Source: an uncultured Candidatus Actinomarina sp. (GTDB lineage Bacteria; Actinomycetota; Acidimicrobiia; Actinomarinales; Actinomarinaceae). From it: a stretch of DNA of 64,000 nucleotides. The translations under genes were made by a program, and so were the position numbers. The stretch spans positions 55,404-119,403 of the forward strand of contig CABYTP010000002.1 in NCBI GenBank assembly GCA_902521955.1. Direction: 5' to 3'. Positions within the stretch are counted from its first letter, which is position 1. Each line of letters begins with the position of its first letter. This document shows, piece after piece, positions 1 through 64,000 of this stretch. Under the pieces are notes generated by a model, which was not told the origin of the DNA, did no database searches, and saw nothing but the letters and a program-made list of their open reading frames with translations.

Positions 1-644
1 TCATCAACATAATTATCTTCTGTGCCTAAGTTAAACATTGGCTCTATGCATATTGCCATGCCTGTTTTTAATTCAAATCCAGTATTTTTCTTGCCATAGT
101 GTGGAACTTGTGGCTCTTCATGCATTTCTTGACCGATTCCATGGCCAACATAGTTTTTTACATTGCCAAGATTACTTTTCTTAGCAATTTTGTCTATTTT
201 GTTCCCAATAGTGCCAAGTTTTTGACCGTCTTTCACCAGCTTTATAGCTTCGTGTAGTGCATACTTAGTTTTTGATAACAAGTTTTTCTCTTCTTCAGTA
301 ATTTCGCCAACTCCAAAACTAAATGCTGCATCAGCATGGTAACCTTGAAAAATTACCCCAACATCAACTGAAATTATATCTCCTTCTGAGATGACATATT
401 CATTTGGAATGCCGTGGACAATAACATCATTTGGAGAAGCACAAATGTGTGCTGGAAAATCATGGTAACCTAAAAAACTTGGTGTAACATTTGATTTTTC
501 TATTATTTCTTTAGCAATTAAATCTAAATCTAAAAGTGTCATGCCTGATTTTGTTTTATCAAATATTTCATAATGAATATTTGAGACAACTTTTCCAGCT
601 TTACGCATTTTCTCAAAGTCTTCAGTAGATTTATAAGTAATCAT
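1..644 (-). CDS. map: methionine aminopeptidase type I (3' end beyond window start)
   Basis: Manual translation from the ATG at 644: MITYKSTEDFEKMRKAGKVV...HGIGQEMHEEPQVPHY. This is a typical MetAP-I fold with its metal-ligand motifs. The gene is not in the ORF track because it is truncated by the window edge. Confidence 0.85.
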   Translation of the reverse strand, partial: MITYKSTEDFEKMRKAGKVVSNIHYEIFDKTKSGMTLLDLDLIAKEIIEKSNVTPSFLGYHDFPAHICASPNDVIVHGIPNEYVISEGDIISVDVGVIFQGYHADAAFSFGVGEITEEEKNLLSKTKYALHEAIKLVKDGQKLGTIGNKIDKIAKKSNLGNVKNYVGHGIGQEMHEEPQVPHYGKKNTGFELKTGMAICIEPMFNLGTEDNYVD

Positions 645-650
645 AGATAT

Positions 651-1211
651 TTAATTAAAGTGCTTAGCGATATTATGATAAATTTCATCTATGTCACCAA
701 CTGCATTAATTTTGACAACTTTATCTTGTTGATTATAAAAATCAATTAATGGCTCAGTGTCTTGTGAGTAAATTTCAAATCTAACTTTTATTGACTCTTC
801 TGTATCATCAGACCTGCCACTAGTTTGACCTCTCAACAAAATTCTTTGAACTAATTCTTCTTCATCAACTTCAAATACAAATACCTTTGAGACTGGAAAT
901 TTGTTTTTAATTTCTTCTAAACTTTTTGCTTGAGGTAGGGTTCTTGGAAATCCATCAAGGATTGCACCTTTTTTACAGTCATTACTTCCTAATCTTTCAA
1001 CAAGCATAGCAATGACTAAATCATCTGATACTAACTTTCCTTCATCCATGACGCTTTTGGCAATCTTGCCGAGATCAGTTTTGTTACTAATATGATCTCT
1101 GAGCATGTCGCCTGTTGATATGTGAGCTAGGCCAAATTCTAGAGCAACTTTTTTAGCTTGTGTGCCTTTTCCTGCACCTGGAGGTCCAAGAAAAATTTTT
1201 AATTCACTCAA
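651..1211 (-). CDS. adk: adenylate kinase
   Basis: P-loop GPPGAGKGTQ; located downstream of secY as in the spc operon. Confidence 0.92.
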   Translation of the reverse strand: MSELKIFLGPPGAGKGTQAKKVALEFGLAHISTGDMLRDHISNKTDLGKIAKSVMDEGKLVSDDLVIAMLVERLGSNDCKKGAILDGFPRTLPQAKSLEEIKNKFPVSKVFVFEVDEEELVQRILLRGQTSGRSDDTEESIKVRFEIYSQDTEPLIDFYNQQDKVVKINAVGDIDEIYHNIAKHFN

Positions 1212-2521
1212 TCAATGAATCCTTCGTAGTTTCTCATACTAAGTTGGCTTTCAATTTGCTTCATTGTTTCCAAAGCAACACCAACAGTAATTAAAATAGA
1301 AATTCCGCTAAACCCAAGCGGTATATCCCAAATAGCAGAAGCAATAGATGGTAATACAGCCACTGAAGCTAAGAATATTGATCCCGGTAAAGTTATTCGA
1401 TTAAGAATGTGTGATAAATAGTTAGTAGTTGATATCCCAGGCCTAACACCAGGTATAAATCCACCCTGTCTTCTTATCATGTCTGACTGTCTAACTGGAT
1501 CAAACTGTATAGTTGTATAAAAATATGTAAAAAATATAATTAGAATCCCTAGGAAAAAGATGTAAAACCAGGTTGTTCCTTGAGAGTTAGCTAAGTTAAC
1601 ATCTATCCAGTTTCTAATTGCAGCAGTAACAGAATTATCTTGTGGAAGAGAGGTTGCTACCAAAGCTGGAAAGAAAAGTATGCTTGTTGCAAATATAACA
1701 GGGATGACACCAGCACTATTTACTTTAAGTGGAATATATGTACTTTGACCTCCCATGACTTTTCTACCTCTTACCCTTTTTGCAAACTGAATTGGAATTC
1801 TTCGCTGCCCTTGTTCTACATAGATTATTCCAACAATCATTAAAAAGAACATGAGCATCAAAAATGAAAATTGACCGATTCTTCCCTGACCAGCGGTAAC
1901 TTGGTAAGCTCCTCCAAATTGTGCTGGTAATTGGCTAACAATACTTGCAAAAATAATTAATGACATCCCATTACCAACACCTCGTTGAGATATAAGTTCA
2001 CCTATCCACATAATAAAAGCAGTTCCAGCCGTCATGGTAAGTACGATTAAGCCAACTCTGGATGGCGTATAGTTTGGTATTAAAGAGATACCTCCTGTGA
2101 GGCTTCCTCTTGAAAAAAGATAAGTTAATGCTGTTGACTGAAGAAGAGCCAGTACAACTGTTATGTATCTTGTCCATTGTGTTATTACTTTCCTACCTGA
2201 CTCCCCTTCTTCTTGAAGCTTTTGCAATCTAGGAATAACAACAGTAAGTAATTGTAAAATAATACTTGCAGTGATATAAGGCATAATTCCAAGAGCGAAA
2301 ACAGAAAAAGTTTCTAGGGCACCACCAGAGAAAAGATTTAGGAGTCCATAGATACCAGCTTGAGATCCTGAATCAGTTAGACGTTGAACTGCCTCTAAAT
2401 CAACACCTGGAACGGGAACTGCTGCACCTAATCGATACACAGCAAACATAAACAATGTGAAAAATATTCTTTTTCTTAAATCTGGAATTTTAAAAATATA
2501 TCTAAATATTGAGAGCTGCAT
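1208..2521 (-). CDS. secY: preprotein translocase subunit SecY
   Basis: 437-aa polytopic membrane protein at the conserved position between rplO and adk. Confidence 0.95.
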   Translation of the reverse strand: MQLSIFRYIFKIPDLRKRIFFTLFMFAVYRLGAAVPVPGVDLEAVQRLTDSGSQAGIYGLLNLFSGGALETFSVFALGIMPYITASIILQLLTVVIPRLQKLQEEGESGRKVITQWTRYITVVLALLQSTALTYLFSRGSLTGGISLIPNYTPSRVGLIVLTMTAGTAFIMWIGELISQRGVGNGMSLIIFASIVSQLPAQFGGAYQVTAGQGRIGQFSFLMLMFFLMIVGIIYVEQGQRRIPIQFAKRVRGRKVMGGQSTYIPLKVNSAGVIPVIFATSILFFPALVATSLPQDNSVTAAIRNWIDVNLANSQGTTWFYIFFLGILIIFFTYFYTTIQFDPVRQSDMIRRQGGFIPGVRPGISTTNYLSHILNRITLPGSIFLASVAVLPSIASAIWDIPLGFSGISILITVGVALETMKQIESQLSMRNYEGFID

Positions 2522-2523
2522 AT

Positions 2524-2973
2524 TTACTCTTCTATAATCTCTACTGTTCCGCCAGCACTCTCAATTTTATTTTTTGCAATTTCACTAATTGCATGAATCT
2601 TTAAGTCAATTTTTTTTGTTATCTCACCATCGCCAAGAACTTTAACAAGGCCTTTTTTTCTTGTTAAGCCAAGTTCACGAAGTGAGTCAGGTGTCACTTC
2701 ACCTTCAACATTTTTTTCTTCAAGTTCACTGACGTTTACAACAACATAGGACATTTTAGGCCCATTTTTAATACCTCGTAATTTAGGAATCCTTCTGTAA
2801 AGAGGGATTTGACCACCTTCGAAGTATGCTGGAACTGTTTTTCTAGCTCCAGTTCCTTTTGTTCCTCTACCAGCTGTCTTTCCTCTTTTACCAGCTTCAC
2901 CTCTACCTTTTCTCAATTTCTGCTTGGTTGATCCAGGAGTTGGTTTTAAATGGTGAAATCTAAGTTTTTTCAT
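2524..2973 (-). CDS. rplO: 50S ribosomal protein L15
   Basis: Gly/Arg/Lys-rich N-terminus; position in the spc operon. Confidence 0.92.
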   Translation of the reverse strand: MKKLRFHHLKPTPGSTKQKLRKGRGEAGKRGKTAGRGTKGTGARKTVPAYFEGGQIPLYRRIPKLRGIKNGPKMSYVVVNVSELEEKNVEGEVTPDSLRELGLTRKKGLVKVLGDGEITKKIDLKIHAISEIAKNKIESAGGTVEIIEE

Positions 2974-3152
2974 TATTTTATTTCCTCAATTTCAACAAGA
3001 TGTTCTATTTTGTCGAGCATACCTTGAATCATAGGATTAATTTCTCTCTCAGTAAATGAGTTAATTTTTTTTAATCCTAAACTTCTAACAGTTTCTCTTG
3101 CCTTTGGCTTCTGACCAATCAGGCTTCTTTTTAAAGTTATTCTAACTTTCAT
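2973..3152 (-). CDS. rpmD: 50S ribosomal protein L30
   Basis: [17 protein letters not shown]... The track ORF starts further upstream. An internal ATG at 3152 gives the typical ~60-aa L30, overlapping the rpsE 3' end. Confidence 0.8.
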
Positions 3153-3693
3153 CTGCAACCTGTACTTTTTTTTGAGCTTTTGTATTCTCATATGCAGCTA
3201 CTAATCCTGGAGGTGCAACTTCTGAAGTTTTTTTACCTCTCAATTTTGCAACGATATCTGGAGTTCTCTGATTTAGTAAACCTTGCATAGTTGCCTTTGC
3301 TACATTTAAGTGTGTTGGAGATCCTAATGATTTAGCCAAAATGTCTTTAACTCCAGCTACTTCAAGTACTTGTCGAGCAGCTCCACCAGCAATTACTCCA
3401 GTACCAGGTGCTGCTGGTTTTAGTAAAACTCTTGAAGAGCCATGCTTACCTATAATTGTATGAACTATTGTAGTTCCTGCCATTGGTATTTCCTGTACAT
3501 TCTTTTTTGCATTTTCAATTGCTTTTTGAATTGCTAGTGGCACTTCAGAACCTTTACCATATCCAATACCAGCATTACCATTACCATCACCTACAGCTAC
3601 AAGTGCTGTAAAGGCAAAATTACGTCCACCTTTAACAACTTTTGCAACCCTATTAATGTGTATAACACTTTCTTGAAATTCTACCTCTGACAT
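3142..3693 (-). CDS. rpsE: 30S ribosomal protein S5
   Basis: S5 signature with a dsRBD-like N-terminus; operon position. Confidence 0.92.
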
Positions 3694-4040
3694 TAAAATT
3701 CTATTCCTTTATCTCGTATACCATCAGCAAGGGACTTAATTCTACCGTGGTAAATGTAGCCTCCTCGGTCAAATACTGCAGAATTAATTTTTAAATCTTT
3801 AAGCTTTTCTCCAAGAAGTTCCCCTACTTCTTTGGCAGATTCATTTGATAAATTTTTTGATTTTACTTCTTTTGAAAGAGTACTTGAGGCAGCTAATGTT
3901 ACTTGATTTAAATCATCAATTGCTTGAACATAAATATTGTTGTTACTTTTAAAAACAGCCAATCTAGGAACAGTAGATGTTCCAGAAATTTTTTTTCTGA
4001 TTCTTATTTTCCTATGTAATCTTTTATCTTTTGTTTTCAT
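3693..4040 (-). CDS. rplR: 50S ribosomal protein L18
   Basis: Operon position and composition. Confidence 0.9.
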
Positions 4041-4047
4041 TAAATTC

Positions 4048-4599
4048 TTAAGCTCCCGCAGTCACAGCAGCTTTACCTGCTTTCCTTCTAACATATTCGT
4101 CCTTATATCGAATACCTTTACCTTTATATGGCTCAGGTGGCTTGATAGCTCTTATGTTAGCTGCGACTTGTCCAACTAAAGCCTTATCAATACCTGATAC
4201 AATAATTGTGTTTTGGTCAGGAACCTCAAATGAAATTCCTTCAACTTTATTAAAAATTACTGGGTGAGAAAATCCGCAAAGTATTTCTATGTCATTTCCT
4301 TTTAACGTGGCCCTATGTCCAACTCCTTGAAGCAAGAGTGTTTTACTATAACCTTCAATTACACCTTGAATATCATTTGCAACTAAGGACCTATATAAAC
4401 CGTGAAGACTCCTTACTTCTGGCGACTCTGATGATCTAGAAAAAATTAATTCATTTTCTTCAACTACAAAATGTATCCTGTCATCAATTACTTCTGTAAA
4501 TAATTCGCCCTTTGGGCCTTTTACAGAAATCTTGTTTCCTGATATGTTTAATTCAACCTTTTCAGGTATTACAACTGGCTTGTTTCCTATCCTACTCAT
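4048..4599 (-). CDS. rplF: 50S ribosomal protein L6
   Basis: MSRIGNKPVVIP...; the start was trimmed to an internal ATG. Confidence 0.9.
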   Translation of the reverse strand: MSRIGNKPVVIPEKVELNISGNKISVKGPKGELFTEVIDDRIHFVVEENELIFSRSSESPEVRSLHGLYRSLVANDIQGVIEGYSKTLLLQGVGHRATLKGNDIEILCGFSHPVIFNKVEGISFEVPDQNTIIVSGIDKALVGQVAANIRAIKPPEPYKGKGIRYKDEYVRRKAGKAAVTAGA

Positions 4600-4994
4600 G
4601 ACCAAACCTCACAAATTAATTCTCCGCCTAACTTACGTTTACGGGCCTCGGAGTCTGAAAGAAGACCTCTTGATGTTGATACAATAACAGTTCCCAATCC
4701 ACCATTATTTCTTGGAAGCTCATCTGATCCAACATAAAGCCTGCGACCAGGTTTACTTAATCTATTTAATCCAGCCAATACTGGAGATCCATTTTCAGAA
4801 TATTTTAAATCAATTAGTAATTCTTTTTTTGAAGATTCACCATTTACTTTTACGTCACTTATATAACCTTCAGTTTTAAGTAACTTTGAAAGTTCATATT
4901 TAAATTTTGAATGTGGAATGGAAACAGTAGGTTTGTTAACCATAGAAGCGTTTCTCATTCTAGTTAAAAAATCTGAAATTGGATCTGAATTCAT
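4596..4994 (-). CDS. rpsH: 30S ribosomal protein S8
   Basis: MNSDPISDFLTRMRNA... is the canonical S8 N-terminus. The track ORF is extended upstream into rpsN. Confidence 0.9.
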   Translation of the reverse strand: MNSDPISDFLTRMRNASMVNKPTVSIPHSKFKYELSKLLKTEGYISDVKVNGESSKKELLIDLKYSENGSPVLAGLNRLSKPGRRLYVGSDELPRNNGGLGTVIVSTSRGLLSDSEARKRKLGGELICEVWS

Positions 4995-4995
4995 G

Positions 4996-5301
4996 CTACC
5001 AAGATGCTTTCTTAATTCCTGGAAGCTCACCTTTTAATGCCAAGTCACGAAATGTGTTTCTAGACATTCCAAATTTCCTTAGTGTACCTCTAGGTCTTCC
5101 AGTTACTTCACATCTATTTCGATGCCGAGTTGGAGATGCATCTCTTGGCATTTTTGCAATTTTCTTTTGTGCTTCTCTTTTTTCATCATATGATGTATCG
5201 GGATCTTTAATAATATCTAAGAGTTCTTGACGCCTGTCAGAATAAACACCAATGGTTCTTTTTCTTTGATTGTTTTTAGCTATTTTACTTGTCTTTGCCA
5301 T
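4996..5301 (-). CDS. rpsN: 30S ribosomal protein S14 (long, 101-aa form)
   Basis: ...[12 protein letters not shown]...; operon position. Confidence 0.9.
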
Positions 5302-5303
5302 AT

Positions 5304-5849
5304 TTAATTCTCCCTAAACGGAAATCCTAGCGCTTGTAATAGTACATAACCTTGGTTGTTATCGTTAGCAGAAGTACAAATTGTGATATTCATTCCTCTA
5401 ATATCTCTAACTTTATCGTATTCAACTTCAGGAAATACTAATTGCTCATTTAATCCAAGAGTATAGTTTCCATTACCATCAAATGATTTTTTATTGAAGC
5501 CTCTAAAGTCACGAATTCTTGGTACAACAACCTGAACAAACCTATCATAAAATTCCCACATTCTGTCACCCCTTAATGTGACTGATACTCCAATAGGCAT
5601 TCCTTCTCTAATTTTAAAACCAGCTATAGATTTCTTTGCTCTTCTAATAACAGGTTTTTGTCCAGAAATAGCTGTTAACTCATCAACCATTGACTCAAGG
5701 GCTCTACCATCGGTAGCAGCTTTTCCATCACCAATGTTTATTACAATTTTTTCAAGTGATGGAATTTCATTTACGTTTTCTAAACTCAATTGATCCATAA
5801 CTTTAATTTTAAGTTCAGTTCTAAATTGCTCTTTTAATCTAGGAATCAT
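5304..5849 (-). CDS. rplE: 50S ribosomal protein L5
   Basis: Operon position; L5 family sequence. Confidence 0.92.
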
Positions 5850-6148
5850 GCTTCATCACCTGTCTGAGCCAAAACTCTGTATTTTTTTCCATTTTTATCA
5901 AATTTATATGAAACTCTTCCTGCTTTTTTCTTAACAACTAAGGCTACATTAGAGACATTTACAGGCATACTTTTATCAATTACCCCACCTTGCATAGTTT
6001 GTCCTTGAGGTTTTTGATGCTTTTTAGTCACATTAACTCCCTCTACTAAAACTGTTCCCTTCTTAGGGAAAGCTTGAAGAACTTTTCCTTGCTTACCTGC
6101 GTCTTTTCCAGAAATAACTTTAACGGTATCACCTTTTTTAATTTTCAC
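5846..6148 (-). CDS. rplX: 50S ribosomal protein L24
   Basis: KIKKGDTVKVISGKDAGKQGKV KOW motif. Confidence 0.92.
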   Translation of the reverse strand: MKIKKGDTVKVISGKDAGKQGKVLQAFPKKGTVLVEGVNVTKKHQKPQGQTMQGGVIDKSMPVNVSNVALVVKKKAGRVSYKFDKNGKKYRVLAQTGDEA

Positions 6149-6516
6149 TATATAACCTCCGGTGCGAGAGAAACTATTCTCATGAATTTTTTTTCTCTTA
6201 ATTCTCGCCCAACAGGTCCAAAAATTCTTGTCCCCCTTGGTTGATCTTGATCATTAATAATCACACAGGCATTCTCATCAAATCTTATATAAGTTCCATC
6301 TTTTCTTCTGGTTTCTTTTTTTGTTCTAACTACAACTGCACTAACTATTTCACCTTTTTTAATTTGGCCGCCGGGTATAGCATCTTTTACAGTTGCAACG
6401 AATACATCACCTAATCCTGCATATCTTATTCTAGAACTACCCTTTACTTTTATACAAAGGACTTCTTTTGCTCCAGAATTATCAGCAACTTTTAATCTTG
6501 ATTCTTTTTGTATCAT
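6148..6516 (-). CDS. rplN: 50S ribosomal protein L14
   Basis: [14 protein letters not shown] canonical N-terminus. Confidence 0.95.
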
Positions 6517-6776
6517 CTAGCTCTCTCAACAATCTCTGTAACACGCCATTTTTTTGTCTTTGAATAAGGCTTTGTTTCCATTATTTTTACAGTATCTCCA
6601 ACTTTTGCCTCAAAACTCTCATCATGTGCGTGTAGTTTTCTAGTTTTCTTAACAATTTTTTTATATTTAGGATGAGGAAATTGAATTTCTATAGATACAG
6701 TTACTGTTTTTTCTCTTAAATCAGAAGTAACTACCCCAGTTCTTGTTTTTCTAAATGTTCTATTTGAATCAGTCAT
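6513..6776 (-). CDS. rpsQ: 30S ribosomal protein S17
   Basis: Operon position; S17 family. Confidence 0.9.
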
Positions 6777-6778
6777 AA

Positions 6779-6988
6779 TTATGCTTCCTCAATACTTTCT
6801 TTATTAATTTTTTCAGTTAAAACTGTATTAGCTTGTGCAATTTCTTTTTTAATTTTTTTGAAAACAGATGTATCTTCTAACTGGCTTGTCGCCAATGAAA
6901 ATCTTGAATCCATAAGTTCTTTCTTTAAATCAATTATCTTATTTTGCAATTCACCAATTGATAATTCTCTTAAGTCATTAACACTCAT
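6779..6988 (-). CDS. rpmC: 50S ribosomal protein L29
   Basis: 69 aa, helical; operon position. Confidence 0.88.
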   Translation of the reverse strand: MSVNDLRELSIGELQNKIIDLKKELMDSRFSLATSQLEDTSVFKKIKKEIAQANTVLTEKINKESIEEA

Positions 6989-7398
6989 CAGTTGTCCCTT
7001 TTAACAAACTTAGTTTTCATAGGCAATTTATGCCCAGCTTTTCTAATTGCCTCTCTAGCAACATCTTCAGGTACACCTGAAATTTCAAAAATTATTCTTC
7101 CAGGTTTCACAACAGCTACATAATACTCAACATTACCTTTACCTGAACCCATCCTTACTTCAGCAGGTTTTTGAGTTACTGGTTTGTGTGGAAAAATATT
7201 AATCCATACCTTACCACCACGTTTCATAGTTCTTGTAATCGTTATTCTTGCAGCCTCAATTTGTCTTCCAGTTACATAAGAGGTTTCAACTGCTTGAATA
7301 CCATAATCTCCAAAAGTAACAACATTACCACCTTTAGAGTTACCTTTTCTTCTACCCCTATGAGATTTTCTAAATTTTGTTTTTTTAGGCATTAACAT
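6988..7398 (-). CDS. rplP: 50S ribosomal protein L16
   Basis: [16 protein letters not shown] canonical N-terminus. Confidence 0.95.
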
Positions 7399-7401
7399 AA
7401 A

Positions 7402-8319
7402 TTATTCTTCTTCCAATATCGATTTTTCTTCAAGGATTGATTTTTCTTCTTCAAAATCTGCTTGAGCTACTTCTTTCGTGATTTTTTTGCCGCCACCAGC
7501 TTCAACGATATTTGAACTTTTGTCTTCATTAGCTTTTTTCCCGCCACCAGCTTCAAGGATCTTTGATTTTTTCTGTTCTCCAACAGCTGCTTCAGCTCTT
7601 GACTTTACAGACTTTACCCTGCCCGCTGCAGGTCCACCACTTGCTAAATTAGCTTCGGCTGAAATTTTTTCTTGTCTTAACTTATTAGAACCAACTACGT
7701 CACCTTTATAGACCCAGACTTTAACTCCAATAGCTCCGACGGTTGTATGAGCAGTAGCTCGTCCAAAATCAATATCTGCTCTTAAAGTATGGAGAGGTAC
7801 TCTTCCTTCTCTATACCATTCTCTTCGACCCATTTCTGCGCCGCCTAATCTTCCTGAGCACTCAACTCTAACACCTTCGGCACCTGCTTTTAATGCTGCT
7901 GTAACTGCCCTCTTCATAGCCCTTCTAAAAGCTACTCTGTTTTCTAATTGATCTGCTATACCTCTTGATAAAAGTTGTGCATCTAATTCAGCTTCACGAA
8001 TTTCAATAATGTTAAGTTTTACAGGTTGCTTTGAAAGTTTTTCAATACCTTTTCTTAACCTATCTGCTTCGACACCTTTTCTACCTATAACTACTCCTGG
8101 TCTTGCGGTGTGTATGTCTACAGTTAAAGTTCCACCTTTATCTCTTCTTTCAATATCTACTCGTGACACAGCAGCTTTAGGTAACTCTTTTGTTAAAAAT
8201 TTTCTGATTTGATAATCCTGGTTGACTAAATCTTTGTAATCTTTCCCATTAAACCAACGTGACTTCCAGTCATTTACAATTCCAATTCTGAATGCATAAG
8301 GATGTGTTTTTTGACCCAT
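7402..8319 (-). CDS. rpsC: 30S ribosomal protein S3 with repetitive C-terminal extension
   Basis: KH and S3-C domains plus an ~80-aa Lys/Glu/Gly-rich tail containing EAGGGKK and EEKSILE repeats. Confidence 0.92.
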
Positions 8320-8666
8320 TATTCACCTACGCTTTCTAATTCTATCAACAAATGTGATGTCCTTTTATTAATTCTTCCAGCTCTGCCTCTTGCTCGTGGT
8401 CTAAATCTTTTGAGAGTTGGTCCTTCATTTGCAATAGCTTTTGAGATATACAAATCAGAAGCATTTAAATTATGATTAGCTTCTGCGTTAGCCAATGCAC
8501 TCTCTAATACCTGCTTTATTTCTATAGCAGCTTTTCTTTTTGTGAATGTTAATACATTGAGTGCGTCTTGTACTTCTAAGCCTCTTATTAGGTTAAGTAC
8601 TAATCTCATCTTATATGGTGATTGGCGAATATATTTTCCTTGTGCTTTAACTGTTGTATTTTCCAT
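8319..8666 (-). CDS. rplV: 50S ribosomal protein L22
   Basis: Operon position; L22 family. Confidence 0.9.
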
Positions 8667-8929
8667 TAGTTTTGTCCCGGATGCCCTCTAAACGTTCTAG
8701 TTGGTGAAAACTCTCCTAATTTATGACCAACCATAGCCTCGGTTATAAAAACAGGTAAATGTTGTCTCCCATTATGTACTGCAATAGTCAAACCTACCAT
8801 CTCAGGAACGATTGTTGACCTTCTACTCCAAGTTTTAATAACACTTTTGTTTCCAGTGTTTTGTGCATCTTCGACTTTTTTCAAGAGATGCTCATCAACA
8901 AATGGTCCTTTTCTTAAACTTCTAGCCAT
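8666..8929 (-). CDS. rpsS: 30S ribosomal protein S19
   Basis: Operon position; S19 signature. Confidence 0.92.
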
Positions 8930-8931
8930 AA

Positions 8932-9765
8932 TTAATTTCTACCTTTTTGAGATCTTCCTCTGACAATTGCTTTATTACTGTACTTTTTCTTATTTCGAGT
9001 TTTTTTCTCACGTTTTCCCCAAGGGCTTACAGGCACCCTACCTCCTGATGATTTACCTTCTCCACCACCAAGTGGGTGATCTACTGGGTTCATCGCAACA
9101 CCTCTTGTTTGAGGCCTAACGCCTTTCCACCTACTTCGTCCTGCTTTGCCTAGTTTTGTAAGCTCAGCTTCAGCGTTTCCAACAGTTCCTATTGTTGCCC
9201 TACAGTCCATAGGTACAGTTCTCATTTCACCCGAAGGAAGCCTAAGCAAAGCTGACTCTCCTTCTTTGCTCATCAATTGAACTGAAGAACCTGCTGACCT
9301 AGCCATTTTTGCTCCTCCACCTGGTCGAAGTTCTACAGCGTGAACAAAAGTACCAGCTGGTATATTTCTTAAAGGTAAGCAATTTCCATCTTTTATGTCT
9401 GCTTTTGAACCTGACTCAATTATTGCATCAACGCTAATTCCATCAGGTGCAATGATATAGGCTTTTTCACCATCTTTATAATGAAGCAGGGCTATTCTTG
9501 CATTTCTATTAGGGTCATACTCTATACCTGCAACTCGAGCAGGAATTCCATCTTTGACTCTTTTAAAATCTATAATTCTGTATTTTTGCTTGTGTCCGCC
9601 ACCTCTATGTCTAGAAGTAATTCTTCCTTTATTATTTCTGCCACCAGAAGATTTTTTTGATTGTAATAAGGATTTTTCAGGTTTCTTTTTTGTAATATCC
9701 TTAAAGTCAGTTGAAACCTGACCTCTCATACCTGGTGTTACTGGTCTTATTTTTTTAGAACCCAT
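8932..9765 (-). CDS. rplB: 50S ribosomal protein L2
   Basis: 277 aa, ...HPLGGGEG... signature. Confidence 0.95.
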
Positions 9766-9767
9766 AC

Positions 9768-10055
9768 CTATACTCCAAATGCTTCGATAGTTTCACCCTC
9801 TGGGAGTGTGACAATTGCAATTTTTTTGGTACTTTGTTGTCCATAAACATATCCAAAACGCTTTTTCTTACCTTTTCGATACATTGTATTGACTCTTAAT
9901 ACACTTACACCAAACATTTGCTCAACTGCTTTCTTAATCTGAGGTTTATCTGTTTTTGGATCCACAAAAAAAGTGTATGAATTTGATTCTGAAATTCTAT
10001 CGTATGACTTTTCAGAAATAACAGGTGCAAGCAGTACGTCTTCTAAATACTTCAT
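9768..10055 (-). CDS. rplW: 50S ribosomal protein L23
   Basis: Operon position. Confidence 0.9.
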
Positions 10056-10675
10056 GATTGATCTCCTAAAAATGCTGAAATAGCATTATCCGAAAATATT
10101 GTGTCATCTGTAGAAATAACATCAATAGCTGCTAACTTTTTAACGGATACAAGCCTTGAGTTTTGAATATTCTTGAATGATTTATACAAGTTTTCATCGT
10201 CATCTGAATAAACAAAGGTAAAGCCTCTTTCAATTTTAAGTTCATTAAGAGATGCAACAGCTTGTTTTGTAGAGGGAGTATCGAAATTTTTTCCACTTAG
10301 AACAAACACTGAAGCTTCAGATAGCCTTTGTGATATTGCCATGTTGAGTGCTTTCTTTTTCATTTTCTTTGGTGTTCTATCTCTATAGACTCTGGTTCCT
10401 GGTCCATGAGCAATACCACCACCTATAAATTGTGGTGATCTCAAAGAACCTTGTCTCGCCCTACCAGTTCCTTTTTGAGCCCATGGTTTTGCACCAGTTC
10501 CAGATACTTGTGCACGGGTTTTTACAGAAGCCGTATTATTTCTAAAATTTGTTCTACTTCCTTTTACTACTTGGTGAAGCAAGCCAAGGTTAATTTCTTC
10601 AATAGGTTGAAAATTGTATTGTTTTTTTGATACTTTATTATCTGATATGTTAATTGTGTCAATTTTTACAGTCAT
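10052..10675 (-). CDS. rplD: 50S ribosomal protein L4
   Basis: Operon position; L4 family. Confidence 0.9.
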   Translation of the reverse strand: MTVKIDTINISDNKVSKKQYNFQPIEEINLGLLHQVVKGSRTNFRNNTASVKTRAQVSGTGAKPWAQKGTGRARQGSLRSPQFIGGGIAHGPGTRVYRDRTPKKMKKKALNMAISQRLSEASVFVLSGKNFDTPSTKQAVASLNELKIERGFTFVYSDDDENLYKSFKNIQNSRLVSVKKLAAIDVISTDDTIFSDNAISAFLGDQS

Positions 10676-11304
10676 TTTGTTACCTTCACAGCACTTTGGA
10701 CTTGAACTATGTTGCCTTTGTTTCCAGGTACAGAGCCATTAACTAAAAGATAATTTTGCTCTTCATCTAAACCAACAATTGTGACTGATTGAATTGTAGT
10801 TTTTTGATTACCCATTCGACCAGCCATTTTTTGACCTTTAAAAACATGACCTGGATAAGATGCATTACCAATTGATCCACCAGCTCTGTGCACTTTATGT
10901 ACACCGTGGCTAGCTTTTTGACCAGAAAAATTATGTCTCTTCATCACTCCAGCAAATCCTTTTCCTTTGGAAATTCCTGTGATATCAACTTTTTGTCCTA
11001 CTTCAAAAAAATCTTTTACATTTATTTTTTGACCAGGATTCAAATCTGTATCTTCATTTACCCTTACTTCGAAAAGAACTTCTCCTGGATCAACTTTATA
11101 TTTTTTGTAATGGCTTTCAAGTGGCTTAGGTAATTTCTTTTTTGATCCAATAGTCAACTGAACTGCGCTGTATCCATCTTTTTGAGTACTTTTAACTTGT
11201 ACAACTCTACAGTCTGATACGTCTAAAACAGTAACGCCCAGAGAATTTGAATTTTCATCAAATATTTGAGTCATGCCTATTTTTTTTGCAATTAGCGTAT
11301 TCAT
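10672..11304 (-). CDS. rplC: 50S ribosomal protein L3
   Basis: Operon position; L3 family. Confidence 0.92.
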
Positions 11305-11612
11305 AATTTAATCTCAACCTCAACACCAGCAGGAAGGTCTAATCTCATAAGAGAATCAACTGTCTTAGGTGTTGGTTCGACAATATCAATAAGTCTTTTG
11401 TGAATTCTCATTTCAAAATGTTCTCGAGACTTTTTATCTACATGAGGAGATCTAATAACACAGTATCTGTGAATTTGAGTAGGGAGAGGTACAGGGCCTT
11501 TTACTTTTGCTTGAGTTTTTAACACTGTTTCAGCAATTTTACGCGCAGACTCATCTACGACGTAATTGTCGTACGCTTTGAGCTTAATTCTTATTTGCTG
11601 TTGTTTTGCCAT
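11301..11612 (-). CDS. rpsJ: 30S ribosomal protein S10
   Basis: [15 protein letters not shown]...; first gene of the S10 operon. Confidence 0.95.
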
Positions 11613-11620
11613 TTTTTCCT

Positions 11621-11655
11621 CAAAAAAAACCGGGAGTATGAAGTCTACTCCCGGT
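11621..11655 (-). terminator. rho-independent terminator downstream of tuf
   Basis: On the minus strand the hairpin CCGGGAGTAGACTTCATACTCCCGG is followed by a U8 tract, between the tuf stop and the rpsJ start. Confidence 0.75.
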
Positions 11656-11664
11656 TAATTTTTA

Positions 11665-12849
11665 TTACTCTATAACTTTAGTTACCTGTCCTGCTCCAAC
11701 AGTTCTACCACCTTCTCTGATAGCAAATTTAACTCCCTCTTCCATAGCGATTGGGGAAATTAATTCAACTGTAATTGGAACGTTATCTCCAGGCATAACC
11801 ATTTCAGTACCTTCTGCCAAGTGAACTTCACCTGTAACGTCAGTAGTTCTGAAATAAAACTGTGGCCTATATCCTTTAAAGAATGGATTGTGTCTTCCGC
11901 CTTCTTCTTTAGTCAATACATAGACTTCAGCTTCAAATTTAGTATGTGGTGTTATTGATCCAGGTTCAGCAATTACTTGGCCTCTTTCAACATCTTCTTT
12001 GTCTACACCTCTTAAGAGGAGTCCGACATTATCACCAGCTCTACCTTCATCAAGTAGCTTTCTAAACATCTCAACACCAGTACATACTGATTTTGATGTT
12101 TCTCTAATACCAACAATTTCTACTTCTTCATTGACATTAACAATACCTTGTTCAATTCTGCCTGTTACAACAGTACCTCTACCTGTGATAGAAAATACGT
12201 CCTCAACTGGCATGAGAAATGGTTTATCGACAACTCGTGTTGGTTCTTCGATATAGCTATCTACGTTTTCCATTAATTCAAGAACAGCTTTAATGCCATC
12301 TTCTTTGCCTTCAAGTGCTGCTAAAGCAGAACCTTTGACAACAGGAACATCATCTCCTGGGAAATCGTATTCATTTAATAATTCTCTTACTTCCATTTCA
12401 ACAAGGTCTAACAATTCATCGTCATCTACCTGGTCTACTTTGTTAAGAAAGACAGCTATAGCTGGAACTCCAACCTGCCTAGCTAAAAGTACATGCTCTC
12501 TAGTTTGAGGCATTGGACCATCAGCAGCAGATACAACTAAAATTGCTCCATCAACCTGTGCAGCACCAGTAATCATGTTTTTAACATAATCAGCGTGACC
12601 AGGCATATCAACGTGAGCATAATGTCTGTTAGGAGTCTCATACTCAACGTGAGCAATCTGAATTGTGATTCCTCTTTCTCTTTCTTCAGGTGCTTTATCT
12701 ATATCTTCAAAAGCTGTAGCTTCTCCACCTTCGCTCTCTGCTAAGACTTTTGTTATAGCGGCCGTCAATGTGGTTTTACCATGGTCAATGTGTCCCATTG
12801 TACCGATGTTCACATGAGGCTTGCTTCGGTCAAATTTTTCTTTTGACAT
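11665..12849 (-). CDS. tuf: elongation factor Tu
   Basis: [23 protein letters not shown]-domain motifs; 394 aa. Confidence 0.97.
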
Positions 12850-12888
12850 ATTTTTCTCCTTTTATTTAAAATCTAAATCAATCAAGAT

Positions 12889-14976
12889 TTAGACTTCAAC
12901 CTCTACTCCACGAATACTCGCAGTTATTTCTTTTGTTATGGAGTCTGGTACAGCTTCATAACTGTCAAACTGCATCGTAAATGTTGCACGGCCTTGTGTT
13001 CGAGAACGCAAATCAGTTGCGTAACCAAACATTTCTGATAACGGTACTTTAGCATTAACGACCTTTGCAGATCCTCTTTGCTCCATTTCAGCTATCTTTC
13101 CTCGTCTTGAGGATAGATCTCCGACAACATCTCCCATAAAATCTTCCGGTGTTACCACCTCTACTGTCATAACTGGTTCAAGAAGTTTTACTCCAGCTTT
13201 TTTTGCACCATCTTTTAAAGCCATAGACCCAGCAATTTTGAACGCCATCTCAGAAGAGTCAACATCATGGTATGTTCCATCTTTCAGTGTTGCTCTTACG
13301 TTAACTAATGGATATCCAGCTAGAACTCCTGTTTCCATAGCAGCTTCAACACCAGCATTTACTGATGGTATGTACTCTTTAGGTATCCTTCCACTCTTAA
13401 TCAAGTCAACAAACTCATACCCGTCTTCTATTGGCTCGAATTCCATAACTACGTGACCATACTGTCCTCTACCACCACTTTGACGAATATATTTTGCTTC
13501 AACATCTGTTTTCTTTTTAAGGGCTTCCCTGTATGCAACTTGAGGTTTTCCAATATTTGCTTCAACTTTGAATTCTCGTTTGAGCCTATCAACAAGAATA
13601 TCTAAATGTAATTCTCCCATTCCTGAAATGATTGTTTGACCAGTTTCTTCATCAGACTGTACCCTAAATGTTGGATCTTCTTCTGCTAATTTTTGTAGAC
13701 CTTCAGATAGTTTTTCCTCATCAGCTTTAGATTTTGGCTCAATAGCCACGGAAATCACTGGTTCAGGAAAGGTCATAGATTCTAACTGTATTAAATCTGA
13801 TGAAGCAGAAAGTGTATCACCTGTCTTAGCATTTTTAAGACCTACACCTGCAACAATATCTCCTGCACAAATAAAGTCAATATCTTCTCTGGAGTTAGAG
13901 TGCATTCTTAAAATACGGCCGAGTCTCTCTTCTTTACCTGTTGTGGTATTTGTTACTTTATCGCCCTTGTTAAGTGTTCCAGAATATACTCGAAAGTATG
14001 TGAGTTTACCAACATGAGGGTCACTAACTACCTTGAAGGCTAATGCAGAAAACGGGTCATCATCACTATGATCTCTTGTAAGCTCATTTTCTTCATCTCC
14101 TGGTTTAAAGCCTTTTATTTGTTCTATATCTAAAGGAGATGGCAAGTAGTCAACAACGGCATCAAGAAGTAACTGTACACCTTTATTTTTAAAAGCACTC
14201 CCAGCTAATACAGGAACAAACAATCCGTCGAGAGTTCCTTTTCTAATAGCTTTCTTTATATCATCAACTGTAAGTTCTTCTTCTGCAAAATATTTTTCAA
14301 GAACATCATCATCCGCTTCAGCAACAACATCTAAAAGTTCTTGTCGTTTTAACTGTGCTTCTTCTAATTTATCTTCTGGTATATCTGAAATATCCCACTC
14401 TGAACCATCATCTTTTGACCATGTATGTGCTTTCATCTCAACAAGATCAATAACACCTATGAAATCAGCTTCTGCTCCGATTGGAATATGAAGAACGGCT
14501 GGCTTAGCCTCAAGTCTGTCAATAATAGATTGAACATCGAAATCAAAATCTGCTCCTGTTCTATCTAATTTATTAACAAAGCAGATTCTTGGAACATTAT
14601 ATTTGTCTGCCTGTCTCCATACAGTTTCTGATTGAGGCTCTACACCTGCTACTCCATCAAATACTGCTACAGCTCCATCTAAAACCCTCAGAGATCTCTC
14701 AACTTCAACTGTAAAATCAACGTGGCCAGGAGTATCAATAATATTAATTGTATGCTTATTCCATGCACAGGTTGTAGCAGCTGATGTAATTGTTATTCCT
14801 CGTTCTTGTTCTTGCTCCATCCAATCCATTACAGCAGCACCGTCATGAACTTCGCCAATTTTATAAGTTTTACCAGTGTAATAGAGGATACGTTCAGTTA
14901 ACGTAGTTTTACCAGCATCAATATGTGCCATTATTCCGATGTTTCTTAAATTTAATAGTTCAACTTCTCTAGACAT
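12889..14976 (-). CDS. fusA: elongation factor G
   Basis: AHIDAGKTT and DTPGHVDF motifs; 695 aa. Confidence 0.97.
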
Positions 14977-14979
14977 TAT

Positions 14980-15447
14980 TTACCACCTGTAATGAGCAAA
15001 AGCTCTATTTGACTCTGCCATTTTATGAACATCTTCTCTTTTTTTGACAGATGCTCCTGTTTTGTTGCTTGCATCTAGAATTTCTCTTCCAAGTCTTTCA
15101 GACATTGTTTTCTCTCCTCTGTTTCTAGATGAACCAACTAACCATCTGATTGCAAGAGTTGTGCTTCTTCGATAAGGAACTTCCATTGGCACTTGATAGT
15201 TAGTACCACCCACACGTCTAGATTTTGTTTCAATTTGAGGTTTTATATTTTCGAATGCATCTTTTAATACATTGATTGGGTCAGAACCTGATTGTTTTTG
15301 TACTAATTCAAGAGCACTGTAAACAATGCCGCTTGCCAAATCTTTTTTTCCATCTAAGAGAACTTGGTTAATTATCTGTGAAACTAAAACGCTGTTGTAG
15401 ATAGGGTCTGGTTCTGCTTTTCGTTTTAAAGATGGTCCCCTTCTCAT
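14980..15447 (-). CDS. rpsG: 30S ribosomal protein S7
   Basis: str operon position; S7 family. Confidence 0.93.
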
Positions 15448-15450
15448 AAT

Positions 15451-15819
15451 TTAACCTTTTTTACTTCCGTATCTTGACCTAGCTTGTTTTCTATCGGCAA
15501 CTCCAGAGGTGTCTAAAGCTCCCCTAATCACTTTATACCTAACACCAGGAAGGTCTTTTACCCTTCCCCCTCTTACTAAAACAATTGAGTGTTCTTGTAA
15601 ATTATGGCCCTCACCTGGAATATAAGCAGTGACTTCTGTTCCTGTGGATAATCTTACCCTGCAAACTTTTCTTAAGGCAGAGTTAGGCTTTTTAGGTGTA
15701 ACAGTATAGACGCGAGTACATACACCCCTTCTTTGAGGAGATCCCTTAAGTCCAGGTGTCTTTTCTTTAGACACTTTTGACTTTCGTCCTTTTCTTACCA
15801 ACTGTTGTATAGTGGGCAT
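15451..15819 (-). CDS. rpsL: 30S ribosomal protein S12
   Basis: [12 protein letters not shown]...[10 protein letters not shown] canonical sequence. Confidence 0.96.
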
Positions 15820-15911
15820 AATTTATCCAATCAATAAATTTAATTTTTGGCTTACCGAAAAAGAAGTATATGACGAATTTAAAGTTACAACAACCTATTA
15901 TTTATAAGTTT

Positions 15912-18900
15912 TTATTCGTCTTCTTCCTCTTTTTCTTCACCTAACATAGCTAACCATTGCGCAGGATTTGGCAAAGCATCATCATCAGATTCTTCTGAAG
16001 ATGGTGTCATAAATCCTAATTCCGAAACCTCAGGAGCATCCGGCAAAGAAGGTGTAAATGATTGATATGCATTTGAACCAGTACCTGCTGGAATTAATGT
16101 ACCAATAATTACATTTTCTTTTAAACCGCTCAAGGAGTCACTACTTCTCTTCATAGCAGCTTCTGTGAGCACTCTTGTTGTTTCTTGGAAAGATGCTGCT
16201 GATAACCATGAATCTGTTGCAAGGCTAGCTTTTGTGATACCCATAAGCTCTGGTCGTCCTTCAGCAGGTACTTTACCGTCTTTGACTAACTCTTGGTTAG
16301 TCTCTCTAAATTGTGTTGTGTCAGCTAATTCGTTTGGTAAGAATTCAGAATCATTAGATTTAACAATCCTTACTCTTCTCAACATTTGACGAACTATCAT
16401 CTCAACGTGTTTGTCATGAACCTCAACTCCCTGATCTCTGTAAGTCTTTTGGACTTCATCAACAAGGTATTCTTGACAAGTTCTTACTCCATTTATTTGT
16501 AAAACTTCTTTAGGGTCTTTTGGACCAGTTGTTAGTGAATGTCCTGCTTCTAAGTTATCCCCTTGATTAACTAAGAGAGTTTGTCGCCTTAAAACAAGTA
16601 ACTCAACTTCTTCTTTTTCATTAGTAATTAAAACATTTCGATTTCCCTCAGGAGTAACTTCAATTGATTTGACTTTTCCATTAATTGGAGAAAGAACAGC
16701 CTTACCTTTAGGTGTTCTTGCCTCAAAAAGCTCAACAATTCTTGGAAGACCAGATGTAATGTCTAATCCTACTACTCCTCCGGTATGGAAAGTTCTCATT
16801 GTAAGCTGAGTACCAGGCTCACCTATTGATTGTGCTGAGATAATGCCAACAGCTTCTCCAACCTCAACTGGCTTGCCTGTAGCAAGGCTAAATCCGTAAC
16901 ATAAAGGATCCATTGATTCTGGGTTAAGTGAGTTGAACGGAGTCAATACCTGAACATCATCAACTCCAGATTTACCAATAGCATCAAGTACCTCTGCATC
17001 AATGTATGTACCTTTAGTAAGTTTTTGTCCATTGTCGAGTTGAACTAATTTCTTGTCAACTTTTACATCTTCAGATAATACTCTGCCGTAAAGAGTTGAA
17101 TGTAAATATCTACTTACTTTTCCATCAATCTTTACCTTTTTCTTAGTTCCTCTCCAGTCAATATTTTCGTCACCTAGTTCTTTAACTACAATTCCCGCAG
17201 CAACATCTACTAATCTTCTTGTTAAATAACCGGAGTCAGCAGTTCTTAAAGCTGTATCAGCAAGTCCTTTCCTTGCACCGTGAGTAGATATAAAATATTC
17301 TAAGACAGACATACCCTCTCTGAAGTTACTCTTAATAGGTCTTTCAATAATATCTCCCTTAGGATTAGCTACTAATCCCCTCATTCCTGCAAGCTGTCTA
17401 ACCTGCATCATGTTTCCTCTAGCACCTGATTTAACCATCATATCTACAGGATTAAACTCTTCAGATTCTAGTTCAATCTTCATTGCTTCTTGTACTTCTT
17501 CCGTAGCTTCATTCCATATTTCAATAATTTTTTGTTTTCTCTCATTTTCGGTAATGACATCAGCTTCAAACTGCTTTTCTACTTTTTCAGCTTCACCTTC
17601 GTACTTTTCAAGGATTTGATTTTTACTTGGAGGAGTCTTAACATCACTCATCGCAACACTTAATCCAGCTTTAGCACCGTAGGTAAATCCTACAGATTTC
17701 ATTGAGTCAAGAAATACTCTTAATTCTGCTTTATTGTATCTTTCGATTACTTCCGAAATAATTTTTTTCATTTGTGGCTTTCTCACTGATGCTTGAATAA
17801 ATGGAAAATTTGGAGGAAGTATTGAGTTGAAATGTAGCCTACCTAAAGTTGTTTGAGTAAGCTTTGAACCATCGACTGGTTGTTCAGTTAATAATTCAGA
17901 AAATCTTCCATATAATTCTGAATGCATTTCGGCATCACCAGCTAATTCTCCTACTCTCACATTTATTGGAGTTTGGAGTCCTATATGTCCGCTCTCATAA
18001 GCAATTTGAGCTTCATTAAAGTCTACAAAATTTAGTTCTGCTGTATCAAGTTCTTTATGACATTCTGTAATGTAATATAAGCCAATAACCATGTCTTGAC
18101 TAGGAGATACAATAGGATTTCCAGATGCAGGAGATAATACATTATTAGTAGAAAGCATTAGTACCCTTGCCTCAGCTTGAGCTTCAGCTGAAAGTGGTAC
18201 GTGAACAGCCATCTGATCACCATCAAAGTCGGCATTAAATGCTTCACAAACTAGTGGGTGAACTTGTATAGCTTTACCCTCGACTAATATTGGCTCAAAT
18301 GCTTGAATTCCTAATCTATGCAAGGTTGGAGCTCTGTTTAACAATACAGGGTGTTCTTCTATAACTTCTGCCAATACATCCCAAACTTGAGCTCTTGATC
18401 TCTCGACCATTCTTTTTGCAGATTTGATATTTTGAGCTAATCCTAACTCAACTAATCTTTTCATTACAAAAGGCTTAAATAATTCGAGTGCCATCATTTT
18501 CGGAAGACCACACTGCTGCAATTCTAAATGGGGACCTACAACAATTACGGATCTAGCAGAATAGTCAACTCTCTTACCTAATAAGTTTTGACGAAACCTA
18601 CCTTGTTTTCCCTTTAACATGTCAGAAAGGGATTTAAGTCCTCTACCTCCAGCACCAGCTACAGCTCTTCCTCTTCTACCATTATCAAATAATGCATCAA
18701 CAGATTCTTGAAGCATACGCTTTTCATTACTGATAATTATTTCAGGAGCACCTAATTCAATTAATTTCTTAAGCCTATTATTTCTATTTATAAGTCTTCT
18801 ATATAGGTCATTTAAATCAGAAGTTGCAAACCTACCACCATCAAGCTGAACCATAGGTCTTAGCTCAGGCGGGATAACTGGTATGACTTCAAGTATCATA

Positions 18901-19826
18901 GCTTCAGGAGGGTTTTTTCCATCAGCAAAAGGCTTAATAACTTTCATTCTTTGTATGGCTCGTTGTCTTCTTTGAGCAGATTTGGATTCTAAATCAGATT
19001 CTAATTTTTCCATTTCTGCTTTTAAATCAACTAACTGCACTAATTCTCTAACTGCTTCAGCTCCCATTCCTCCAGTGAAATATTCATCATATTTATCAAT
19101 CATCTCACGCCATAATGTATCATTTTCAATTAGCGTTTTAGGTTTTAAGGTTTTGAGAGTAGAAAAAGCTTCTTCAATAACTTTGATTTCTGCATCCGAT
19201 TTAACTTTTTTTTGCTTTATTTCTTTTTCTACTTCTTTTTGTCTAATTTGAATTTCAGGCTCTGGAATTTTAGCGTTTTTCATAGCTTTAATTTCTGTAT
19301 CCATTTGTTTAATTCTTTTTTGTTCCCACTCTTCGAAATCTTCATTTACTATTTCTACTTCAGCAACTACAGCTTCTTCTAATTCAGCTAAGTCTTTTGT
19401 TCTTTTTTTAGAATCGATAGAGACTACTAAGTAAGCGGCAAAATAGATTACTTTTTCAAGTTCTTTTGGTGACATATCAAGAAAATAGCCTAAGCGACTT
19501 GGAACACCTTTAAAGTACCAAATATGTGTTACTGGTGCAGCAAGTTCAATATGACCCATTCGTTCACGTCTAACTTCTCTTCTAGTAACCTCAACACCAC
19601 AACGTTCACAATTGATTCCTCTGTATCTTATTCTTTTGTATCGTCCACATGAACATTCCCAATCTTTGGTTGGACCAAAGATTCTTTCATCAAACAAACC
19701 ATCTTTTTCAGGTTTCAAAGTCCTATAGTTTATAGTTTCAGGCTTTTTCACTTCTCCAAATGACCAACTCCTCATTTGATCAGAGGTAGCAAGACTGATA
19801 CTTAATTCATCAAATATTTTTTCCAT
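15912..19826 (-). CDS. rpoC: DNA-directed RNA polymerase subunit beta'
   Basis: 1304 aa; NADFDGD catalytic motif; Zn-binding CxxC...CxxC N-terminus. Confidence 0.97.
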
Positions 19827-19829
19827 AAT

Positions 19830-22800
19830 TTATACCTCTGCCTCATCTTGTTCTGGTCTTGTCATGTCAATTCCAAGGGTTTCAGCTGTTTTGACATATT
19901 CATCACTAATATCTTTCATTGATATCTCTTCACCAGCTGAAAGAATTTCAACATTCAGACACAAGCTTTGCATTTCTTTCAATAAGACTTTAAATGATTC
20001 AGGAATTCCTGGTTCTGGAATATTATCACCTTTAACAATTGATTCATATACTTTTACTCTACCGACAGTGTCGTCTGATTTAATTGTTAAAAGTTCTTGT
20101 AATGCATAGCTTGCACCATATGCCTCAAGAGCCCAAACTTCCATTTCTCCAAATCTCTGACCACCAAATTGTGCTTTACCGCCTAGAGGCTGCTGAGTGA
20201 TCATAGAATAAGGGCCTGTTGACCTAGCATGAATTTTTTCATCAACTAAATGGATTAATTTCAATATATATGTAAATCCAACTGTAATTTTAGAATCAAA
20301 AGGTTCTCCAGTTCTACCATCATATAATGTTGCTTTACCATTTTCGTTTACAAGGAGACCGCCATCACGATTAGGATTTACATTTCTAAGAATTTCATGA
20401 ATCTCTTCTTCATCTGCACCATCAAATACAGGGGTTGAAATAAGAGTTCCTGGTTTTGCGCCTTTTGCTGCTTTGGTTGAACCCTTGTATTCTGACCAAC
20501 CCTGGTCTGCAGCCCACCCAAGATGAGTCTCAAGAATTTGACCAAGATTCATACGGCTTGGTACACCGAGAGGTGAGAGCATAATGTCTAAGGAAGTACC
20601 GTCTTCCATATAAGGCATATCTTCAATAGGAAGGATTTTAGAAATTACACCCTTATTTCCGTGCCTTCCTGATAGTTTGTCACCGACTTGTATTTTTCTT
20701 TGAATAGCAACATAAACTCTAACTTTTTGATTAACTCCTGGAGGAAGATCGGCACCATCATCTCTTTTAAGTATTTGAACATCAATAACTTTTCCTCTTT
20801 CTCCGTGAGGTACTCGAAGAGATGTATCTCTAACTTCTCGAGCTTTTTCTCCGAATATAGCTCTTAAAAGTCTTTCTTCTGGTGTAAGTTCAGTTTCACC
20901 TTTTGGTGTTACTTTACCAACTAAGTAATCACCAGGAGATACCTCCGCACCAATTCTGACTATTCCCATTTCATCTAAATCCATTAAAACTTCTTCTGCA
21001 ACATTAGGAATATCTCTTGTTATTTCTTCTTCACCTAATTTTGTGTCTCTTGCCTCTATTTCATGCTCAGCAATATGAACAGACGTCAATACATCTTCTT
21101 TTACGAGTCTTTCGGAAATAACAATAGAGTCCTCAAAGTTATAACCATCCCAAGGCATATAACCAACTAAAAGATTTTTTCCAAGAGCCAATTCTCCACC
21201 TTGAGTACTAGGACCATCTGCTAGAACATCTCCGGGCTTTACTTTTGTACCAACCTTAACAAGTGGTTTTTGATTCCAGCTAGTAGCTTGGTTTGATCTC
21301 TTAAATTTCAGAACTGTGAAACGATGCTTTTTATTTGTTCCCTCTTCTTTAACAGTTATCTCATCTCCAGAAACTTCTTCGACTGTTCCAGAAATATTGG
21401 ATATAAGAGCTTCACCTGAATCTCTTGCAACATTTTCTTCCATACCTGTACCCACATAAGGAGCCTCTGTTTTCACCAATGGAACAGCTTGTCGTTGCAT
21501 ATTAGAGCCCATAAGTGCTCTGTTTGCGTCATCATGTTCCAAAAATGGAATCAAAGCAGTTGTCACTGAACAAATCTGTTTAGGGCTTACATCCATAAAA
21601 TCAATTTCCTTATCAGAAACGAAAGCAACCGCTCCGCCATTTTGTCGAGATAAAACCCTTTTATTTTGAAATGTTCCATCTTCTTTTATTGGAGCATTTG
21701 CCTGAGCTATTGTGTATTCATCTTCCTGAGCAGCAGTGAGATAGACAGCTTTATTTGTTTTTACAACTCCATTTTCAACTTTCCAATAAGGAGTTTCAAT
21801 AAAACCAAATTTGTTTACTCTTCCGTAAGTTGCAAGTGTGCCTATTAAACCAATATTTGGACCTTCAGGAGTTTCAATTGGACACATTCTTCCATAATGA
21901 GATGGATGGACATCTCTGACCTCGAATCCAGCTCGCTCTCTTGACAAACCACCAGGGCCAAGTGCAGATAGCCTTCTCCTGTGAGTTAAACCAGCAATTG
22001 GATTAGGTTGATCCATAAATTGACTCAATTGACTTGTTCCAAAAAATTCTTTAAGTGATGCTTGTATTGGTCTTATATTAATAAGAGACTGTGGTGTAAT
22101 TGCTTCAGGCTCTTGGGTTGTCATCCTTTCTCGAACAACTCTTTCAAGCCTACTTAGTCCAACTCTTACTTGATTTTGTACTAATTCACCGACAGTTCTA
22201 ATCCTTCTGTTTCCAAAATGGTCAATATCATCAAGTCTTACAGGAATCTCTTTACCTTTATTATTATTAAAAGAATCTTCACCAGCATGAAGAGCTATTA
22301 CATACTTGATTGAGTCGATCATATCATCAATTCTGAGCATACCATCGCCTTCTGTTGTGTATGTCTCAGCATCTTTTTCGCCATATTGACGACCAAGTTT
22401 TTGTTCAACTTTGTATCGACCAACTTTTGTTAAATCATATCTTTTTGGTGTATAAAACATTTGTTTTACTAAATTTTTTGCAGATTCAACTGATGCTGGT
22501 TCACCAGGTCTTAATTTTCTATAGAGGTCAATTAATGCCGCTTCTCTAGTAGTGTCGGGGTCTCTCTCTATAGTATTGTGAACTGATGGATAATCTCCAA
22601 GAAGCTCAATAGCATCTTCCTTATTTTCAATAACATCAAGAGCCATTAAAAATCCTGTTATGTGCTGCCTTCTTTTTCTATCGACTCTTACACCTAATGT
22701 ATCCCTCTTATCGGTATCAAATTCTAACCAAGCACCTCTTCCAGGAATCATTTTTCCAATGAAAACTTCTTTGTCAGATGTTTTATCAATTTCTTGAGAG

Positions 22801-23222
22801 AAATAAACACCAGGAGATCTTACAAGCTGACTTACAATGACTCTTTCGGTACCATTGATTACAAATGTTCCAGTATCTGTCATTATTGGAAAATCGCCAA
22901 GAAAAACAGTCTGCTGTTTAATTTGACCAGTTTCTCTATCTAAAAATTGAGCAGTTACATAAAGTGGTTGGGAATATGTAGAATCAGTTATTCTACAATC
23001 TTCAAGAGTTTTTAACGGTTCTTCAAAATAATGATTAAGAAACTCTAATGAAAATCTTCCAGAAAAATCTTCTATAGGTGATATCTCATCTAGGATCTCT
23101 TTGAGACCCTCTTCAATAAACCATTTGAATGAATCTTTTTGTATAATTAATAAATCTGGAATATCTAGAACTTTTGGAATCTTGGCAAACGAAAGTCTAG
23201 AATTCTGAACAGCGGACAACAA
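19830..23222 (-). CDS. rpoB: DNA-directed RNA polymerase subunit beta
   Basis: 1130 aa; conserved beta-subunit blocks; immediately upstream of rpoC. Confidence 0.97.
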
Positions 23223-23304
23223 GCCTCCTCAAAAATTAATAACAGCTACCCGAAAGGTAGAGTATATTAGTACTTATTATTTAAGCAAACAAATAATTGT
23301 ATTA

Positions 23305-23691
23305 TTATTTGAGCTCTACAGTTGCGCCAGCACCTTCTAGAGCTTCTTTTGCTTTTTCAGCATCTTCCTTAGAAGCGCCAGTAAGAATGTCTGACGGTGC
23401 ATTATCAACAAGTTCTTTAGCTTCTTTTAGACCAAGGCTTGTTAAGCCTCTTACTTCTTTGATAACCTGAATCTTTTGAGATCCGGCTGCTGCTAGAACT
23501 ACGTCAAATGCGTCTTTTTCGGCACCCGCACCTGCATCATCTCCTCCACCAGCTGGTGCAGCAGCTACAGCTACAGGAGCTGCGGCAGATACATCAAATT
23601 TCTCTTCGAAAGCATCAAGAAAATCTTTCAGCTCAAGAACAGTCATTTCTTCAAAGACACCAAGCAACTCATCAGTTGTCATTTTTGCCAT
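23305..23691 (-). CDS. rplL: 50S ribosomal protein L7/L12
   Basis: Ala/Gly-rich hinge; C-terminal ...KEAKELV...GATVELK. Confidence 0.95.
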
Positions 23692-23694
23692 TTG

Positions 23695-24288
23695 TTATTC
23701 CTCCTCATTACTAACTTCATCAGAAGTTACATCATCATTCTTTGATTCATTAACTTCAGAAACTTCACCATTTGAAACTTTTTTATCAACTAATGCACTT
23801 AATGCATATCCAGCTTTACTAATTATTGCTTTAGTACCAGCTGCAACTTTTACAAGCGGTGCATTAAAGCCACCAGCTATTTTTGCTAGCAACACATCCC
23901 TAGGTTCAATATTTGCGAGGATATTAATTTGATCAACAGATAATGGTTCTGAATCCATTAATCCACCCTTAATTACGAAAGCCTCATTGTCTTTTGAAAA
24001 ATCTTTTAATACTTTAGCTGCTTCAACAGGATCAGATTCAATTACAGTCACACCAGTTGGGCCAGAAAAATATTCTTTAAGAGATTCGAGGCCTATGTTT
24101 TCTGCAGCTCTTTTAGCTAGTGTCATTTTCACAACATTGAACGACGCCCCGGCTTTCTTTAATTCTCTTCTTAATTGAGTCTGCTGTGAAACAGTTAACC
24201 CTCTGTATTCAGCAAGAACAAGAGAGTTTGCAGATTGAAATAATTCTTCCAAATCTTTAACCGCTTGTACTTTATCTTTTCTAACCAT
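23695..24288 (-). CDS. rplJ: 50S ribosomal protein L10
   Basis: The track ORF begins at an upstream TTG. The first ATG (24288) gives MVRKDKVQAV..., a typical L10 N-terminus. Confidence 0.88.
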   Translation of the reverse strand: MVRKDKVQAVKDLEELFQSANSLVLAEYRGLTVSQQTQLRRELKKAGASFNVVKMTLAKRAAENIGLESLKEYFSGPTGVTVIESDPVEAAKVLKDFSKDNEAFVIKGGLMDSEPLSVDQINILANIEPRDVLLAKIAGGFNAPLVKVAAGTKAIISKAGYALSALVDKKVSNGEVSEVNESKNDDVTSDEVSNEEE

Positions 24289-24418
24289 AAAAAAATCCTT
24301 GCATACCAAGGACCTTAATCGAGTTACCTACGTTAGATTTACAAACAATGACTAACGGTCTTTGGTTTTAATTGTTCTTTAACAATATAAACGTATTAGA
24401 AATTTAAATACAAATAAA

Positions 24419-25105
24419 TTACAGATTTATATCTATTGGGATTGAAGGTCCCATAGTTGAAGACATGTGAACACTTTTAATATACTCCCCTTTAGAGGAA
24501 GCAGGCTTGGCTTTAATAACTTCAGCAATCACTTCTTCAAAATTTTGAAGAAGTTTTTCCGCATCAAAAGATACCTTTCCAATAGACATGTGTAAATTAC
24601 CTAATTTATCATTTTTTATTTCAATTTTTCCTTTTTTAAAGTCTTCTACTGCTTTTGCAACATTTGGAGTTACGGTTCCTGTTTTAGGATTTGGCATTAA
24701 TCCTTGTGGTCCTAATATTTTACCGAGTTGACCAACTTCAGCCATCATTTCAGGTGTCGAAATAACAATGTCTACATCAAGTTTTTGCTCAGATGCAACT
24801 TTAGTAGCTAGTTCTTTACCTCCAACAATATCAGCTCCTGCTTTTTCAGCTTCAGTAAGAGCTTCGCCACCTGCAAATACAGCAATTTTTACATCCTTAC
24901 CAGTTCCATTTGGTAGTGAAACAGTAGTCCGAATATTTTCATCAGCAGACTTCGTGTCAATACCTAAAGAAAATGCAACATCAACTGACTCGTCAAATTT
25001 TGCAGTCGAATTTTCTTTACAATGTTGTATAGCTTCAATTTTAGTTTGTATTGAAGTAGGAATATTTGACTTTGCTTTATTGTAATTTTTTCCGTATTTT
25101 TTCAT
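24419..25105 (-). CDS. rplA: 50S ribosomal protein L1
   Basis: L1 family; position after rplK. Confidence 0.93.
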   Translation of the reverse strand: MKKYGKNYNKAKSNIPTSIQTKIEAIQHCKENSTAKFDESVDVAFSLGIDTKSADENIRTTVSLPNGTGKDVKIAVFAGGEALTEAEKAGADIVGGKELATKVASEQKLDVDIVISTPEMMAEVGQLGKILGPQGLMPNPKTGTVTPNVAKAVEDFKKGKIEIKNDKLGNLHMSIGKVSFDAEKLLQNFEEVIAEVIKAKPASSKGEYIKSVHMSSTMGPSIPIDINL

Positions 25106-25149
25106 TTTTCTCCTTTGGTCCGAGCGATATAATATCTCCCAAAAATTAT

Positions 25150-25575
25150 TTAGTTTTCTACAGTTACTCCCATTGATCTAGCAGTACCTGCAATTATATT
25201 TATTGCTGCATCTATATCATTAGCATTTAAATCTTCCATCTTTACTTCAGCTATATTTTTTAATTGGTCTCTAGTTATAGAACCTACTTTTTCCTTATGA
25301 GGTTCTGGTGAACCTGACTCTAAACTGATAGCCTTTTTAATTAAATAAGATGCGGGTGCTGTTTTAGTAACGAATGTAAAAGAATTATCTTCATATATTG
25401 TAATTTCGACAGGAACTGTTTCACCTTGGCGACTCGCAGTATCGTTATTAAAAGCTTGTACGAAGTCCATGATGTTAACTCCATATTGACCTAAAGCTGA
25501 ACCTACAGGTGGTGCTGGTGTTGCGCCGCCACCAGGTATTTGTAATTTAAGTAATGCTTTTATTGGTTTTGCCAT
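25150..25575 (-). CDS. rplK: 50S ribosomal protein L11
   Basis: [24 protein letters not shown] canonical sequence. Confidence 0.95.
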
Positions 25576-25583
25576 AATCTTTC

Positions 25584-26213
25584 CTAATTTTTTACTATGT
25601 CTGTAAAGCCTAACTCTACAGGTGTTTCCCGTCCAAATATATTAACTAAAACTGTGACTTTTGATTGATCTAAATTAATTTCTTCAATAATTCCATTAAA
25701 GTCTGCAAATGGTCCAGTAGTAACTCGTACTGTTTCTCCCACTTCAAAGTCTGGTTTAAATTTAGGAGATTCTTTTTTAAGTTCAACTTCTTCATTGGAT
25801 CCTAAAATTCTTTCAATTTCTCTCCTGGATAAAGAAATAGGAACTTTTCCAGATCCAACAAAACCGATAATTGAGGGGGTATTTCTAATTTCGTACCAGG
25901 TTGTGTCATCAAGATCCATTCTGACTAGAACGTATCCTGGAAATGTTTTCTTTTCTAAATTAACTTTTTTACCATTCCTAATTTCAACAACCTCGTCAGT
26001 TGGAATAACAACATCGTAAACTTTGTCTTCAAGATGAAGGTTTTTTATTCTTGTAAGAATATTGGTTCTAACTTTTTTTTCATGTCCTGATTGGGCATTT
26101 AATACATACCATTCACCAGGTAAATCATAAGGGTGTGTGGGAGCAGATTCTACCTCTAGAACCTCTTCTTCAGAATTTTCTACTTCTTCTGTTGTTGCTG
26201 TTTCTTCTAACAT
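25584..26213 (-). CDS. nusG: transcription termination/antitermination factor NusG
   Basis: NGN domain plus a C-terminal KOW motif ([16 protein letters not shown]); acidic N-terminal extension. Confidence 0.93.
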
Positions 26214-26515
26214 TATCCTCCGAAAGATAACAGATTAATCAAAGTATTTTTAAAACTAAAGTCCATTCCAAAAATAAAAATTGTAAAAAAAGCAATCGTA
26301 ACAATAGTAACGACAGTAAAAGATGTCAGGGTTGAAGAGGTAGGCCAATTAACTCTTTTCAATTCTGTTTTTACTTCTCCTAAGTAGTTAGCAACTCTTT
26401 TGAGCCTTGAAACTTTTTCTCCAGATTGGTACTTTCCAACATTTCTGTCAGATTTCTTTGCCAGACGCTCTTCACGCTCTGACATTCTTCTCATTTCTCT
26501 ATTCATTTCATTCAT
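26213..26515 (-). CDS. secE: preprotein translocase subunit SecE
   Basis: C-terminal single TM after a KR-rich region. The start was trimmed to the ATG at 26515, because the longer track ORF overlaps tRNA-Trp. Confidence 0.8.
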   Translation of the reverse strand: MNEMNREMRRMSEREERLAKKSDRNVGKYQSGEKVSRLKRVANYLGEVKTELKRVNWPTSSTLTSFTVVTIVTIAFFTIFIFGMDFSFKNTLINLLSFGG

Positions 26516-26525
26516 AATTACCTCT

Positions 26526-26599
26526 GCAGGGGCGGTGAGACTCGAACTCACAACCTACGGTTTTGGAGACCGTCGCTCTGCCAATTAGAGCTACACCCC
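26526..26599 (-). tRNA. tRNA-Trp (CCA)
   Basis: Cloverleaf read by hand: AGGGGTG acceptor, anticodon loop cuCCAaa, T-arm GTTCGAGT; conserved position upstream of secE. Confidence 0.85.
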
Positions 26600-26603
26600 T
26601 TAG

Positions 26604-26978
26604 CTATTGCTCTTTCTCTAAATTGTTAGACGAGCGCTTCTTTCCAAATATTAAAAATAGAATTGATAATATTCCGAGCAATGTCAATAATATTATTTTT
26701 GTGCTCTTACTTGTAGTAGTTTTTACTTTTTTATCTAGAGATGACATTACTTTTGATGCAAAATCTGATGGAACTTCTATATCTTTATTTAACTCATTAT
26801 CTAATTCCTCTTTAAAGGCTTTGTATCGTTTACCAGCAACTTGACATTTAATACAAGAAGAAGCATGGATATTGTCATCAAATCCAAAGTACGAATTACT
26901 CAAATAAGAAGAAAGCATCTTGTTTCTTGTTCTTTTGCATAGAATATTTTTTTTAAAGTTAAAAAGAAAATTTTTCAT
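26604..26978 (-). CDS. zinc-binding (ZAS-type) membrane-anchored anti-sigma factor
   Basis: H-x3-C-x2-C motif (HASSCIKCQ), C-terminal TM helix, ATGA overlap with the upstream ECF sigma gene. Confidence 0.6.
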   Translation of the reverse strand: MKNFLFNFKKNILCKRTRNKMLSSYLSNSYFGFDDNIHASSCIKCQVAGKRYKAFKEELDNELNKDIEVPSDFASKVMSSLDKKVKTTTSKSTKIILLTLLGILSILFLIFGKKRSSNNLEKEQ

Positions 26979-27559
26979 CTATCAACCTCTTCTAAAATAA
27001 GCCTTAATTTCTGATGTGCTCTATGAAGTCTTACTTTTGCAGCAGTGACACTAATGTCTAAATAGTCAGCAATTTCTTTATGTGACCTACCTTCAATATT
27101 TTTAAGTTCAACAATTATTCTCTGTTCTATAGGAAGCTTGTCCAAAGCATTAACTAAGACAGAAGACAAGTCAGAATTGATAGCAACTAGTTCAGGGTCT
27201 TTTTTTTCATCAATAACAATTGGCTCATATGTATCATCAATATTTAAAGTATTGTGTTTTTTTGCTTTTTTTCTTAATGTCCAAGCCGTATTGACAGTTA
27301 TTCGGTAAATCCATGTACTAAAAGTAGAATCACCTCTAAATTTTTCAATTGCTTTCCAAGCCCTAATAAAAGATTCTTGTGCAACATCATTAGCCATCTC
27401 TCTATTGCCGGTCAGCTTGTATGCTAAAGAAAAAACAAGTTCCTGATGTCTAATTACAAGCTGTTCAAATGCAGCTTTTTCTCCTAATTGGGATTTTTTA
27501 ACAAGTTCGGAATTAGATATTCCCTCACCGCTATTGTTCAATTTAGATATAGTACTCAT
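26975..27559 (-). CDS. ECF-family RNA polymerase sigma factor
   Basis: Sigma-70 region 2 (…FIRAWKAIEKFRGDSTFSTWIYRITVN…) and region 4 HTH (…SHKEIADYLDISVTAAKVRLHRA…). Confidence 0.88.
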   Translation of the reverse strand: MSTISKLNNSGEGISNSELVKKSQLGEKAAFEQLVIRHQELVFSLAYKLTGNREMANDVAQESFIRAWKAIEKFRGDSTFSTWIYRITVNTAWTLRKKAKKHNTLNIDDTYEPIVIDEKKDPELVAINSDLSSVLVNALDKLPIEQRIIVELKNIEGRSHKEIADYLDISVTAAKVRLHRAHQKLRLILEEVDR

Positions 27560-27596
27560 TCCTTTAACTAAGAATAATTATGAAAAAACAATAAAG

Positions 27597-27758
27597 CTAT
27601 CTTTTTTCTCTATGAAGTTGATGTTTTCTACAAATAGAACAATATTTATTAAATTCCATTCTGTCAGGAACATTTGTCTTGTTTTTTGTAGTCACGTAAT
27701 TATGTGCTTTACACTCTGTGCAAATCATTGTTAAAGGTGGTCTCTTGTCTGAAGCCAT
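27597..27758 (-). CDS. rpmG: 50S ribosomal protein L33
   Basis: 53-aa ORF missed by the track: [53 protein letters not shown], with CxxC...CxxC zinc ribbon. Confidence 0.88.
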
Positions 27759-27781
27759 CTTCTTCTCCTTTTTTAACTTGT

Positions 27782-27855
27782 AGCGGCGGGCAGACTTGAA
27801 CTGCCGACCTCACGATTATGAGTCGTGCGCTCTTACCAACTGAGCTACGCCGCCA
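27782..27855 (-). tRNA. tRNA-Met (CAT), elongator type (tRNA-Ile2 not excluded)
   Basis: GGCGGCGTAGCTCAGTTGGTAAGAGC..ctCATaa..GGTTCAAGTC cloverleaf on the minus strand. Confidence 0.8.
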
Positions 27856-27876
27856 TAAGACTTAGTTTAGCCTCTG

Positions 27877-27949
27877 AGCCCTCTTCCGGGATTGAACCGG
27901 AGACCTCTTCCTTACCATGGAAGTGCTCTACCGACTGAGCTAAGAGGGC
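27877..27949 (-). tRNA. tRNA-Thr (GGT)
   Basis: GCCCTCTTAGCTCAGTCGGTAGAGC...anticodon loop atGGTaa...GGTTCAATCC. Confidence 0.8.
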
Positions 27950-27953
27950 AAAG

Positions 27954-28035
27954 TGCCGAGAGTAGGATTCGAACCTACGAAGGCGTAGCCGGCAGATTTA
28001 CAGTCTGCTCCCTTTGGCCGCTCGGGCATCTCGGC
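27954..28035 (-). tRNA. tRNA-Tyr (GTA)
   Basis: Long variable arm; anticodon loop acuGUAaa; GGTTCGAATCC T-arm. Confidence 0.82.
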
Positions 28036-28114
28036 ATAACAATAAAGTCTATATAGAGTTTAGATTATAAATAAAAATTAGTGAGATGAATTTTTATTTG
28101 ATTAGGATTATTTT

Positions 28115-29101
28115 ATGGATAAAAAAATACATAAATTAATTAATAAATGGCTTGATAACCATGTTATTTCTCAATCTGTATATGACGAAATTCTAAAGTT
28201 TGAAAAAGATGCAAATCCATCACAAAAATCCAAAGTTGCCAGAGCAATAACATTAATAGGTAGCCTTTTTGTACTTTCTGGTTTACTTGGAACCCTGCCA
28301 CTAATTTGGGACAATTTAGCTTATTGGGCACAATTAATCCTTTTAATTGTAACAACTACGTTTTTAATTTATGCAGCAAACTATAGTGAAAAATTTGAAG
28401 ACAGAAATTTATTTATATTTAAATCTTCTGAGAGGGTTTCGTCTGTTCTTTATCTAATATCAACTATTTCATTTGCGTCAGTTGTTGTGTTCTCCTTAAA
28501 TATTTTGAGTACAACAAAACTGGTCAACTTTTCAGATGATACTTCAATTTTAATAGCTTCCTTTTTTGTTCTAATTTATGCAATATATTTATATATAAGG
28601 ACAGGATTAATTTTTCAACACATTGCTCTCTTTTACACATCAATATTTTTCTTAGGATCATTAGGTAATTTAATTTTTCCAAATATAGAACCATGGGCTG
28701 GTGGTTTGTTCTTGTTTTCAACTGGTTTGATTTGGGGTCTTTACACTCTGAATGAAGTTCTTGAACCAAGTTGGTTAGGATATTTACTTGCATCATCAAC
28801 TCTTTCAATTGGCTCAATAATTTTTATTAACGATCTAGTTGGAAGTAATAATTTACTAGAAATTATCTTGCTTATATTTGGTTCCGTTATTTTTGTATGG
28901 GGAAGCATTAAACTTTCTGAGCAAGTCATATTCTTTATAGGCGGTCTAGGTTTAATCATTAATCTTCCAAGACTAATAACTGAGTTACTTCCTGATAATA
29001 TCTGGCCTCCTTTGATTTTATTCATGGTGGGTGGAGTATTAGTTGCTGTTGGACTTTATTTAAATTCCATAAGAGAAAATTTAAAAATTAATGCCAAATA
29101 A
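28115..29101 (+). CDS. hypothetical polytopic membrane protein (about 8 TM, ~55-aa cytoplasmic N-terminal domain)
   Basis: Long ORF with regular hydrophobic segments; no recognisable catalytic motif. Confidence 0.6.
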   Translation: MDKKIHKLINKWLDNHVISQSVYDEILKFEKDANPSQKSKVARAITLIGSLFVLSGLLGTLPLIWDNLAYWAQLILLIVTTTFLIYAANYSEKFEDRNLFIFKSSERVSSVLYLISTISFASVVVFSLNILSTTKLVNFSDDTSILIASFFVLIYAIYLYIRTGLIFQHIALFYTSIFFLGSLGNLIFPNIEPWAGGLFLFSTGLIWGLYTLNEVLEPSWLGYLLASSTLSIGSIIFINDLVGSNNLLEIILLIFGSVIFVWGSIKLSEQVIFFIGGLGLIINLPRLITELLPDNIWPPLILFMVGGVLVAVGLYLNSIRENLKINAK

Positions 29102-29858
29102 ACGTCTTCTTTTTATTTCTACAGGAATTCTTTTAGTTACTACTTTAATAGTTGGTATGTTTGGGGTGGTACCTCTACCTGAATATGATTTAATTACAGA
29201 AGATTATAATTTTGAAGGAAAGGTCATTTATCATGTTGAAGTTCAAACAAAAAATATTATCCCACCAGCTCCAGATATTATGGATAATTGCATTTTATAT
29301 GTAGATCTTTCAGAAAAACCTATAAAAGAAAAAAAGATAATTTGTAATAGTGATCTTTATGACTATTCATACGATATTTATTTTTATGATGCTGAAATAT
29401 ATCAAGAAAACAGCATTCTTTTGAGATACTGGGATTCACAATCGGATAATGAACAAAAAGCCCTATTGGTAAATATTGACACTGGTCAAGTAACTGATGA
29501 AATAGCACTCAATTTTTCAAATTATGAAAATAATAAAATGAACGTCTACGGTGAAAAATTAATTGAACCTTGGGATACATCTGATTATGAAACAAGATTA
29601 ATTGGAATCTACTATGTAAATAGAACTGAAACAATAGAAGTTTTTAGTTCGAAAGCCCCTACTAATTATTATTATGAATCTCTCCATTGGTCACCAGATG
29701 GAAATAATATCATTGCCGGTGACTCAGAAAATAATCTCATCATATTTTCAAAAGATAAAACATCTAAGCCCGCGCAAATAGATTTTGAAAATTTGCAAAT
29801 TGAGATGTTTGATGATGATAGAAGAGTGTTAATTGGTGTATTGGGATGGACAAATTAA
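29091..29858 (+). CDS. hypothetical N-terminally anchored extracytoplasmic protein
   Basis: Single N-terminal TM (LLFISTGILLVTTLIVGMFGVV); start overlaps the stop of the upstream membrane protein (ATGCCAAATAA). Confidence 0.55.
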   Translation: MPNKRLLFISTGILLVTTLIVGMFGVVPLPEYDLITEDYNFEGKVIYHVEVQTKNIIPPAPDIMDNCILYVDLSEKPIKEKKIICNSDLYDYSYDIYFYDAEIYQENSILLRYWDSQSDNEQKALLVNIDTGQVTDEIALNFSNYENNKMNVYGEKLIEPWDTSDYETRLIGIYYVNRTETIEVFSSKAPTNYYYESLHWSPDGNNIIAGDSENNLIIFSKDKTSKPAQIDFENLQIEMFDDDRRVLIGVLGWTN

Positions 29859-30811
29859 TTAAAAGGTTTTTTTGGCCTTACTCCAATCTCGCTGATTACA
29901 TAAGCTGCGCTCTTATTAGCAATTTCAGCAGATTCATTTATAGATAATTTTTTTTGAAGACCGTATAGATACCCTGCAGCAAAAAAATCTCCTGCGCCAG
30001 TTTTATCATTAACTATTGTATCCGTTGCCCCAAAACTATACTCTTGATCATTTGCTAAAATCAAGACTCCCTCTGGACCAAGAGTGCATATTAGCTGTTC
30101 GACATTAGGAAAGTTTTCTAAGAAGTGTTTAATTGAACCATTAGTGGAATCAGATTGAAAAAGGCTATTTAGTTCGTCCTCATTGCAGAAAACATAATCG
30201 ATATTGCTTTTGATGAATTCAATAAAACTATCTCTATGGAGGTCAACGCAAAATACATCTGACAAACTTATAGCATTTTTCCCTCCTGTTTCTTTATTGT
30301 GTTTAGCAGCCTGTAAAAAAGCAGACTTACTTGATGGTTTATCCCATAAATATCCTTCCATATAAACAATTTCTGCTTTTTCTAATTCATCATTGTCTAA
30401 ATCTTCAACTGATAAATGCTCTCCTGCTCCAAGATATGTATTCATAGTTCTTTCTCCATCTGGAGTAATAAAAATTGCACAAAGACCCGTTTGATTGTTT
30501 TCATTTTCATAGACGGTTAAATCTTTTAGGCCTGAATCTTTTAAACTTGATTGGAACTGTTCTCCAAGATCGTCGTTTGATATTTTTCCAATAAATCCTG
30601 CTTGTCCACCAAGTTGGGAAATCCAGTATGCAGTATTAGCAGCAGATCCGCCAGCTTCATAAACTGGATTATTCATATTATGAAGAAGAAAGTTTGAACG
30701 ATCTTTGTCTACTAGAGTCATTCTTGCTTTATTTAAATTTAATTCATCAATTTTAGACTCTTCAATTTGCTGTAAAGAATCAACAAGAGCATTGCCAATA
30801 CAAATTATCAC
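29855..30811 (-). CDS. PfkB-family carbohydrate/nucleoside kinase
   Basis: C-terminal DTTGAGD-like motif (NDKTGAGDFFAAGYLYG) and N-terminal GG dipeptide region typical of the ribokinase/adenosine-kinase fold. Confidence 0.8.
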   Translation of the reverse strand: MIICIGNALVDSLQQIEESKIDELNLNKARMTLVDKDRSNFLLHNMNNPVYEAGGSAANTAYWISQLGGQAGFIGKISNDDLGEQFQSSLKDSGLKDLTVYENENNQTGLCAIFITPDGERTMNTYLGAGEHLSVEDLDNDELEKAEIVYMEGYLWDKPSSKSAFLQAAKHNKETGGKNAISLSDVFCVDLHRDSFIEFIKSNIDYVFCNEDELNSLFQSDSTNGSIKHFLENFPNVEQLICTLGPEGVLILANDQEYSFGATDTIVNDKTGAGDFFAAGYLYGLQKKLSINESAEIANKSAAYVISEIGVRPKKPFN

Positions 30812-30820
30812 AGCTAAATT

Positions 30821-31171
30821 TTAGATGATTTGTCCAGGTTTTCCTTCAGAATTAAAAATTTTTTCTGTAAAGTTTTGAAGATCTTTCATCCCTCCTGATA
30901 GGTTATAAGATTCAATATCTTGAGATGTTATAAAATTAGTCACCCTGCCAGATCTAGCACCCGAACGACAAACAAAAATATACTTTTCACTATCTTTAAA
31001 TCTATCCATGCTTTCAGTGATAATGCCCATAGGTATGTGCTCGGCGCTTTGGTGGTGACCTGCATTCCATTCATCTTGTTCTCGGACGTCAATAAGCTTA
31101 AAGCCATCTTGAATTAAATTTTCAAGTTGTTCTGGCTCAATAGAAGGTGTGTCACTAATACCGGATACCAC
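30821..31171 (-). CDS. single-domain rhodanese (sulfurtransferase)
   Basis: Active-site loop CRSGARS; 116 aa. Confidence 0.8.
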   Translation of the reverse strand: MVSGISDTPSIEPEQLENLIQDGFKLIDVREQDEWNAGHHQSAEHIPMGIITESMDRFKDSEKYIFVCRSGARSGRVTNFITSQDIESYNLSGGMKDLQNFTEKIFNSEGKPGQII

Positions 31172-31991
31172 TTTGACGCTGCCTTAATCTTTTAACTCTT
31201 TCAATAGTTGGAGGATGTGTAGAAAATAATTTACTGAAGCTATTTCCAGAAAAAGCTTTTAAAGGGTCGGAAATAAACAATGAACTAACAGCTGGATTTA
31301 CATTCATAGGGACTTTTGAAAATCTATCAATCTTTTCAAGTGCAGATGCTAAAGCTAAGGGATTACCCGAAATTTCTGCTCCAGTTTTATCTGCTCCAAA
31401 TTCTCTAGTTCTTGAGATTGCCATTCTGATGATTAAAGATGCTATCGGAGCAGCAATAAAAGCGATGACAATGATGGCTGGATGGGTATTTCTATTTCTG
31501 TTTCCACCACCCCAAAATGCCATCCTAGACATAAAGGAAACTGCGGCAGCTAACATCGCTGCAATGCTTGAAACTAATATATCTCTGTTTTTTATGTGTG
31601 ACAGCTCATGAGCGAGAACCCCTTCGAGTTCATCTCTATTTAGTAAAGTTAATATACCTGTTGTAACAGCTACTTTAGCATTTTTAGGATTCCTTCCAGT
31701 AGCAAATGCGTTGGGTTGATCGCTATCAATTACAAATAATTCAGGCATAGGCATCTTCTCTTTTTGAACAAGATGAGAGATTATTTGAGTAACATCTTGA
31801 AACTCCCCAGTTTCTATAGGTCTAGCTCTTGTTGATTTAATAGCTAAACTGCCGGAAAAAAAATAAATAAAAAAATTAAATACAAGAGCAAAAAATAGTG
31901 CGGATACTAAATCAAAACCAAAGGCAGTTGCTGAGAATAAAACAACTAATGTCATTAAAGTAAGTAATGCAGTAGTTTTTACAAAGTTCAT
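31155..31991 (-). CDS. htpX: M48-family protease HtpX
   Basis: HELSHIKNRD zinc motif between TM segments; 278 aa. Confidence 0.85.
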   Translation of the reverse strand: MNFVKTTALLTLMTLVVLFSATAFGFDLVSALFFALVFNFFIYFFSGSLAIKSTRARPIETGEFQDVTQIISHLVQKEKMPMPELFVIDSDQPNAFATGRNPKNAKVAVTTGILTLLNRDELEGVLAHELSHIKNRDILVSSIAAMLAAAVSFMSRMAFWGGGNRNRNTHPAIIVIAFIAAPIASLIIRMAISRTREFGADKTGAEISGNPLALASALEKIDRFSKVPMNVNPAVSSLFISDPLKAFSGNSFSKLFSTHPPTIERVKRLRQRQSGIRY

Positions 31992-32015
31992 AATTATATT
32001 ATAAAAAACTTAAAT

Positions 32016-33035
32016 TTATATTTTTTCAGCAACTAAACAATAAAAGCCACCTAAGCCGTTGGAGTCAAGAATGGCTTTCAAACCATTAAGTTCTGAATTT
32101 ATTTTTAATCTCTCGATGCCTTCAAGACTGGTGTATTGGTTTTTTAAATCATCATAAATATCGTTAAAACCATTTTCTAACAGAAACTCCCTTTGTTGTT
32201 TTAGAGATACGTTATAGCCAAGAGCTTTTAAATTTTCTTTTACCGCAGAAAAATTAATATCATAAGTGATATCAACATTTCCAGGATCATCTATAGGATC
32301 AACCGATAAATGGTGTTTCTTATAAGTCCTTAGAAGAGATTTGTACTTTCTTTTCTTTCTGTTTTTTTGTTCATAACCGTAGTCAAAAAATAAAAAACTT
32401 TTTGGCTGGAACCTACTAACTAAATTAGCAATTAAATTATCAATATTTGTCTGTAGTTCTACTTCATAAATTTTATTAGGTTCAATTTTATTTAAATTAA
32501 TCCAATTAAGTTGCTCATCTCTTATCGGTTGATAAGCATAGCTGAAATCATCTTTACTGATATCAACTACTTTTTCATACCAATCATTTTCTCTATACAC
32601 ACCTATTGAGCATGGAATATTATCTAATATTTCATTTCCATAAACCAAGTCTGCACTCAAGATATTTAGATCCTCATAAGATTTAACACTTAATATTCCT
32701 TTATTATGAATTACTTTTCTAGCAGTACTAGAAAGCTCAACTGCAGTTATGTTTTTTAAACCTATCTGCTCAATTAATGATCCAGTGCCTGACCCAAATT
32801 CAACAATATTTTCATGAAAGTTTTTACTATCAATCCAGCTTCTAATAACTACTCCAAAGTATTTTGATACTTCAGGAGATGTTAAAAAATCTCCTTTTTC
32901 TGAAGATCTCACATTATCGGTATTAAAAAAACCTAATTCAGAATAAAGTGCCTCTTCCATGAAGGTATCAAAATATATAAATTCATTCCTATGATATTTG
33001 CTTTTAATGTAAGAAGTAAAGTTAGCTGTTGACAA
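32016..33035 (-). CDS. COG1565/DUF185 (MidA/NDUFAF7-like) SAM-dependent methyltransferase
   Basis: KGDFLTSPEVSKYFG motif (family consensus GDFiTsPEiSq.FGe) and glycine-rich SAM loop VEFGSGTGSL. The gene lies 3 nt downstream of the nuoN stop. Confidence 0.7.
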   Translation of the reverse strand: MSTANFTSYIKSKYHRNEFIYFDTFMEEALYSELGFFNTDNVRSSEKGDFLTSPEVSKYFGVVIRSWIDSKNFHENIVEFGSGTGSLIEQIGLKNITAVELSSTARKVIHNKGILSVKSYEDLNILSADLVYGNEILDNIPCSIGVYRENDWYEKVVDISKDDFSYAYQPIRDEQLNWINLNKIEPNKIYEVELQTNIDNLIANLVSRFQPKSFLFFDYGYEQKNRKKRKYKSLLRTYKKHHLSVDPIDDPGNVDITYDINFSAVKENLKALGYNVSLKQQREFLLENGFNDIYDDLKNQYTSLEGIERLKINSELNGLKAILDSNGLGGFYCLVAEKI

Positions 33036-33038
33036 GTT

Positions 33039-34454
33039 TTAATTGCCAAAAAATATTGATGACACTTCACCAAGATAGCTAAAAATTCCTGGAAAAATTC
33101 CTGAAATGAATGTTATTAACACGGTAAAAACTCCCACTACTTTTAAGGGGCTCTCAAATTTAAAGCTAGTTTCTGAATCTACATCCTTCAACTCATCCAT
33201 CCATATAACTTTTGAAATTCTTGCATAGTACACCAAAGCTATAACAGCATTTACTGCGCCAACAATTCCTAGTGTTAATCCTATTGGTTCACCCGTACTG
33301 AGCATACTTCTGAATACAACAAATTTTGCAAACCAACCACCTAGTGGGGGTATGCCAGCCAAGGAAAAAAAGAAAATTGTTGTTAAGACTCCTGTAATAG
33401 GTGATTTTTTTGCTATTCCTCCCCATTCATAAAAATTGGTTGATCCTGCATGGTTACTAAATAATTGAACAGTAAGGAATGCACCTAAATTCATAAATGC
33501 ATAAATAATTAGATAAGTGACACTAGCAAATATTCCATCTTGAAAGTTACCCGTAATACCGGCAACAGAAAGTGGGGCTAATATAAAACCTGCCTGTGCA
33601 ATTGAAGAGTATGCAAGAAGCCTAACTGGGTTAGATTGTTGTAATGCAACAAGATTGCCAAGCGTCATAGTTAGTCCTGCAATAATCGCCAAAATTACTC
33701 CCCAGCTTTCACCAGCACTACTAAAGACTTTTGTGAGCAAAATTATAAGCGCAACAAAACCAGTTGCTTTAGAACTTACAGATAAATAAGCAGTTACGGG
33801 TAATGGAGCTCCCTCATATGTATCTGGTGCCCATGAATGAAAGGGAACAATAGAGATTTTAAATCCTATTCCCGAAATTACCAATATTGCACTTAGCAAT
33901 AACACCGGTGAGGATTGAAGTGCTCCATTAATGATAAATGTAGATATTTCAGAAAAAACAATTTTTCCAGTTAAACCATAGAGAAGTGAAAATCCGTAAA
34001 GTATCAAAGATGCTGACAAAACACCAAGTAAGAAAAATTTTATAGCACCTTCATTAGACTTCCTGTCTCCTTTTTTCCAACCAGAGAGAAGAAACATTGG
34101 AGTGGATGCTAATTCTATTCCAATAAAAATGGTGAGTAAGTCTCTAGATGAGCTGACAATGAGTGCGCCCAAGAGAGAGCTCAACAAAAGATAGTAATAT
34201 TCTCCTTGATAATATTTATCACTTTCTATGAAGTTAATTGAAAGAAGAAATGTTAAATATGTTATCAAAATGAAAAGGCCTTTAAAAATAATAGAAAATT
34301 TATCAACAACAAAACTATCTTCAAATGCATATATTGGATTTGTATAGTTAACCCACTGGACTACAAGAGGTGCAAGTGAAAATAGAGTTCCTAAAAGTGC
34401 AAAAGCAGCTACATAGTACTTCGATCTTCTCGGAAGTATTAGGTCTAAAATCAA
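33039..34454 (-). CDS. nuoN: NADH-quinone oxidoreductase subunit N (cluster 1)
   Basis: 471-aa antiporter-like subunit at the operon end. Confidence 0.85.
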   Translation of the reverse strand: MILDLILPRRSKYYVAAFALLGTLFSLAPLVVQWVNYTNPIYAFEDSFVVDKFSIIFKGLFILITYLTFLLSINFIESDKYYQGEYYYLLLSSLLGALIVSSSRDLLTIFIGIELASTPMFLLSGWKKGDRKSNEGAIKFFLLGVLSASLILYGFSLLYGLTGKIVFSEISTFIINGALQSSPVLLLSAILVISGIGFKISIVPFHSWAPDTYEGAPLPVTAYLSVSSKATGFVALIILLTKVFSSAGESWGVILAIIAGLTMTLGNLVALQQSNPVRLLAYSSIAQAGFILAPLSVAGITGNFQDGIFASVTYLIIYAFMNLGAFLTVQLFSNHAGSTNFYEWGGIAKKSPITGVLTTIFFFSLAGIPPLGGWFAKFVVFRSMLSTGEPIGLTLGIVGAVNAVIALVYYARISKVIWMDELKDVDSETSFKFESPLKVVGVFTVLITFISGIFPGIFSYLGEVSSIFFGN

Positions 34455-34519
34455 AGTACCAACTATTGTAAAAACTACAATAAGTTCAGTAGATATTGCA
34501 AAGTAATTTATAGAAATTT

Positions 34520-36088
34520 TTAACCCCCAAAAGCTTTAGATAACATTGCAATTACAGCGTCATTTGTAGCTCCGAAAATTAATTTTGGAAAGACTCCAAT
34601 TAAAATTGTCAATATAACAAGTGGAATCCAGGCTGCTAATTCATATGCGTCAGCATCGTGAAGTTCTTTATCCATCCATTCTTCTGATGGTTCTCCTAGG
34701 TTAACTCTTTGTAGCATCCACAATAAATAACCAGCTGTTAAAACTGTTCCGACTGCACCCGCCACCATAGACGTTCTGAAGACAGTAACATTTAAACCAT
34801 CTAAAGGATTGTAAGCACCTAAGAGTGCCATGAATTCACCCCAAAAACCTGCAAGACCAGGAAGTCCTAATGATGCCATAGCTGTAAAGCCAAGTAGAGC
34901 TCCTGTCTTTGGTAGAAGTTTCATATTTCCACCTAACCTTCCCATGTCTCTTGTATGGTAAGTGTGTGCCATAGATCCAGAAAGGAAAAATAACAAACCT
35001 GTAATAACCCCGTGAGCAACCATTCCAATCATTGCAGCGTTAATACCTATTGGTGTCAAAGATGCAATACCTAGCATGACAAAACCCATATGACCTACAG
35101 ATGAAAAAGCTATAAGACGTTTCAAATCAGTTTGAGCTAAGCAAGCCAATGATCCATAAATTATTCCAATAGCAGATAAAATTGCAATTGCAGGTGCCCA
35201 TGCTTTTGCTTGTTCCGGAAGAATTGGTATTGCAATTCTAACAAATCCATATGAACCGAGTTTAAGCAAAATAGCTGCAAGAAGAACTGAACCTACTGTT
35301 GGTGCAGCTGTATGAGCGTCAGGGAGCCAAGTGTGTAAAGGCCACATTGGTACCTTTACAGCAAAACCTAAAAAGAGAACTGCAAAAACAAGTGTTGCAA
35401 AAGTACCTGTAAAAGCACCTGCTGAACCCAATTCGATTAATTCAGGAATACTAAAGGTTTTATTTCCACGATAGTAAAGCCCAAGAAAACCGAGAAGCAT
35501 AAAAGCAGAGCCAAATAAAGTGAATACAAAAAACTTAATACTTGCATATAGTCTTGTCTCAATCTGATTCTTGAAGCCGGCAACTGTTCTAACAGTTCTG
35601 TCTCCCCAAATACCAATCATGAAATACATTGGTAATAGTACAATTTCAAAAAATACGAAAAATAATATCAAATCTAAGGCAACAAAAGTTCCATTCATTC
35701 CAGTTTCAAGAACAAGTATTAAAGCAAGAAACCCTTTCGGACTTTTTGGTTCTGGTAAGTGCTCTATAGAGTAAATAATTGCTAACACTGTAATAAAGGT
35801 TGACAATACTAATAATGGTAAGGAGATTCCGTCTATTCCTATTTCATAATTAGCATTAATACTCCTAATCCAAGAAATTTTATTACCTAGTTGTAACTTA
35901 TCAGCCGATGAAAAATCGAACTCCAACAATAGTAAAACGCTGAAGACAAAAGTTATTATTGAAGAAACTAATGCAAAAACTTTAATTAGAAATTCTTGGC
36001 CTTTTGGAATAAGTGTTATAACCAATGCACTGACTAGAGGAAAAAAGACTACTGCAGATAGCCCTACCCCATTTGTTAATATTTCCAA
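34520..36088 (-). CDS. nuoM: NADH-quinone oxidoreductase subunit M (cluster 1)
   Basis: 522-aa Mrp-antiporter-like subunit. Confidence 0.87.
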   Translation of the reverse strand: MEILTNGVGLSAVVFFPLVSALVITLIPKGQEFLIKVFALVSSIITFVFSVLLLLEFDFSSADKLQLGNKISWIRSINANYEIGIDGISLPLLVLSTFITVLAIIYSIEHLPEPKSPKGFLALILVLETGMNGTFVALDLILFFVFFEIVLLPMYFMIGIWGDRTVRTVAGFKNQIETRLYASIKFFVFTLFGSAFMLLGFLGLYYRGNKTFSIPELIELGSAGAFTGTFATLVFAVLFLGFAVKVPMWPLHTWLPDAHTAAPTVGSVLLAAILLKLGSYGFVRIAIPILPEQAKAWAPAIAILSAIGIIYGSLACLAQTDLKRLIAFSSVGHMGFVMLGIASLTPIGINAAMIGMVAHGVITGLLFFLSGSMAHTYHTRDMGRLGGNMKLLPKTGALLGFTAMASLGLPGLAGFWGEFMALLGAYNPLDGLNVTVFRTSMVAGAVGTVLTAGYLLWMLQRVNLGEPSEEWMDKELHDADAYELAAWIPLVILTILIGVFPKLIFGATNDAVIAMLSKAFGG

Positions 36089-36096
36089 TTTTCCTC

Positions 36097-38112
36097 CTAT
36101 ATAATAAATAAAATTAATAAACTAATTGTTACTACGCCACCTAAAAATAACATTAAATATTGTTGAGTTCTTCCAGTCTGAAGTAGTTTAACCCTTCCGC
36201 CAAAACTATCAGTACCACTTGATGACATATTCAGAAATCTATCAATACCATTTTGATCTAAATTGTTATAAACAACTCCTCCTAATAATGAAGCGATTTG
36301 GCCAACACCGTTTATAAACCTATCAATGACATTTGTATTAAATTTATCAACGGCTTTTGATATATTAATTTTTATTGGATCAATGATGAATCGAAAATAG
36401 AAATGATCTAAGTAGTATTTATTTTCTAATACTGTCCACACAGGCTGAATCTTAATTTTGTCATCTCCTGTTTCAGCACTGCCTTGCAATTGATATAAAT
36501 AATAACCCAATCCTATTCCAAGTAATCCCGCAATCAAACCACTTGATAATGCAAATAAGTCAAAGCTTTCAGGATGGTATTCGACTATTTTTGTTTTTCT
36601 GGTTGTAACCCAGTCAGTAAAGCCTGTGTAAACACCTGGTATGTTTACCCACCCAGAAGCAATAGCAAAAACTGCCAATGTTAAGAGCGGAGTAGTCATC
36701 ATATTGTGAGATTCATGAGGATGACCATGCCCTCTATATTCTCCTAAAAAAGTTAACGATACTGCTCTTGTCATATAGAAGGCAGTTATAAAAGCGCCTA
36801 AAACAGCTATGAAGAAAAAAGTAGTCTCACCTTCATGGTTAAATGAAGCAAGAATTTCATCTTTTGAGAAAAAACCTGCAAATGGAGGAAGGCCAGCCAA
36901 GGCAACGGTTCCGATAATAAAAGTTGTAAAAGTTTTTGGCATAACTTTTCTTAATCCACCCATCTCAAGCATGCTATTGCTATGGACAGCATGAATTACT
37001 GACCCAGCTCCTAAAAATAAGAGTGCTTTAAAAAAAGCATGTGTCCATAAATGGAACAATGCTGCAGTGTATGCTCCAGATCCAATTGCAGCAACCATAT
37101 AACCTAATTGACTTACCGTAGAATATGCCAAAACTTTTTTTAAGTCATCTTGAACAATAGCTATCAGGCCAGCTCCTAATAGCGTGATAACTCCAAATAG
37201 CATAACAATATCTAATGCTTCAGGAGCCATTGATTTATAGAAAGGAAACATACGTGCTAGTAAATAAACACCAGCAGTTACCATTGTTGCAGCATGCATT
37301 AATGCAGATACAGGTGTTGGACCTGCCATTGCATCAGGCAACCAAACATGAAGGGGGAATTGTGCACTTTTGCCCATGGCTCCAATAAAAAGCAAAATTG
37401 CAGCAGCAAAAGCTACCTTTGATAATTTTTCATAATCGTGTGTTGATTGGTATAGAATTTCTGAAATTCTTAATGTTCCAGTATTGAGAGCCAATATAAT
37501 GATTCCAATCATTAATCCAATATCTGCAATTTTGTTTGTTATGAAAGCTTTCATAGCTGCTGATGAATTATCTTTCTTTTCCCAGTAATGGCCAATTAAT
37601 AAATACGAGCATACTCCTACCAGCTCCCAGCCAATCAAAATTTGTATTAATGTAGGTGAGGAAACTAATACCAACATACTCCCAGCAAACAGTGTTAAAG
37701 AAGTAAAGAAGAAAGTGTATCTTATCTCACCCTCCATATAATTTGTAGCATAAATAAATACGAGCAGGGCGACAGTACCCACAACAAAATACATCATAAT
37801 TGAGAGCCCATCTACTACCCATCCAAATTCGATATCAAATTGACCTATGCTTCCAACATTGACAAAAAATTCACTTGCTACACCTTCTGTTATATGAATA
37901 AACATAAGTGAAACACTGTAAATAAATATGAGGGCAATTGTTCCAAGTGCTATCTCAGCACCTTTATATGGAAGATATTTTCCAATAAATGTAATGAATA
38001 ATGCTGCTACAAAAGGAAGGACAACTAAAGACCAAGAAAACTCAGCTAAAATACCACCATCAGTATAAACAAGTTCAGTCTCTGCTAAAAAATTAGCATC
38101 AAATTTTACCAT
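36097..38112 (-). CDS. nuoL: NADH-quinone oxidoreductase subunit L (cluster 1)
   Basis: 671 aa, antiporter-like plus a long C-terminal extension. Confidence 0.88.
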   Translation of the reverse strand: MVKFDANFLAETELVYTDGGILAEFSWSLVVLPFVAALFITFIGKYLPYKGAEIALGTIALIFIYSVSLMFIHITEGVASEFFVNVGSIGQFDIEFGWVVDGLSIMMYFVVGTVALLVFIYATNYMEGEIRYTFFFTSLTLFAGSMLVLVSSPTLIQILIGWELVGVCSYLLIGHYWEKKDNSSAAMKAFITNKIADIGLMIGIIILALNTGTLRISEILYQSTHDYEKLSKVAFAAAILLFIGAMGKSAQFPLHVWLPDAMAGPTPVSALMHAATMVTAGVYLLARMFPFYKSMAPEALDIVMLFGVITLLGAGLIAIVQDDLKKVLAYSTVSQLGYMVAAIGSGAYTAALFHLWTHAFFKALLFLGAGSVIHAVHSNSMLEMGGLRKVMPKTFTTFIIGTVALAGLPPFAGFFSKDEILASFNHEGETTFFFIAVLGAFITAFYMTRAVSLTFLGEYRGHGHPHESHNMMTTPLLTLAVFAIASGWVNIPGVYTGFTDWVTTRKTKIVEYHPESFDLFALSSGLIAGLLGIGLGYYLYQLQGSAETGDDKIKIQPVWTVLENKYYLDHFYFRFIIDPIKINISKAVDKFNTNVIDRFINGVGQIASLLGGVVYNNLDQNGIDRFLNMSSSGTDSFGGRVKLLQTGRTQQYLMLFLGGVVTISLLILFII

Positions 38113-38411
38113 TTCATCAAATCAAATTCGTTTATGTTAGCAGTTTGCCTATTTCTAAAAAGCATCAATACGATGGCTAGACCAATACCAACCTCTGCAG
38201 CAGCTATTGTAATTATAAAAATAGTAAAAATTTGGCCTTGCATTAATGAATCAGCAAGCATTGAATCAAAAATTATAAAATTAATATTTACAGCATTTAA
38301 TATCAACTCAATTGAAAGAAGAACCATGACCGCATTACGTCTAACCAGAATCCCGTAGATTCCTAATGAAAAAAGAGCGGCAGCTGTTACAAGTACTGGT
38401 TGAACTATCAT
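38106..38411 (-). CDS. nuoK: NADH-quinone oxidoreductase subunit K (cluster 1)
   Basis: 101 aa, 3 TM; conserved Glu in ...AAAEVGIGLA.... Confidence 0.88.
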   Translation of the reverse strand: MIVQPVLVTAAALFSLGIYGILVRRNAVMVLLSIELILNAVNINFIIFDSMLADSLMQGQIFTIFIITIAAAEVGIGLAIVLMLFRNRQTANINEFDLMKW

Positions 38412-38926
38412 ATTTGATCCTCATCAACAAGGGCTTCATCCTTTCTCGCTAAAGTTATTCCGCCAATTAATGCGGCTAATAAAACAAACGACACTATTTC
38501 AAATGGAAAAACAAAACGACTTAATAAAATTTCTCCTAGAAGTTCAGTTGAAGACCCAGATGTAATTACGATTTCACCATCAAATCCATTAATAAGGATA
38601 TAAGAAAAGAGCAAAAATATTGCACCCGATATTGTGGCACCAATTAATTTATTCTTATCATTATCTAACTCAGCATTTTTACCCAATGGAGCTCTTGTAA
38701 TCATTACCCCAAAAAGGAATAGAACTATAACTGCTCCGATGTAAACAAGGACAAGTACCAATGCCACAAATTGTGTGGATAAAAGCAAGAAAAGAGTTGC
38801 AGTAAGTGCAAGGGTGAAAACTAATGATATTGCTGCGTGAATGACATTTGAAGTTGTAACTACTCTTGCTGCTGAGAATAGAAGAAGTAATAAAGTAAAG
38901 TATGTAACGACTTCGTAAATTTCCAT
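38408..38926 (-). CDS. nuoJ: NADH-quinone oxidoreductase subunit J (cluster 1)
   Basis: 172-aa membrane subunit; operon position. Confidence 0.82.
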   Translation of the reverse strand: MEIYEVVTYFTLLLLLFSAARVVTTSNVIHAAISLVFTLALTATLFLLLSTQFVALVLVLVYIGAVIVLFLFGVMITRAPLGKNAELDNDKNKLIGATISGAIFLLFSYILINGFDGEIVITSGSSTELLGEILLSRFVFPFEIVSFVLLAALIGGITLARKDEALVDEDQI

Positions 38927-38927
38927 T

Positions 38928-39413
38928 TTAACTTTCTAAGCCTTGAGTATCAGGTACAGTTTTTAACCAATCGTCTAAACGTTCCTTATTGTGAAGCATG
39001 TCACCCATATTGAATTCAGAATACTCGTACTCAGGTGTCCAAAATAAAGCATCGAAAGGACAAACCTCAACACAGATTCCACAATACATACATAGTGCAT
39101 AATCAATATCAAATCTATCTAGAACAGCTCTACTTCTTTGTCTACCTCCAGGTTTTGAAGGGGGTTGTAATTCTTTATGTCCCTCAATATAAATACACCA
39201 ATCGGGGCATTGTCTTGCACACAACATACAACTAGTGCATGCTTCTTGATCTAAAGCAATAACTCCTCGTGCTCTTGGTGCAACTTTTTCCTTTTCAAAT
39301 GGATAATTTACATTTGGTTTTGAGTGAAATGGAGATAGGGTTTTAAGCATATTGACAATTACTATCTTTATTCCAATTAAGAATCCGGGAACTTTTGGTT
39401 TAAACGTTTTCAT
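38928..39413 (-). CDS. nuoI: NADH-quinone oxidoreductase subunit I (short, 161 aa; 2x[4Fe-4S])
   Basis: Two CxxCxxCxxxCP ferredoxin motifs (CTSCMLCARQCP, CMYCGICVEVCP). Confidence 0.9.
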   Translation of the reverse strand: MKTFKPKVPGFLIGIKIVIVNMLKTLSPFHSKPNVNYPFEKEKVAPRARGVIALDQEACTSCMLCARQCPDWCIYIEGHKELQPPSKPGGRQRSRAVLDRFDIDYALCMYCGICVEVCPFDALFWTPEYEYSEFNMGDMLHNKERLDDWLKTVPDTQGLES

Positions 39414-40384
39414 TAGAATCCAACTTTCATTATTGCAGTTACAAGAATATTAATTAAAGATGCAGGAATAAGTATTTTCCAAGCGAGGTTTTGAAGTTGA
39501 TCTTCTCGAAATCTTGGCTGTGACCACCTAACAGCTACCAATATAAAACCTAAAATAGCAGTCTTTGTTAATAAAACAACAGGTCCATAAAAATTTACCC
39601 ATTCAGTTGGCAAAAGTGGAACATGGTAACCTCCAAGAAATAAAGTCGAAGCAATTGCACATAAAATAAACATATTCATATATTCAGAAATATAAAAAAT
39701 AAGAAATCTAATTCCAGAGTATTCTGTCATAAATCCCATTGTCAGTTCTGATTCACCAATTGGCATATCAAAGGGCACTCTCATCATTTCAGCTGTTGCT
39801 GCAACCATAAATATCAGAAAGCCAACTATCTGGCCACCAACAACAAAAGGTACTCCCCATTCAATTTGTTTTTCTACAATCCCGACTAATGACATTGTTT
39901 CAGCTTGAATAACAACTCCAACAACAGCAAGTATCAGTGGAAGTTCGTACGCGATGAGCTGTCCTGCTGCTCTTAAACCACCCATAAGGGAATATTTGTT
40001 TGCTGATGACCATCCAGCAGTTAATACACCTATAGTTCCTAAAGAGCTTATGGCAAGTGCAAAGAAAACCCCTAATTCTAGATCTGCAACAACCAATGTA
40101 GGGCTCATTGGGACTACAGCAAAAAGCGCAACACAAGAAACCATAACATAAGCCGGAGCCCACTTAAATACTGGTCTGTCCACCTCAGTTGGGATTATGT
40201 CTTCTTTTTGAACAAATTTAAGTATTTCAGCAAGAGGAAATATGAAACCTCTAAGTCCTACATGTAATGGACCCGGTCTTCTCTGCATCCATGAAGCACC
40301 TTTAACATCCATAATAGTAAAAATGATTGCTCCATTTAATGCAGCAAGTGCAAGAAATCCTACCTTGACAAAGACTTCTGTCAT
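39413..40384 (-). CDS. nuoH: NADH-quinone oxidoreductase subunit H (cluster 1)
   Basis: 323-aa NuoH/ND1 family protein (…EYSGIRFLIFYISEYMNMF…). Confidence 0.9.
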   Translation of the reverse strand: MTEVFVKVGFLALAALNGAIIFTIMDVKGASWMQRRPGPLHVGLRGFIFPLAEILKFVQKEDIIPTEVDRPVFKWAPAYVMVSCVALFAVVPMSPTLVVADLELGVFFALAISSLGTIGVLTAGWSSANKYSLMGGLRAAGQLIAYELPLILAVVGVVIQAETMSLVGIVEKQIEWGVPFVVGGQIVGFLIFMVAATAEMMRVPFDMPIGESELTMGFMTEYSGIRFLIFYISEYMNMFILCAIASTLFLGGYHVPLLPTEWVNFYGPVVLLTKTAILGFILVAVRWSQPRFREDQLQNLAWKILIPASLINILVTAIMKVGF

Positions 40385-41577
40385 CTGTCCACATCTCCCA
40401 ATACAAAATCTAAACTACCCATTATGGCAATTAAATCTGGTAGTAAAGCGCCCTCGAGTAGCAAAGGTAAAATAGAAAGATTACTAAATGAAGCTGTTCG
40501 AACTTTAAGCCTATATGGTCCCAACCCTCCATCTGACACTATGTAGTAGCCCATTTCTCCTTTTGGATTTTCTGCCCTTACGTAAGTACGTCCTTTAGGG
40601 ACTTTTATAACTTTAGGTACCTTAGCTTGTAGTGGACCAGAAGGCATTGAGTCAATTGCTTGCAACACTATTTTTGCCGATTCAATCATTTCCTTGACTC
40701 TGACATCCCATCTATCATAACAATCTCCGTTCTCTCCAATAGGAATATCATATTCAAATTGATCATATGGCAAATAATCCATTTGAGTTCTTAAATCAGA
40801 CTTCACTCCTGAAGCCCTAAGTATTGGGCCGGATACTCCAAAGGCTTCTGCAGTCTCAGCAGATAAGATTCCAACATTTTTTGTTCTTTTTTTAAAAACT
40901 TCATTACCACCGATTAAATTTTGAAATTGATCAGCAGCCTCTATTACTTTTTGCATTGCTACTTTTGTATCTCTATAAAATCCAGCAGGTAAATCCTGGA
41001 TATCTTTTTTTGTGGTAGGGCCTGATCCAGCTGCTGGTTTTACTCCACCTATTCGATTAAAGTTTGGATGAAAGCGGCCACCAGTTACTGACTCAATTAA
41101 ATCTAAAACTCTTTCCCTGTCTTCCATTGCATAAAAAATTGGAGTCAATGCACCAACTTCAAGAGCGTACGCTCCATTAAATACAAAATGTGATGAAATT
41201 CTTGCCATCTCATTAAGAATTAACCTGATATGTTTGGCCCTTTCAGGTACTTCGATTTCCATTAATCTTTCTGCACCAGCAATAAATGGGATTTCATTAG
41301 AGAAACCAGCAACCCAATCTATGCGGTTAACAAGTGTAGTGATTTGAGGGTACGATCTCACTTCCGCAAGTTTTTCATAGCCACGATGCATATACCCAAG
41401 AACGGGTTTTACATCATGCACCTTTTCACCATCTACTTTTGCGACCAGTCTAAGTACTCCATGAGTTGATGGGTGTTGAGGACCTATGTTGAGCGTCATG
41501 TCTTCAGTTTCTATCTCTACAGATACAGATGCCTCTGAAAAATTATTAAAATTTTGGGGGTCTAATGTATTAACCAT
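40381..41577 (-). CDS. nuoD: NADH-quinone oxidoreductase subunit D (cluster 1)
   Basis: 398 aa, ...GPQHPSTHGVLRL...GYMHRGYEKL... 49-kDa-subunit signature. It directly abuts nuoH, with no nuoEFG between. Confidence 0.92.
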   Translation of the reverse strand: MVNTLDPQNFNNFSEASVSVEIETEDMTLNIGPQHPSTHGVLRLVAKVDGEKVHDVKPVLGYMHRGYEKLAEVRSYPQITTLVNRIDWVAGFSNEIPFIAGAERLMEIEVPERAKHIRLILNEMARISSHFVFNGAYALEVGALTPIFYAMEDRERVLDLIESVTGGRFHPNFNRIGGVKPAAGSGPTTKKDIQDLPAGFYRDTKVAMQKVIEAADQFQNLIGGNEVFKKRTKNVGILSAETAEAFGVSGPILRASGVKSDLRTQMDYLPYDQFEYDIPIGENGDCYDRWDVRVKEMIESAKIVLQAIDSMPSGPLQAKVPKVIKVPKGRTYVRAENPKGEMGYYIVSDGGLGPYRLKVRTASFSNLSILPLLLEGALLPDLIAIMGSLDFVLGDVDR

Positions 41578-42115
41578 CTACTGACTCATCACTTTCTGAT
41601 TCTTCTGGCATTCCTTCTACGTCAACTTCGCCAGGCCAAGGCTTAACTTCTCTACTAATTAATTCAAAAGACTTCAGCATAGGATTTCCCTCGTATCCAT
41701 CAGGAAGATATAATTTTTCAAGATTTGGATGGTTTTCAAAATTGATTCCAAACATTTCATATGCTTCTCTCTCATGCCAATTAGCACCTGCATATATTTC
41801 TACGAGAGAAGTAATCTTTGGCTCTGATTTATTAATGGTGGTTGATACAGTAACTAAATTGTTATTAGAAACATTAGACAAACATGTAATGATTTCAAAA
41901 CTTGGTGAAACCGTCTCCTTTGGTGCTTCTCCAGTGGAAACTTCATTATCCCAATCTATTGCAGATAGCCATGAGAAAAATTTTAAATCAAATTCATCTT
42001 TAAGTTTTTGATGTGTCTCGATCCACTTAGATGATTCAACCTTGATGTTGATTGTTTCAAATGCTACATCTGTCTTAATAAAATTTTCTTGTATTTTACT
42101 TAAAAATTCTTCCAT
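41570..42115 (-). CDS. nuoC: NADH-quinone oxidoreductase subunit C (cluster 1)
   Basis: 181-aa 30-kDa-subunit family protein with an acidic C-terminus. Confidence 0.85.
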   Translation of the reverse strand: MEEFLSKIQENFIKTDVAFETINIKVESSKWIETHQKLKDEFDLKFFSWLSAIDWDNEVSTGEAPKETVSPSFEIITCLSNVSNNNLVTVSTTINKSEPKITSLVEIYAGANWHEREAYEMFGINFENHPNLEKLYLPDGYEGNPMLKSFELISREVKPWPGEVDVEGMPEESESDESVDG

Positions 42116-42116
42116 C

Positions 42117-42614
42117 TTATATTGGCTCTGTTTGGACTTCTGTCCATTTTTCTTTCATGTCTTCTCCACGAATTTTTTTCTGAAGAAGAATAATTCCTTC
42201 CTGAAGTGCTTCTGGCCTTGGAGGACATCCGGGAACATAAACATCTACAGGAATTAATTGGTCAACTCCCTTTGTGACTGAATAAGAATCCCAATATGGA
42301 CCTCCACTATTTGAACAGGAACCCATAGAAATAACATACTTTGGTTCTGGCATTTGATCGTAGAGCCTTTTAACTGATGGGGCCATTTTATCTGTTACTG
42401 TTCCAGCAACAATCATAAAATCGGCTTGTCTCGGAGATGCGGGTAATGGAATGACTCCTAATCTCATAAAATCGTGTCTCGGCCCACTTACTGCCATAAC
42501 CTCAATTGCACAGCACGCTAACCCGAACTGAAAATACCAAAGTGAGTATGATCTAGCCCAATTAAATACAGATGATATTGGCTTTGGAAGACCGAATTTA
42601 TCAACTATTCCCAT
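42117..42614 (-). CDS. nuoB: NADH-quinone oxidoreductase subunit B (cluster 1)
   Basis: N2-cluster Cys ligands (CCAIE..., [13 protein letters not shown]). Confidence 0.92.
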
Positions 42615-42970
42615 TTGAGTACATCCTTTCTAATAGCGTATATGAGACCAATTAATAAGATGAATATAAAAACAAACATCTCAATTAATCCAAAATAGCC
42701 AAGTTTTTCCAGGTTAATAGCCCATGGAAATATAAATACTGCTTCTACATCAAAAATTACAAATAGTAAACCAAATATATAATACCTAACATATGTTTGG
42801 CTCCATCCGGAACCTACTGGGTCTACACCACACTCATAAGTTTGGAGCTTTTCTGCATAAGGCTTATTAGGCCTAAGGACAGATGCTACACCAAGTAAAA
42901 GCACGACCAAAAAAAGTCCAAATCCTAGCACTGCTGCTATGGTCACATAATCTTGAAAATAAGAAATCAT
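42605..42970 (-). CDS. nuoA: NADH-quinone oxidoreductase subunit A (cluster 1)
   Basis: 121-aa, 3-TM ND3 family protein; first gene of the operon. Confidence 0.88.
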
Positions 42971-43050
42971 ACTTAATACTTTAGTCCAGCCTCTAAAAAG
43001 TTTAGTTTTTTCTCAAACTTCAGTGTAATTTTTTTGTAAGATTTTTATAA

Positions 43051-44139
43051 GTGATTAACAAAAATTTTTTACAAGAAGCAAGTCTGTTACAACTTTCAGA
43101 AGAGATTTTCAGCACCGTTATAAATGATAGAGTGGAATTAAATTCTATTCAGAACCTGTTAACTGAGAAGGTTAAAGAGGCAGAAACAATTAATTTTATA
43201 CTTGCCGATGGACTTGGATATAAAAATTTAATATCACTTGAGACTTCTCTAAAAGAAAACATAAAAAAAATAATAAATACTACATTCCCCTCCTCAACAA
43301 ATGTTGCGCTAACTACGTTTGCAATGATGAGGAATCCCATAGATCATGGAATTCTTGGTTACTACATGTACGATAGAAACAAGTTTGGATTAATTAATGC
43401 ACTTAATTGGAATAATGAAAACAAATCTCTTTTAGGTAATAATCATTTTAAAAATCAAGAATCTATTTGGAAAAAATTAAAATCACTCAATACACATGTG
43501 TCTAACTTTCAACCAGAAAACTTAGTAGGTAGTGCATTGTCAAACTTCCTATATGAAAAAAGCAGTACAGTACCTTATAAAACGCTAGATAATCTTATAG
43601 AAATGCTTTCAGAAGCATCTTTCCTAGAGAATAGATTTAATTTTATTTACTATCCAAATGTCGATATTGCTGGACATATTTTTGGGGTCTATTCTGCTGA
43701 GTGGGAACTTGAAATAAAAAAATTTGAAAAAGCGGTTGAAAGAATTTCTCAAGCAAGTAACAAGAAAACTACAACAATAATTTCAGCTGATCATGGGTTA
43801 TGTAATATTCCACTTGAGAATAGGCATAATTTATCTTACAAAAATAGTATTCAGATATATGGAGACCAACGGTCGGTTTATATAAATGGAACTAGAAGTG
43901 AAGTTGAAAAGGTTTTTTCAAACATACCTGGTGATCTTATTAGTAGATCTGATTTGAAACATCTCTTAAAAGAACCGGGTAATAGCTATATTGAAGCGTT
44001 TTATCCAGATTATTGTTTCCTTCTTAAGGAAAATCACATAATATATCCAAAGCATTTACAAGCTGAACTAAAAGGCTACCACGGTGGACTAACTGAAGAA
44101 GAATTAAAAATTCCAATTATAGAGATTCATAATTTTTGA
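43051..44139 (+). CDS. alkaline-phosphatase-superfamily phosphodiesterase/nucleotide pyrophosphatase-like enzyme (cytoplasmic)
   Basis: N-terminal ILADGLGY metal-Asp motif, ...NVDIAGHIFG... and ...ISADHGL... (DHG) motifs of the type-I phosphodiesterase fold; no signal peptide. Confidence 0.65.
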   Translation: MINKNFLQEASLLQLSEEIFSTVINDRVELNSIQNLLTEKVKEAETINFILADGLGYKNLISLETSLKENIKKIINTTFPSSTNVALTTFAMMRNPIDHGILGYYMYDRNKFGLINALNWNNENKSLLGNNHFKNQESIWKKLKSLNTHVSNFQPENLVGSALSNFLYEKSSTVPYKTLDNLIEMLSEASFLENRFNFIYYPNVDIAGHIFGVYSAEWELEIKKFEKAVERISQASNKKTTTIISADHGLCNIPLENRHNLSYKNSIQIYGDQRSVYINGTRSEVEKVFSNIPGDLISRSDLKHLLKEPGNSYIEAFYPDYCFLLKENHIIYPKHLQAELKGYHGGLTEEELKIPIIEIHNF

Positions 44140-44158
44140 TAAACATATAATTACAAGC

Positions 44159-44953
44159 ATGAGTAAAAAGCTATTGTTGTTTGTTTTTATTTTGGTTTTT
44201 ATTGGTTGTGGTAGTAATGGAATGCAATCAGAGGGCTACCCAGAACCGTTTATAGGCGGAGGAGTTGAGGATATGTCTTTAAGTAGGTCAGAATCAATTT
44301 CAAATTCTTCAACTTCTCAGGGAGATTATATTATCAAAACGGCATATGCCAGCACTGATGTAAGCTCGTCAAATTTTAATAGCACAATTAAAAGTGTAGA
44401 AAATATGGTAAAAAGTTATGGAGGGAATATCTCAAATACATATCTTTCTACTAATTACCAAGGACTTCAAAGTTATAGCTTAACAATAAACATTCCTGCT
44501 GTGGATTTTGAAGAATTTCTTTCTGAAGTTGAAGAACTATCTAGTTTTACGAACATTAGTTCAAATGCAAATGATGTAACTCGGTATGTTGTTGATATTG
44601 ATTCAAGACTGAAATCTTTATATAGTGAAAAAGAAGCATTACAAGATATTAAAGATGAGGCAACTTCTACCTCTGATAAACTTCAGGTTCAGTCTCAATT
44701 AAGGTATATAAATCAAGACATTGAAATGCTCCAGGGACAAAAAGAATTTTATGAAAACTCTACATCGTTTTCTACGCTCACATTAGAAATTAGGGAAGGA
44801 TCTGGTGTGTCACTCTTTTCTTGGAATTATTATGTGCAAAGAGCTTTAGGTTGGACTGAAAGTATTATTGGAATTTCTGTATCGATCTCAATCATCCTTA
44901 TACCAATCGGATTTATATTTTTTGGTATAAGAAAATTAAGAAATAAAAAATAA
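44159..44953 (+). CDS. lipoprotein with C-terminal TM anchor (DUF4349-like architecture)
   Basis: Lipobox FIGCGS after the signal peptide, Ser/Asn-rich and coiled-coil middle region, terminal hydrophobic helix plus KLRNKK. Confidence 0.55.
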   Translation: MSKKLLLFVFILVFIGCGSNGMQSEGYPEPFIGGGVEDMSLSRSESISNSSTSQGDYIIKTAYASTDVSSSNFNSTIKSVENMVKSYGGNISNTYLSTNYQGLQSYSLTINIPAVDFEEFLSEVEELSSFTNISSNANDVTRYVVDIDSRLKSLYSEKEALQDIKDEATSTSDKLQVQSQLRYINQDIEMLQGQKEFYENSTSFSTLTLEIREGSGVSLFSWNYYVQRALGWTESIIGISVSISIILIPIGFIFFGIRKLRNKK

Positions 44954-45028
44954 TGGCGCTGTCCTATATTGGGCTACTTTTAATATTTCTATTAATTATT
45001 TTCTTTGGTAGAAGAATTAAGTAAATTT

Positions 45029-45832
45029 TTAATTTGGTTGATAGGTACCAAAAAAGACTTGCCATGCAAGACATGTCTTAGCTAGTAAGCTAAGCCAGAT
45101 ATATGCTCTCTCACCGTATAGGTAGTCTTTCCATTTTCCAACTTGTTTATATTGCAAAATCATATTTATAGAAAATGTGTTAAAAAATAGGAATATACTC
45201 ACAAATATCCACACTACAAATTGTGGAACTCCTTGAGGATTAGAATCAGTTGCCACTCCATCTCCTATTAAATTTATAAATATAAATATCCACGGAGCAA
45301 CACCAACAAGACAACCCATAATATAACTTGTCCAATCAACTTTTTCTGTATATTGATTATGGACTTCCATCATCCAGCCAAACCAACACATGGCAGCATT
45401 CATAAAGAATATTCCAGCCAAAGCCCAAATATCATAAATTCCAACAAGTAAAGCAATTAAGACGATCATAACTGATGCACTTATTGAATATTCAATCCAT
45501 CGAACTTTGTTAATTCCTTTTGATAAGTCTTCTTTATATTTGTTATAGAAAGGTCCAGAAATCAAATAGTGTGCAACAGCTGATGCAAGTAAGAAAGTAG
45601 CTACTGCTGGTCCAAAATTTGTAACTTCAGTCCAAATTTCTAATTCAGGAATTAAAGCAAAGCTTGAAGGATCCTCAGGTGAACCAACGCCAACAAGTTG
45701 TGTTAAGGTTATCGGTACGACAAAATCTGAATTGACAACTGTTCCAAGCCAAAATAACAAACCACCCTGTATCAGATGAACGGTTCCCATAATAATATTG
45801 AACCTTTTAAGTTTTTTAATTTTTAAATCCAC
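45029..45832 (-). CDS. heliorhodopsin (retinal-binding 7TM photoreceptor, inverted topology)
   Basis: 267 aa, 7 TM. Strong by-eye similarity to heliorhodopsin 48C12 blocks: RFNIIMGTVHLIQ / NSDFVVPITLTQ (N-terminus), RWIEYSISASVMIVLIA (TM3, Glu114 at the counterion position), GERAYIWLSLLAKTCLAWQVFFGT (TM7, Lys252 at the Schiff-base position). GTG start preceded by a GGGGA RBS. Confidence 0.88.
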   Translation of the reverse strand: MDLKIKKLKRFNIIMGTVHLIQGGLLFWLGTVVNSDFVVPITLTQLVGVGSPEDPSSFALIPELEIWTEVTNFGPAVATFLLASAVAHYLISGPFYNKYKEDLSKGINKVRWIEYSISASVMIVLIALLVGIYDIWALAGIFFMNAAMCWFGWMMEVHNQYTEKVDWTSYIMGCLVGVAPWIFIFINLIGDGVATDSNPQGVPQFVVWIFVSIFLFFNTFSINMILQYKQVGKWKDYLYGERAYIWLSLLAKTCLAWQVFFGTYQPN

Positions 45833-45889
45833 TTTTCCCCTTTAATAAATTCTTATGTATAACCTTAGTTTTTAATTTAATATTAAATA

Positions 45890-46084
45890 ATGGATAAACA
45901 ACTTATTTTCTCTGAAATAGAATCAATTATGTTTGATTTAGAAACATTGATCAAATCTCTTGCTAATTCACGAGAATATATAGCAGGTGAAGATTTTTCA
46001 AGAGCATCAGGAAAACTTTCAGAATTAGAGATTGAGCTACAATCCCTAGCCGGTAGAGTAGCCTATATTAAATCAAACCTTTGA
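45890..46084 (+). CDS. hypothetical small soluble protein (64 aa)
   Basis: ORF divergent from the heliorhodopsin gene; predicted helical/coiled (…LSELEIELQSLAGRVAYIKSNL); no known motif. Confidence 0.3.
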   Translation: MDKQLIFSEIESIMFDLETLIKSLANSREYIAGEDFSRASGKLSELEIELQSLAGRVAYIKSNL

Positions 46085-47098
46085 TGGAAAAGTAGTAACT
46101 TCAGATATCTCTACAGTTACTTTATCTCCTGATTCGTAAATTGTATTTGGAAGAGAACGTGCTCTAAAAATTTCGCCTTTATTATTACTAAAAGAAATTA
46201 CTTGATCATGGCCATAAAAGGTACATTCTGTAACTATATAACTACCCTTTGTATCTAGTGTTAACTCTATACATTCCGGCCTTATTGATACATCCAGAGC
46301 GCCATTATATGCAGAAACAAATGAGCCAAGTGAAGTTTCAACTAGGCCATTAACTGAAAACCCTTTAATAATATTTGGATCTCCTACTGAGTTTGCAACT
46401 GTTTGGCTTACAGGATTTAAATAAATTTCTTGAGGAGTAGCACTTTGGATAACTTTTCCATTCTCTAGAACGCTTACTACATCACATACAGAGAGGGCTT
46501 CTTCTTGGTCATGCGTAACAATTATGGCTGTTGTTTCTGTTTCTCTAAGAAGTGATATGACTTCATCTCTTAAATCTCTAGCCATATGGGCATCTAGACT
46601 TGTGAAGGGTTCGTCTAATAAGATTACTTCGGGTTTTGGTGCTATTGCTCTTGCGAGAGCTACTCTTTGCTGTTGACCCCCAGAAAGTTCTTGCGGTAGC
46701 TTGGAACTATAGTTATTTAAATTACACATATTTATAACTTCTTCCAACCTTCCACTTTTAATTTGATCTTTCGATAGTCCAAATGCAATATTACTTTTTA
46801 CATCTAAATGAGGAAATAGTGCATAATCTTGAAAAACCATTCCAACATTTCTTTCTTCAGGTGGTAAATAGATTTCTTCACTAGAAATAATCTCATTTCG
46901 CATTTCAATAATCCCACTATCAGGTTTTTCAAATCCAGCTATAAGTCTAAGAGCTGTAGTCTTTCCGGAACCTGAGACACCTAAAATTCCTACGATTGCA
47001 CCGTTCCAAACGTCAAGATTAAAATCAGACAGGACTTTTTCGGAGCCATAAGATTTAGCTATAGAACGAGCTCTAATGATTAAATTATCGTATGCCAT
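46073..47098 (-). CDS. ABC transporter ATP-binding protein, FbpC/PotA-like with C-terminal TOBE-type domain (putative Fe3+ import)
   Basis: Walker A GVSGSGKTT, signature LSGGQQQRVALARA, Walker B ILLDEP; 341 aa. Confidence 0.85.
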   Translation of the reverse strand: MAYDNLIIRARSIAKSYGSEKVLSDFNLDVWNGAIVGILGVSGSGKTTALRLIAGFEKPDSGIIEMRNEIISSEEIYLPPEERNVGMVFQDYALFPHLDVKSNIAFGLSKDQIKSGRLEEVINMCNLNNYSSKLPQELSGGQQQRVALARAIAPKPEVILLDEPFTSLDAHMARDLRDEVISLLRETETTAIIVTHDQEEALSVCDVVSVLENGKVIQSATPQEIYLNPVSQTVANSVGDPNIIKGFSVNGLVETSLGSFVSAYNGALDVSIRPECIELTLDTKGSYIVTECTFYGHDQVISFSNNKGEIFRARSLPNTIYESGDKVTVEISEVTTFPSKV

Positions 47099-48654
47099 TA
47101 GTTGTCTAAACTCCTCGTACTAAGTATATACGTAGGAAAAGCACTAATTGCCAACAAAATAAATCCGGAAAAAGCAGCTTGAGTAAACAATGCTTCTGAC
47201 GCATTGGACCAAATATCTACAGCCATAGTACTAAAACCAGTTGGTCTTAATAGTAATGTTTGTGGCAACTCTTTCATTGTGGATAAGAATACCAAAGCAG
47301 CTCCTGCAAGAAGTCCTTTATAAATTAAAGGAAAAGTAACTTTAAAAAATGTATCTAATTTTGATAATCCAAGTCCAGCACTTGCTTCAATGTAAGAGAT
47401 TTTAACTTGTTCCATCGATGCTTGTCCCCCTCCAACAGCTTGTGGTAAAAACACAATTAAGTATGAGATTATTAGTGTTATAAAAGTTTGATAAATTGAG
47501 GGGAAAATTTTTATTGTAATAAATAACATCGAAATCCCGACTGCAATGTGTGGTAGACCATAAAGAGTGAGTGTAACTTTTTCAAATAAATCTCCAAATT
47601 TTGATTTATATTGGGAGATCATCACAACGATTGGGGTAGCTATAACCATCGCAAAGAATGATGTTACTGTTGCGGCAGTTAAAGAACCAGCAACACCTGC
47701 TAATGATCCAGATATCTGAATTCCATTAGATATACCCCTAATCAACCAATATGAAAGAACACCAACAGGTAAAAGTAAACTAAAAAATATTACAATGCCG
47801 AAAAATAATAAAACTAAATATTTGCTAGTTTTTGAAAGCTCAATCCTAATTGGCTCTCTTGGTGTACCAGAGACTTTTGCTGACTTACTCATTTCACTAC
47901 CCCTTTGGGCAAAACTTATGATTAATGCAAGAACAATCAAAATCGTTGAGTAAAAAATTACTGGATCACCATTTATATTGATAACATAATAAGAATAAAT
48001 AGCTTTTGTCATTGTTCCATATTTCATTAGGGAAACAGCACCAAAATCAGAAATTACATACAAACCGACTAAAAGTGAAGAATATATCATTGGCTTTTTT
48101 AACCTTGGAATAACCACGCTTGTATACATCTTTATTCTTTTGACGCCTAATGACCTTGCAGCATCTTCAACTGTTGAATCTAAATTCCTCAAGGCACTAC
48201 TGCAAATCAACTGAACATAAGGATATGTAAATAAAGTTAAAACAATCCAGCTTCCAATAAAACCTTCTATTCCTACGATTTCAGATAAACCATATCTAGA
48301 AAATATATCAACAAACAGGCCTTTTGGAGAAAAAGCAGATACATATGTCAAAGCACCAATGTAAGAAGGAATTACAAGGGGTAAAATCGTCAAACTAAAT
48401 AAAAATTTAGATCCAGGAAATTTATACCTAACAGTAAGAATTGATATTGATAATCCCAATAATAGACTTGTGAAAACGACAGCAAAAAAAAGAAATAAAG
48501 TATTAATTAAAAGAGTTGATACATCCCATGAATTTAAAAAACGGGAAAGGTTTTTAGATAAATCTACAAATCTCCAAAATAAATAAAAAAGTGGCATTAA
48601 AAATAAAGAGAGTATAAATACATTAGTTGATAATAAAAGTTTAGGTGTTTTCAC
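47098..48654 (-). CDS. ABC transporter permease, duplicated 12-TM FbpB-type
   Basis: 518 aa with two internally repeated six-TM permease halves; operon with the ATPase and binding protein. Confidence 0.8.
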   Translation of the reverse strand: MKTPKLLLSTNVFILSLFLMPLFYLFWRFVDLSKNLSRFLNSWDVSTLLINTLFLFFAVVFTSLLLGLSISILTVRYKFPGSKFLFSLTILPLVIPSYIGALTYVSAFSPKGLFVDIFSRYGLSEIVGIEGFIGSWIVLTLFTYPYVQLICSSALRNLDSTVEDAARSLGVKRIKMYTSVVIPRLKKPMIYSSLLVGLYVISDFGAVSLMKYGTMTKAIYSYYVININGDPVIFYSTILIVLALIISFAQRGSEMSKSAKVSGTPREPIRIELSKTSKYLVLLFFGIVIFFSLLLPVGVLSYWLIRGISNGIQISGSLAGVAGSLTAATVTSFFAMVIATPIVVMISQYKSKFGDLFEKVTLTLYGLPHIAVGISMLFITIKIFPSIYQTFITLIISYLIVFLPQAVGGGQASMEQVKISYIEASAGLGLSKLDTFFKVTFPLIYKGLLAGAALVFLSTMKELPQTLLLRPTGFSTMAVDIWSNASEALFTQAAFSGFILLAISAFPTYILSTRSLDN

Positions 48655-48755
48655 AAATTTAAGAATATATTAAAAAATAACTTATTAAAAGAAAAAATTC
48701 TGGTCAGATTCCTCTGACCAGAATTTTTTGGCTTATGTTGATATTGACGGACGGA

Positions 48756-49874
48756 CTAATATCCGGCTTGAGCAATCAATTCGACAGCTTTTTCTTGCCA
48801 TAAGGCTAGTGCTGACCAGTTCAAGTTTGAAGGAGAGTTCAAACTATTAATGTCTGGCAACAAAGCATTTGGCTCAATACCTTCAACAAGAGGGAACTCG
48901 TATACTGTATTTGTAAATGTCTCTTGAGCTGACTTTGAATGTAAGAATTCAACGAATGCCATAGCTGCTGGTTTATTTTGGCTTGAGGACAAAATTCCAA
49001 CACCTGCAGGCATAACCATTGCTCCACAACCACCATCTAGGAACACATTCTTAATTGGAGCAGAAGGATCTTCTGCTAAAACTCTTAATGTGTAGTAATG
49101 GTTAATCATTCCAATATCAAGTTCACCAGCAGCTGCAGCAGCAACTTGTGGTGAGTTCTTAGGATATTCTCCGTATCCAAGACCATTTATTGTTGTTAAC
49201 CAATCTAGAACTTTTTCTTCACCATCTGATTCGATCATACATGCAACCATTGCTAAGAATGATCCATTAGTTGGTGCTAAACCTAATCTATTTCTAAACT
49301 TTTCATCAGCAAGACCATAAATATCACCAGGTAATTCTGCGTCAGTGACATCTCTTGTGTCAACAACTAGTGATCTTGATCTTCCAGATGTACCAACCCA
49401 GTATCCATTTTTGTCTACTGCCCATGCTGGGACATTGTCTAGAACGCTTTCAGGAAGTCGATCAAACAATCCTTCTTTGGCAATTACACCAAGACTGACA
49501 GGATCTTGAGAAAAGAATACGTCTGCTGGGCTAATAGCTCCTTCAAGAACTACTGTACCTGCTAGAGCCGGGCTCTTTGCGTATCTTACTTCAACTTCAA
49601 CTCCTGAAGTTGCAGCAAACTCTGCAATGATGTCGGCGACTAAGCTTTCTTTTCTACCACTATAGATAACTAGAGTTCCGCCAACTTTGGCTGAATCTTC
49701 TGTTAAAGCAGCTTCTACGGCTGCGTCAATAGCTTCCTGTGATACTTCTCCTGCTGGACCTGCTTCTCCTGCTGGTCCTTGCTCTCCTGCTGGTCCTTGC
49801 TCTCCTGCTGTAGGCGAACAAGCTGTTAAAACCATCATTAAAGCAATTAAAGTAACTGTTAATTTTTTATTCAT
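48756..49874 (-). CDS. ABC transporter substrate-binding lipoprotein (Fe3+-type, FbpA/AfuA-like) with collagen-like N-terminal linker
   Basis: Lipobox LTAC, then (GEQGPAG)n linker, then a periplasmic-binding-protein fold of ~330 aa. Confidence 0.75.
   Translation of the reverse strand: MNKKLTVTLIALMMVLTACSPTAGEQGPAGEQGPAGEAGPAGEVSQEAIDAAVEAALTEDSAKVGGTLVIYSGRKESLVADIIAEFAATSGVEVEVRYAKSPALAGTVVLEGAISPADVFFSQDPVSLGVIAKEGLFDRLPESVLDNVPAWAVDKNGYWVGTSGRSRSLVVDTRDVTDAELPGDIYGLADEKFRNRLGLAPTNGSFLAMVACMIESDGEEKVLDWLTTINGLGYGEYPKNSPQVAAAAAGELDIGMINHYYTLRVLAEDPSAPIKNVFLDGGCGAMVMPAGVGILSSSQNKPAAMAFVEFLHSKSAQETFTNTVYEFPLVEGIEPNALLPDINSLNSPSNLNWSALALWQEKAVELIAQAGY
49746..49817 (-). repeat. tandem 18-21-nt repeats encoding a GEQGPAGEQGPAGEAGPAGE linker
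   Basis: Direct nucleotide repeats CCTGCTGGTCCTTGCTCT x3 visible on the plus strand. Confidence 0.8.
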
Positions 49875-49903
49875 TTTTATTTAACCTTTTGTTTTGCTTA
49901 ACT

Positions 49904-49923
49904 TTGTTAATAGTAGTTAACAA
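49904..49923. promoter_or_regulatory. candidate repressor operator: inverted repeat TTGTTAA-N6-TTAACAA in the divergent substrate-binding-protein/hemH promoter region
   Basis: 7-bp perfect inverted arms; further TTAAC/GTTAA half-sites at 49898-49910 and 49927-49934 in the 131-bp AT-rich intergenic region. Confidence 0.35.
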
Positions 49924-50005
49924 CTTTAGTTAACGGTAATTATTTTAGAAAAAAAAATTTTTTTGTGATTTATTATTTTGAATTTTTTATCGTAATATTA
50001 ATCTC

Positions 50006-51025
50006 ATGTCTCTTAATAAAAATGAAGGTGTCCTTTTAATTAACCTTGGTTCTCCAAAAGAACTTTCTAAAAAATCTGTTCGTGAATATTTAAAAGTTTT
50101 TCTATCAGATGATAATGTTGTTGACTTACCTAAAATGTTACAACAGTTTCTACTTCGATTTTTTATTCTTCCATTTAGACCGAAAAAAACACTTGAGGCT
50201 TACGAACTAATATGGACAAAAGAAGGGTCTCCCCTAATTGTGTCAACTCAAAGTATTGCTGAAAAGCTCTCAAAAAAAACTGGTTGGATTGTTGAGTATG
50301 CAATGAGATACGAAGACCCAAGTATTGAAAATGCATTATTAAATTTAAAAAATAAAGGTATAAAAAAAATAAATGTCATATCTCTCTATCCACATAATGC
50401 TATGGCAACAACAATAACTACTGAAATGGAGACAAGACTAGTTGCTAATAAAGTAGACAAAGATTTTGAATTAGTCTTTACGAAACCATTTTTTGATAAC
50501 GAAATCTACATTGATGCTATGACAAATACAATTAAACCCTATTTGGAGAATGAGTCATTTGATAAGATAATTTTTAGTTATCATGGAATACCTAAAAGAC
50601 AAGCCATGAAAACAGATGAGACGGGAGAGCACTGTTTTTCAACAAATGCATGTTGTGAATTAGAAAATCTTGGATCAAAAGATTGTTACAGATCTCACAC
50701 CAGGATAGCCTCTGATCTTACTGCAAAAAAACTAGGTTTAAATGAAAGTGAATGGGAAATTGCTTATCAATCAAGAATCGGCCCTGGTTGGCTAACACCG
50801 TTTACTGATAAAAGATTAGCTCAGCTTCCTGAAGAAGGTAAGGATAAAATTGCTATATTATGCCCTTCATTTATTTCAGATTGTCTTGAAACACTTGAAG
50901 AAATAGATATTAGAGGTAGAAAAACTTTTATAGATGCGGGTGGTAAAGAAATGACTTACATCCCATGTTTGAATGATTCAGACGATACTATTAAATTATT
51001 AGAAAATCTAATTGAGAGTAGCTGA
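50006..51025 (+). CDS. hemH: ferrochelatase (likely coproporphyrin-type in an actinobacterium) with internal 4-Cys insertion
   Basis: GVLLINLGSP N-terminus, ferrochelatase fold throughout, Cys210/216/217/227 cluster (HCFSTNACCELENLGSKDC). Confidence 0.85.
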   Translation: MSLNKNEGVLLINLGSPKELSKKSVREYLKVFLSDDNVVDLPKMLQQFLLRFFILPFRPKKTLEAYELIWTKEGSPLIVSTQSIAEKLSKKTGWIVEYAMRYEDPSIENALLNLKNKGIKKINVISLYPHNAMATTITTEMETRLVANKVDKDFELVFTKPFFDNEIYIDAMTNTIKPYLENESFDKIIFSYHGIPKRQAMKTDETGEHCFSTNACCELENLGSKDCYRSHTRIASDLTAKKLGLNESEWEIAYQSRIGPGWLTPFTDKRLAQLPEEGKDKIAILCPSFISDCLETLEEIDIRGRKTFIDAGGKEMTYIPCLNDSDDTIKLLENLIESS

Positions 51026-51303
51026 TTTATTTAACTTTTTAAAATTAGCCGATTTGATAAAGAATTTACCGCCGTTACGGACAAACCACATAAAGCCAGC
51101 AATTAAGTATGCATACGGACACATCATATTATTAATATTATACATGAAATAGTAGAATATTAATAATGCAAAAAGATCCTAAGCTTGTAAGAAAATATGA
51201 ACCAATCATTTGGCTTCTTTTTTTTGGTTTGACTTTTGCTGTTGGTTGCCCTGCGTTCTAAAAATATACCCTAATAAGTTAATCGCTGTTAACATATAAA
51301 TTA

Positions 51304-51987
51304 ATGAATAATAATCCAAATGTATTTCCCCAAAGAGAGATTGAGAAGCTCCCAAATTCTTTTTACTCTCACGCAGAGGCTATATTCCACTTAAGCGAAG
51401 TCGGAATTGAAGTTAAGCAAACTCGTGTAGCTGACTGGCTTGGAGTAAGTAGAGCTAATGTTTCACAAGTAACTGGAAGAATGCAAAACAGCGGTTTGGT
51501 GAAACTTGGTGATGAATTAGAACTTACTGAAAAAGGTTCCTACTTAGCAAAAATGATTTCACGAAGGAGAAGAATTGTAGAGAGATTCTTGTCTGAGATT
51601 CTAGATTTATCTTGGGATAAGGTCTATATGGAAACCAAAAATTGGGAAAATGTATTAAGTCCTATTACTGAAGATGCTATGTTAAAAATACTAGGAAATC
51701 CTACTACTGGTCTATTTGGAAATCCAATTCCTTATTCAGGTTATTTTGAAGGGCCTATGAAAAGACTATTTGATGTTAAAACAAAAAAGAAATACTCTAT
51801 TATAAAAATTTCGGAAGAGCTAAAAAGAGATAGCTCTGTAATTTCATTTCTCCAAAAAAATGAAATACTGCCAGGAAACAAAATATATATATCAGACACT
51901 AATAATTATTCAATAACAGTAAGTGTCAGCAAAGATAAGTTTTTTGGCTTAGATCAGTTTATTGCAGAGAGAGTATTCGTAGGATAA
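51304..51987 (+). CDS. DtxR/IdeR/MntR-family metal-dependent transcriptional regulator with C-terminal SH3-like (FeoA-type) domain
   Basis: HTH ...RVADWLGVSRANVSQVTGRM..., dimerisation region ...RRRIVERFLSEILDL..., ...GNPIPYSG... hinge; 227 aa. Confidence 0.78.
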   Translation: MNNNPNVFPQREIEKLPNSFYSHAEAIFHLSEVGIEVKQTRVADWLGVSRANVSQVTGRMQNSGLVKLGDELELTEKGSYLAKMISRRRRIVERFLSEILDLSWDKVYMETKNWENVLSPITEDAMLKILGNPTTGLFGNPIPYSGYFEGPMKRLFDVKTKKKYSIIKISEELKRDSSVISFLQKNEILPGNKIYISDTNNYSITVSVSKDKFFGLDQFIAERVFVG

Positions 51988-52027
51988 TACAATTTATGGT
52001 TATTAAAAAAATTTTTATAATTAAAGT

Positions 52028-52510
52028 ATGAGCAATCTTCTATCAAACATTCCATATGAAATATTCAGCTACATTGGTGGTGCGATATTTATTTTTATAA
52101 TTTTGTATAAATTTTTTCCTAGTTTATTTATAAAAATTCATAAGCCTATATTTTTTACAATTGGAATTTTGTCATTGTCCTTAGGCTATATTGGAATCGT
52201 AGTTCCGGGCCTGCCTACAACAGTATTTATTTTGATTGCTGCATGGGCATTTTCAAAATGTTCCGAGAGATTTACATTGTGGTTAGAAAATCACAAAATT
52301 TTTGGACCTATTATTCTCAATTGGAAAAGGTACAGAGGTTTGTCAAGAAGGGCAAAAAAACTTGCTATTTCAATGATAATTCCAACTTTTGCGTTGACAA
52401 TTTACTTAGTTTTTTCATTAGTGGGCGACTTAATCTTTGGAGGGTTTGGAATAGCTCTTTGTACATGGTTAGCAACTCGTCCCGAACCACCTTTAGAAAC
52501 AGGAATTTAA
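52028..52510 (+). CDS. DUF454/YbaN-family inner-membrane protein
   Basis: GLPTTVFILIAAWAFSKCSERFTLWLENHKIFGPIILNWKRYRGLSRRAKKLAIS matches the YbaN family core. Confidence 0.65.
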   Translation: MSNLLSNIPYEIFSYIGGAIFIFIILYKFFPSLFIKIHKPIFFTIGILSLSLGYIGIVVPGLPTTVFILIAAWAFSKCSERFTLWLENHKIFGPIILNWKRYRGLSRRAKKLAISMIIPTFALTIYLVFSLVGDLIFGGFGIALCTWLATRPEPPLETGI

Positions 52511-52515
52511 CTAAT

Positions 52516-53118
52516 TCAGTTAGCTTCCGGAATTTGATAGCCAATAGGTGAGACCTTATCCAATTCAAAAACATCTCGAGACTGAGCTTCGTAATTTAGA
52601 CCAATAGATATTTGATCCCCTTCTATTACTCTATTTCCATTTTCATCAAGCCTTGCATTCATTGTTGCTTTTTTTCCAGATTTACAAATTGTTTTTATTT
52701 CGCTCATCTCATCAGCCCAAGCTAATAAATAAACACTTCCTGGAAATGGCTCTCCTCTAAAGTCTGTTCTTAATCCATAACACAAAACTGGTATTTTTAA
52801 TTTATCGACAACTAACGTAAGTTGCAAAACTTGCTTTGGGCTTAAAAACTGTGACTCATCAACCAAAATACATGAAACTTTTTCTCTTTGGTGTTCATGA
52901 GCTGTCCATACATATAAATCATCATCAGATGTAAAAATTTCGCAATCCCTATCTAAACCAATTCGAGATGCAATTTTACCCTCTCCAAACCTGTCATCCA
53001 ATTTTGGAGTAAATAAGAGTGTACGCATATCTCTTTCTTCATAATTATGGGCTGACTGAAGAAGAGTTGTGCTCTTTCCCGCATTCATAGCAGCGTAGTA
53101 AAAATATAATTTTGCCAT
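52516..53118 (-). CDS. tdk: thymidine kinase
   Basis: P-loop [11 protein letters not shown], ...[13 protein letters not shown]..., C-terminal zinc-ribbon Cys. Confidence 0.9.
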
Positions 53119-53150
53119 TTATTATATATTAGTAATTTATTCTTATGTTG

Positions 53151-54146
53151 CTATCGAACAGCAACTATTCTTCCCACAGTTTTTCTTGTACCAATTAATT
53201 CTAGGTATTGCACGACTTTGTCAAAAGTTATTGTTTTAAAAACTGGGTCTATTCTATTTGATGTGTAGTGATCAAATATTATATTCATACGGTCTTCTAA
53301 GTAATCTCTATCGTCATTTTCAAAGCTAATCATAAAAACTCCCATTATTGATATATTTTTAACGAGTATGTAACTAAGCAATTGTGATGGGATATTGCCA
53401 CTTGCAAAACCAACAATTAGAGCACGGCCTTCCGAAGCGAGCAATTTAATACCTTGTTCGTATGCATCTCCCCCAACCTGGTCATAAAAAACATTAACTG
53501 CTCGTTTGCCGAAATGTTTCTCCACAGTATCTTTAAGATTTTCTTTTCGATAATTAACAATCAAATCAGGATTATATTTTCGAATAGTCTCTATTTTTTC
53601 ATCCGAACCAACAGCTGCAATAACTTTTGCTCCTTCAATTTTTGCTAATTGAACTGCTGATAAACCAACACCTCCTGCTGCTGCATTTATAAGTATGATT
53701 TCATCTTTTTGGATTTGAGCCCTTCTGTGTAATGCGAAATCTGAGGTTAAATAAGACATTAATATTGCTGCTCCAACTTCATAAGATATGTCATCTGGAA
53801 GCTTATATGCTAGGTTTTCTGAAGCAACACAGAACTCACCAAAACTCCCATGCCTACCAGATCTAAATACTGTTGTTGCTGCTACCACCCTATCACCTGT
53901 TTTAAATTTACTTTTTGATGAACACTCTCTGACAATTCCAGCTACTTCAAATCCAGGAACAAATGGAATTTCGGGATTTGACTGATACATTCCACTTGAT
54001 AAAAGTAAGTCAGCAAAATTTAATGTTGCGGCTTGAGTTTCAATAATTAACTCATTTTGATTGAGCTTGGGATATTCCATGTTTGAAAACTCTAGTTCCG
54101 TGTAGGGAGCTACATTTTTTTGAACCCAAGCTTTGTATTCATTCAT
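53151..54146 (-). CDS. NADPH:quinone oxidoreductase / zinc-independent MDR-family oxidoreductase
   Basis: Rossmann motif AAAGGVGLSAVQLAK; zeta-crystallin-like MDR length (331 aa). Confidence 0.8.
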   Translation of the reverse strand: MNEYKAWVQKNVAPYTELEFSNMEYPKLNQNELIIETQAATLNFADLLLSSGMYQSNPEIPFVPGFEVAGIVRECSSKSKFKTGDRVVAATTVFRSGRHGSFGEFCVASENLAYKLPDDISYEVGAAILMSYLTSDFALHRRAQIQKDEIILINAAAGGVGLSAVQLAKIEGAKVIAAVGSDEKIETIRKYNPDLIVNYRKENLKDTVEKHFGKRAVNVFYDQVGGDAYEQGIKLLASEGRALIVGFASGNIPSQLLSYILVKNISIMGVFMISFENDDRDYLEDRMNIIFDHYTSNRIDPVFKTITFDKVVQYLELIGTRKTVGRIVAVR

Positions 54147-54187
54147 ATCAATATCTTAAAAGATTTTAAAAATGCTAGCATTTACTT

Positions 54188-54568
54188 ATGGAAGTTATTT
54201 TAAAATATATTCACATTGTCGGATTATGTATTTGGCTTGGTTCAATGGTAACTTGGGCCGTATTCGCACCAAAATTAAATAAATTCGACCCATCTCGGAA
54301 TACCACCAGTGCACTTCGTGATTCTTTCAGTAAAATCTCATGGAGTTCTTATGCAATTTCTTTACTATCAGGAATAACTCTATACTTTTTAAATGAAAGT
54401 ACTACTTCTAACTGGTACATCGAAGTAGGAGTTTTAGTATCAGCTGGTATAGTTATTGCTTTTCACAGCCTTTTAACAAATGTTAGCGAAGCTGTACGTG
54501 GAGCTTTTAATGGAGTTATGTTGATTCTCGCGCTTGTGGTTGTTTACTTGGCAACAGTTTATATTTAG
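54188..54568 (+). CDS. hypothetical 4-TM membrane protein
   Basis: 126 aa, four hydrophobic helices; no motif recognised. Confidence 0.45.
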   Translation: MEVILKYIHIVGLCIWLGSMVTWAVFAPKLNKFDPSRNTTSALRDSFSKISWSSYAISLLSGITLYFLNESTTSNWYIEVGVLVSAGIVIAFHSLLTNVSEAVRGAFNGVMLILALVVVYLATVYI

Positions 54569-55089
54569 AAAGAACTAATTAAATCTAATTCTTTTTGAGA
54601 AATGACTCCGTAACCTCTTGCAATTATGTTTTTTGTATCTTTAGCAACTAAAAACCAATAAATTGTGTCTTCATTTGGAATATCAAGATCTTTTCTAAAC
54701 TGATCTTTATCTAAATATGCTGTGATGGTTCTGTTTCTTATTCTGTCATCTCTAATGCCAGCTCGCATTACTCCGTCTAAATACATTTCATTTAATTTTG
54801 TAGATTTTCTTATTGTTGGAACCTCAATTATATTGAGTGTTTCTCCAAGTCCGTTGTCTTCAAGTAATAATATAGATTCATCTACTAAAGACTGATGCCA
54901 TTGTTGGAAAGCAACGATAACGACTAAATTCTTATCTACAAAATCATCTGGGACAACTTTTTTTTCTTTATTTAAATTGTTACCTTGAATGGATGGAAAC
55001 TCGTTTAACTCAGGACTCATGTATACGTCTTCACTATTTTGACAACTTACTAACAAAACAAATAATAATAAACAAAGCTTAAGTCTCAC
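54565..55089 (-). CDS. hypothetical lipoprotein
   Basis: Signal peptide plus lipobox LLVSCQ; 174 aa. Confidence 0.5.
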   Translation of the reverse strand: MRLKLCLLLFVLLVSCQNSEDVYMSPELNEFPSIQGNNLNKEKKVVPDDFVDKNLVVIVAFQQWHQSLVDESILLLEDNGLGETLNIIEVPTIRKSTKLNEMYLDGVMRAGIRDDRIRNRTITAYLDKDQFRKDLDIPNEDTIYWFLVAKDTKNIIARGYGVISQKELDLISSF

Positions 55090-55510
55090 CTAAGGCTGCC
55101 CCTAAGCTTTTTATTTGAGTATCCATTACTTTATTAAATAAAACACTTACAAATGGTGAGAGGACAAAGTAGGGAAATTTAAATTTGATGTTAACTGAAT
55201 ATGTTAGCTCAGTGCCTTTTGAGTTTGCTGACAAAAATATAGTATCGACGATTGTAAAAATGCTTGCTTTTGCTTCAAGGGAAACTCTTAATGGTGGACC
55301 CCATTCAACAACTTCATAATCATAAACTCTTGGTTTGTTATTAAAGTGAGTTTTAACTCTAAATACTGAGCCAAGCCTGAGGGGTTCTTTGGTTATTAAC
55401 TCACCATCATCACCCTCAGCCCATTTATTCAAATTACGGAAATCAGACATAAATTCATAGACAGTATTGATGTCTTCTTTAACAGTTATAGTTCTTGAGA
55501 AATTTGGCAT
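55079..55510 (-). CDS. SRPBCC (START/Bet v1/polyketide-cyclase-like) family protein
   Basis: 143 aa; N-terminal TITVKEDINTVYEFMSDFRNLNKW pattern typical of SRPBCC ligand-binding proteins. Confidence 0.55.
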   Translation of the reverse strand: MPNFSRTITVKEDINTVYEFMSDFRNLNKWAEGDDGELITKEPLRLGSVFRVKTHFNNKPRVYDYEVVEWGPPLRVSLEAKASIFTIVDTIFLSANSKGTELTYSVNIKFKFPYFVLSPFVSVLFNKVMDTQIKSLGAALGET

Positions 55511-55549
55511 AGGTTAATATTACGTAATAATTGAAATTGTACGAAATAT

Positions 55550-56374
55550 TTATCTTAGATTTAAAGATCTATTTCTAAACCCAATAAACCCAATAGCCAA
55601 AAATAATGCTATTTTTCCAATTACAAGAAATAAGTCCCCAGCAATTAAACCATCTTGATAGGGATTGCCATACGCACCAAAGGAAGAAATGTTGTCATCA
55701 ATCCATAAAAATAAGTCATTTGTACCTTTCAATGAATTTGCTAAATATTCAATTGCCATCAGACCTCCACCAAAAGCCCATGCCATTGATGATTTACCTG
55801 TATATGCTCCAAGTGCAAACCCTAAAACTCCAAAACTTACCCCAGCTAAAGCTCCCTGTAAAGTTGCTTTCATTAAAGGTACGTAATCGAGTGTTTGGCT
55901 AAGTTCCATGGTTGCAATTGGAATAAACATAATATTCGTCCATGCAAAGCATATAAACAAACCAAAAAATACAGCTACCAGTGATTGTGTAAGGTAAACT
56001 GTTGATCGTGTCATTGGTAAAGCTGCAACAAATTCAAAAGTTCCGTCTTCCTCCGCTTTTGAGCCAAGTTTGTTTAAAAGAATTATTGTGGCTATTCCAA
56101 TTAAAATAGGCACAAAAGGAATCATAAAATAAGTTGTTACCATTCCTTCTAAGGTAAAAACGTTATCCCAATCTGAAATTCCGAATAAGTTCATCATCGT
56201 TTCATTTTCAGACATACCTCTAAAAGCCTCTCGTTGAGTATCGATAAGTAAACTCTCTACACTTGAGTTTGCAAAAGCTAGTGGTAGTATCAATAAATAC
56301 AACCCCGGAGCAATTGTCCAGTTTAAAATAAATTTTCTTGGGACTGTCACCATATATTTTAAGTAATTAAACAT
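55550..56374 (-). CDS. ABC-2 type exporter permease
   Basis: 274 aa, six TM; immediately downstream of the ABC ATPase with adjoining stop and start. Confidence 0.7.
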   Translation of the reverse strand: MFNYLKYMVTVPRKFILNWTIAPGLYLLILPLAFANSSVESLLIDTQREAFRGMSENETMMNLFGISDWDNVFTLEGMVTTYFMIPFVPILIGIATIILLNKLGSKAEEDGTFEFVAALPMTRSTVYLTQSLVAVFFGLFICFAWTNIMFIPIATMELSQTLDYVPLMKATLQGALAGVSFGVLGFALGAYTGKSSMAWAFGGGLMAIEYLANSLKGTNDLFLWIDDNISSFGAYGNPYQDGLIAGDLFLVIGKIALFLAIGFIGFRNRSLNLR

Positions 56375-57087
56375 TAACCCTCTCTCCTTTCATAAAATTT
56401 AAAAAAGGCATCTTCTAAATCTTCACCCTGTTCTGCAGCCTTGCTTGAAAACGTCTCATAAGATTCATCATATATTTTTGCACCGTCTCGTAAAACGGCC
56501 ATTGAGTCGGCAACTTTTTCAACCTCAGAAATAATATGTGATGATAAAAGTATTGCAGCACCATTATTTGCAAATTCTTTAATAATTTCAAAAAATGTTC
56601 TTTGATGAAAAGGGTCTAGTCCTGAAGTTGGCTCGTCTAAAATTAATGCCTTTGGCTTATGAAGTACTGCTAGTATCAATGCGACTTTTTGTCTGTTACC
56701 TTTAGATAATTCTTTAATAGTTTGATCAACTTCCAATTCAAATTTTTCTGCTAATTCCATTGCATAATCAGTTGTTTGAGCTCTCATGTCAGCACCAAGT
56801 TTAAATAATGATTTAGAATTTAAATTTTGTGGAAGTTGAGGATCTCCAGGTAAATATCCTATTATTTTCTTTGCTTCAACAGGATTTTCAATTGTATTTA
56901 TTCCATCAATTGAAAGAGAACCCTCCGAGGGGATTAAAAAACCCATAAGACTTCTCATTGTTGTTGATTTTCCAGCTCCGTTTGGTCCAAGAAGACCTTT
57001 TACTTCACCATTGTCAACGGCGAGATTGATATCTCCTACACCTTTTCCATTTTTGTATCTCATAGTGAGATTTGATATCTCAATCAT
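56374..57087 (-). CDS. ABC transporter ATP-binding protein (ABC-2 exporter family)
   Basis: Walker A GPNGAGKST, signature LSKGNRQKVAL, Walker B LILDEPTSGLD. Confidence 0.88.
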   Translation of the reverse strand: MIEISNLTMRYKNGKGVGDINLAVDNGEVKGLLGPNGAGKSTTMRSLMGFLIPSEGSLSIDGINTIENPVEAKKIIGYLPGDPQLPQNLNSKSLFKLGADMRAQTTDYAMELAEKFELEVDQTIKELSKGNRQKVALILAVLHKPKALILDEPTSGLDPFHQRTFFEIIKEFANNGAAILLSSHIISEVEKVADSMAVLRDGAKIYDESYETFSSKAAEQGEDLEDAFFKFYERREG

Positions 57088-57122
57088 AATTTTATTTTAT
57101 CTAGTTTTAGAATATTGAGATA

Positions 57123-57257
57123 CTATTCCTCTAAATTTTCATTCTTTTGTTTATTTCTAAGCCAGGTAAGTAATAACGCAGGAATTAAAAACATCAGCAT
57201 TTCATCCCAGCCACCTTGGTGGTGCATTACTGGGGGTGGAATAATCTTAATTAACAT
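57123..57257 (-). CDS. candidate 44-aa membrane peptide translationally coupled to nuoN (cluster 2)
   Basis: MLIKIIPPPVMHHQGGWDEMLMFLIPALLLTWLRNKQKNENLEE. Its ATG overlaps the nuoN stop (TAATG). Too short for the ORF track. Confidence 0.3.
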   Translation of the reverse strand: MLIKIIPPPVMHHQGGWDEMLMFLIPALLLTWLRNKQKNENLEE

Positions 57258-58729
57258 TACAGATAGTTTTCCACCATCCAACGAGTAATATTTACAAGCG
57301 TGTTAGGTAATAGTCCTAAATAAATAGTTAAAAATGCAAGCGTACTAATTAATAATTTATCAGAATTTTGTATTTTGATTTGCTCAATTGTATTGTCTGT
57401 TTTTTCAATTGCAGCAACCCAAATAGGTTTTAAGTAAAAGTAAAACCCGGCAACGGTAGAAAGCATCAATACTGTGACTAATATATATTTTTCATATGAC
57501 CAAAGATTTGTAATTAAAATAAATTTTGATACAAAACCGCTAGTCAATGGAAGTCCTGCAATTCCAAGCATAAATATTGAAAAAGTAATAGTTAGAAATT
57601 TATTTTCTTTAAATAATCCAGATAAATTACTAATTGCAAAATTTGAACTAAGTTGACCACTAATTATTGAAAAGATTGTAAACACACCAATAAGCTGAAT
57701 AATGTACGTTGCAAGATAAAAGATAGATGCACTAATTCCATATACTCCAAACGATATACCTGAAAGAATAAATCCAGATTGTATAACTCCACTGTAAGCT
57801 ATCAATCTCTTAAGATCTAATTGATTAGTTGCAAATAATGCACCCAATAATACTGAGAGAATTATGACAGCAGTAAAAAATAGATCGAACTTATCAATTA
57901 TAAAATTCAACGAAACAGCTGAGAGTCTAGCTAAAACAATAAATGATGAAACTTTTGCTACTGAGGCCATGTAACCCACATAACCAGTTGGAGAACCTTG
58001 GTAAACATCAGGAGCCCATGCTTGAAATGGAGCTGCCGCAACTTTAAACAACAATCCAACAATTATTAAAATTAGCCCAATAAGACTTGTCAGTGGAACA
58101 TTTTCAGGGCCAATAAAGCTTATTGCTATGCTAGTTTCATAAACACCACTTATAGATAAGGAAACATAAACCAATGCGATTCCGTAAATTAATATACAGG
58201 AGGCGAGTGACCCCAAAAGGAAATATTTTAATGATGCCTCATTACTGAGCTGATCTCCCCTGTTTAAGCCAGCAAGAGCATAGAGACTTATAGAGCCAAT
58301 TTCTAGACCTATAAATAACATAATAAAATTTTCAGAATCAACCATCAGTAAAAATCCTGAAGCTGACATTAAAATTAAAATTAAAGCTTCAGTTGTTTTG
58401 TTATCTATTTGAGAAGATGTTTTCCAAAAAGAATTAAAAGTAAACAACAAAACTAAAACTATTAACACATTACCTACTAGAGCAAATTCGTCTAAGAGAA
58501 TCTTTTCAGAAAAATAAGAAGAGACTCCATCAGAGAGAAATAAGCCAAATTTTAGAAATACAGCAAACACGGTAGACAAAATTCCAAATAAAGTAACGTA
58601 TTTTTTTACAAATGTAGGTGTGGAAATAGTAATTGTTACAAAAAGAAGTATCAGAGCTGTTGCAAGAAGAGTTAATGTTGGGCCAATAACAACAAAGTTG
58701 AATCCTAAAATATCAGAAATTCCTGTCAT
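57257..58729 (-). CDS. nuoN: NADH-quinone oxidoreductase subunit N (cluster 2)
   Basis: 490-aa antiporter-like subunit. Confidence 0.85.
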   Translation of the reverse strand: MTGISDILGFNFVVIGPTLTLLATALILLFVTITISTPTFVKKYVTLFGILSTVFAVFLKFGLFLSDGVSSYFSEKILLDEFALVGNVLIVLVLLFTFNSFWKTSSQIDNKTTEALILILMSASGFLLMVDSENFIMLFIGLEIGSISLYALAGLNRGDQLSNEASLKYFLLGSLASCILIYGIALVYVSLSISGVYETSIAISFIGPENVPLTSLIGLILIIVGLLFKVAAAPFQAWAPDVYQGSPTGYVGYMASVAKVSSFIVLARLSAVSLNFIIDKFDLFFTAVIILSVLLGALFATNQLDLKRLIAYSGVIQSGFILSGISFGVYGISASIFYLATYIIQLIGVFTIFSIISGQLSSNFAISNLSGLFKENKFLTITFSIFMLGIAGLPLTSGFVSKFILITNLWSYEKYILVTVLMLSTVAGFYFYLKPIWVAAIEKTDNTIEQIKIQNSDKLLISTLAFLTIYLGLLPNTLVNITRWMVENYL

Positions 58730-60213
58730 TTTGTACTCCTGAATAATGATATTGTTTCACTTAAATTTCCTGCTTCTTGAATAACAAAGCTCTCAATATA
58801 ACTTGGAAAAATCCCTATAAATAACATTAGTAAAACCAAAGGGAAAATAGATACCGTTTCTCTTAAATTCAAGTCTTGTAAATTTTTATTTTCTTCGTTT
58901 GATAAAGGTCCTGTAAATACTCTTTGATATGCCCACAGCATATAAATAGCAGCTAAGACAACGCCAAAAGCAGCTATTGAAGTTAACACTTTATAAGAAT
59001 TGTAGCTTCCCATCAAAATCATAAACTCTCCTACGAAACCATTCAATCCTGGTAGACCTATCGATGCAAAAGATGTGAAGAGAAAGATTGCAGCATATCT
59101 AGGCATTGTTATCTTAACTCCACCAAAAGAGCTTATATTTCTTGTATGTCTTCTTTCGTATATAAACCCAACCAACATAAATAACGCACCAGCAGTTATT
59201 CCATGATTGATCATTTGAATAATAGCTCCCTCTATACTTAAAAACTCTCCAGCTGATATACCAAGCATTACATATCCCATATGACTAATTGAGGAATATG
59301 CAATGAGTTTTTTGATATCTATTTGAGCTATCGCAACTACAGCACCATATATAATTCCAATTACAGACAACACTGCGACTAAATTTTTATATTCAAGGAA
59401 ACCTTCTGTAAAGAAAGGTATCGAAACTCTAAGAATCCCATAGGCCCCTACTTTTAATAGAATACCTGCTAATAAAATACTTCCTGCAGTTGGAGCTTCA
59501 ACGTGTGCATCCGGTAGCCATGTGTGTAGCGGAAAAATAGGAACTTTAATAAGAAAGCCAAAAGTAAATAGTAGAAATAAAGTCTTAGATTGTGAAGCAC
59601 TTATTTGAAGAGTAGAAAGTGTTTCAAAATCAACTGCTAATCTTGCATTAACTCCATAGCTAATGACAGCTGTGTAAACGGTACCTATAAAGATAAATAT
59701 TGAACCAAAGACTGTATATAAAATAAATTTAATTGTTGCATATCTTCTATTATCACCACCCCAAATTCCCATTAAAAAATACATAGGTATCAAAAGTGCT
59801 TCAAAGAAAATAAATAACGAAATTAAATCTCCGCTAATAAATACTCCATTAATTGCAAAATGTAAAGTCAGAATAGATCCAATAAAACCCTTGCTCTCAC
59901 TATGTTCTTTGCCAATAGACAATAAAGAAAGTAGCACAAGCAAAGAGCTTAATAATAAAAGCAAAGTTGACATTCCGGATATGCCAAGGTTTATTTCTAA
60001 TCCATAGACTTGAATCCACTCAAACTTTAGCAGAATTTGGAAGTCTGATTTTGAATAATCACTAAACAGGATGTACATAGATTGTGTAAACGTTATTAAG
60101 GAAAATACAATTCCAATTGGTCTAAAAAGCTCTTTTCTAGTATTTGGAATAGAAAATATTAGAAAAGCACTAAAAAGGGGTACCAATAAAAGAGCAAGTA
60201 TAATTCCAGTCAC
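58726..60213 (-). CDS. nuoM: NADH-quinone oxidoreductase subunit M (cluster 2)
   Basis: 495-aa antiporter-like subunit. Confidence 0.87.
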   Translation of the reverse strand: MTGIILALLLVPLFSAFLIFSIPNTRKELFRPIGIVFSLITFTQSMYILFSDYSKSDFQILLKFEWIQVYGLEINLGISGMSTLLLLLSSLLVLLSLLSIGKEHSESKGFIGSILTLHFAINGVFISGDLISLFIFFEALLIPMYFLMGIWGGDNRRYATIKFILYTVFGSIFIFIGTVYTAVISYGVNARLAVDFETLSTLQISASQSKTLFLLFTFGFLIKVPIFPLHTWLPDAHVEAPTAGSILLAGILLKVGAYGILRVSIPFFTEGFLEYKNLVAVLSVIGIIYGAVVAIAQIDIKKLIAYSSISHMGYVMLGISAGEFLSIEGAIIQMINHGITAGALFMLVGFIYERRHTRNISSFGGVKITMPRYAAIFLFTSFASIGLPGLNGFVGEFMILMGSYNSYKVLTSIAAFGVVLAAIYMLWAYQRVFTGPLSNEENKNLQDLNLRETVSIFPLVLLMLFIGIFPSYIESFVIQEAGNLSETISLFRSTK

Positions 60214-62138
60214 TGTGCCACCAAGGGTGTAAAGATGAAAAGCGATATTAACAATACTAAAAATAAGCCGAAATAAACAACATAATTTCTAACTAACCCT
60301 GTTTGCGTTGCTGAGGTAATTCTTGAAGTTTTTCCAAATGCACTAGAAATAAAATTAACAGATCCATCTATTATCAATCCATCAACAATAACAGCTACTT
60401 TTCTTGAAACGTTTTTCATCCCAGATACAAAAAATACATTTCCAAATTTATTCAAATATAGGACATTGCTTGAAAGATCTTTTACAAGGTTAATTGGGGA
60501 CTCAAGTTTAAATTTTTCTAAGTTAATCCTTTTATGTAATTCAAATCCAAATATAAGAAAAGCAATAATTAGTCCTGTAAATCCTGCTCCTATAGAGATA
60601 ACAGCTAATACAACTAGTGCTATGCCCTCAGGAAGATGAGTTACTTCAACATTCTCAAGTGTTTCATGAAGAACTTTTTCTAAACCATGAAAGAAGGGTG
60701 TATTAATAAAGCCAATAAAAATTGAGAATATTCCTAAAAGAATTAATGGCCTTGTCATAGCTTTTGGTGCCTCTTGAACTTCTGAGTGATCTATTCCATT
60801 ATCCTTTTCAAAAATTAATAACCAGTGCCTACCCATATAAAAAGCTGTAAGTAAAGCTGCACCAAGTGTCAAAGACCAAAATAAATAATACATTATAGAA
60901 AACACCAATTCGTTTTGCATACCTGCCTTAGCAAACACTGATGCAAGTATTTCGTCTTTTGACCAAAAACCAGCCAAGGGAGGAATTCCAGAAATAGCTA
61001 AAGTCCCGATTCCCATCATTCCAGCAGTAATAGGCATTCTTTTTCTTAATCCACCCATTTTTCTCATATCTTGTTCATGATGCATTGAATGAATTACTGC
61101 ACCAGCCCCGAGAAATAGGAGTGCTTTAAAAAAGGCATGTGTAACTAAGTGAAAAATTGCTGCAACGTATGCACCTGCTCCTATTGCGATAAACATAAAA
61201 CCAAGTTGTGAAATAGTTGAGTAGGCTAATACTTTCTTGATATCATATTGATTCATCGCTGAAAATGCTGCTATTAATGCAGTGAGTAAACCAAAAGAAA
61301 TTATTACAATGCTCACAGTTACAGAATGTTGAAGCATAGGAGAGATTCGTACAAGCATAAAAACTCCAGCTGTGACCATTGTCGCTGCGTGGATTAAAGC
61401 ACTTGCTGGGGTGGGTCCTTCCATAGCATCAGGTAACCAACTAAATAAGGGAAATTGAGCAGACTTTCCAAAAGCTCCTAGAAGTAAAAATAAAGAAATA
61501 GTTGTAATGGTATTCTCACTTATATTGGTTGAACTCTGCATGACTGTATGAAAATCAAAAGTATTGAATGTATTTAAAATAATCATCAATCCAATCAAAA
61601 ATCCAAAATCTCCAATTCTGTTAATAACAAATGCTTTATTGCCTGCTTTAGCAGCAGCTGGTTTTTGGGACCAAAATGATATTAATAAGTAAGAACTTAG
61701 CCCAACTAATTCCCATCCAAAAAACATAACTAAAAAGTTTGATGACATAACTAAAAGCAACATGGAAAAGACAAAGAAGTTAAAATACACAAAATAATTA
61801 CTGTGTTTTTCATCTTCCTCCATATATGAAGTTGAAAAAAGTTGAATTACAAATGAAAGACCCGTTACTAAAAGCAACATGACACCCGATAAGCCATCAA
61901 GAGTGAACCCTATTGTAATATCTGGTGTTCTAGTCCATTGGTAAAGAGTTATGCTTATAGGTTTAAATTTATCTAGTGCAAAGGTAACAAAAGCAAAAAA
62001 CGAAATCGCAAATGACAAAAGTGCGCTATTTAATGTAAAAAAGTTGGTAACTAACTCATTAAATATTCTTCTATTTAAAAATAAAAAAATAGCAGTTAGA
62101 AGTGGAAGAAATATTGGAAGTATAAATAAAAAATCCAA
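60210..62138 (-). CDS. nuoL: NADH-quinone oxidoreductase subunit L (cluster 2)
   Basis: 642-aa antiporter-like subunit plus a C-terminal extension. Confidence 0.88.
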   Translation of the reverse strand: MDFLFILPIFLPLLTAIFLFLNRRIFNELVTNFFTLNSALLSFAISFFAFVTFALDKFKPISITLYQWTRTPDITIGFTLDGLSGVMLLLVTGLSFVIQLFSTSYMEEDEKHSNYFVYFNFFVFSMLLLVMSSNFLVMFFGWELVGLSSYLLISFWSQKPAAAKAGNKAFVINRIGDFGFLIGLMIILNTFNTFDFHTVMQSSTNISENTITTISLFLLLGAFGKSAQFPLFSWLPDAMEGPTPASALIHAATMVTAGVFMLVRISPMLQHSVTVSIVIISFGLLTALIAAFSAMNQYDIKKVLAYSTISQLGFMFIAIGAGAYVAAIFHLVTHAFFKALLFLGAGAVIHSMHHEQDMRKMGGLRKRMPITAGMMGIGTLAISGIPPLAGFWSKDEILASVFAKAGMQNELVFSIMYYLFWSLTLGAALLTAFYMGRHWLLIFEKDNGIDHSEVQEAPKAMTRPLILLGIFSIFIGFINTPFFHGLEKVLHETLENVEVTHLPEGIALVVLAVISIGAGFTGLIIAFLIFGFELHKRINLEKFKLESPINLVKDLSSNVLYLNKFGNVFFVSGMKNVSRKVAVIVDGLIIDGSVNFISSAFGKTSRITSATQTGLVRNYVVYFGLFLVLLISLFIFTPLVAQ

Positions 62139-62140
62139 AA

Positions 62141-62449
62141 CTATCCTCTTGATACATTTAATACGTCGACGGAGGCTGAGGATTGTTTTCTAAATATTGA
62201 AACAATTATTGCTAAGCCGACCACAACTTCAGCAGCTGCTACAACTAAAACAAAAAATACTGCAATTTGTCCATCTATCTGACCAAAGTGCTTGGATGCA
62301 GCAATAAAAGTTAGATTTACAGCATTTAACATTAATTCAATGCACATAAACATTATTAATGCATTTTTTCGAATCATCATGCCAAAAAATCCAATAGAAA
62401 AAAGAATTGCAGCTAGTGTTAAGTACCAATCTGTAGTGACCTCAAGCAT
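62141..62449 (-). CDS. nuoK: NADH-quinone oxidoreductase subunit K (cluster 2)
   Basis: 102 aa, 3 TM; ~45 % identity by eye to the cluster-1 NuoK. Confidence 0.88.
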
Positions 62450-62969
62450 CTTTATTCCTTATTTTTGAATCATATGCTAAAGCTATTGCAGCAGCGGTAG
62501 CTACAATCAACAAGATAGATATAATCTCGAAAGGGAATATCCAAGTAGTAAAGAGTGTTCCTGCAATTAACTGTGGTGTTCCCTCAACAACATATTCAAC
62601 TGCTGGAAACCAGAGGTTCCAACTAAATTCTGAATTTACCGCTACATAAGCCAATAGAGACATCAAAATTAAGAAAACTCCACTTACCAGAAAGGTTTGA
62701 CCTTTAATTGAATCTGAAGTTTGTTCTTTTTTGTCCACACCTATCATCATTATCACAAAAAGAAATAATGTCATGACTGCACCTGCGTAAACTAGCATCT
62801 GCACCATTGCTACAAATGTTGCATTTAAAGTTATATAAATTATTGCAAGAGAAACTAATGTCATGACTAAGCCCATGGCATTATGAACAGGATTTTTTGC
62901 AAAGACTACTATGAGTGCTCCGATAATCAATAAAGAAGCAGGGAGGAAAAAAATTAAGAGTTCAAACAA
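62442..62969 (-). CDS. nuoJ: NADH-quinone oxidoreductase subunit J (cluster 2)
   Basis: 175-aa membrane subunit. Confidence 0.82.
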
Positions 62970-63584
62970 TTACTCTTCCTCCAGGGCTTGACCTTTTTCT
63001 GGATCTTTTTTCCCAACACCTAGTGAGCCAGACCAATTAACAATATTCTCAAAATTGGGATTTCCATTTGGAGAAGTTGCTCTCATCCAGCCATCAGATG
63101 TCTGTAGATCTGCAATATTTGTGAGTTTTGTCTGCTCCTCATGTGTGTTAGGTGTACCATCATCGTTTACAACTAAAACAGACTTATCAAAAATTGCTTC
63201 AGACCTATTAGCTACACTCATTTCAAATAATGAGGTCATTGTTATTGCTTCTGTTGGACATGCTTCTACACAAAGTGCACAATAAATACATCTAAGCATG
63301 TTGATTTCATATATAAAACCGTATCTTTCGCCAGGACTTACTGGGTTGTCTTCTGGGTTGTCTTCACCTCTAACATAAATACATTGGGCAGGACAAACCC
63401 CAGCACAAAGTTCACAACCAATACATTTCTCCATTCCGTCTTCATATTTATTTAAAACATGTCGACCATGAAATCTTTGTGGCTTTTCTCTAAATTCTTT
63501 TGGATACTTATCTGTTACAGATTTTCTAAAAAGTTCTTTGAAAGTAACTTTTAAACCTTTAAATAAACCAAAACTTTCACTCAT
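62970..63584 (-). CDS. nuoI: NADH-quinone oxidoreductase subunit I with ~45-aa C-terminal extension (cluster 2)
   Basis: CIGCELCAGVCP and CIYCALCVEACP ferredoxin motifs; 204 aa. Confidence 0.9.
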   Translation of the reverse strand: MSESFGLFKGLKVTFKELFRKSVTDKYPKEFREKPQRFHGRHVLNKYEDGMEKCIGCELCAGVCPAQCIYVRGEDNPEDNPVSPGERYGFIYEINMLRCIYCALCVEACPTEAITMTSLFEMSVANRSEAIFDKSVLVVNDDGTPNTHEEQTKLTNIADLQTSDGWMRATSPNGNPNFENIVNWSGSLGVGKKDPEKGQALEEE

Positions 63585-63587
63585 AAT

Positions 63588-64000
63588 TTAACTCCAAGGT
63601 AATCCAAACTCTCTCAAGCCAAGAACAACTGCGGATAAAATCAACCAAACTAAAGATGCGGGAATTAATCTTTTCCATCCTAATTCCATTAGTTGATCAT
63701 ATCTAAGTCTTGGAAGGGTAGCTCTTATCCATACAAAAATAAAAAGGAGGCTGAAAGTTTTTACACCTAGCCATATTATTGGCATTATGGAAGACAAAAA
63801 TGGAGGTAGGAAATTATCAAATGTAGGTCCTAGCCATCCACCTAAGAAAAATGTTGCTGTTATTGCACACATGTTAAACATATTTATATATTCAGCTAAA
63901 AAAAACATCGCAAATCTAAATCCAGAATATTCAGTATGAAATCCTCCGACTAACTCTTGTTCAGCTTCAACTAAATCGAATGGTGCTCTATTTACTTCTG
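63588..64000 (-). CDS. nuoH: NADH-quinone oxidoreductase subunit H, C-terminal part (cluster 2; continues past window end)
   Basis: The reading frame stays open upstream of the track's Met (…EVNRAPFDLVEAEQELVGGFHTEYSGFRFAMFFLAEY…), matching the NuoH core. Confidence 0.88.
   Translation of the reverse strand, partial: EVNRAPFDLVEAEQELVGGFHTEYSGFRFAMFFLAEYINMFNMCAITATFFLGGWLGPTFDNFLPPFLSSIMPIIWLGVKTFSLLFIFVWIRATLPRLRYDQLMELGWKRLIPASLVWLILSAVVLGLREFGLPWS

Follow-up and report, generated by a model that had tools for sequence, protein, structure and literature searches.

The arginine of the HRGxE motif in the 49-kDa subunit of complex I, or in its bacterial counterpart NuoD (Nqo4), is methylated in bovine mitochondria (R85), in Yarrowia (R121) and in Paracoccus (R65 of Nqo4) (PMC3750175; PMC8042128). 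In Paracoccus denitrificans, Arg-65 of Nqo4 was found to be symmetrically dimethylated (Carroll et al. 2013; PMC3750175). The equivalent arginine of E. coli NuoCD is unmodified, so that the presence of this residue does not imply its methylation, and T. thermophilus has threonine instead (PMC3750175). In Thermus the same space beside cluster N2 is filled by an arginine of Nqo6 (PMC8042128). The human modification is made by NDUFAF7 on NDUFS2 (PMC3829151). For prokaryotic MidA the function has been inferred in silico only, and DNA methylation by the Wolbachia protein is claimed in a preliminary report (PMC12455994).

A search of the literature on COG1565, DUF185 and PF02636 returned a single relevant item, the preprint of Bulzu et al. 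2021 (bioRxiv 10.1101/2021.02.01.429150). It lists, in Ca. Actinomarina, the genes afuABC, HeR, an 11-subunit nuo cluster, NDUFAF7 (K18164/PF02636), htpX, pspE and adenosine kinase, and also records a nearby 14-subunit nuo cluster. NDUFAF7 is named there as an assembly factor, and NDUFAF7, htpX and pspE together as accessory factors; the text is an annotation listing that does not refer to NuoD, arginine or methylation.

The stretch of DNA analysed here, 64,000 nucleotides long and called the window below, contains the same locus, in the same gene order, as the 'C11' heliorhodopsin context of Bulzu et al. In the window, HeR and nuoA are set apart by two plus-strand genes. Neither the annotation of the methyltransferase gene and its position in Ca. 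Actinomarina (Bulzu et al. 2021) nor the dimethylation of a bacterial NuoD (Paracoccus, since 2013) is new. New are the class-wide linkage of this gene to nuo, which extends to cultured strains, the exchange of arginine and threonine in NuoD and NuoB between two paralogous complexes, and the lack of linkage in loci found with a presumed proteobacterial profile. The Bulzu paper contains neither the other Acidimicrobiia nor the Arg/Thr difference between the complexes.

The methyltransferase gene and its operon

The gene under study (positions 32016..33035, minus strand) encodes a SAM-dependent methyltransferase of the MidA/NDUFAF7 family (PF02636, COG1565; hereafter MT), 339 aa long with a TTG start. 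It is on the same strand as the whole nuo cluster that precedes it, and follows nuoN (33039..34454, minus strand; TIGR01770 NDH_I_N, 357 bits), with which the structural genes of the 11-subunit cluster end. The nuoN stop codon TAA occupies 33039-33041 and the TTG begins at 33035, which leaves a spacer of three nucleotides, AAC (33036..33038, minus strand), as the earlier note on this DNA had stated. Since no SD-like sequence was found upstream of the TTG, translational coupling with nuoN is likely, and the TTG is probably used in this way. It is the sole start codon upstream of Met26. That the TTG is the real start is supported by the alignment of residues 6-25 with the conserved N-terminal helix of the homologues, by a pLDDT of 84-94 for these residues in the AF2 model, and by the start codons of all Actinomarinales orthologues, which lie 3-8 nt past nuoN. 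The internal ATG at Met26 was rejected as a start, as it would remove this conserved and confidently modelled helix. In public gene calls the protein nevertheless often begins at Met26, which gives 314 aa, or at a codon between the two, which gives 324 aa.

The ten genes nuoA, B, C, D, H, I, J, K, L and M (34520..42970, minus strand) belong to the same operon; adjoining genes overlap by at most 10 nt or are at most 8 nt apart, save for the 65 nt between nuoM and nuoN. The complete order is thus nuoA, B, C, D, H, I, J, K, L, M, N, where nuoH directly follows nuoD, and nuoE, nuoF and nuoG are absent from this cluster. The same order was found in the loci L005-L024, L048, L074, L171, L173 and L174. 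On the other side, MT is followed after 24 nt by htpX (31155-31991, minus strand), which is overlapped by 17 nt by a rhodanese/pspE-like gene (30821-31171, minus strand), and a pfkB kinase gene (29855-30811, minus strand) comes after a further 9 nt, so that the three genes (29855..31991) are packed tightly in one unit with MT. Between nuoN and MT there is neither a terminator-like site nor a promoter consensus. Consensus scans for promoters and terminators over 29-46.5 kb gave counts no higher than expected from shuffled sequence, and are therefore uninformative. The spacing makes it likely that MT is co-transcribed with the 11-subunit nuo operon.

The assignment of this ORF to the COG1565/DUF185 family, made earlier from its motifs, is borne out by profile, motif and fold. 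MT scores 90.8 bits with Pfam PF02636 (Methyltransf_28; cut-off 23.3 bits, E-value 1.2e-25) over profile positions 21-243 of 249, which places it in this family and not in a different methyltransferase family; NCBIfam models gave no match. PF02636, previously named DUF185 or COG1565, includes MidA and NDUFAF7. Both the GDFLTSPEVS..FG motif and the GxGxG SAM loop noticed earlier are present. The family signature GDFLTSPEVSKYFG (residues 48-61; 32853..32894, minus strand) retains D49, F50, T52, S57 and F60, which are invariant or nearly so in an alignment of 30 sequences. The SAM-binding loop GSGTG (residues 81-85; 32781..32795, minus strand) aligns with EMGPGRG of Dictyostelium MidA and has conserved G81, G83 and G85. 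The acidic motif NEILDNIP (residues 134-141; 32613..32636, minus strand), in which the alignment shows no variation at N134, E135, D138 and P141, may take part in arginine binding. Also kept are E100, D218/Y219 (DYG) and G252/D255/T257 (PGNVDIT), so that MT departs from the family at none of its invariant or nearly invariant positions.

Among solved structures, MT matches by sequence only 4F3N/4G67, 5ZTZ and 1ZKD. Its AF2 model (pLDDT 95, pTM 0.92) combines a class-I Rossmann methyltransferase core with the family-specific N- and C-terminal elements. The six best Foldseek matches of this model in the PDB are all COG1565/MidA proteins, headed by 4g67, 5ztz and 1zkd (E 2.6e-23 to 6e-20, TMq 0.75-0.84), and the next ones, to other methyltransferases, are far weaker (E about 1e-7, TM about 0.4). 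Membership of the PF02636/COG1565 family is therefore secure. The best sequence and structure matches are the uncharacterised COG1565 proteins of Burkholderia thailandensis (4F3N/4G67) and Rhodopseudomonas palustris (1ZKD), with phmmer E 6e-15 and Foldseek E 2.6e-23, TMq 0.84 for the best of them. Since the identity of MT to MidA, 1ZKD and 4F3N is just 20-22%, and the best PDB sequence match is the Burkholderia protein, MT is not established as an orthologue of NDUFAF7.

Compared with human NDUFAF7 and Dictyostelium MidA (5ZTZ/5ZU0/5ZZW), MT has in common the PF02636 domain, the fold (Foldseek E 1.9e-22, TMq 0.80) and the elements GDF.T.PE.S, GxGxG, E..D..P, DYG and PG..D.(T/S). It differs in sequence, being about 22% identical, in length (339 aa versus about 400) and in having no targeting peptide. 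It also differs in genetic context, as the MT gene is located inside a nuo operon and the NDUFAF7/MidA gene elsewhere in the genome, and in being tied to an 11-subunit complex without the NADH-oxidising module. Among the long homologues P0124, P0130, P0133, P0136 and P0261 there was no fusion of MT with a Nuo subunit; P0133 and P0136 carry a MobA-like NTP-transferase domain fused to Methyltransf_28.

Both the close homologues of MT and the syntenic contigs belong to Ca. Actinomarina (Actinomarinales, Acidimicrobiia). Relative to close relatives, the dN/dS of MT is 0.07-0.11, indicative of purifying selection, and the Nuo subunits are under tighter constraint (0.02-0.05). The 2-4 times faster evolution of MT was counted against a role directed at NuoD.

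The candidate target position in two co-resident complexes

NuoD of the 11-subunit cluster (NuoD1; 40381-41577, minus strand) reads LGYMHRGYEKL, and its His64-Arg65-Gly66 (41380-41388, minus strand), part of an HRGxE motif, aligns with HRG of mitochondrial NDUFS2 and with HTG of T. thermophilus Nqo4. The earlier note had pointed to this arginine as a candidate target and had placed the methylated residue in an HRG.EKL loop; the candidate is indeed present, in the sequence GYMHRGYEKL, and this placement agrees with the published HRGxE arginine (PMC3750175; PMC8042128). Arg65 of NuoD1 is thus the predicted methylation target, the same residue that NDUFAF7 modifies in the 49-kDa subunit. In NuoB of the same cluster, the segment A70-G-T72-V-T (42393..42407, minus strand) has Thr72 at the position occupied by arginine in Thermus-type NuoB, so that the second-sphere arginine of cluster N2 must come from NuoD. 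In this respect the MT-linked complex, with Arg65 in NuoD (LGYMHRGYEK) and AGT in NuoB, resembles mitochondrial NDUFS2 and NDUFS7.

A second nuo cluster, of the 14-subunit type, is represented in the window by the segment from nuoH to nuoN (57257-63908) and runs off the window. Its upstream half was taken from the contigs L084 and L085, in which NuoK2 is identical and the flanking genes are the same; an exact-sequence look-up with NuoI2 of this cluster returned no match, and that with NuoK2 did. Here the arrangement is the opposite: NuoD reads IIGYLHTGMEK, with threonine, and NuoB reads MIVAGRVSQKMAP, with arginine (AGR), as in M. smegmatis and T. thermophilus. Since the NuoD of the 14-subunit cluster has HTG, that paralogue offers no target arginine. 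Of the two NuoD proteins in the organism that carries MT, only NuoD1 is of the substrate type with arginine in HRGxE, and the sole NuoD that offers the known target of MidA/NDUFAF7 is therefore the one encoded in the MT operon. This accounts for the link of MT to the complex without NuoE, F and G. The earlier observation that the link is specific to this complex is strengthened by the threonine of the other NuoD.

The same pattern was found beyond the window. GYMHRG[YK]EK is present in all 22 MT-linked 11-subunit NuoD sequences, and the linked NuoB has [AS]GT in each of the four loci read (the window, L171, L173 and L174). The restriction of the target arginine to one paralogue is the strongest new argument for methylation of NuoD. 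Paracoccus Nqo4 offers a bacterial parallel, being an HRG-motif NuoD like NuoD1 with the arginine, coincidentally, at residue 65 in both. Paracoccus Nqo6 is presumably of the threonine type at the position exchanged in NuoB, as in NDUFS7, and NuoB1 of the window has threonine there as well. The two systems differ in that Paracoccus is an alphaproteobacterium and its enzyme is a 14-subunit, NADH-oxidising one.

Taken together, these features make it rather probable that MT is a dedicated MidA-type arginine methyltransferase for Arg65 of NuoD in the 11-subunit complex, acting during assembly of the Q-module. Co-transcribed, and probably translationally coupled, with the operon that encodes its substrate, MT would methylate Arg65 of its own operon's NuoD. 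By analogy with the known cases, the product would be symmetric dimethylarginine. The residue is expected to adjoin Fe-S cluster N2 at the interface of NuoD and NuoB, and the reaction would take place while the Q-module assembles, as for NDUFAF7 acting on NDUFS2 in mitochondria. The 14-subunit complex takes the equivalent arginine from NuoB, and is thus predicted not to be a substrate of MT. What is observed is the family, fold and motifs of MT, its place in the operon, purifying selection, the conserved linkage and the arginine confined to one paralogue; that MT is active, which residue it modifies and in what way, and that it serves assembly, are inferred.

Distribution of the linkage and alternative explanations

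In order to assess how widely the linkage is conserved, genomes were scanned with a profile of 11 close MT homologues, which yielded 16 loci in Actinomarinales and 64 in other Acidimicrobiia. Their neighbours were scored by tblastn with the proteins of the window, and the ORFs of high-GC loci were clustered with a GC3 filter against antisense ORFs. In all 16 Actinomarinales loci nuoA-N is followed by MT, htpX, rhodanese and pfkB. In the 64 other loci MT is 29-35% identical to that of the window, and nuoN lies directly upstream of it (about 100 nt) in seven, within 4 kb in a further nine and at 7-9 kb in two. Sixteen loci are too short to judge; among the 48 informative ones, 30 lack nuo in the 5-10 kb that could be read upstream of MT. 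These unlinked loci typically read tsaE..tsaD, groES, groEL, LLM oxidoreductase, MT, a small protein, an S8 peptidase and htpX. In every linked cluster with both genes in the sequence, nuoD is directly followed by nuoH, and the linked clusters are therefore of the 11-subunit type. On a neighbour-joining tree of MT, crude and midpoint-rooted, all deep branches belong to nuo-linked loci and the unlinked loci group in a single derived clade, which suggests that the linkage is ancestral within this tree and was lost once.

A second MT subgroup, with the signature GDFITSPEVGPLFG, occurs in the order Acidimicrobiales. It is 23-29% identical to the MT of the window, and its nearest relatives, at 35-37%, are members of the first group. 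In this subgroup too a complete 11-subunit operon precedes MT, which is separated from nuoN by 21 nt in L171, 12 nt in Actinomarinicola tropica (CP045851.1, MT at 235611-236756; L173) and 16 nt in Rhabdothermincola sediminis (L174); the two named species are cultured. The downstream genes in these three loci are unrelated (DUF1360, acs, a HAD or GGDEF protein) and none of the three has htpX downstream of MT, so that the constant partner of MT is nuo. In addition, 11-subunit-type nuoLMN lies 2.5 kb upstream of MT in L168, and a NuoN-like C-terminus 93 nt upstream in L170. The linkage of nuo and MT is thus a conserved trait of Acidimicrobiia, present in both MT subgroups and lost in about 30 of the 48 informative loci of the window's subgroup.

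The linkage was not found outside this class. In 80 metagenomic loci recovered with a profile of more distant, presumed proteobacterial homologues, nuo was never present within up to 10 kb on each side of the MT homologue, nor did it occur in one GC-poor, possibly alphaproteobacterial look-up and one Firmicute-like look-up. A general bacterial tendency of COG1565 genes to adjoin nuo, for which the earlier note had proposed a survey, is not supported by these counts (0/80 loci and 0/2 other lineages). An ancestral role, as proposed there, is arguable for the class Acidimicrobiia and not for bacteria as a whole. To our knowledge, the candidate methyltransferase gene of Paracoccus is not in the nqo operon. 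E. coli is not known to carry a COG1565 gene. As Paracoccus methylates its NuoD and nuo is near none of the 80 loci, linkage is neither necessary for this function nor diagnostic of it.

These distributions also bear on whether MT, as a genuine methyltransferase of the MidA family, acts on something other than Arg65 of NuoD, such as another subunit, HtpX or its clients, or nucleic acid, so that its place in the operon reflects co-expression only. Among the neighbours of MT in the window's subgroup, htpX is the one kept most widely: of the 64 loci, 24 have it within 2.5 kb and 42 within 10 kb downstream, often without nuo, and the 80 loci devoid of nuo point in the same direction. The fusions with a MobA-like domain in P0133 and P0136 hint at other chemistry in the family; for Wolbachia MidA there is the preliminary claim of DNA methylation (PMC12455994). 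However, MT of Acidimicrobiales follows nuoN without htpX, which is therefore not a constant partner across both subgroups, and the arginine of NuoD/NDUFS2 is the one substrate that experiments have defined for this family (PMC3829151). Another substrate would also leave unexplained why the operon that carries MT is the one whose NuoD paralogue carries the arginine, and we consider this alternative unlikely, although it deserves attention. Least probable of all is that MT is a housekeeping methyltransferase at the end of a conserved block whose order was inherited without functional meaning: Actinomarinales synteny spans nuo to ribosomal-protein and rpoB genes, so that adjacency conserved inside it proves little, and the junction is rearranged in many other Acidimicrobiia, but the adjacency survives between MT subgroups only 23-29% identical with wholly different downstream genes, the same-strand gaps of 3-21 nt imply co-transcription, and the known function of the family concerns exactly complex I.

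Implications for complex I in Acidimicrobiia

Direct evidence from bacteria has so far consisted of the modification on Paracoccus Nqo4 alone. To the prediction that MT methylates Arg65 of NuoD, the present locus contributes evidence independent of homology, namely membership of an operon conserved across a class and an arginine that the unlinked paralogue lacks. With threonine at this position, the second complex of the cell, the one of 14 subunits, serves as an internal negative control. Actinomarinicola tropica and Rhabdothermincola sediminis, both in culture, have the same arrangement, which makes the prediction accessible to proteomics and genetics.

A broader view can be offered tentatively. 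Arginine methylation beside N2 may be an old, operon-encoded trait of the 11-subunit complex I of Acidimicrobiia and not a proteobacterial or mitochondrial invention; it would then mark one of two co-resident isoforms that solve the second-sphere arginine of N2 in opposite ways, with a methylated arginine of NuoD in one and an unmethylated arginine of NuoB in the other, and the modification would be tied to the Q-module itself and not to the oxidation of NADH. [quoted passage not shown] Such a result would also bear on the reason for the methylation, whether this concerns the potential of N2 or a 'key/lock' between NuoD and NuoB in assembly.

The two nuo operons and the quinone site of NuoD

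In addition to the 11-subunit cluster, the organism has a second nuo operon (window 57257-63908, minus strand; L084:913-15193 on the contig carrying this second cluster), separated by approximately 14 kb from the nuoA gene of that cluster, on its upstream side. This operon is complete, encoding 14 subunits from A to N, including E, F and G. The N2 environment of its product is of the Thermus/Mycobacterium type, with AGR in NuoB and HTG in NuoD.

Alignment of NuoD sequences revealed that in the 11-subunit cluster the position of the canonical complex I quinone-headgroup tyrosine (Nqo4 Tyr87 of T. thermophilus) is occupied by Trp88 (NuoD residues 86-88; window 41314-41322, minus strand), within the motif RIDW. 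The motif RMDY is found at the same position in Thermus, in mitochondria and in NuoD of the organism's own 14-subunit cluster. The tryptophan is retained in all 22 Acidimicrobiia 11-subunit NuoD sequences compared, comprising those from the window, from loci within L005-L081, and from L171, L173 (Actinomarinicola tropica) and L174 (Rhabdothermincola sediminis). This replacement of tyrosine suggests that the quinone or acceptor site of the 11-subunit complex is altered.

Organisation and divergence of the 11-subunit operon

Heliorhodopsin is encoded at 45029-45832 on the minus strand (PF18761, E 4e-88), and it has been suggested that its gene and the nuo operon form one 'transcriptional unit' (bioRxiv 10.1101/2021.02.01.429150). 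However, two plus-strand genes, coding for phosphodiesterase-like (43051-44139) and lipoprotein-like (44159-44953) proteins, stand between the minus-strand heliorhodopsin gene and nuoA, and therefore heliorhodopsin and the nuo operon cannot share a transcript in this genome.

Comparison of window 29855-41577 with the Acidimicrobiia locus L006 revealed synonymous divergence of about 0.6 for nuoD and nuoH, as against 1.4-3 for the genes from nuoL through pfkB; this difference indicates mosaic recombination within the operon.

Neighbours and relatives of the methyltransferase

In 26 loci of non-Actinomarinales Acidimicrobiia (L020-L083), the gene located directly 3' of the methyltransferase gene encodes a protein of about 167 aa (cluster c4), which has no match in a Pfam search and is probably secreted or a lipoprotein. 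It is often followed by an opposite-strand S8 peptidase gene and htpX. A SAM-dependent methyltransferase, urf7, of PF02636 or another family, was reported inside the nuo operon of Rhodobacter capsulatus (PMC9036352).

The representative homologue search also yielded two proteins of about 535 aa, P0133 and P0136, in which an N-terminal MobA-like NTP-transferase domain (PF12804) is joined to a Methyltransf_28 domain with 31-35% identity to the window methyltransferase. The occurrence of such fusions suggests that some members of the Methyltransf_28 family have a different role.

Follow-up and report, generated by a model that had tools for sequence, protein, structure and literature searches.

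A 64,000-nt stretch of DNA (hereafter, the window) from Candidatus Actinomarina (Acidimicrobiia), a marine actinobacterium with a tiny genome, carries two nuo operons, one of them without the genes for the NADH-oxidising module, and this raises the question of whether the shorter operon encodes a complete enzyme and, if so, from where it would receive its electrons. The reading that we favour, with a probability of roughly 0.55, is that it encodes a complete and predicted functional N-module-less complex-I-like enzyme, NuoABCDHIJKLMN, which would be the Acidimicrobiia version of an ancient actinobacterial "second nuo" system, present beside a 14-subunit NADH:quinone oxidoreductase. The eleven-gene locus itself has already been published as the "truncated nuo paralogue" of Candidatus Actinomarinales (Lopez-Perez et al. 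2020, mSystems, PMC7771536; Bulzu et al. 2021, bioRxiv 10.1101/2021.02.01.429150), and the accessible parts of these accounts describe the same eleven genes without EFG and the same neighbours, with no structural difference from the locus analysed here. In those same parts, we found neither a residue-level check of the integrity of the eleven subunits, nor the Trp-for-Tyr change in NuoD, nor the HRG/HTG contrast between the NuoD paralogues, all of which are described below.

An Eleven-Gene Operon without nuoE, nuoF, and nuoG

The genes are arranged as nuoA-B-C-D-H-I-J-K-L-M-N on the minus strand, from position 42970 to 33039 (Table 1). Each of the eleven ORFs matched the expected Nuo subunit family (NCBIfam or Pfam), with the curated NCBIfam cutoffs exceeded by NuoB, D, K, L, M, and N, in agreement with the eleven-gene operon proposed in the initial annotation. 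Between nuoA and nuoM, neighbouring genes overlap by as much as 10 nt or are separated by up to 8 nt, a longer gap of 65 nt lies between nuoM and nuoN, and the GC content of the operon was that of the surrounding DNA. The overlap claimed between nuoD and nuoH could be read directly from the sequence: the end of nuoD reads GDVDR-TGA, and the ATG of nuoH lies within its stop, both genes sharing ATGA (4-nt overlap), which leaves no space for nuoEFG at this point. NuoI had been pointed out as a short form, and its 161 aa were confirmed, but this length is not diagnostic because the NuoI of the full complex I of Paracoccus has 163 aa.

Table 1. Positions in the window of the eleven-gene nuo operon, the adjacent methyltransferase gene, and the second nuo operon.
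Feature	Positions	Strand	Description	Supporting match
nuoA	42605..42970	-	121 aa, operon gene 1	NCBIfam NuoA models, best E 9e-39
nuoB	42117..42614	-	165 aa, Fe-S cluster N2 carrier	NF005012 NuoB subfamily, 232.8 bits vs cutoff 116
nuoC	41570..42115	-	181 aa	Pfam Complex1_30kDa E 8.5e-33; NCBIfam NuoC family
nuoD	40381..41577	-	398 aa	NF004739 NuoD, 412 bits vs cutoff 360
nuoH	39413..40384	-	323 aa	NCBIfam NuoH models, E 5e-85
nuoI	38928..39413	-	161 aa, two-[4Fe-4S] ferredoxin-like	TIGR01971 E 6e-26, under curated cutoff 113 bits
nuoJ	38408..38926	-	172 aa	NCBIfam NuoJ models
nuoK	38106..38411	-	101 aa	NF004320, 96.7 bits vs cutoff 57
nuoL	36097..38112	-	671 aa, antiporter-like subunit	NF005141, 613.9 bits vs cutoff 556
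nuoM	34520..36088	-	522 aa, antiporter-like subunit	TIGR01972, 539.9 bits vs cutoff 263.8
nuoN	33039..34454	-	471 aa, antiporter-like, last nuo gene	TIGR01770, 357.2 bits vs cutoff 332.6
NDUFAF7/MidA-family methyltransferase	32016..33035	-	339 aa, 3 nt after nuoN	Pfam PF02636 E 1.2e-25
Second nuo operon, 3' part	57257..64000	-	nuoN, M, L, K, J, I, partial H	ORFs; runs off the window

When E. coli and Actinomarina NuoE/F/G were used as tblastn queries, neither the window nor any of 80 related loci, the latter taken with flanks of up to 10 kb on each side where the contig allowed, gave a match. The operon, lacking a NuoE, NuoF, and NuoG of its own, does not correspond to a canonical 14-subunit NADH:quinone oxidoreductase. 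The order ABCDHIJKLMN was identical in all the independent single-cell and metagenome assemblies reaching far enough (80/80), which span 68–98% NuoD identity across the class, and since the same D–H junction recurs in every one of them, the assembly artefact that had been considered as an explanation of this junction is excluded. In addition, none of the eleven reading frames is disrupted, and every one of the genes shows strong purifying selection (dN/dS ~0.03–0.12, with synonymous sites saturated).

A Canonical nuo Operon in the Vicinity

The second, clearly different nuo operon noted at 57.2 kb is real and of the 14-gene type. Near-identical contigs (L081–L084) contain it as a full nuoABCDEFGHIJKLMN, with nuoE, nuoF, and nuoG between nuoD (nuoD2) and nuoH (nuoH2). 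As they are embedded in this way, nuoEFG pair by position with the second operon, and not with the eleven-gene cluster, as a split but canonical complex I would have had it. The two operons are within ~14 kb of each other, an arrangement conserved in Actinomarina, but the identity between their copies is only 28–52% (NuoI 29%, NuoC 37%, NuoD 40%), which points to an ancient divergence and not to a recent duplication. The intact genes, the absence of nuoEFG, and this divergent 14-gene paralogue support the initial proposal of a specialised paralogous complex-I-like enzyme without the NADH module. As a separate observation, a heliorhodopsin gene and a ferric-iron ABC transporter are located between both operons, and the heliorhodopsin gene is always found near the eleven-gene one.

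Fe-S Ligands, Proton-Pump Residues, and the Quinone Site

The ligands for clusters N6a, N6b, and N2 are intact, as the four N2 Cys of NuoB are conserved (4/4) and both CxxCxxCxxxCP motifs of NuoI are present in an alignment to bovine TYKY. The charged residues of the proton path are also conserved (E. coli numbering), including D79 and E81 of NuoA; E157, D213, E220, and E228 of NuoH; Y59 of NuoJ; E36 and E72 of NuoK; E144, K229, H254, H334, H338, K342, K399, and D400 of NuoL; E144, K234, K265, and E407 of NuoM; and E133, K217, K247, and K395 of NuoN. The exceptions are NuoH E216 and E36, replaced by Ile and Asp, NuoJ E55, replaced by Leu, and NuoL D563, which is a variable position.

The quinone site, on the contrary, departs from the canonical pair of head-group ligands (His38 and Tyr87, T. 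thermophilus numbering). The His is present in the NuoD of the eleven-gene operon (NuoD1) as His39, but Trp88 (TGG, 41314–41316) occupies the position of the Tyr, a placement on which alignments to T. thermophilus Nqo4 and to E. coli NuoCD (Y273) agree. This Trp was found in 81/81 orthologues, whereas the paralogue NuoD2 keeps the Tyr. To our knowledge, all characterised complex I carries a proton-donating Tyr at this site; with Trp88 in its place, the quinone site is chemically atypical, and the substitution raises doubt about quinone reduction in the canonical style. The same Trp is present in an actinobacterial clade, and it recurs in Methanofastidiosia, Methanonatronarchaeales, and many haloarchaeal NuoCD sequences, which we take to belong to enzymes without the N-module.

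Comparison with Known Enzymes and Possible Electron Donors

Among known systems, the second nuo system of Streptomyces (nuoA2, B2, D2, H2–N2; PMC3765725) is likewise an actinobacterial N-module-less copy beside a 14-gene operon. It differs in that nuoD2 is encoded elsewhere and no nuoC2 is listed, whereas in Actinomarina the eleven genes are contiguous, nuoC and nuoD included. In a NuoD tree where the stand-alone actinobacterial type was represented by Nocardioidaceae/Propionibacteriales, NuoD1 fell together with these Trp-type sequences and apart from NuoD2, which fits the Streptomyces layout with a separate nuoD2. The bacterial 11-subunit enzymes (Moparthi and Hagerhall 2011; Desulfitobacterium hafniense, PMC11238625) have the same nuoABCDHIJKLMN set, with ferredoxin favoured as the donor, but they occur as a single copy in strict anaerobes, in contrast to Actinomarina, an aerobic marine photoheterotroph that has a full complex I too. 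The closest representatives outside the Trp clade have the canonical Tyr in NuoD.

The cyanobacterial and chloroplast NDH-1 (ferredoxin:plastoquinone oxidoreductase) shares the same eleven core subunits without NuoEFG, and NdhH ranked second among the solved structures matching NuoD (321.6 bits). However, membership of this group was rejected, as all scores were far under the cutoffs of the Ndh equivalogs (score/cutoff: NdhH 350/583, NdhI 58/302, NdhB 352/569, NdhC 94/145, NdhJ 68/175, NdhF 490/963), and no oxygenic-phototroph Ndh subunits (NdhL–S, V), including ferredoxin-docking genes of the NdhS/O/V type, were detected in the neighbourhood. Membership of the archaeal Fpo/Fqo F420H2 dehydrogenases, with a homologous core architecture also lacking NuoEFG, was likewise rejected, with every Fpo model cutoff missed and neither FpoF nor FpoO genes found in the operon or its available flanks (up to 10 kb on each side).

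Our best guess for the donor, drawn by analogy, would be a soluble low-potential carrier encoded separately, most likely a ferredoxin or a flavodoxin-type protein as in cyanobacterial NDH-1, FpoF-less Fpo, and the Desulfitobacterium model, ferredoxin being the present working hypothesis for enzymes of 11 subunits (PMC11238625). Electrons would enter at the exposed cluster of NuoI and pass through N6a, N6b, and N2 to the membrane quinone, a transfer that would drive proton pumping. No conserved ferredoxin, flavodoxin, or other redox gene adjoining the operon was found in the loci of Actinomarina or other Acidimicrobiia.

A different donor was proposed by Lopez-Perez et al. 2020 (PMC7771536), for whom the complex would be an F420H2:quinone oxidoreductase, with a core like that of Methanosarcina Fpo fed by the reduced coenzyme F420 that Actinomarinales can synthesise; the accessible parts of that work report that these genomes encode F420 biosynthesis and oxidoreductases dependent on F420, as well as up to 35% identity to the Fpo of M. 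mazei. Such identity is no greater than that to any complex I, and although Fpo models match every subunit weakly, they are outscored by the bacterial Nuo models and all remain far under their cutoffs (score/cutoff: FpoC 76/220, FpoD 335/600, FpoH 236/475, FpoI 51/180, FpoJ 33/110, FpoK 92/145, FpoL 373/1050), while, among solved structures, NuoD is closest to Thermus Nqo4. Moreover, oxidation of F420H2 by Fpo requires FpoF, whose gene was absent from the operon and the available flanks in the 80 loci, and archaeal Fpo without FpoF is thought to use ferredoxin. F420 as the electron donor is thus unsupported, and we regard this reading as unlikely. The proximity of the two operons and its conservation in Actinomarina could instead speak for a NuoEFG module of the 14-gene operon docking also on the 11-subunit core, in which case there would be two isoenzymes using NADH that differ in their membrane and quinone modules, and subunit exchange has indeed been speculated for the two Streptomyces systems (PMC3765725). 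However, nuoEFG are embedded in the other operon, the subunits that would need to bind NuoG (NuoI, NuoC, and NuoD) have diverged to the identities given above, and in trees the NuoD of the eleven-gene lineage is separate from that of the 14-subunit type. In addition, 11-subunit relatives occur in organisms without NADH-oxidising subunits, such as haloarchaea. A shared module seems to us quite improbable.

It could also be argued that the complex is not a forward quinone reductase, and that it uses a different acceptor or works in reverse, with a proton gradient, which might be supplied by rhodopsin and respiration, driving quinol electrons to a low-potential carrier. The Trp88 of all orthologues, against the Tyr kept by the paralogue, and its recurrence in the archaeal groups mentioned would be consistent with this, as would a rhodopsin photoheterotroph host with a heliorhodopsin gene always nearby. 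Nevertheless, the N2 ligands, His39, and almost every coupling residue checked are canonical, as expected for ordinary quinone chemistry, and an aerobic heterotroph would have no obvious need for reverse electron flow, so that we give little credence to this option. Finally, the idea of a duplicated nuo operon that lost nuoEFG and is now decaying, or that arose in assembly, for which the absence of these genes alone would speak, is refuted by the conserved gene order in 80 assemblies across the class, by the intact frames and Fe-S ligands with almost every key residue checked in place, and by the dN/dS values at saturated synonymous sites; the ancient divergence of the paralogues and a GC content equal to that of the surroundings also go against it.

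An NDUFAF7-Like Methyltransferase and Other Downstream Genes

The gene following nuoN, already annotated as NDUFAF7 by Bulzu et al. 2021 (bioRxiv 10.1101/2021.02.01.429150), belongs to the NDUFAF7/MidA family (PF02636, 90.8 bits vs a cutoff of 23.3), with sequence matches in the PDB to 4f3n (COG1565), 5ztz (the Dictyostelium NDUFAF7 homologue), and 1zkd. It was found directly after nuoN in the Actinomarina loci reaching far enough (L001–L039), but not beside the eleven-gene operon in the other Acidimicrobiia loci examined. The adjacency is weak evidence of functional linkage because intergenic spacers in this genome are of roughly 2 bp. A methyltransferase of the same family adjoins the stand-alone Trp-type nuoD in genomes of the Nocardioidaceae type, from a second actinobacterial class. 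The protein encoded after nuoN in the window is a probable accessory factor of the complex. The target of NDUFAF7 is the conserved Arg in the HRGxEK motif of NuoD/NDUFS2; NuoD1 has it as Arg65, whereas NuoD2 has Thr at this position (HTG). The NDUFAF7-like enzyme probably methylates Arg65 of NuoD1 during assembly.

The Trp-type site together with a dedicated arginine methyltransferase of the NDUFAF7 type could define a mechanistically distinct subclass of N-module-less enzymes, with a quinone or acceptor chemistry, or a direction, unlike those of any characterised complex I, a tentative proposal that we consider rather doubtful. If true, the subclass would take in "Nuo2" of actinobacteria and also, through convergent change, many enzymes of haloarchaea and some of methanogens. 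Genes for htpX, a rhodanese, and a pfkB kinase also follow nuoN, as published and as confirmed in the window.

Gene Content and Conservation of the Eleven-Gene nuo Operon

The initial annotation had claimed an eleven-gene nuo operon devoid of nuoE, nuoF, and nuoG, and this was borne out by the ORFs, by the junction between nuoD and nuoH, and by tblastn searches, with the operon (operon 1) located on the minus strand. Its eleven ORFs follow the order nuoA, B, C, D, H, I, J, K, L, M, N, each matching one complex I subunit family (NCBIfam, Pfam), and NuoB, D, K, L, M, and N exceed the curated family cutoffs. Adjacent genes from nuoA to nuoM overlap by up to 10 nt or lie up to 8 nt apart, and 65 nt separate nuoM from nuoN. 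The NuoD encoded here (NuoD1) ends in the canonical GDVDR, and its TGA stop codon overlaps the ATG of nuoH (ATGA), thus leaving no space for nuoE, F, and G, which encode the NADH-binding N-module. No NuoE/F/G-like sequence was detected by tblastn, with E. coli and Actinomarina queries, in the 64-kb window, nor in 80 related loci within up to 10 kb on each side where the contig allowed it. GC content was even throughout the region, and a scan for promoters and terminators returned sites fewer than, or no more than, those in shuffled sequence, being uninformative on the operon boundaries.

These 80 loci (L001 to L080) were recovered through a NuoD scan with one genome per species. The nearest ones, at 79–98% NuoD identity, belong to Candidatus Actinomarina (OCS155, class Acidimicrobiia), assembled from single cells and metagenomes, and the others, at 68–74%, mostly to other Acidimicrobiia. 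The ABCDHIJKLMN order was identical in every locus reaching far enough; therefore, an assembly artefact at the D–H junction, which the initial annotation had considered, could be ruled out.

Operon 1 is an actinobacterial second nuo system lacking the N-module, already known for this lineage. Lopez-Perez et al. (PMC7771536) described it with EFG missing and noted, in the same account, that both nuo operons always have a heliorhodopsin gene between them. Bulzu et al. 2021 (bioRxiv 10.1101/2021.02.01.429150) reported in their preprint the string afuABC, heliorhodopsin, 11-subunit complex I, NDUFAF7, htpX, rhodanese, and adenosine kinase, with a 14-subunit copy close by, all of which matches our annotation of the window. 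A comparable system is the second nuo set of Streptomyces (nuoA2, B2, D2, H2–N2, with nuoD2 apart; PMC3765725), and a review covers the eleven-subunit enzymes as a whole (PMC11238625).

Features of the region, with positions in the window unless a locus is named
Feature	Location	Strand	Remarks
Operon 1, nuoABCDHIJKLMN	33039-42970	minus	
Codon of NuoD1 Trp88 (TGG)	41314-41316		within operon 1
NDUFAF7/MidA-family methyltransferase (PF02636)	32016-33035	minus	3 nt after nuoN
htpX (membrane zinc protease) and single-domain rhodanese	30821-31991	minus	after the methyltransferase
Type I phosphodiesterase/alkaline-phosphatase-superfamily gene (PF01663)	43051-44139	plus	immediately upstream of nuoA
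Heliorhodopsin (PF18761, E 4e-88)	45029-45832	minus	between both nuo operons; position published
Ferric-iron ABC transporter (ATPase, permease, binding protein)	within 46073-51987		between the two Fe-S-rich nuo operons
Ferrochelatase	50006-51025		between the two nuo operons
DtxR-type iron-dependent repressor	51304-51987		between the two nuo operons
Operon 2 (part), nuoN, M, L, K, J, I and partial H	57257 to window end		ORFs
Apparent ribosomal-protein, rpoB/rpoC, elongation-factor cluster	651-27559	minus	by gene sizes and order
PF02636 genes of Nocardioidaceae-type loci	L086 8596-9396; L087 1054-2034; L088 2033-3007		
44-aa ORF of near-identical contigs	L081-L084 15193-15327		directly 3' of operon-2 nuoN

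Relation to the Second nuo Operon

The distinct second nuo operon proposed at 57.2 kb was confirmed by its ORFs and by the identity between both copies. An exact-protein look-up with its NuoI (NuoI2) gave no match, and the one with NuoK2 led to near-identical contigs; L083, one of them, and L002, the 98% NuoD match, are a single contig. In these contigs, operon 2 has the canonical set of 14 genes, nuoABCDEFGHIJKLMN, in which nuoEFG lie between nuoD and nuoH. Genes for nuoEFG elsewhere, which could have paired with operon 1, were thus found, but inside operon 2, to which they belong by position. Subunits of operons 1 and 2 share 28–52% identity (52% for NuoB, 40% for NuoD, 29% for NuoI), and neighbour-joining of NuoD representatives placed NuoD1 and NuoD2 in separate groups; therefore, both operons are ancient paralogues, and a recent duplication is contradicted. 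The earlier proposal of a specialised paralogous complex without N-module proved sound, as this divergence and the position of nuoEFG agree. A called 44-aa ORF without Pfam hit was also present behind the operon-2 nuoN in all four near-identical contigs.

Integrity of the Encoded Enzyme

When operon 1 was compared with its orthologues in two further Actinomarina lineages, synonymous sites were saturated, and dN/dS values were about 0.03–0.12 for all eleven genes, versus 0.18–0.35 for the downstream methyltransferase and rhodanese. Each subunit was further aligned with its E. coli counterpart and its paralogue, revealing that NuoB keeps the four N2 cysteines and NuoI both CxxCxxCxxxCP motifs. 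Likewise, pump residues are kept in NuoL (E144, K229, H254, H334, H338, K342, K399, D400), NuoM (E144, K234, K265, E407), and NuoN (E133, K217, K247, K395), in addition to NuoK E36 and E72, NuoA D79 and E81, NuoJ Y59, and most, not all, of the NuoH loop acids. Operon 1 is thus predicted to encode an intact redox-driven proton pump, and its interpretation as a pseudogene was ruled out by the dN/dS values, the conserved order, and the intact key residues.

Tryptophan at the Quinone-Ligand Position of NuoD1

Two independent alignments concur in placing NuoD1 Trp88 at the position of the quinone head-group ligand tyrosine (Tyr87 in T. thermophilus Nqo4, Y273 in E. coli NuoCD), His39 being retained. 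Tryptophan occupies this position in all 81 orthologues compared (L001 to L080 included), and the paralogue NuoD2 carries the canonical RMDY. As a first homology search with NuoD1 returned Actinomarina sequences only, the wider view came from a search of 50%-identity cluster representatives, in which about 30 of the nearest 150 presented the tryptophan, among them a Nocardioidaceae and Propionibacteriales group that formed one clade with the Actinomarina protein (neighbour-joining). Proteins P0125, P0137, P0167, and P0399, among others, carry it as well. Separate occurrences were detected in archaea, namely in sequences of Methanofastidiosia and Methanonatronarchaeales and, within one search, in about one third of the haloarchaeal NuoCD; these archaeal proteins presumably likewise derive from enzymes without N-module. 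No report of this variant was found in the literature searched. An adaptation to menaquinone is an insufficient explanation, because NuoD2 in the same cell keeps the tyrosine. The replacement of the catalytic tyrosine may leave room for a different acceptor or mode of operation.

Gene context of Trp-type NuoD was examined for the actinobacterial cases. In Actinomarina loci reaching that far, a PF02636 methyltransferase gene lies 3' of nuoN, an adjacency earlier noted in the preprint of Bulzu et al. 2021 (bioRxiv 10.1101/2021.02.01.429150). In three Nocardioidaceae-type genomes, such a gene adjoins a stand-alone Trp-type nuoD or lies within about 3–4 kb of it, these loci being a second context for the pairing. 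No methyltransferase was found next to operon 1 in other Acidimicrobiia of the 80-locus comparison. NDUFAF7 dimethylates the arginine of the HRGxEK motif in mitochondrial NDUFS2 (PMC3829151), and this presumed target is present in NuoD1 (Arg65) and replaced by Thr in NuoD2.

Electron Donor

The donor of eleven-subunit complex-I-like enzymes is a long-standing question. A soluble carrier, encoded separately, would most likely hand its electrons to the operon-1 enzyme at the distal, exposed NuoI cluster, and their passage through both NuoI clusters and N2 to the membrane quinone would drive proton pumping. A ferredoxin or flavodoxin-type protein is the most likely donor, by analogy with cyanobacterial NDH-1, with Fpo (the archaeal F420H2 dehydrogenase) lacking its F420H2-oxidising subunit FpoF, and with the Desulfitobacterium model. 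No donor gene linked to operon 1 was detected in the 80 loci, nor was a conserved redox partner found beside it in other Acidimicrobiia, where the recurrent neighbours encode a GNAT acetyltransferase, a GAF protein, a LytR-type protein, IspD, and a septum-formation protein, none of them a candidate donor.

By analogy with Methanosarcina Fpo, F420 had been suggested as the donor by Lopez-Perez et al. (PMC7771536), whose supplementary tables are confined to a flexible genomic island, without entries for core ferredoxin or F420 genes. This proposal is weakly supported here, as all operon-1 subunits fell well short of the curated Fpo cutoffs and scored better with bacterial Nuo models, the closest solved relative of NuoD1 was Thermus Nqo4, and an FpoF-like gene was not found near operon 1. 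Sharing of the operon-2 NuoEFG with the operon-1 core would yield a second NADH-dependent enzyme, but seems unlikely, since the subunits required to bind NuoG show low identity between the two copies.

With a genome of ~1 Mb, among the most streamlined known, this organism spends about 1% of its DNA on the operon-1 enzyme beside a full complex I; therefore, the enzyme must do something that NADH-linked respiration cannot. To the published picture, the analysis adds evidence against the F420/Fpo analogy and two modest residue-level observations, namely signs that the enzyme is intact and a tryptophan that recurs where the catalytic tyrosine is expected. This tryptophan offers a defined target for mutagenesis or structural studies in relatives amenable to them (Streptomyces, a haloarchaeon).

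Neighbouring Genes

The heliorhodopsin was 84–99% conserved across the Actinomarina loci containing it and, with a dN/dS of about 0.02, is among the most constrained genes of the region. The PF01663 gene occupies the equivalent place in most of the 80 loci, on the opposite strand in all those having it but one, and keeps its place upstream of nuoA even in distant Acidimicrobiia, at 23–27% identity. In Actinomarina loci reaching that far, the methyltransferase gene is succeeded by htpX and the rhodanese gene, all three on one strand; Bulzu et al. (bioRxiv 10.1101/2021.02.01.429150) read the latter two in their preprint as putative accessory factors for the complex. The ABC transporter lies near the eleven-gene operon in other Acidimicrobiia as well, but inverted. 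Finally, the rpoB and rpoC products of the apparent ribosomal-protein cluster would be 1130 and 1304 aa long.

Follow-up and report, generated by a model that had tools for sequence, protein, structure and literature searches.

Candidatus Actinomarina is among the most abundant photoheterotrophs of the sunlit ocean, and its genome of about 1.1 Mb has been intensely streamlined; a heliorhodopsin (HeR) gene kept in such a genome raises the question of what the protein does with light, and on which partner, if any, it acts. We examined the gene in a 64-kb stretch of Candidatus Actinomarina DNA, referred to below as the window, and in orthologous and distant HeR loci. A first-pass annotation of the window had recognized the gene correctly, but the novelty that it implied did not survive comparison with the literature: the gene, its iron and nuo neighborhood, and the missing retinal pathway were published for the same clade in 2020 and 2021 (PMC7771536; PMC8612252). 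Those accounts place HeR between two nuo operons, one of 11 subunits, beside afuABC, hemH, and dtxR, in genomes lacking retinal synthesis. To this, the window adds modest refinements only, namely, a quantified measure of constraint, the apparently independent evolution of the afu cassette, and a conserved small gene that diverges from HeR.

Identity, fold, and predicted topology

That the reading frame is a genuine heliorhodopsin is, as a matter of identity alone, virtually certain. Pfam PF18761 matched it at an E value of 4.4e-88 and 295.2 bits (cut-off, 26.7) over profile positions 1 to 241 of 242, and the NCBIfam HeR equivalog NF038020 returned 310.3 bits against a cut-off of 100; with E values of 1e-88 to 1e-93 for these profiles, each far above its curated cut-off, a chance match is excluded. 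HeRs of solved structure in the PDB matched the protein at E values of 6e-67 to 2e-55. The reading frame, its start codon, and its ribosome-binding site were all found as first annotated (Table 1), as were the four quoted sequence blocks: RFNIIMGTVHLIQ at residues 10 to 22, NSDFVVPITLTQ at 34 to 45, the TM3 block RWIEYSISASVMIVLIA at 111 to 127, and the TM7 block GERAYIWLSLLAKTCLAWQVFFGT at 240 to 263. A GGGG or GGAG ribosome-binding motif is kept at the same position across genera of Actinomarinales orthologues, and the GTG start of this copy is replaced by ATG at the same position in an orthologue of 99% identity (L001).

The residues expected around the chromophore are present. The two that the first-pass annotation had singled out, Lys252 and Glu114, align with K241 and E107 of 48C12 and with K238 and E108 of TaHeR, respectively, and in an alignment of 27 diverse HeRs, on which all statements of invariance in this family are based, both are invariant. 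The same holds for the whole set H19, H88, R111, E114, E156, S248, and K252, corresponding to H23, H80, R104, E107, E149, S237, and K241 of 48C12, so that the histidine pair near the Schiff base (H19 and H88) and the polar cavity residues (E156 and S248) are retained along with the counterion and the Schiff-base lysine. The RWxEYS motif, here R111-W112-I113-E114-Y115-S116, aligns with R104 to S109 of 48C12 and takes the place of the D-T-x motif of type-1 rhodopsins.

The AlphaFold2 (AF2) model of the protein (pLDDT, 84.6; pTM, 0.77) includes strands at residues 41 to 49 and 59 to 67 that form a β-hairpin in ECL1, the loop between TM1 and TM2. When this model was compared with the PDB by Foldseek, the best 10 matches were all HeR structures, with TM scores of 0.75 to 0.86, and type-1 rhodopsins appeared only at E values of the order of 1e-3 (at least 1.7e-3) and at 8 to 16% identity. 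Lysine and arginine residues number 12 on the loops of the N-terminal side and 0 on the opposite side; by the positive-inside rule, the N terminus is predicted to be cytoplasmic, which is the inverted topology that the first-pass annotation had anticipated. Where that annotation had named an ordinary proteorhodopsin as the alternative, the protein has a glutamate counterion and no DTx motif; the TM7 lysine is present. On each computational check proposed there, the identification as a heliorhodopsin stood. A type-1 microbial rhodopsin was rejected on the absence of a Bac_rhodopsin Pfam match, the opposite predicted topology, and structural matches that are distant only.

Locus, constraint, and retinal supply

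The window places HeR between two nuo clusters. On the HeR strand, the order is afuABC, HeR, and then the 11-subunit complex I operon, which lacks nuoEFG; this synteny was seen in 53 loci. Features are listed in Table 1.

Table 1. Features of the HeR locus, in coordinates of the 64-kb window
Feature	Coordinates	Strand	Details
Complex I operon, nuoA-B-C-D-H-I-J-K-L-M-N	33039..42970	-	Pfam matches for all 11 subunits
Type I phosphodiesterase/nucleotide pyrophosphatase gene	43051..44139	+	Pfam PF01663, 5.8e-17; between HeR and nuoA
DUF4349 membrane or lipoprotein gene	44159..44953	+	Pfam PF14257, 2.5e-37; convergent with HeR
Heliorhodopsin (HeR) CDS	45029..45832	-	267 aa; GTG start
Lys252 codon, AAG	45077..45079	-	TM7 retinal Schiff-base lysine
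Glu114 codon, GAA	45491..45493	-	TM3 Schiff-base counterion
Ribosome-binding site, GGGGA	45836..45840	-	3 nt upstream of the HeR GTG
orf64	45890..46084	+	64 aa; divergent from HeR, 57-nt spacer
afuC-like ABC ATPase with TOBE domain	46073..47098	-	Pfam ABC_tran, 2.7e-33, and TOBE_2
afuB-like double-domain ABC importer permease	47098..48654	-	Pfam BPD_transp_1, two stretches
afuA-like lipoprotein substrate-binding protein (SBP)	48756..49874	-	Pfam SBP_bac_6, SBP_bac_11, and SBP_bac_1
Ferrochelatase, hemH	50006..51025	+	Pfam PF00762, 6e-88
DtxR/MntR-family metal-dependent repressor	51304..51987	+	Pfam Fe_dep_repr_C and Fe_dep_repress
Second nuo operon, 3' part (nuoI, J, L, M, N)	57257..63584	-	Pfam matches

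The neighbors named in the first-pass annotation, i.e., the ABC ATPase, permease, and SBP, the ferrochelatase, and the DtxR-type repressor, were all recovered with Pfam, and the DUF4349-like gene is convergent with HeR as described. The small open reading frame, hemH, and dtxR do lie on the opposite strand, but the ABC importer, also called divergent, does not: its genes are co-directional with HeR and upstream of it. Nor could the label "Fe3+-type" be upheld, since the transporter reaches no NCBIfam equivalog cut-off and its iron specificity is thus not established. Conservation of the surroundings across the 53 orthologous loci is uneven, with the DUF4349 gene found in 34, the dtxR-like gene in 43, and hemH in only 27; the NCBIfam DtxR profile gave the repressor 110 bits, under its cut-off of 290. 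The nuoK gene of the second nuo operon presumably sits in the gap at 62139 to 62441. The afuA-like SBP has a Gly/Pro/Glu-rich linker, with an 18-nt tandem repeat at 49747 to 49810, and TTAAC-based inverted repeats occur upstream of afuA at 49899 to 49928. A further inverted repeat in the long hemH-dtxR spacer (51128 to 51167) was dropped from consideration because it is not kept in orthologous loci. A scan of 42900 to 47200 returned 16 promoters, against 19.5±4.3 in shuffled sequence, and 4 terminators, against 2.1±1.8; these counts, being not above those of shuffled sequence, say nothing on operon structure.

Between afuC and HeR lies a 240-bp gap holding orf64, the last 12 nt of which overlap the 3' end of afuC. 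By tblastn, an orthologue with a conserved core was recognizable in 51 of the 53 Actinomarinales loci, in each of which it begins 25 to 68 nt from the HeR start, and its dN/dS of 0.05 to 0.13 denotes purifying selection. AF2 folds the product confidently (pLDDT, 96) as a two-helix hairpin (helices 3 to 32 and 36 to 62). Searches for relatives gave no match in Pfam or NCBIfam, close relatives only in a word-indexed search, and only generic helical hairpins, all at E values above 0.7, when the model was compared with the PDB by Foldseek. When 1.84e9 representatives were searched exhaustively with an HMM, 15 matches came up at E values of 1e-3 or below, which we judge from their lengths and identifiers to be mostly its own orthologues. 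The gene is confined to Actinomarinales, as is the Actinomarina HeR clade.

HeR itself is 84 to 99% identical across 53 species-level Actinomarinales genomes, with a dN of 0.02 to 0.06 (0.023 to 0.060) and a dN/dS of about 0.014 to 0.04, values similar to those for NuoA and NuoB; it is constrained as strongly as the core subunits of complex I, a result that is new relative to published work. Conservation, assessed per residue and per region, is without bias toward either the cytoplasmic or the extracellular face, which counts against the partner-regulating mode proposed below. We discarded the idea of a relic or pseudogene (an apo-protein in an organism auxotrophic for retinal) in view of a dN/dS of about 0.02 and the invariance of Lys252.

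The first-pass annotation had reported no retinal biosynthesis genes in the window, and we found neither these nor type-1 rhodopsin families among the 54 ORFs of the window to which Pfam was applied; rpoB, rpoC, and about 10 small ribosomal-operon ORFs were identified by context only. The order as a whole has no retinal synthesis genes (PMC7771536), and the cell must therefore obtain retinal by scavenging; its MACRhodopsin proton pump needs the chromophore as well. That a streamlined genome keeps a tightly constrained HeR though unable to make its chromophore implies an important role for the protein in the use of light.

Mode of action

We suggest, as a probable reading and with reserve, that this heliorhodopsin senses light through a slow photocycle and thereby regulates a partner protein. 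All-trans-retinal would be bound at Lys252, with Glu114 as the counterion, in a seven-helix protein with a cytoplasmic N terminus that transports no ions; a long-lived photointermediate would shift the conformation of the basic cytoplasmic loops, and these would modulate the partner by touching it directly, a mechanism demonstrated for other HeRs. Two features of the sequence are consistent with this scheme. It shares its set of intramembrane carboxylates with the nontransporting TaHeR and has no Asp or Glu in TM5 or TM6, which we count against transport, and Ala119 stands where 48C12 has Ser112, so that the Ser-Asn bond should be missing, as in the slow-cycling TaHeR. The basic residues K98, K100, K105, K109, and R111 of ICL1, together with K229, K233, K235, and D236 of ICL3, match charged partner-binding positions (PMC11109279). 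Such basic loop residues occur family-wide and are also expected from the positive-inside rule; for that reason, they do not point to partner binding in particular.

The first-pass annotation called the function of the family unresolved, a description that still holds for Actinomarina and is partly outdated for HeRs at large: regulation by HeR has been shown for glutamine synthetase, photolyase, and OmrDE (PMC9529153, PMC9769723, and PMC11109279), as has proton transport by a viral HeR (PMC12873467). Against a partner-regulating mode, the Actinomarina gene shares no operon with any of the known kinds of partner. The locus itself offers complex I with its 11 subunits, AfuBC, and orf64 as candidates, none of which is favored by the evidence, and a gene elsewhere in the genome may encode the partner. 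The narrower proposition that HeR is a daylight sensor directly gating a protein encoded at its own locus seems to us unlikely. If it were true, nutrient uptake or respiration would be under the control of light in a highly abundant ocean photoheterotroph; AfuBC as the partner would make this the first ABC importer regulated by a HeR, complex I would make it the first HeR-respiratory-complex pairing, and orf64 would be a new soluble HeR transducer. Whichever partner is found, knowing it would shed light on how HeRs work in an organism of global relevance.

Among the specific alternatives, a light-dependent modulation of the co-directional AfuABC, which would tune Fe3+ uptake to daylight by analogy with the binding and up-regulation of the ABC transporter OmrDE by OcHeR, survives best and is nevertheless improbable. 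In all Actinomarinales loci with enough upstream sequence, afuA-afuB-afuC directly precede HeR on its strand, a common HeR-afu unit was proposed by Bulzu et al. (bioRxiv 10.1101/2021.02.01.429150; PMC8612252), regulation of an ABC transporter by HeR has a precedent (PMC11109279), the protein has the basic residues of ICL1 and ICL3, and the nearby hemH and dtxR suit an iron theme. Against this, across the 53 loci HeR identity correlates poorly with that of the Afu proteins (rho, 0.36, 0.53, and 0.56) and well with that of nuoA, nuoB, and tdk (0.82, 0.74, and 0.91), whereas the Afu genes correlate among themselves (0.76 to 0.86), which indicates that the afu cassette has a separate history; Afu dN is 3 to 10 times that of HeR. 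These sequence comparisons suggest, in a way new relative to published work, that evolution of the cassette is decoupled from that of HeR. The intervening opposite-strand orf64 and the 240-bp gap make a single operon doubtful, no match to the IdeR/DtxR box TWAGGTWAGSCTWACCTWA was found in the 64-kb window with up to 3 mismatches allowed, and OmrDE is a fused-domain heterodimeric exporter, not an SBP-dependent importer like the Actinomarina neighbor. The co-occurrence of HeR with iron genes, which the first-pass annotation had put forward for comparison across genomes, holds for the upstream afu genes within Actinomarinales and fails beyond them: afu, hemH, and dtxR were near HeR in none of 26 distant HeR loci, and they were equally absent beside P0024 and P0025, the out-group HeRs closest to this one (about 56% identity), the context of which is unrelated. 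Since the genomes are syntenic throughout (PMC7771536), adjacency within the one order amounts to a single observation. With an independently evolving cassette and no distant locus sharing the context, the link between HeR and iron is weak.

Quite improbable, too, is the scheme envisaged by Bulzu et al., in which HeR would switch the adjacent NuoEFG-less complex I, or respiration more broadly, in response to light and so coordinate respiratory proton pumping with the light-driven pumping of MACRhodopsin. The nuoABCDHIJKLMN operon is downstream on the same strand in all orthologous loci, HeR divergence follows that of the likewise very strongly constrained nuoA and nuoB, and in an unrelated Coriobacteriia locus (L075) nuoA/B lie 6.5 kb downstream of HeR. 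However, about 2 kb with one or two opposite-strand genes (phosphodiesterase and DUF4349) lies between HeR and nuoA, which makes co-transcription unlikely, and HeR correlates with nuo no better than with tdk, a core gene unrelated to it, so that the correlation reflects species phylogeny. No nuo genes lie near HeR in the remaining Coriobacteriia loci or in any other distant HeR locus, and an interaction between HeR and complex I is without precedent.

Proton transport, as in the viral V2HeR3, or light-driven enzymatic action on a small anion in the cytoplasmic cavity, as proposed by Kovalev et al., we regard as very improbable. The polar cytoplasmic cavity residues H19, H88, E114, E156, and S248 are conserved, some viral HeRs transport protons (PMC12873467), and the enzyme idea has been raised for the Actinomarinales clade (PMC7771536). 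The carboxylate set described above speaks against transport; moreover, the proton-transport glutamate of V2HeR3 (E191) is stated to be absent from TaHeR-like HeRs, a comparison made here via TaHeR, and the closest solved relatives, TaHeR and 48C12, do not transport (PMC12873467). Enzymatic activity has been demonstrated for no HeR.

It is likewise very improbable that orf64, as a small soluble helical-hairpin protein, is the cytoplasmic transducer or regulator of HeR: it is the only opposite-strand neighbor kept almost everywhere, close to the HeR start, under purifying selection, confidently folded, and restricted to Actinomarinales like its HeR clade, but no comparable small ORF was found beside HeR in the 26 distant loci (best E value, 0.017), no annotation or informative structural match attaches to it in Pfam, NCBIfam, or Foldseek, a helical hairpin is compatible with many roles, and it may have been retained simply as one of the core genes of genomes in which synteny is high.

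Comparison with known systems

The slow-cycling sensor that we favor would share its mode with the AbHeR-glutamine synthetase and TfHeR-photolyase pairs, in which a light-activated HeR binds a partner enzyme and alters the activity of the latter via its own cytoplasmic face (PMC9529153 and PMC9769723). Unlike in those systems, neither glnA nor a photolyase gene is present at the Actinomarina HeR locus; the Actinomarinales photolyase gene adjoins the type-1 MACRhodopsin elsewhere in the genome (PMC7771536). The OcHeR-OmrDE system (PMC11109279) is alike in that HeR adjoins same-strand ABC transporter genes and in the basic ICL1 residues and the K/R-x3-K/R-x-K/R-D pattern of ICL3. The OcHeR partner, however, is a heterodimeric multidrug exporter of fused TMD-NBD chains encoded in one operon with helR under a single promoter, whereas in Actinomarina the ATPase, the double-domain permease, and the SBP are three distinct proteins, as in importers that depend on a binding protein, an opposite-strand gene lies between afu and HeR, and afu sequence evolution appears decoupled from that of HeR.

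The best solved relative is TaHeR of Thermoplasmatales archaeon SG8-52-1 (6is6, 7clj, and 7u55), which matches at an E value of 5.8e-67 (6is6), 46 to 48% identity, and TM scores of 0.81 to 0.86. The two have in common the counterion Glu, the Schiff-base Lys, the His pair, EYSISAS with the TM3 alanine, and the carboxylate set; the Actinomarina protein differs in an ECL1 about 10 residues longer, an 8-residue insertion in ECL3, Asn145 in place of Thr, and T253-C254 in place of S-A after the lysine. A lower rank falls to 48C12, from a freshwater actinobacterial fosmid (6su3, 6su4, and 6uh3; E value, 5.6e-56; TM, 0.75 to 0.82; 43 to 45% identity), all named functional residues of which are conserved, with the difference that its Ser112 forms the Ser-Asn bond linked to faster kinetics.

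Nearest of all are the Actinomarinales HeRs of cluster C11, described by Bulzu et al. in 2021 (bioRxiv 10.1101/2021.02.01.429150; PMC8612252), and the locus described by López-Pérez et al. in 2020 (PMC7771536): this is the same gene in the same clade with an identical layout, at the 84 to 99% identity measured across the 53 species representatives, and, the start codon aside, nothing of substance differs from cluster C11. Neither orf64 nor the decoupled evolution of afu is mentioned in those descriptions, and the conserved orf64, diverging from HeR, is an addition to them.

Identity and expression of the heliorhodopsin gene

The first-pass annotation rightly recognized from raw sequence what is a bona fide heliorhodopsin (HeR, 267 aa): the ORF with its GTG start, the GGGGA ribosome-binding site 3 nt upstream of it, the four quoted sequence blocks, Glu114 and Lys252 (codon AAG) were all recovered at their positions, and the profile-HMM, structure and topology, counterion, and TM7 lysine checks proposed at that time were all passed. 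The protein matched Pfam PF18761 over the full profile (295 bits, E 4.4e-88) and scored 310 bits against the NCBIfam HeR equivalog, for which the cut-off is 100; the closest solved structures were the heliorhodopsins TaHeR (6is6, E 5.8e-67) and 48C12 (6su3, E 5.6e-56). An AlphaFold2 model built from 27 diverse homologues (pLDDT 84.6, pTM 0.77) had seven helices, with a β-hairpin formed by the loop between TM1 and TM2; its best 10 PDB matches were all heliorhodopsin structures (TM 0.75-0.86, E≤2e-15), and type-1 rhodopsins, at 8-16% identity, matched no better than E~1e-3. Residues H23, H80, R104, E107, E149, S237, and K241 of 48C12 correspond to H19, H88, R111, E114, E156, S248, and K252 of HeR, respectively, each invariant in the 27-sequence alignment. 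The N terminus is predicted to be cytoplasmic on the basis of a clear positive-inside signal, with 12 Lys and Arg residues in loops on the N-terminal side versus 0 on the opposite side.

A 99%-identical orthologue has ATG at the equivalent start position, and orthologues from different genera share a GGGG/GGAG motif ahead of the start. Since HeR is bracketed by opposite-strand genes, a 64-aa ORF (orf64) upstream and a DUF4349 gene downstream, a monocistronic reading fits better than a long transcript running from the ABC transporter genes (afu) through HeR to the complex I genes (nuo); a consensus promoter and terminator scan around HeR performed no better than on shuffled sequence in this AT-rich DNA.

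Features of the heliorhodopsin locus and of the surrounding window
Feature	Coordinates	Strand	Remarks
ECF-type sigma factor and 124-aa ORF	26604-27559	-	sigma factor, 26975-27559; beside tRNA cluster
nuoABCDHIJKLMN, then Methyltransf_28 (NDUFAF7-like), M48 (HtpX-like), rhodanese, PfkB	within 29855-42970	-	11-subunit complex I operon, no EFG
DUF4349 gene	44159-44953	+	
HeR	45029-45832	-	
Lys252 codon	45077-45079	-	
Ribosome-binding site of HeR	45836-45840	-	
orf64	45890-46084	+	
afuA, afuB, afuC	46073-49874	-	
Tandem repeat in afuA	49747-49810	-	18 nt, 3.6 copies, 93% matches
hemH	50006-51025	+	ferrochelatase
hemH-dtxR spacer	51026-51303		278 bp
Inverted repeat in spacer	51128-51167		16 nt, 94% complementary
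dtxR	51304-51987	+	DtxR-type repressor
Second nuo operon, 3' part	57257-63584		

Conservation of the locus across Actinomarinales

The locus corresponds to that of Candidatus Actinomarina (OCS155 cluster, order Actinomarinales): HeR identities were 84-99% across full-length matches in 53 species-representative genomes, with one further, partial contig; the next relatives show about 56% identity. Because two publications already describe the locus, the finding is correct but already known: the HeR gene, the iron and nuo genes around it, and the puzzle over its retinal supply are all in print for this clade. López-Pérez et al. (2020, PMC7771536) report that all Actinomarinales carry the type-1 MACRhodopsin and a heliorhodopsin, that retinal synthesis genes are lacking, and that one nuo cluster is without subunits EFG. 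Bulzu et al. (2021, bioRxiv 10.1101/2021.02.01.429150, also PMC8612252) assign these HeRs to cluster C11, describe the conserved same-strand order afuA-afuB-afuC-HeR-nuoABCDHIJKLMN-NDUFAF7-htpX-pspE-adenosine kinase with gains and losses confined to the opposite strand, and suggest that HeR may be a light switch for energy metabolism. The published afu-HeR-nuo layout was confirmed in the window, which gives no better handle on the role of HeR in Actinomarina than the existing literature. Each of the 11 nuo subunits was identified, and nuoD directly precedes nuoH; F420H2 and ferredoxin are candidate electron donors for the EFG-less complex.

Retinal-biosynthesis genes, already noted as missing from the window, were not found among 54 scanned ORFs, and neither were type-1 rhodopsin families; the scan covered all but rpoB, rpoC, and approximately 10 small ribosomal-protein-operon ORFs named by context only. 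Sigma factors are very few in Actinomarinales, and the ECF-type gene is therefore noteworthy; the 124-aa ORF that follows it, without a Pfam match, is a possible anti-sigma factor.

Comparison with eight congeners gave a HeR dN of 0.023-0.060 and a dN/dS of about 0.014-0.04, ratios that are approximate because dS is saturated; constraint was similar to that on NuoA and NuoB, with values 3-10 times lower than those for AfuABC, HemH, or DtxR. The notion of HeR as a relic in a retinal auxotroph was rejected on these values. Among the 53 orthologous loci, the same-strand genes were found wherever the locus was long enough to show them, whereas the opposite strand varied (DUF4349 in 34, hemH in 27, and dtxR in 43), in line with what Bulzu et al. 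reported; the proposed iron-homeostasis cluster is therefore not a fixed unit even inside Actinomarinales. A 6.3-kb contig (JAQBWI010000065.1) filed under "Proteobacteria bacterium" has the same synteny around a HeR of Actinomarina type (96% identity) and is probably mis-binned in its MAG. The hemH-dtxR spacer is long against a genome median of ~3 bp and contains only small ORFs (23-49 aa); its inverted repeat is not conserved at orthologous loci.

Neighboring genes as candidate partners

The convergent DUF4349 gene, the divergent orf64, the ABC ATPase with a TOBE domain, the double-domain permease, the substrate-binding protein (SBP), and the ferrochelatase and DtxR-type repressor genes were found as described, except that the importer had been called divergent; its three genes share the strand of HeR and are thus co-directional and upstream. 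The importer assignment stands, but no transporter protein reached an NCBIfam equivalog cut-off, so its "Fe3+" label rests on family resemblance, a published KEGG assignment, and the gene context. A consensus search of the window found no IdeR/DtxR box. Immediately behind the SBP lipobox (LTAC), the tandem repeat in afuA codes for a GEQGPAGEQGPAGEAGPAGE linker, probably a flexible tether of variable length.

Adjacency might suggest that HeR acts on AfuBC, but Actinomarinales genomes are reported to be syntenic throughout (PMC7771536), so this adjacency is a single evolutionary observation. Spearman correlations of identities across the 53 loci were high between HeR and the core gene tdk (rho 0.91), nuoA (0.82), and nuoB (0.74) and lower for AfuC (0.56), AfuB (0.53), and AfuA (0.36), whereas the Afu genes correlated among themselves at 0.76-0.86; in some genomes Afu identity was only 71-79% despite 98% HeR identity. 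Compared with some genomes, the cassette (afuA and afuB) has an unusually low dS (0.4-0.75) although dS of the flanking genes exceeds 1, which suggests allele replacement or recombination. The cassette thus appears to evolve separately from HeR and from the core genes, with its own, probably recombinational, history, and this speaks against tight co-evolution of HeR and Afu in a complex. Co-occurrence with iron genes was not replicated outside the order: no afu, hemH, or dtxR lay near HeR in 26 distant loci or the two nearest out-group HeRs. We therefore regard AfuBC as an unlikely partner.

Complex I, encoded downstream on the same strand, is a slightly more doubtful candidate. In a Coriobacteriia MAG (SKMN01000024.1), an unrelated HeR is followed ~6.5 kb downstream by same-strand homologues of nuoA and nuoB; these are missing from the remaining Coriobacteriia HeR loci, so the arrangement is probably coincidence.

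Judged from its sequence, orf64 is a real gene: tblastn recognized an orthologue with a conserved core in 51 of the 53 loci, always starting 25-68 nt from the HeR start, dN/dS values of 0.05-0.13 indicate purifying selection, and a two-helix hairpin is predicted (pLDDT 96). At their 3' ends, orf64 and afuC overlap by 12 nt. Neither Pfam nor NCBIfam gave a match for orf64, and structural comparison gave no informative one; an exhaustive HMM search across 1.84 billion representatives returned 15 hits, mostly its own orthologues by lengths and identifiers, and homologue searches restricted it to Actinomarinales. The passages of López-Pérez et al. and Bulzu et al. that describe the locus do not mention it. 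As a partner of HeR it is very improbable.

Proposed mode of action and comparison with characterized heliorhodopsins

We propose that K252 of HeR would bind all-trans-retinal scavenged by the cell, that E114 would be the counterion, and that the protein would serve as a slow-cycling photosensor without ion transport, whose long-lived intermediate would alter the basic cytoplasmic loops and so modulate a partner by direct contact. Charged residues are found in ICL1 (K98, K100, K105, K109, and R111) and ICL3 (K229, K233, K235, and D236), and HeRs are reported to bind glutamine synthetase, photolyase, and the ABC transporter OmrDE via such positions (PMC9529153, PMC9769723, and PMC11109279); these features are family-wide and so do not identify the partner, which is at least as likely to be encoded elsewhere as to be AfuBC, complex I, or orf64. 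Per-residue conservation showed no bias toward the cytoplasmic face.

The photosensor reading draws on resemblances to TaHeR. TM5 and TM6 of HeR contain no Asp or Glu, and its set of intramembrane carboxylates is that of the non-transporting TaHeR; the viral V2HeR3 needs an additional Glu (E191) to transport protons, and this residue is reported to be absent from TaHeR-like HeRs (PMC12873467). Where 48C12 has a Ser that forms a kinetics-accelerating Ser-Asn bond, HeR has Ala119, and the slow-cycling TaHeR likewise lacks that Ser.
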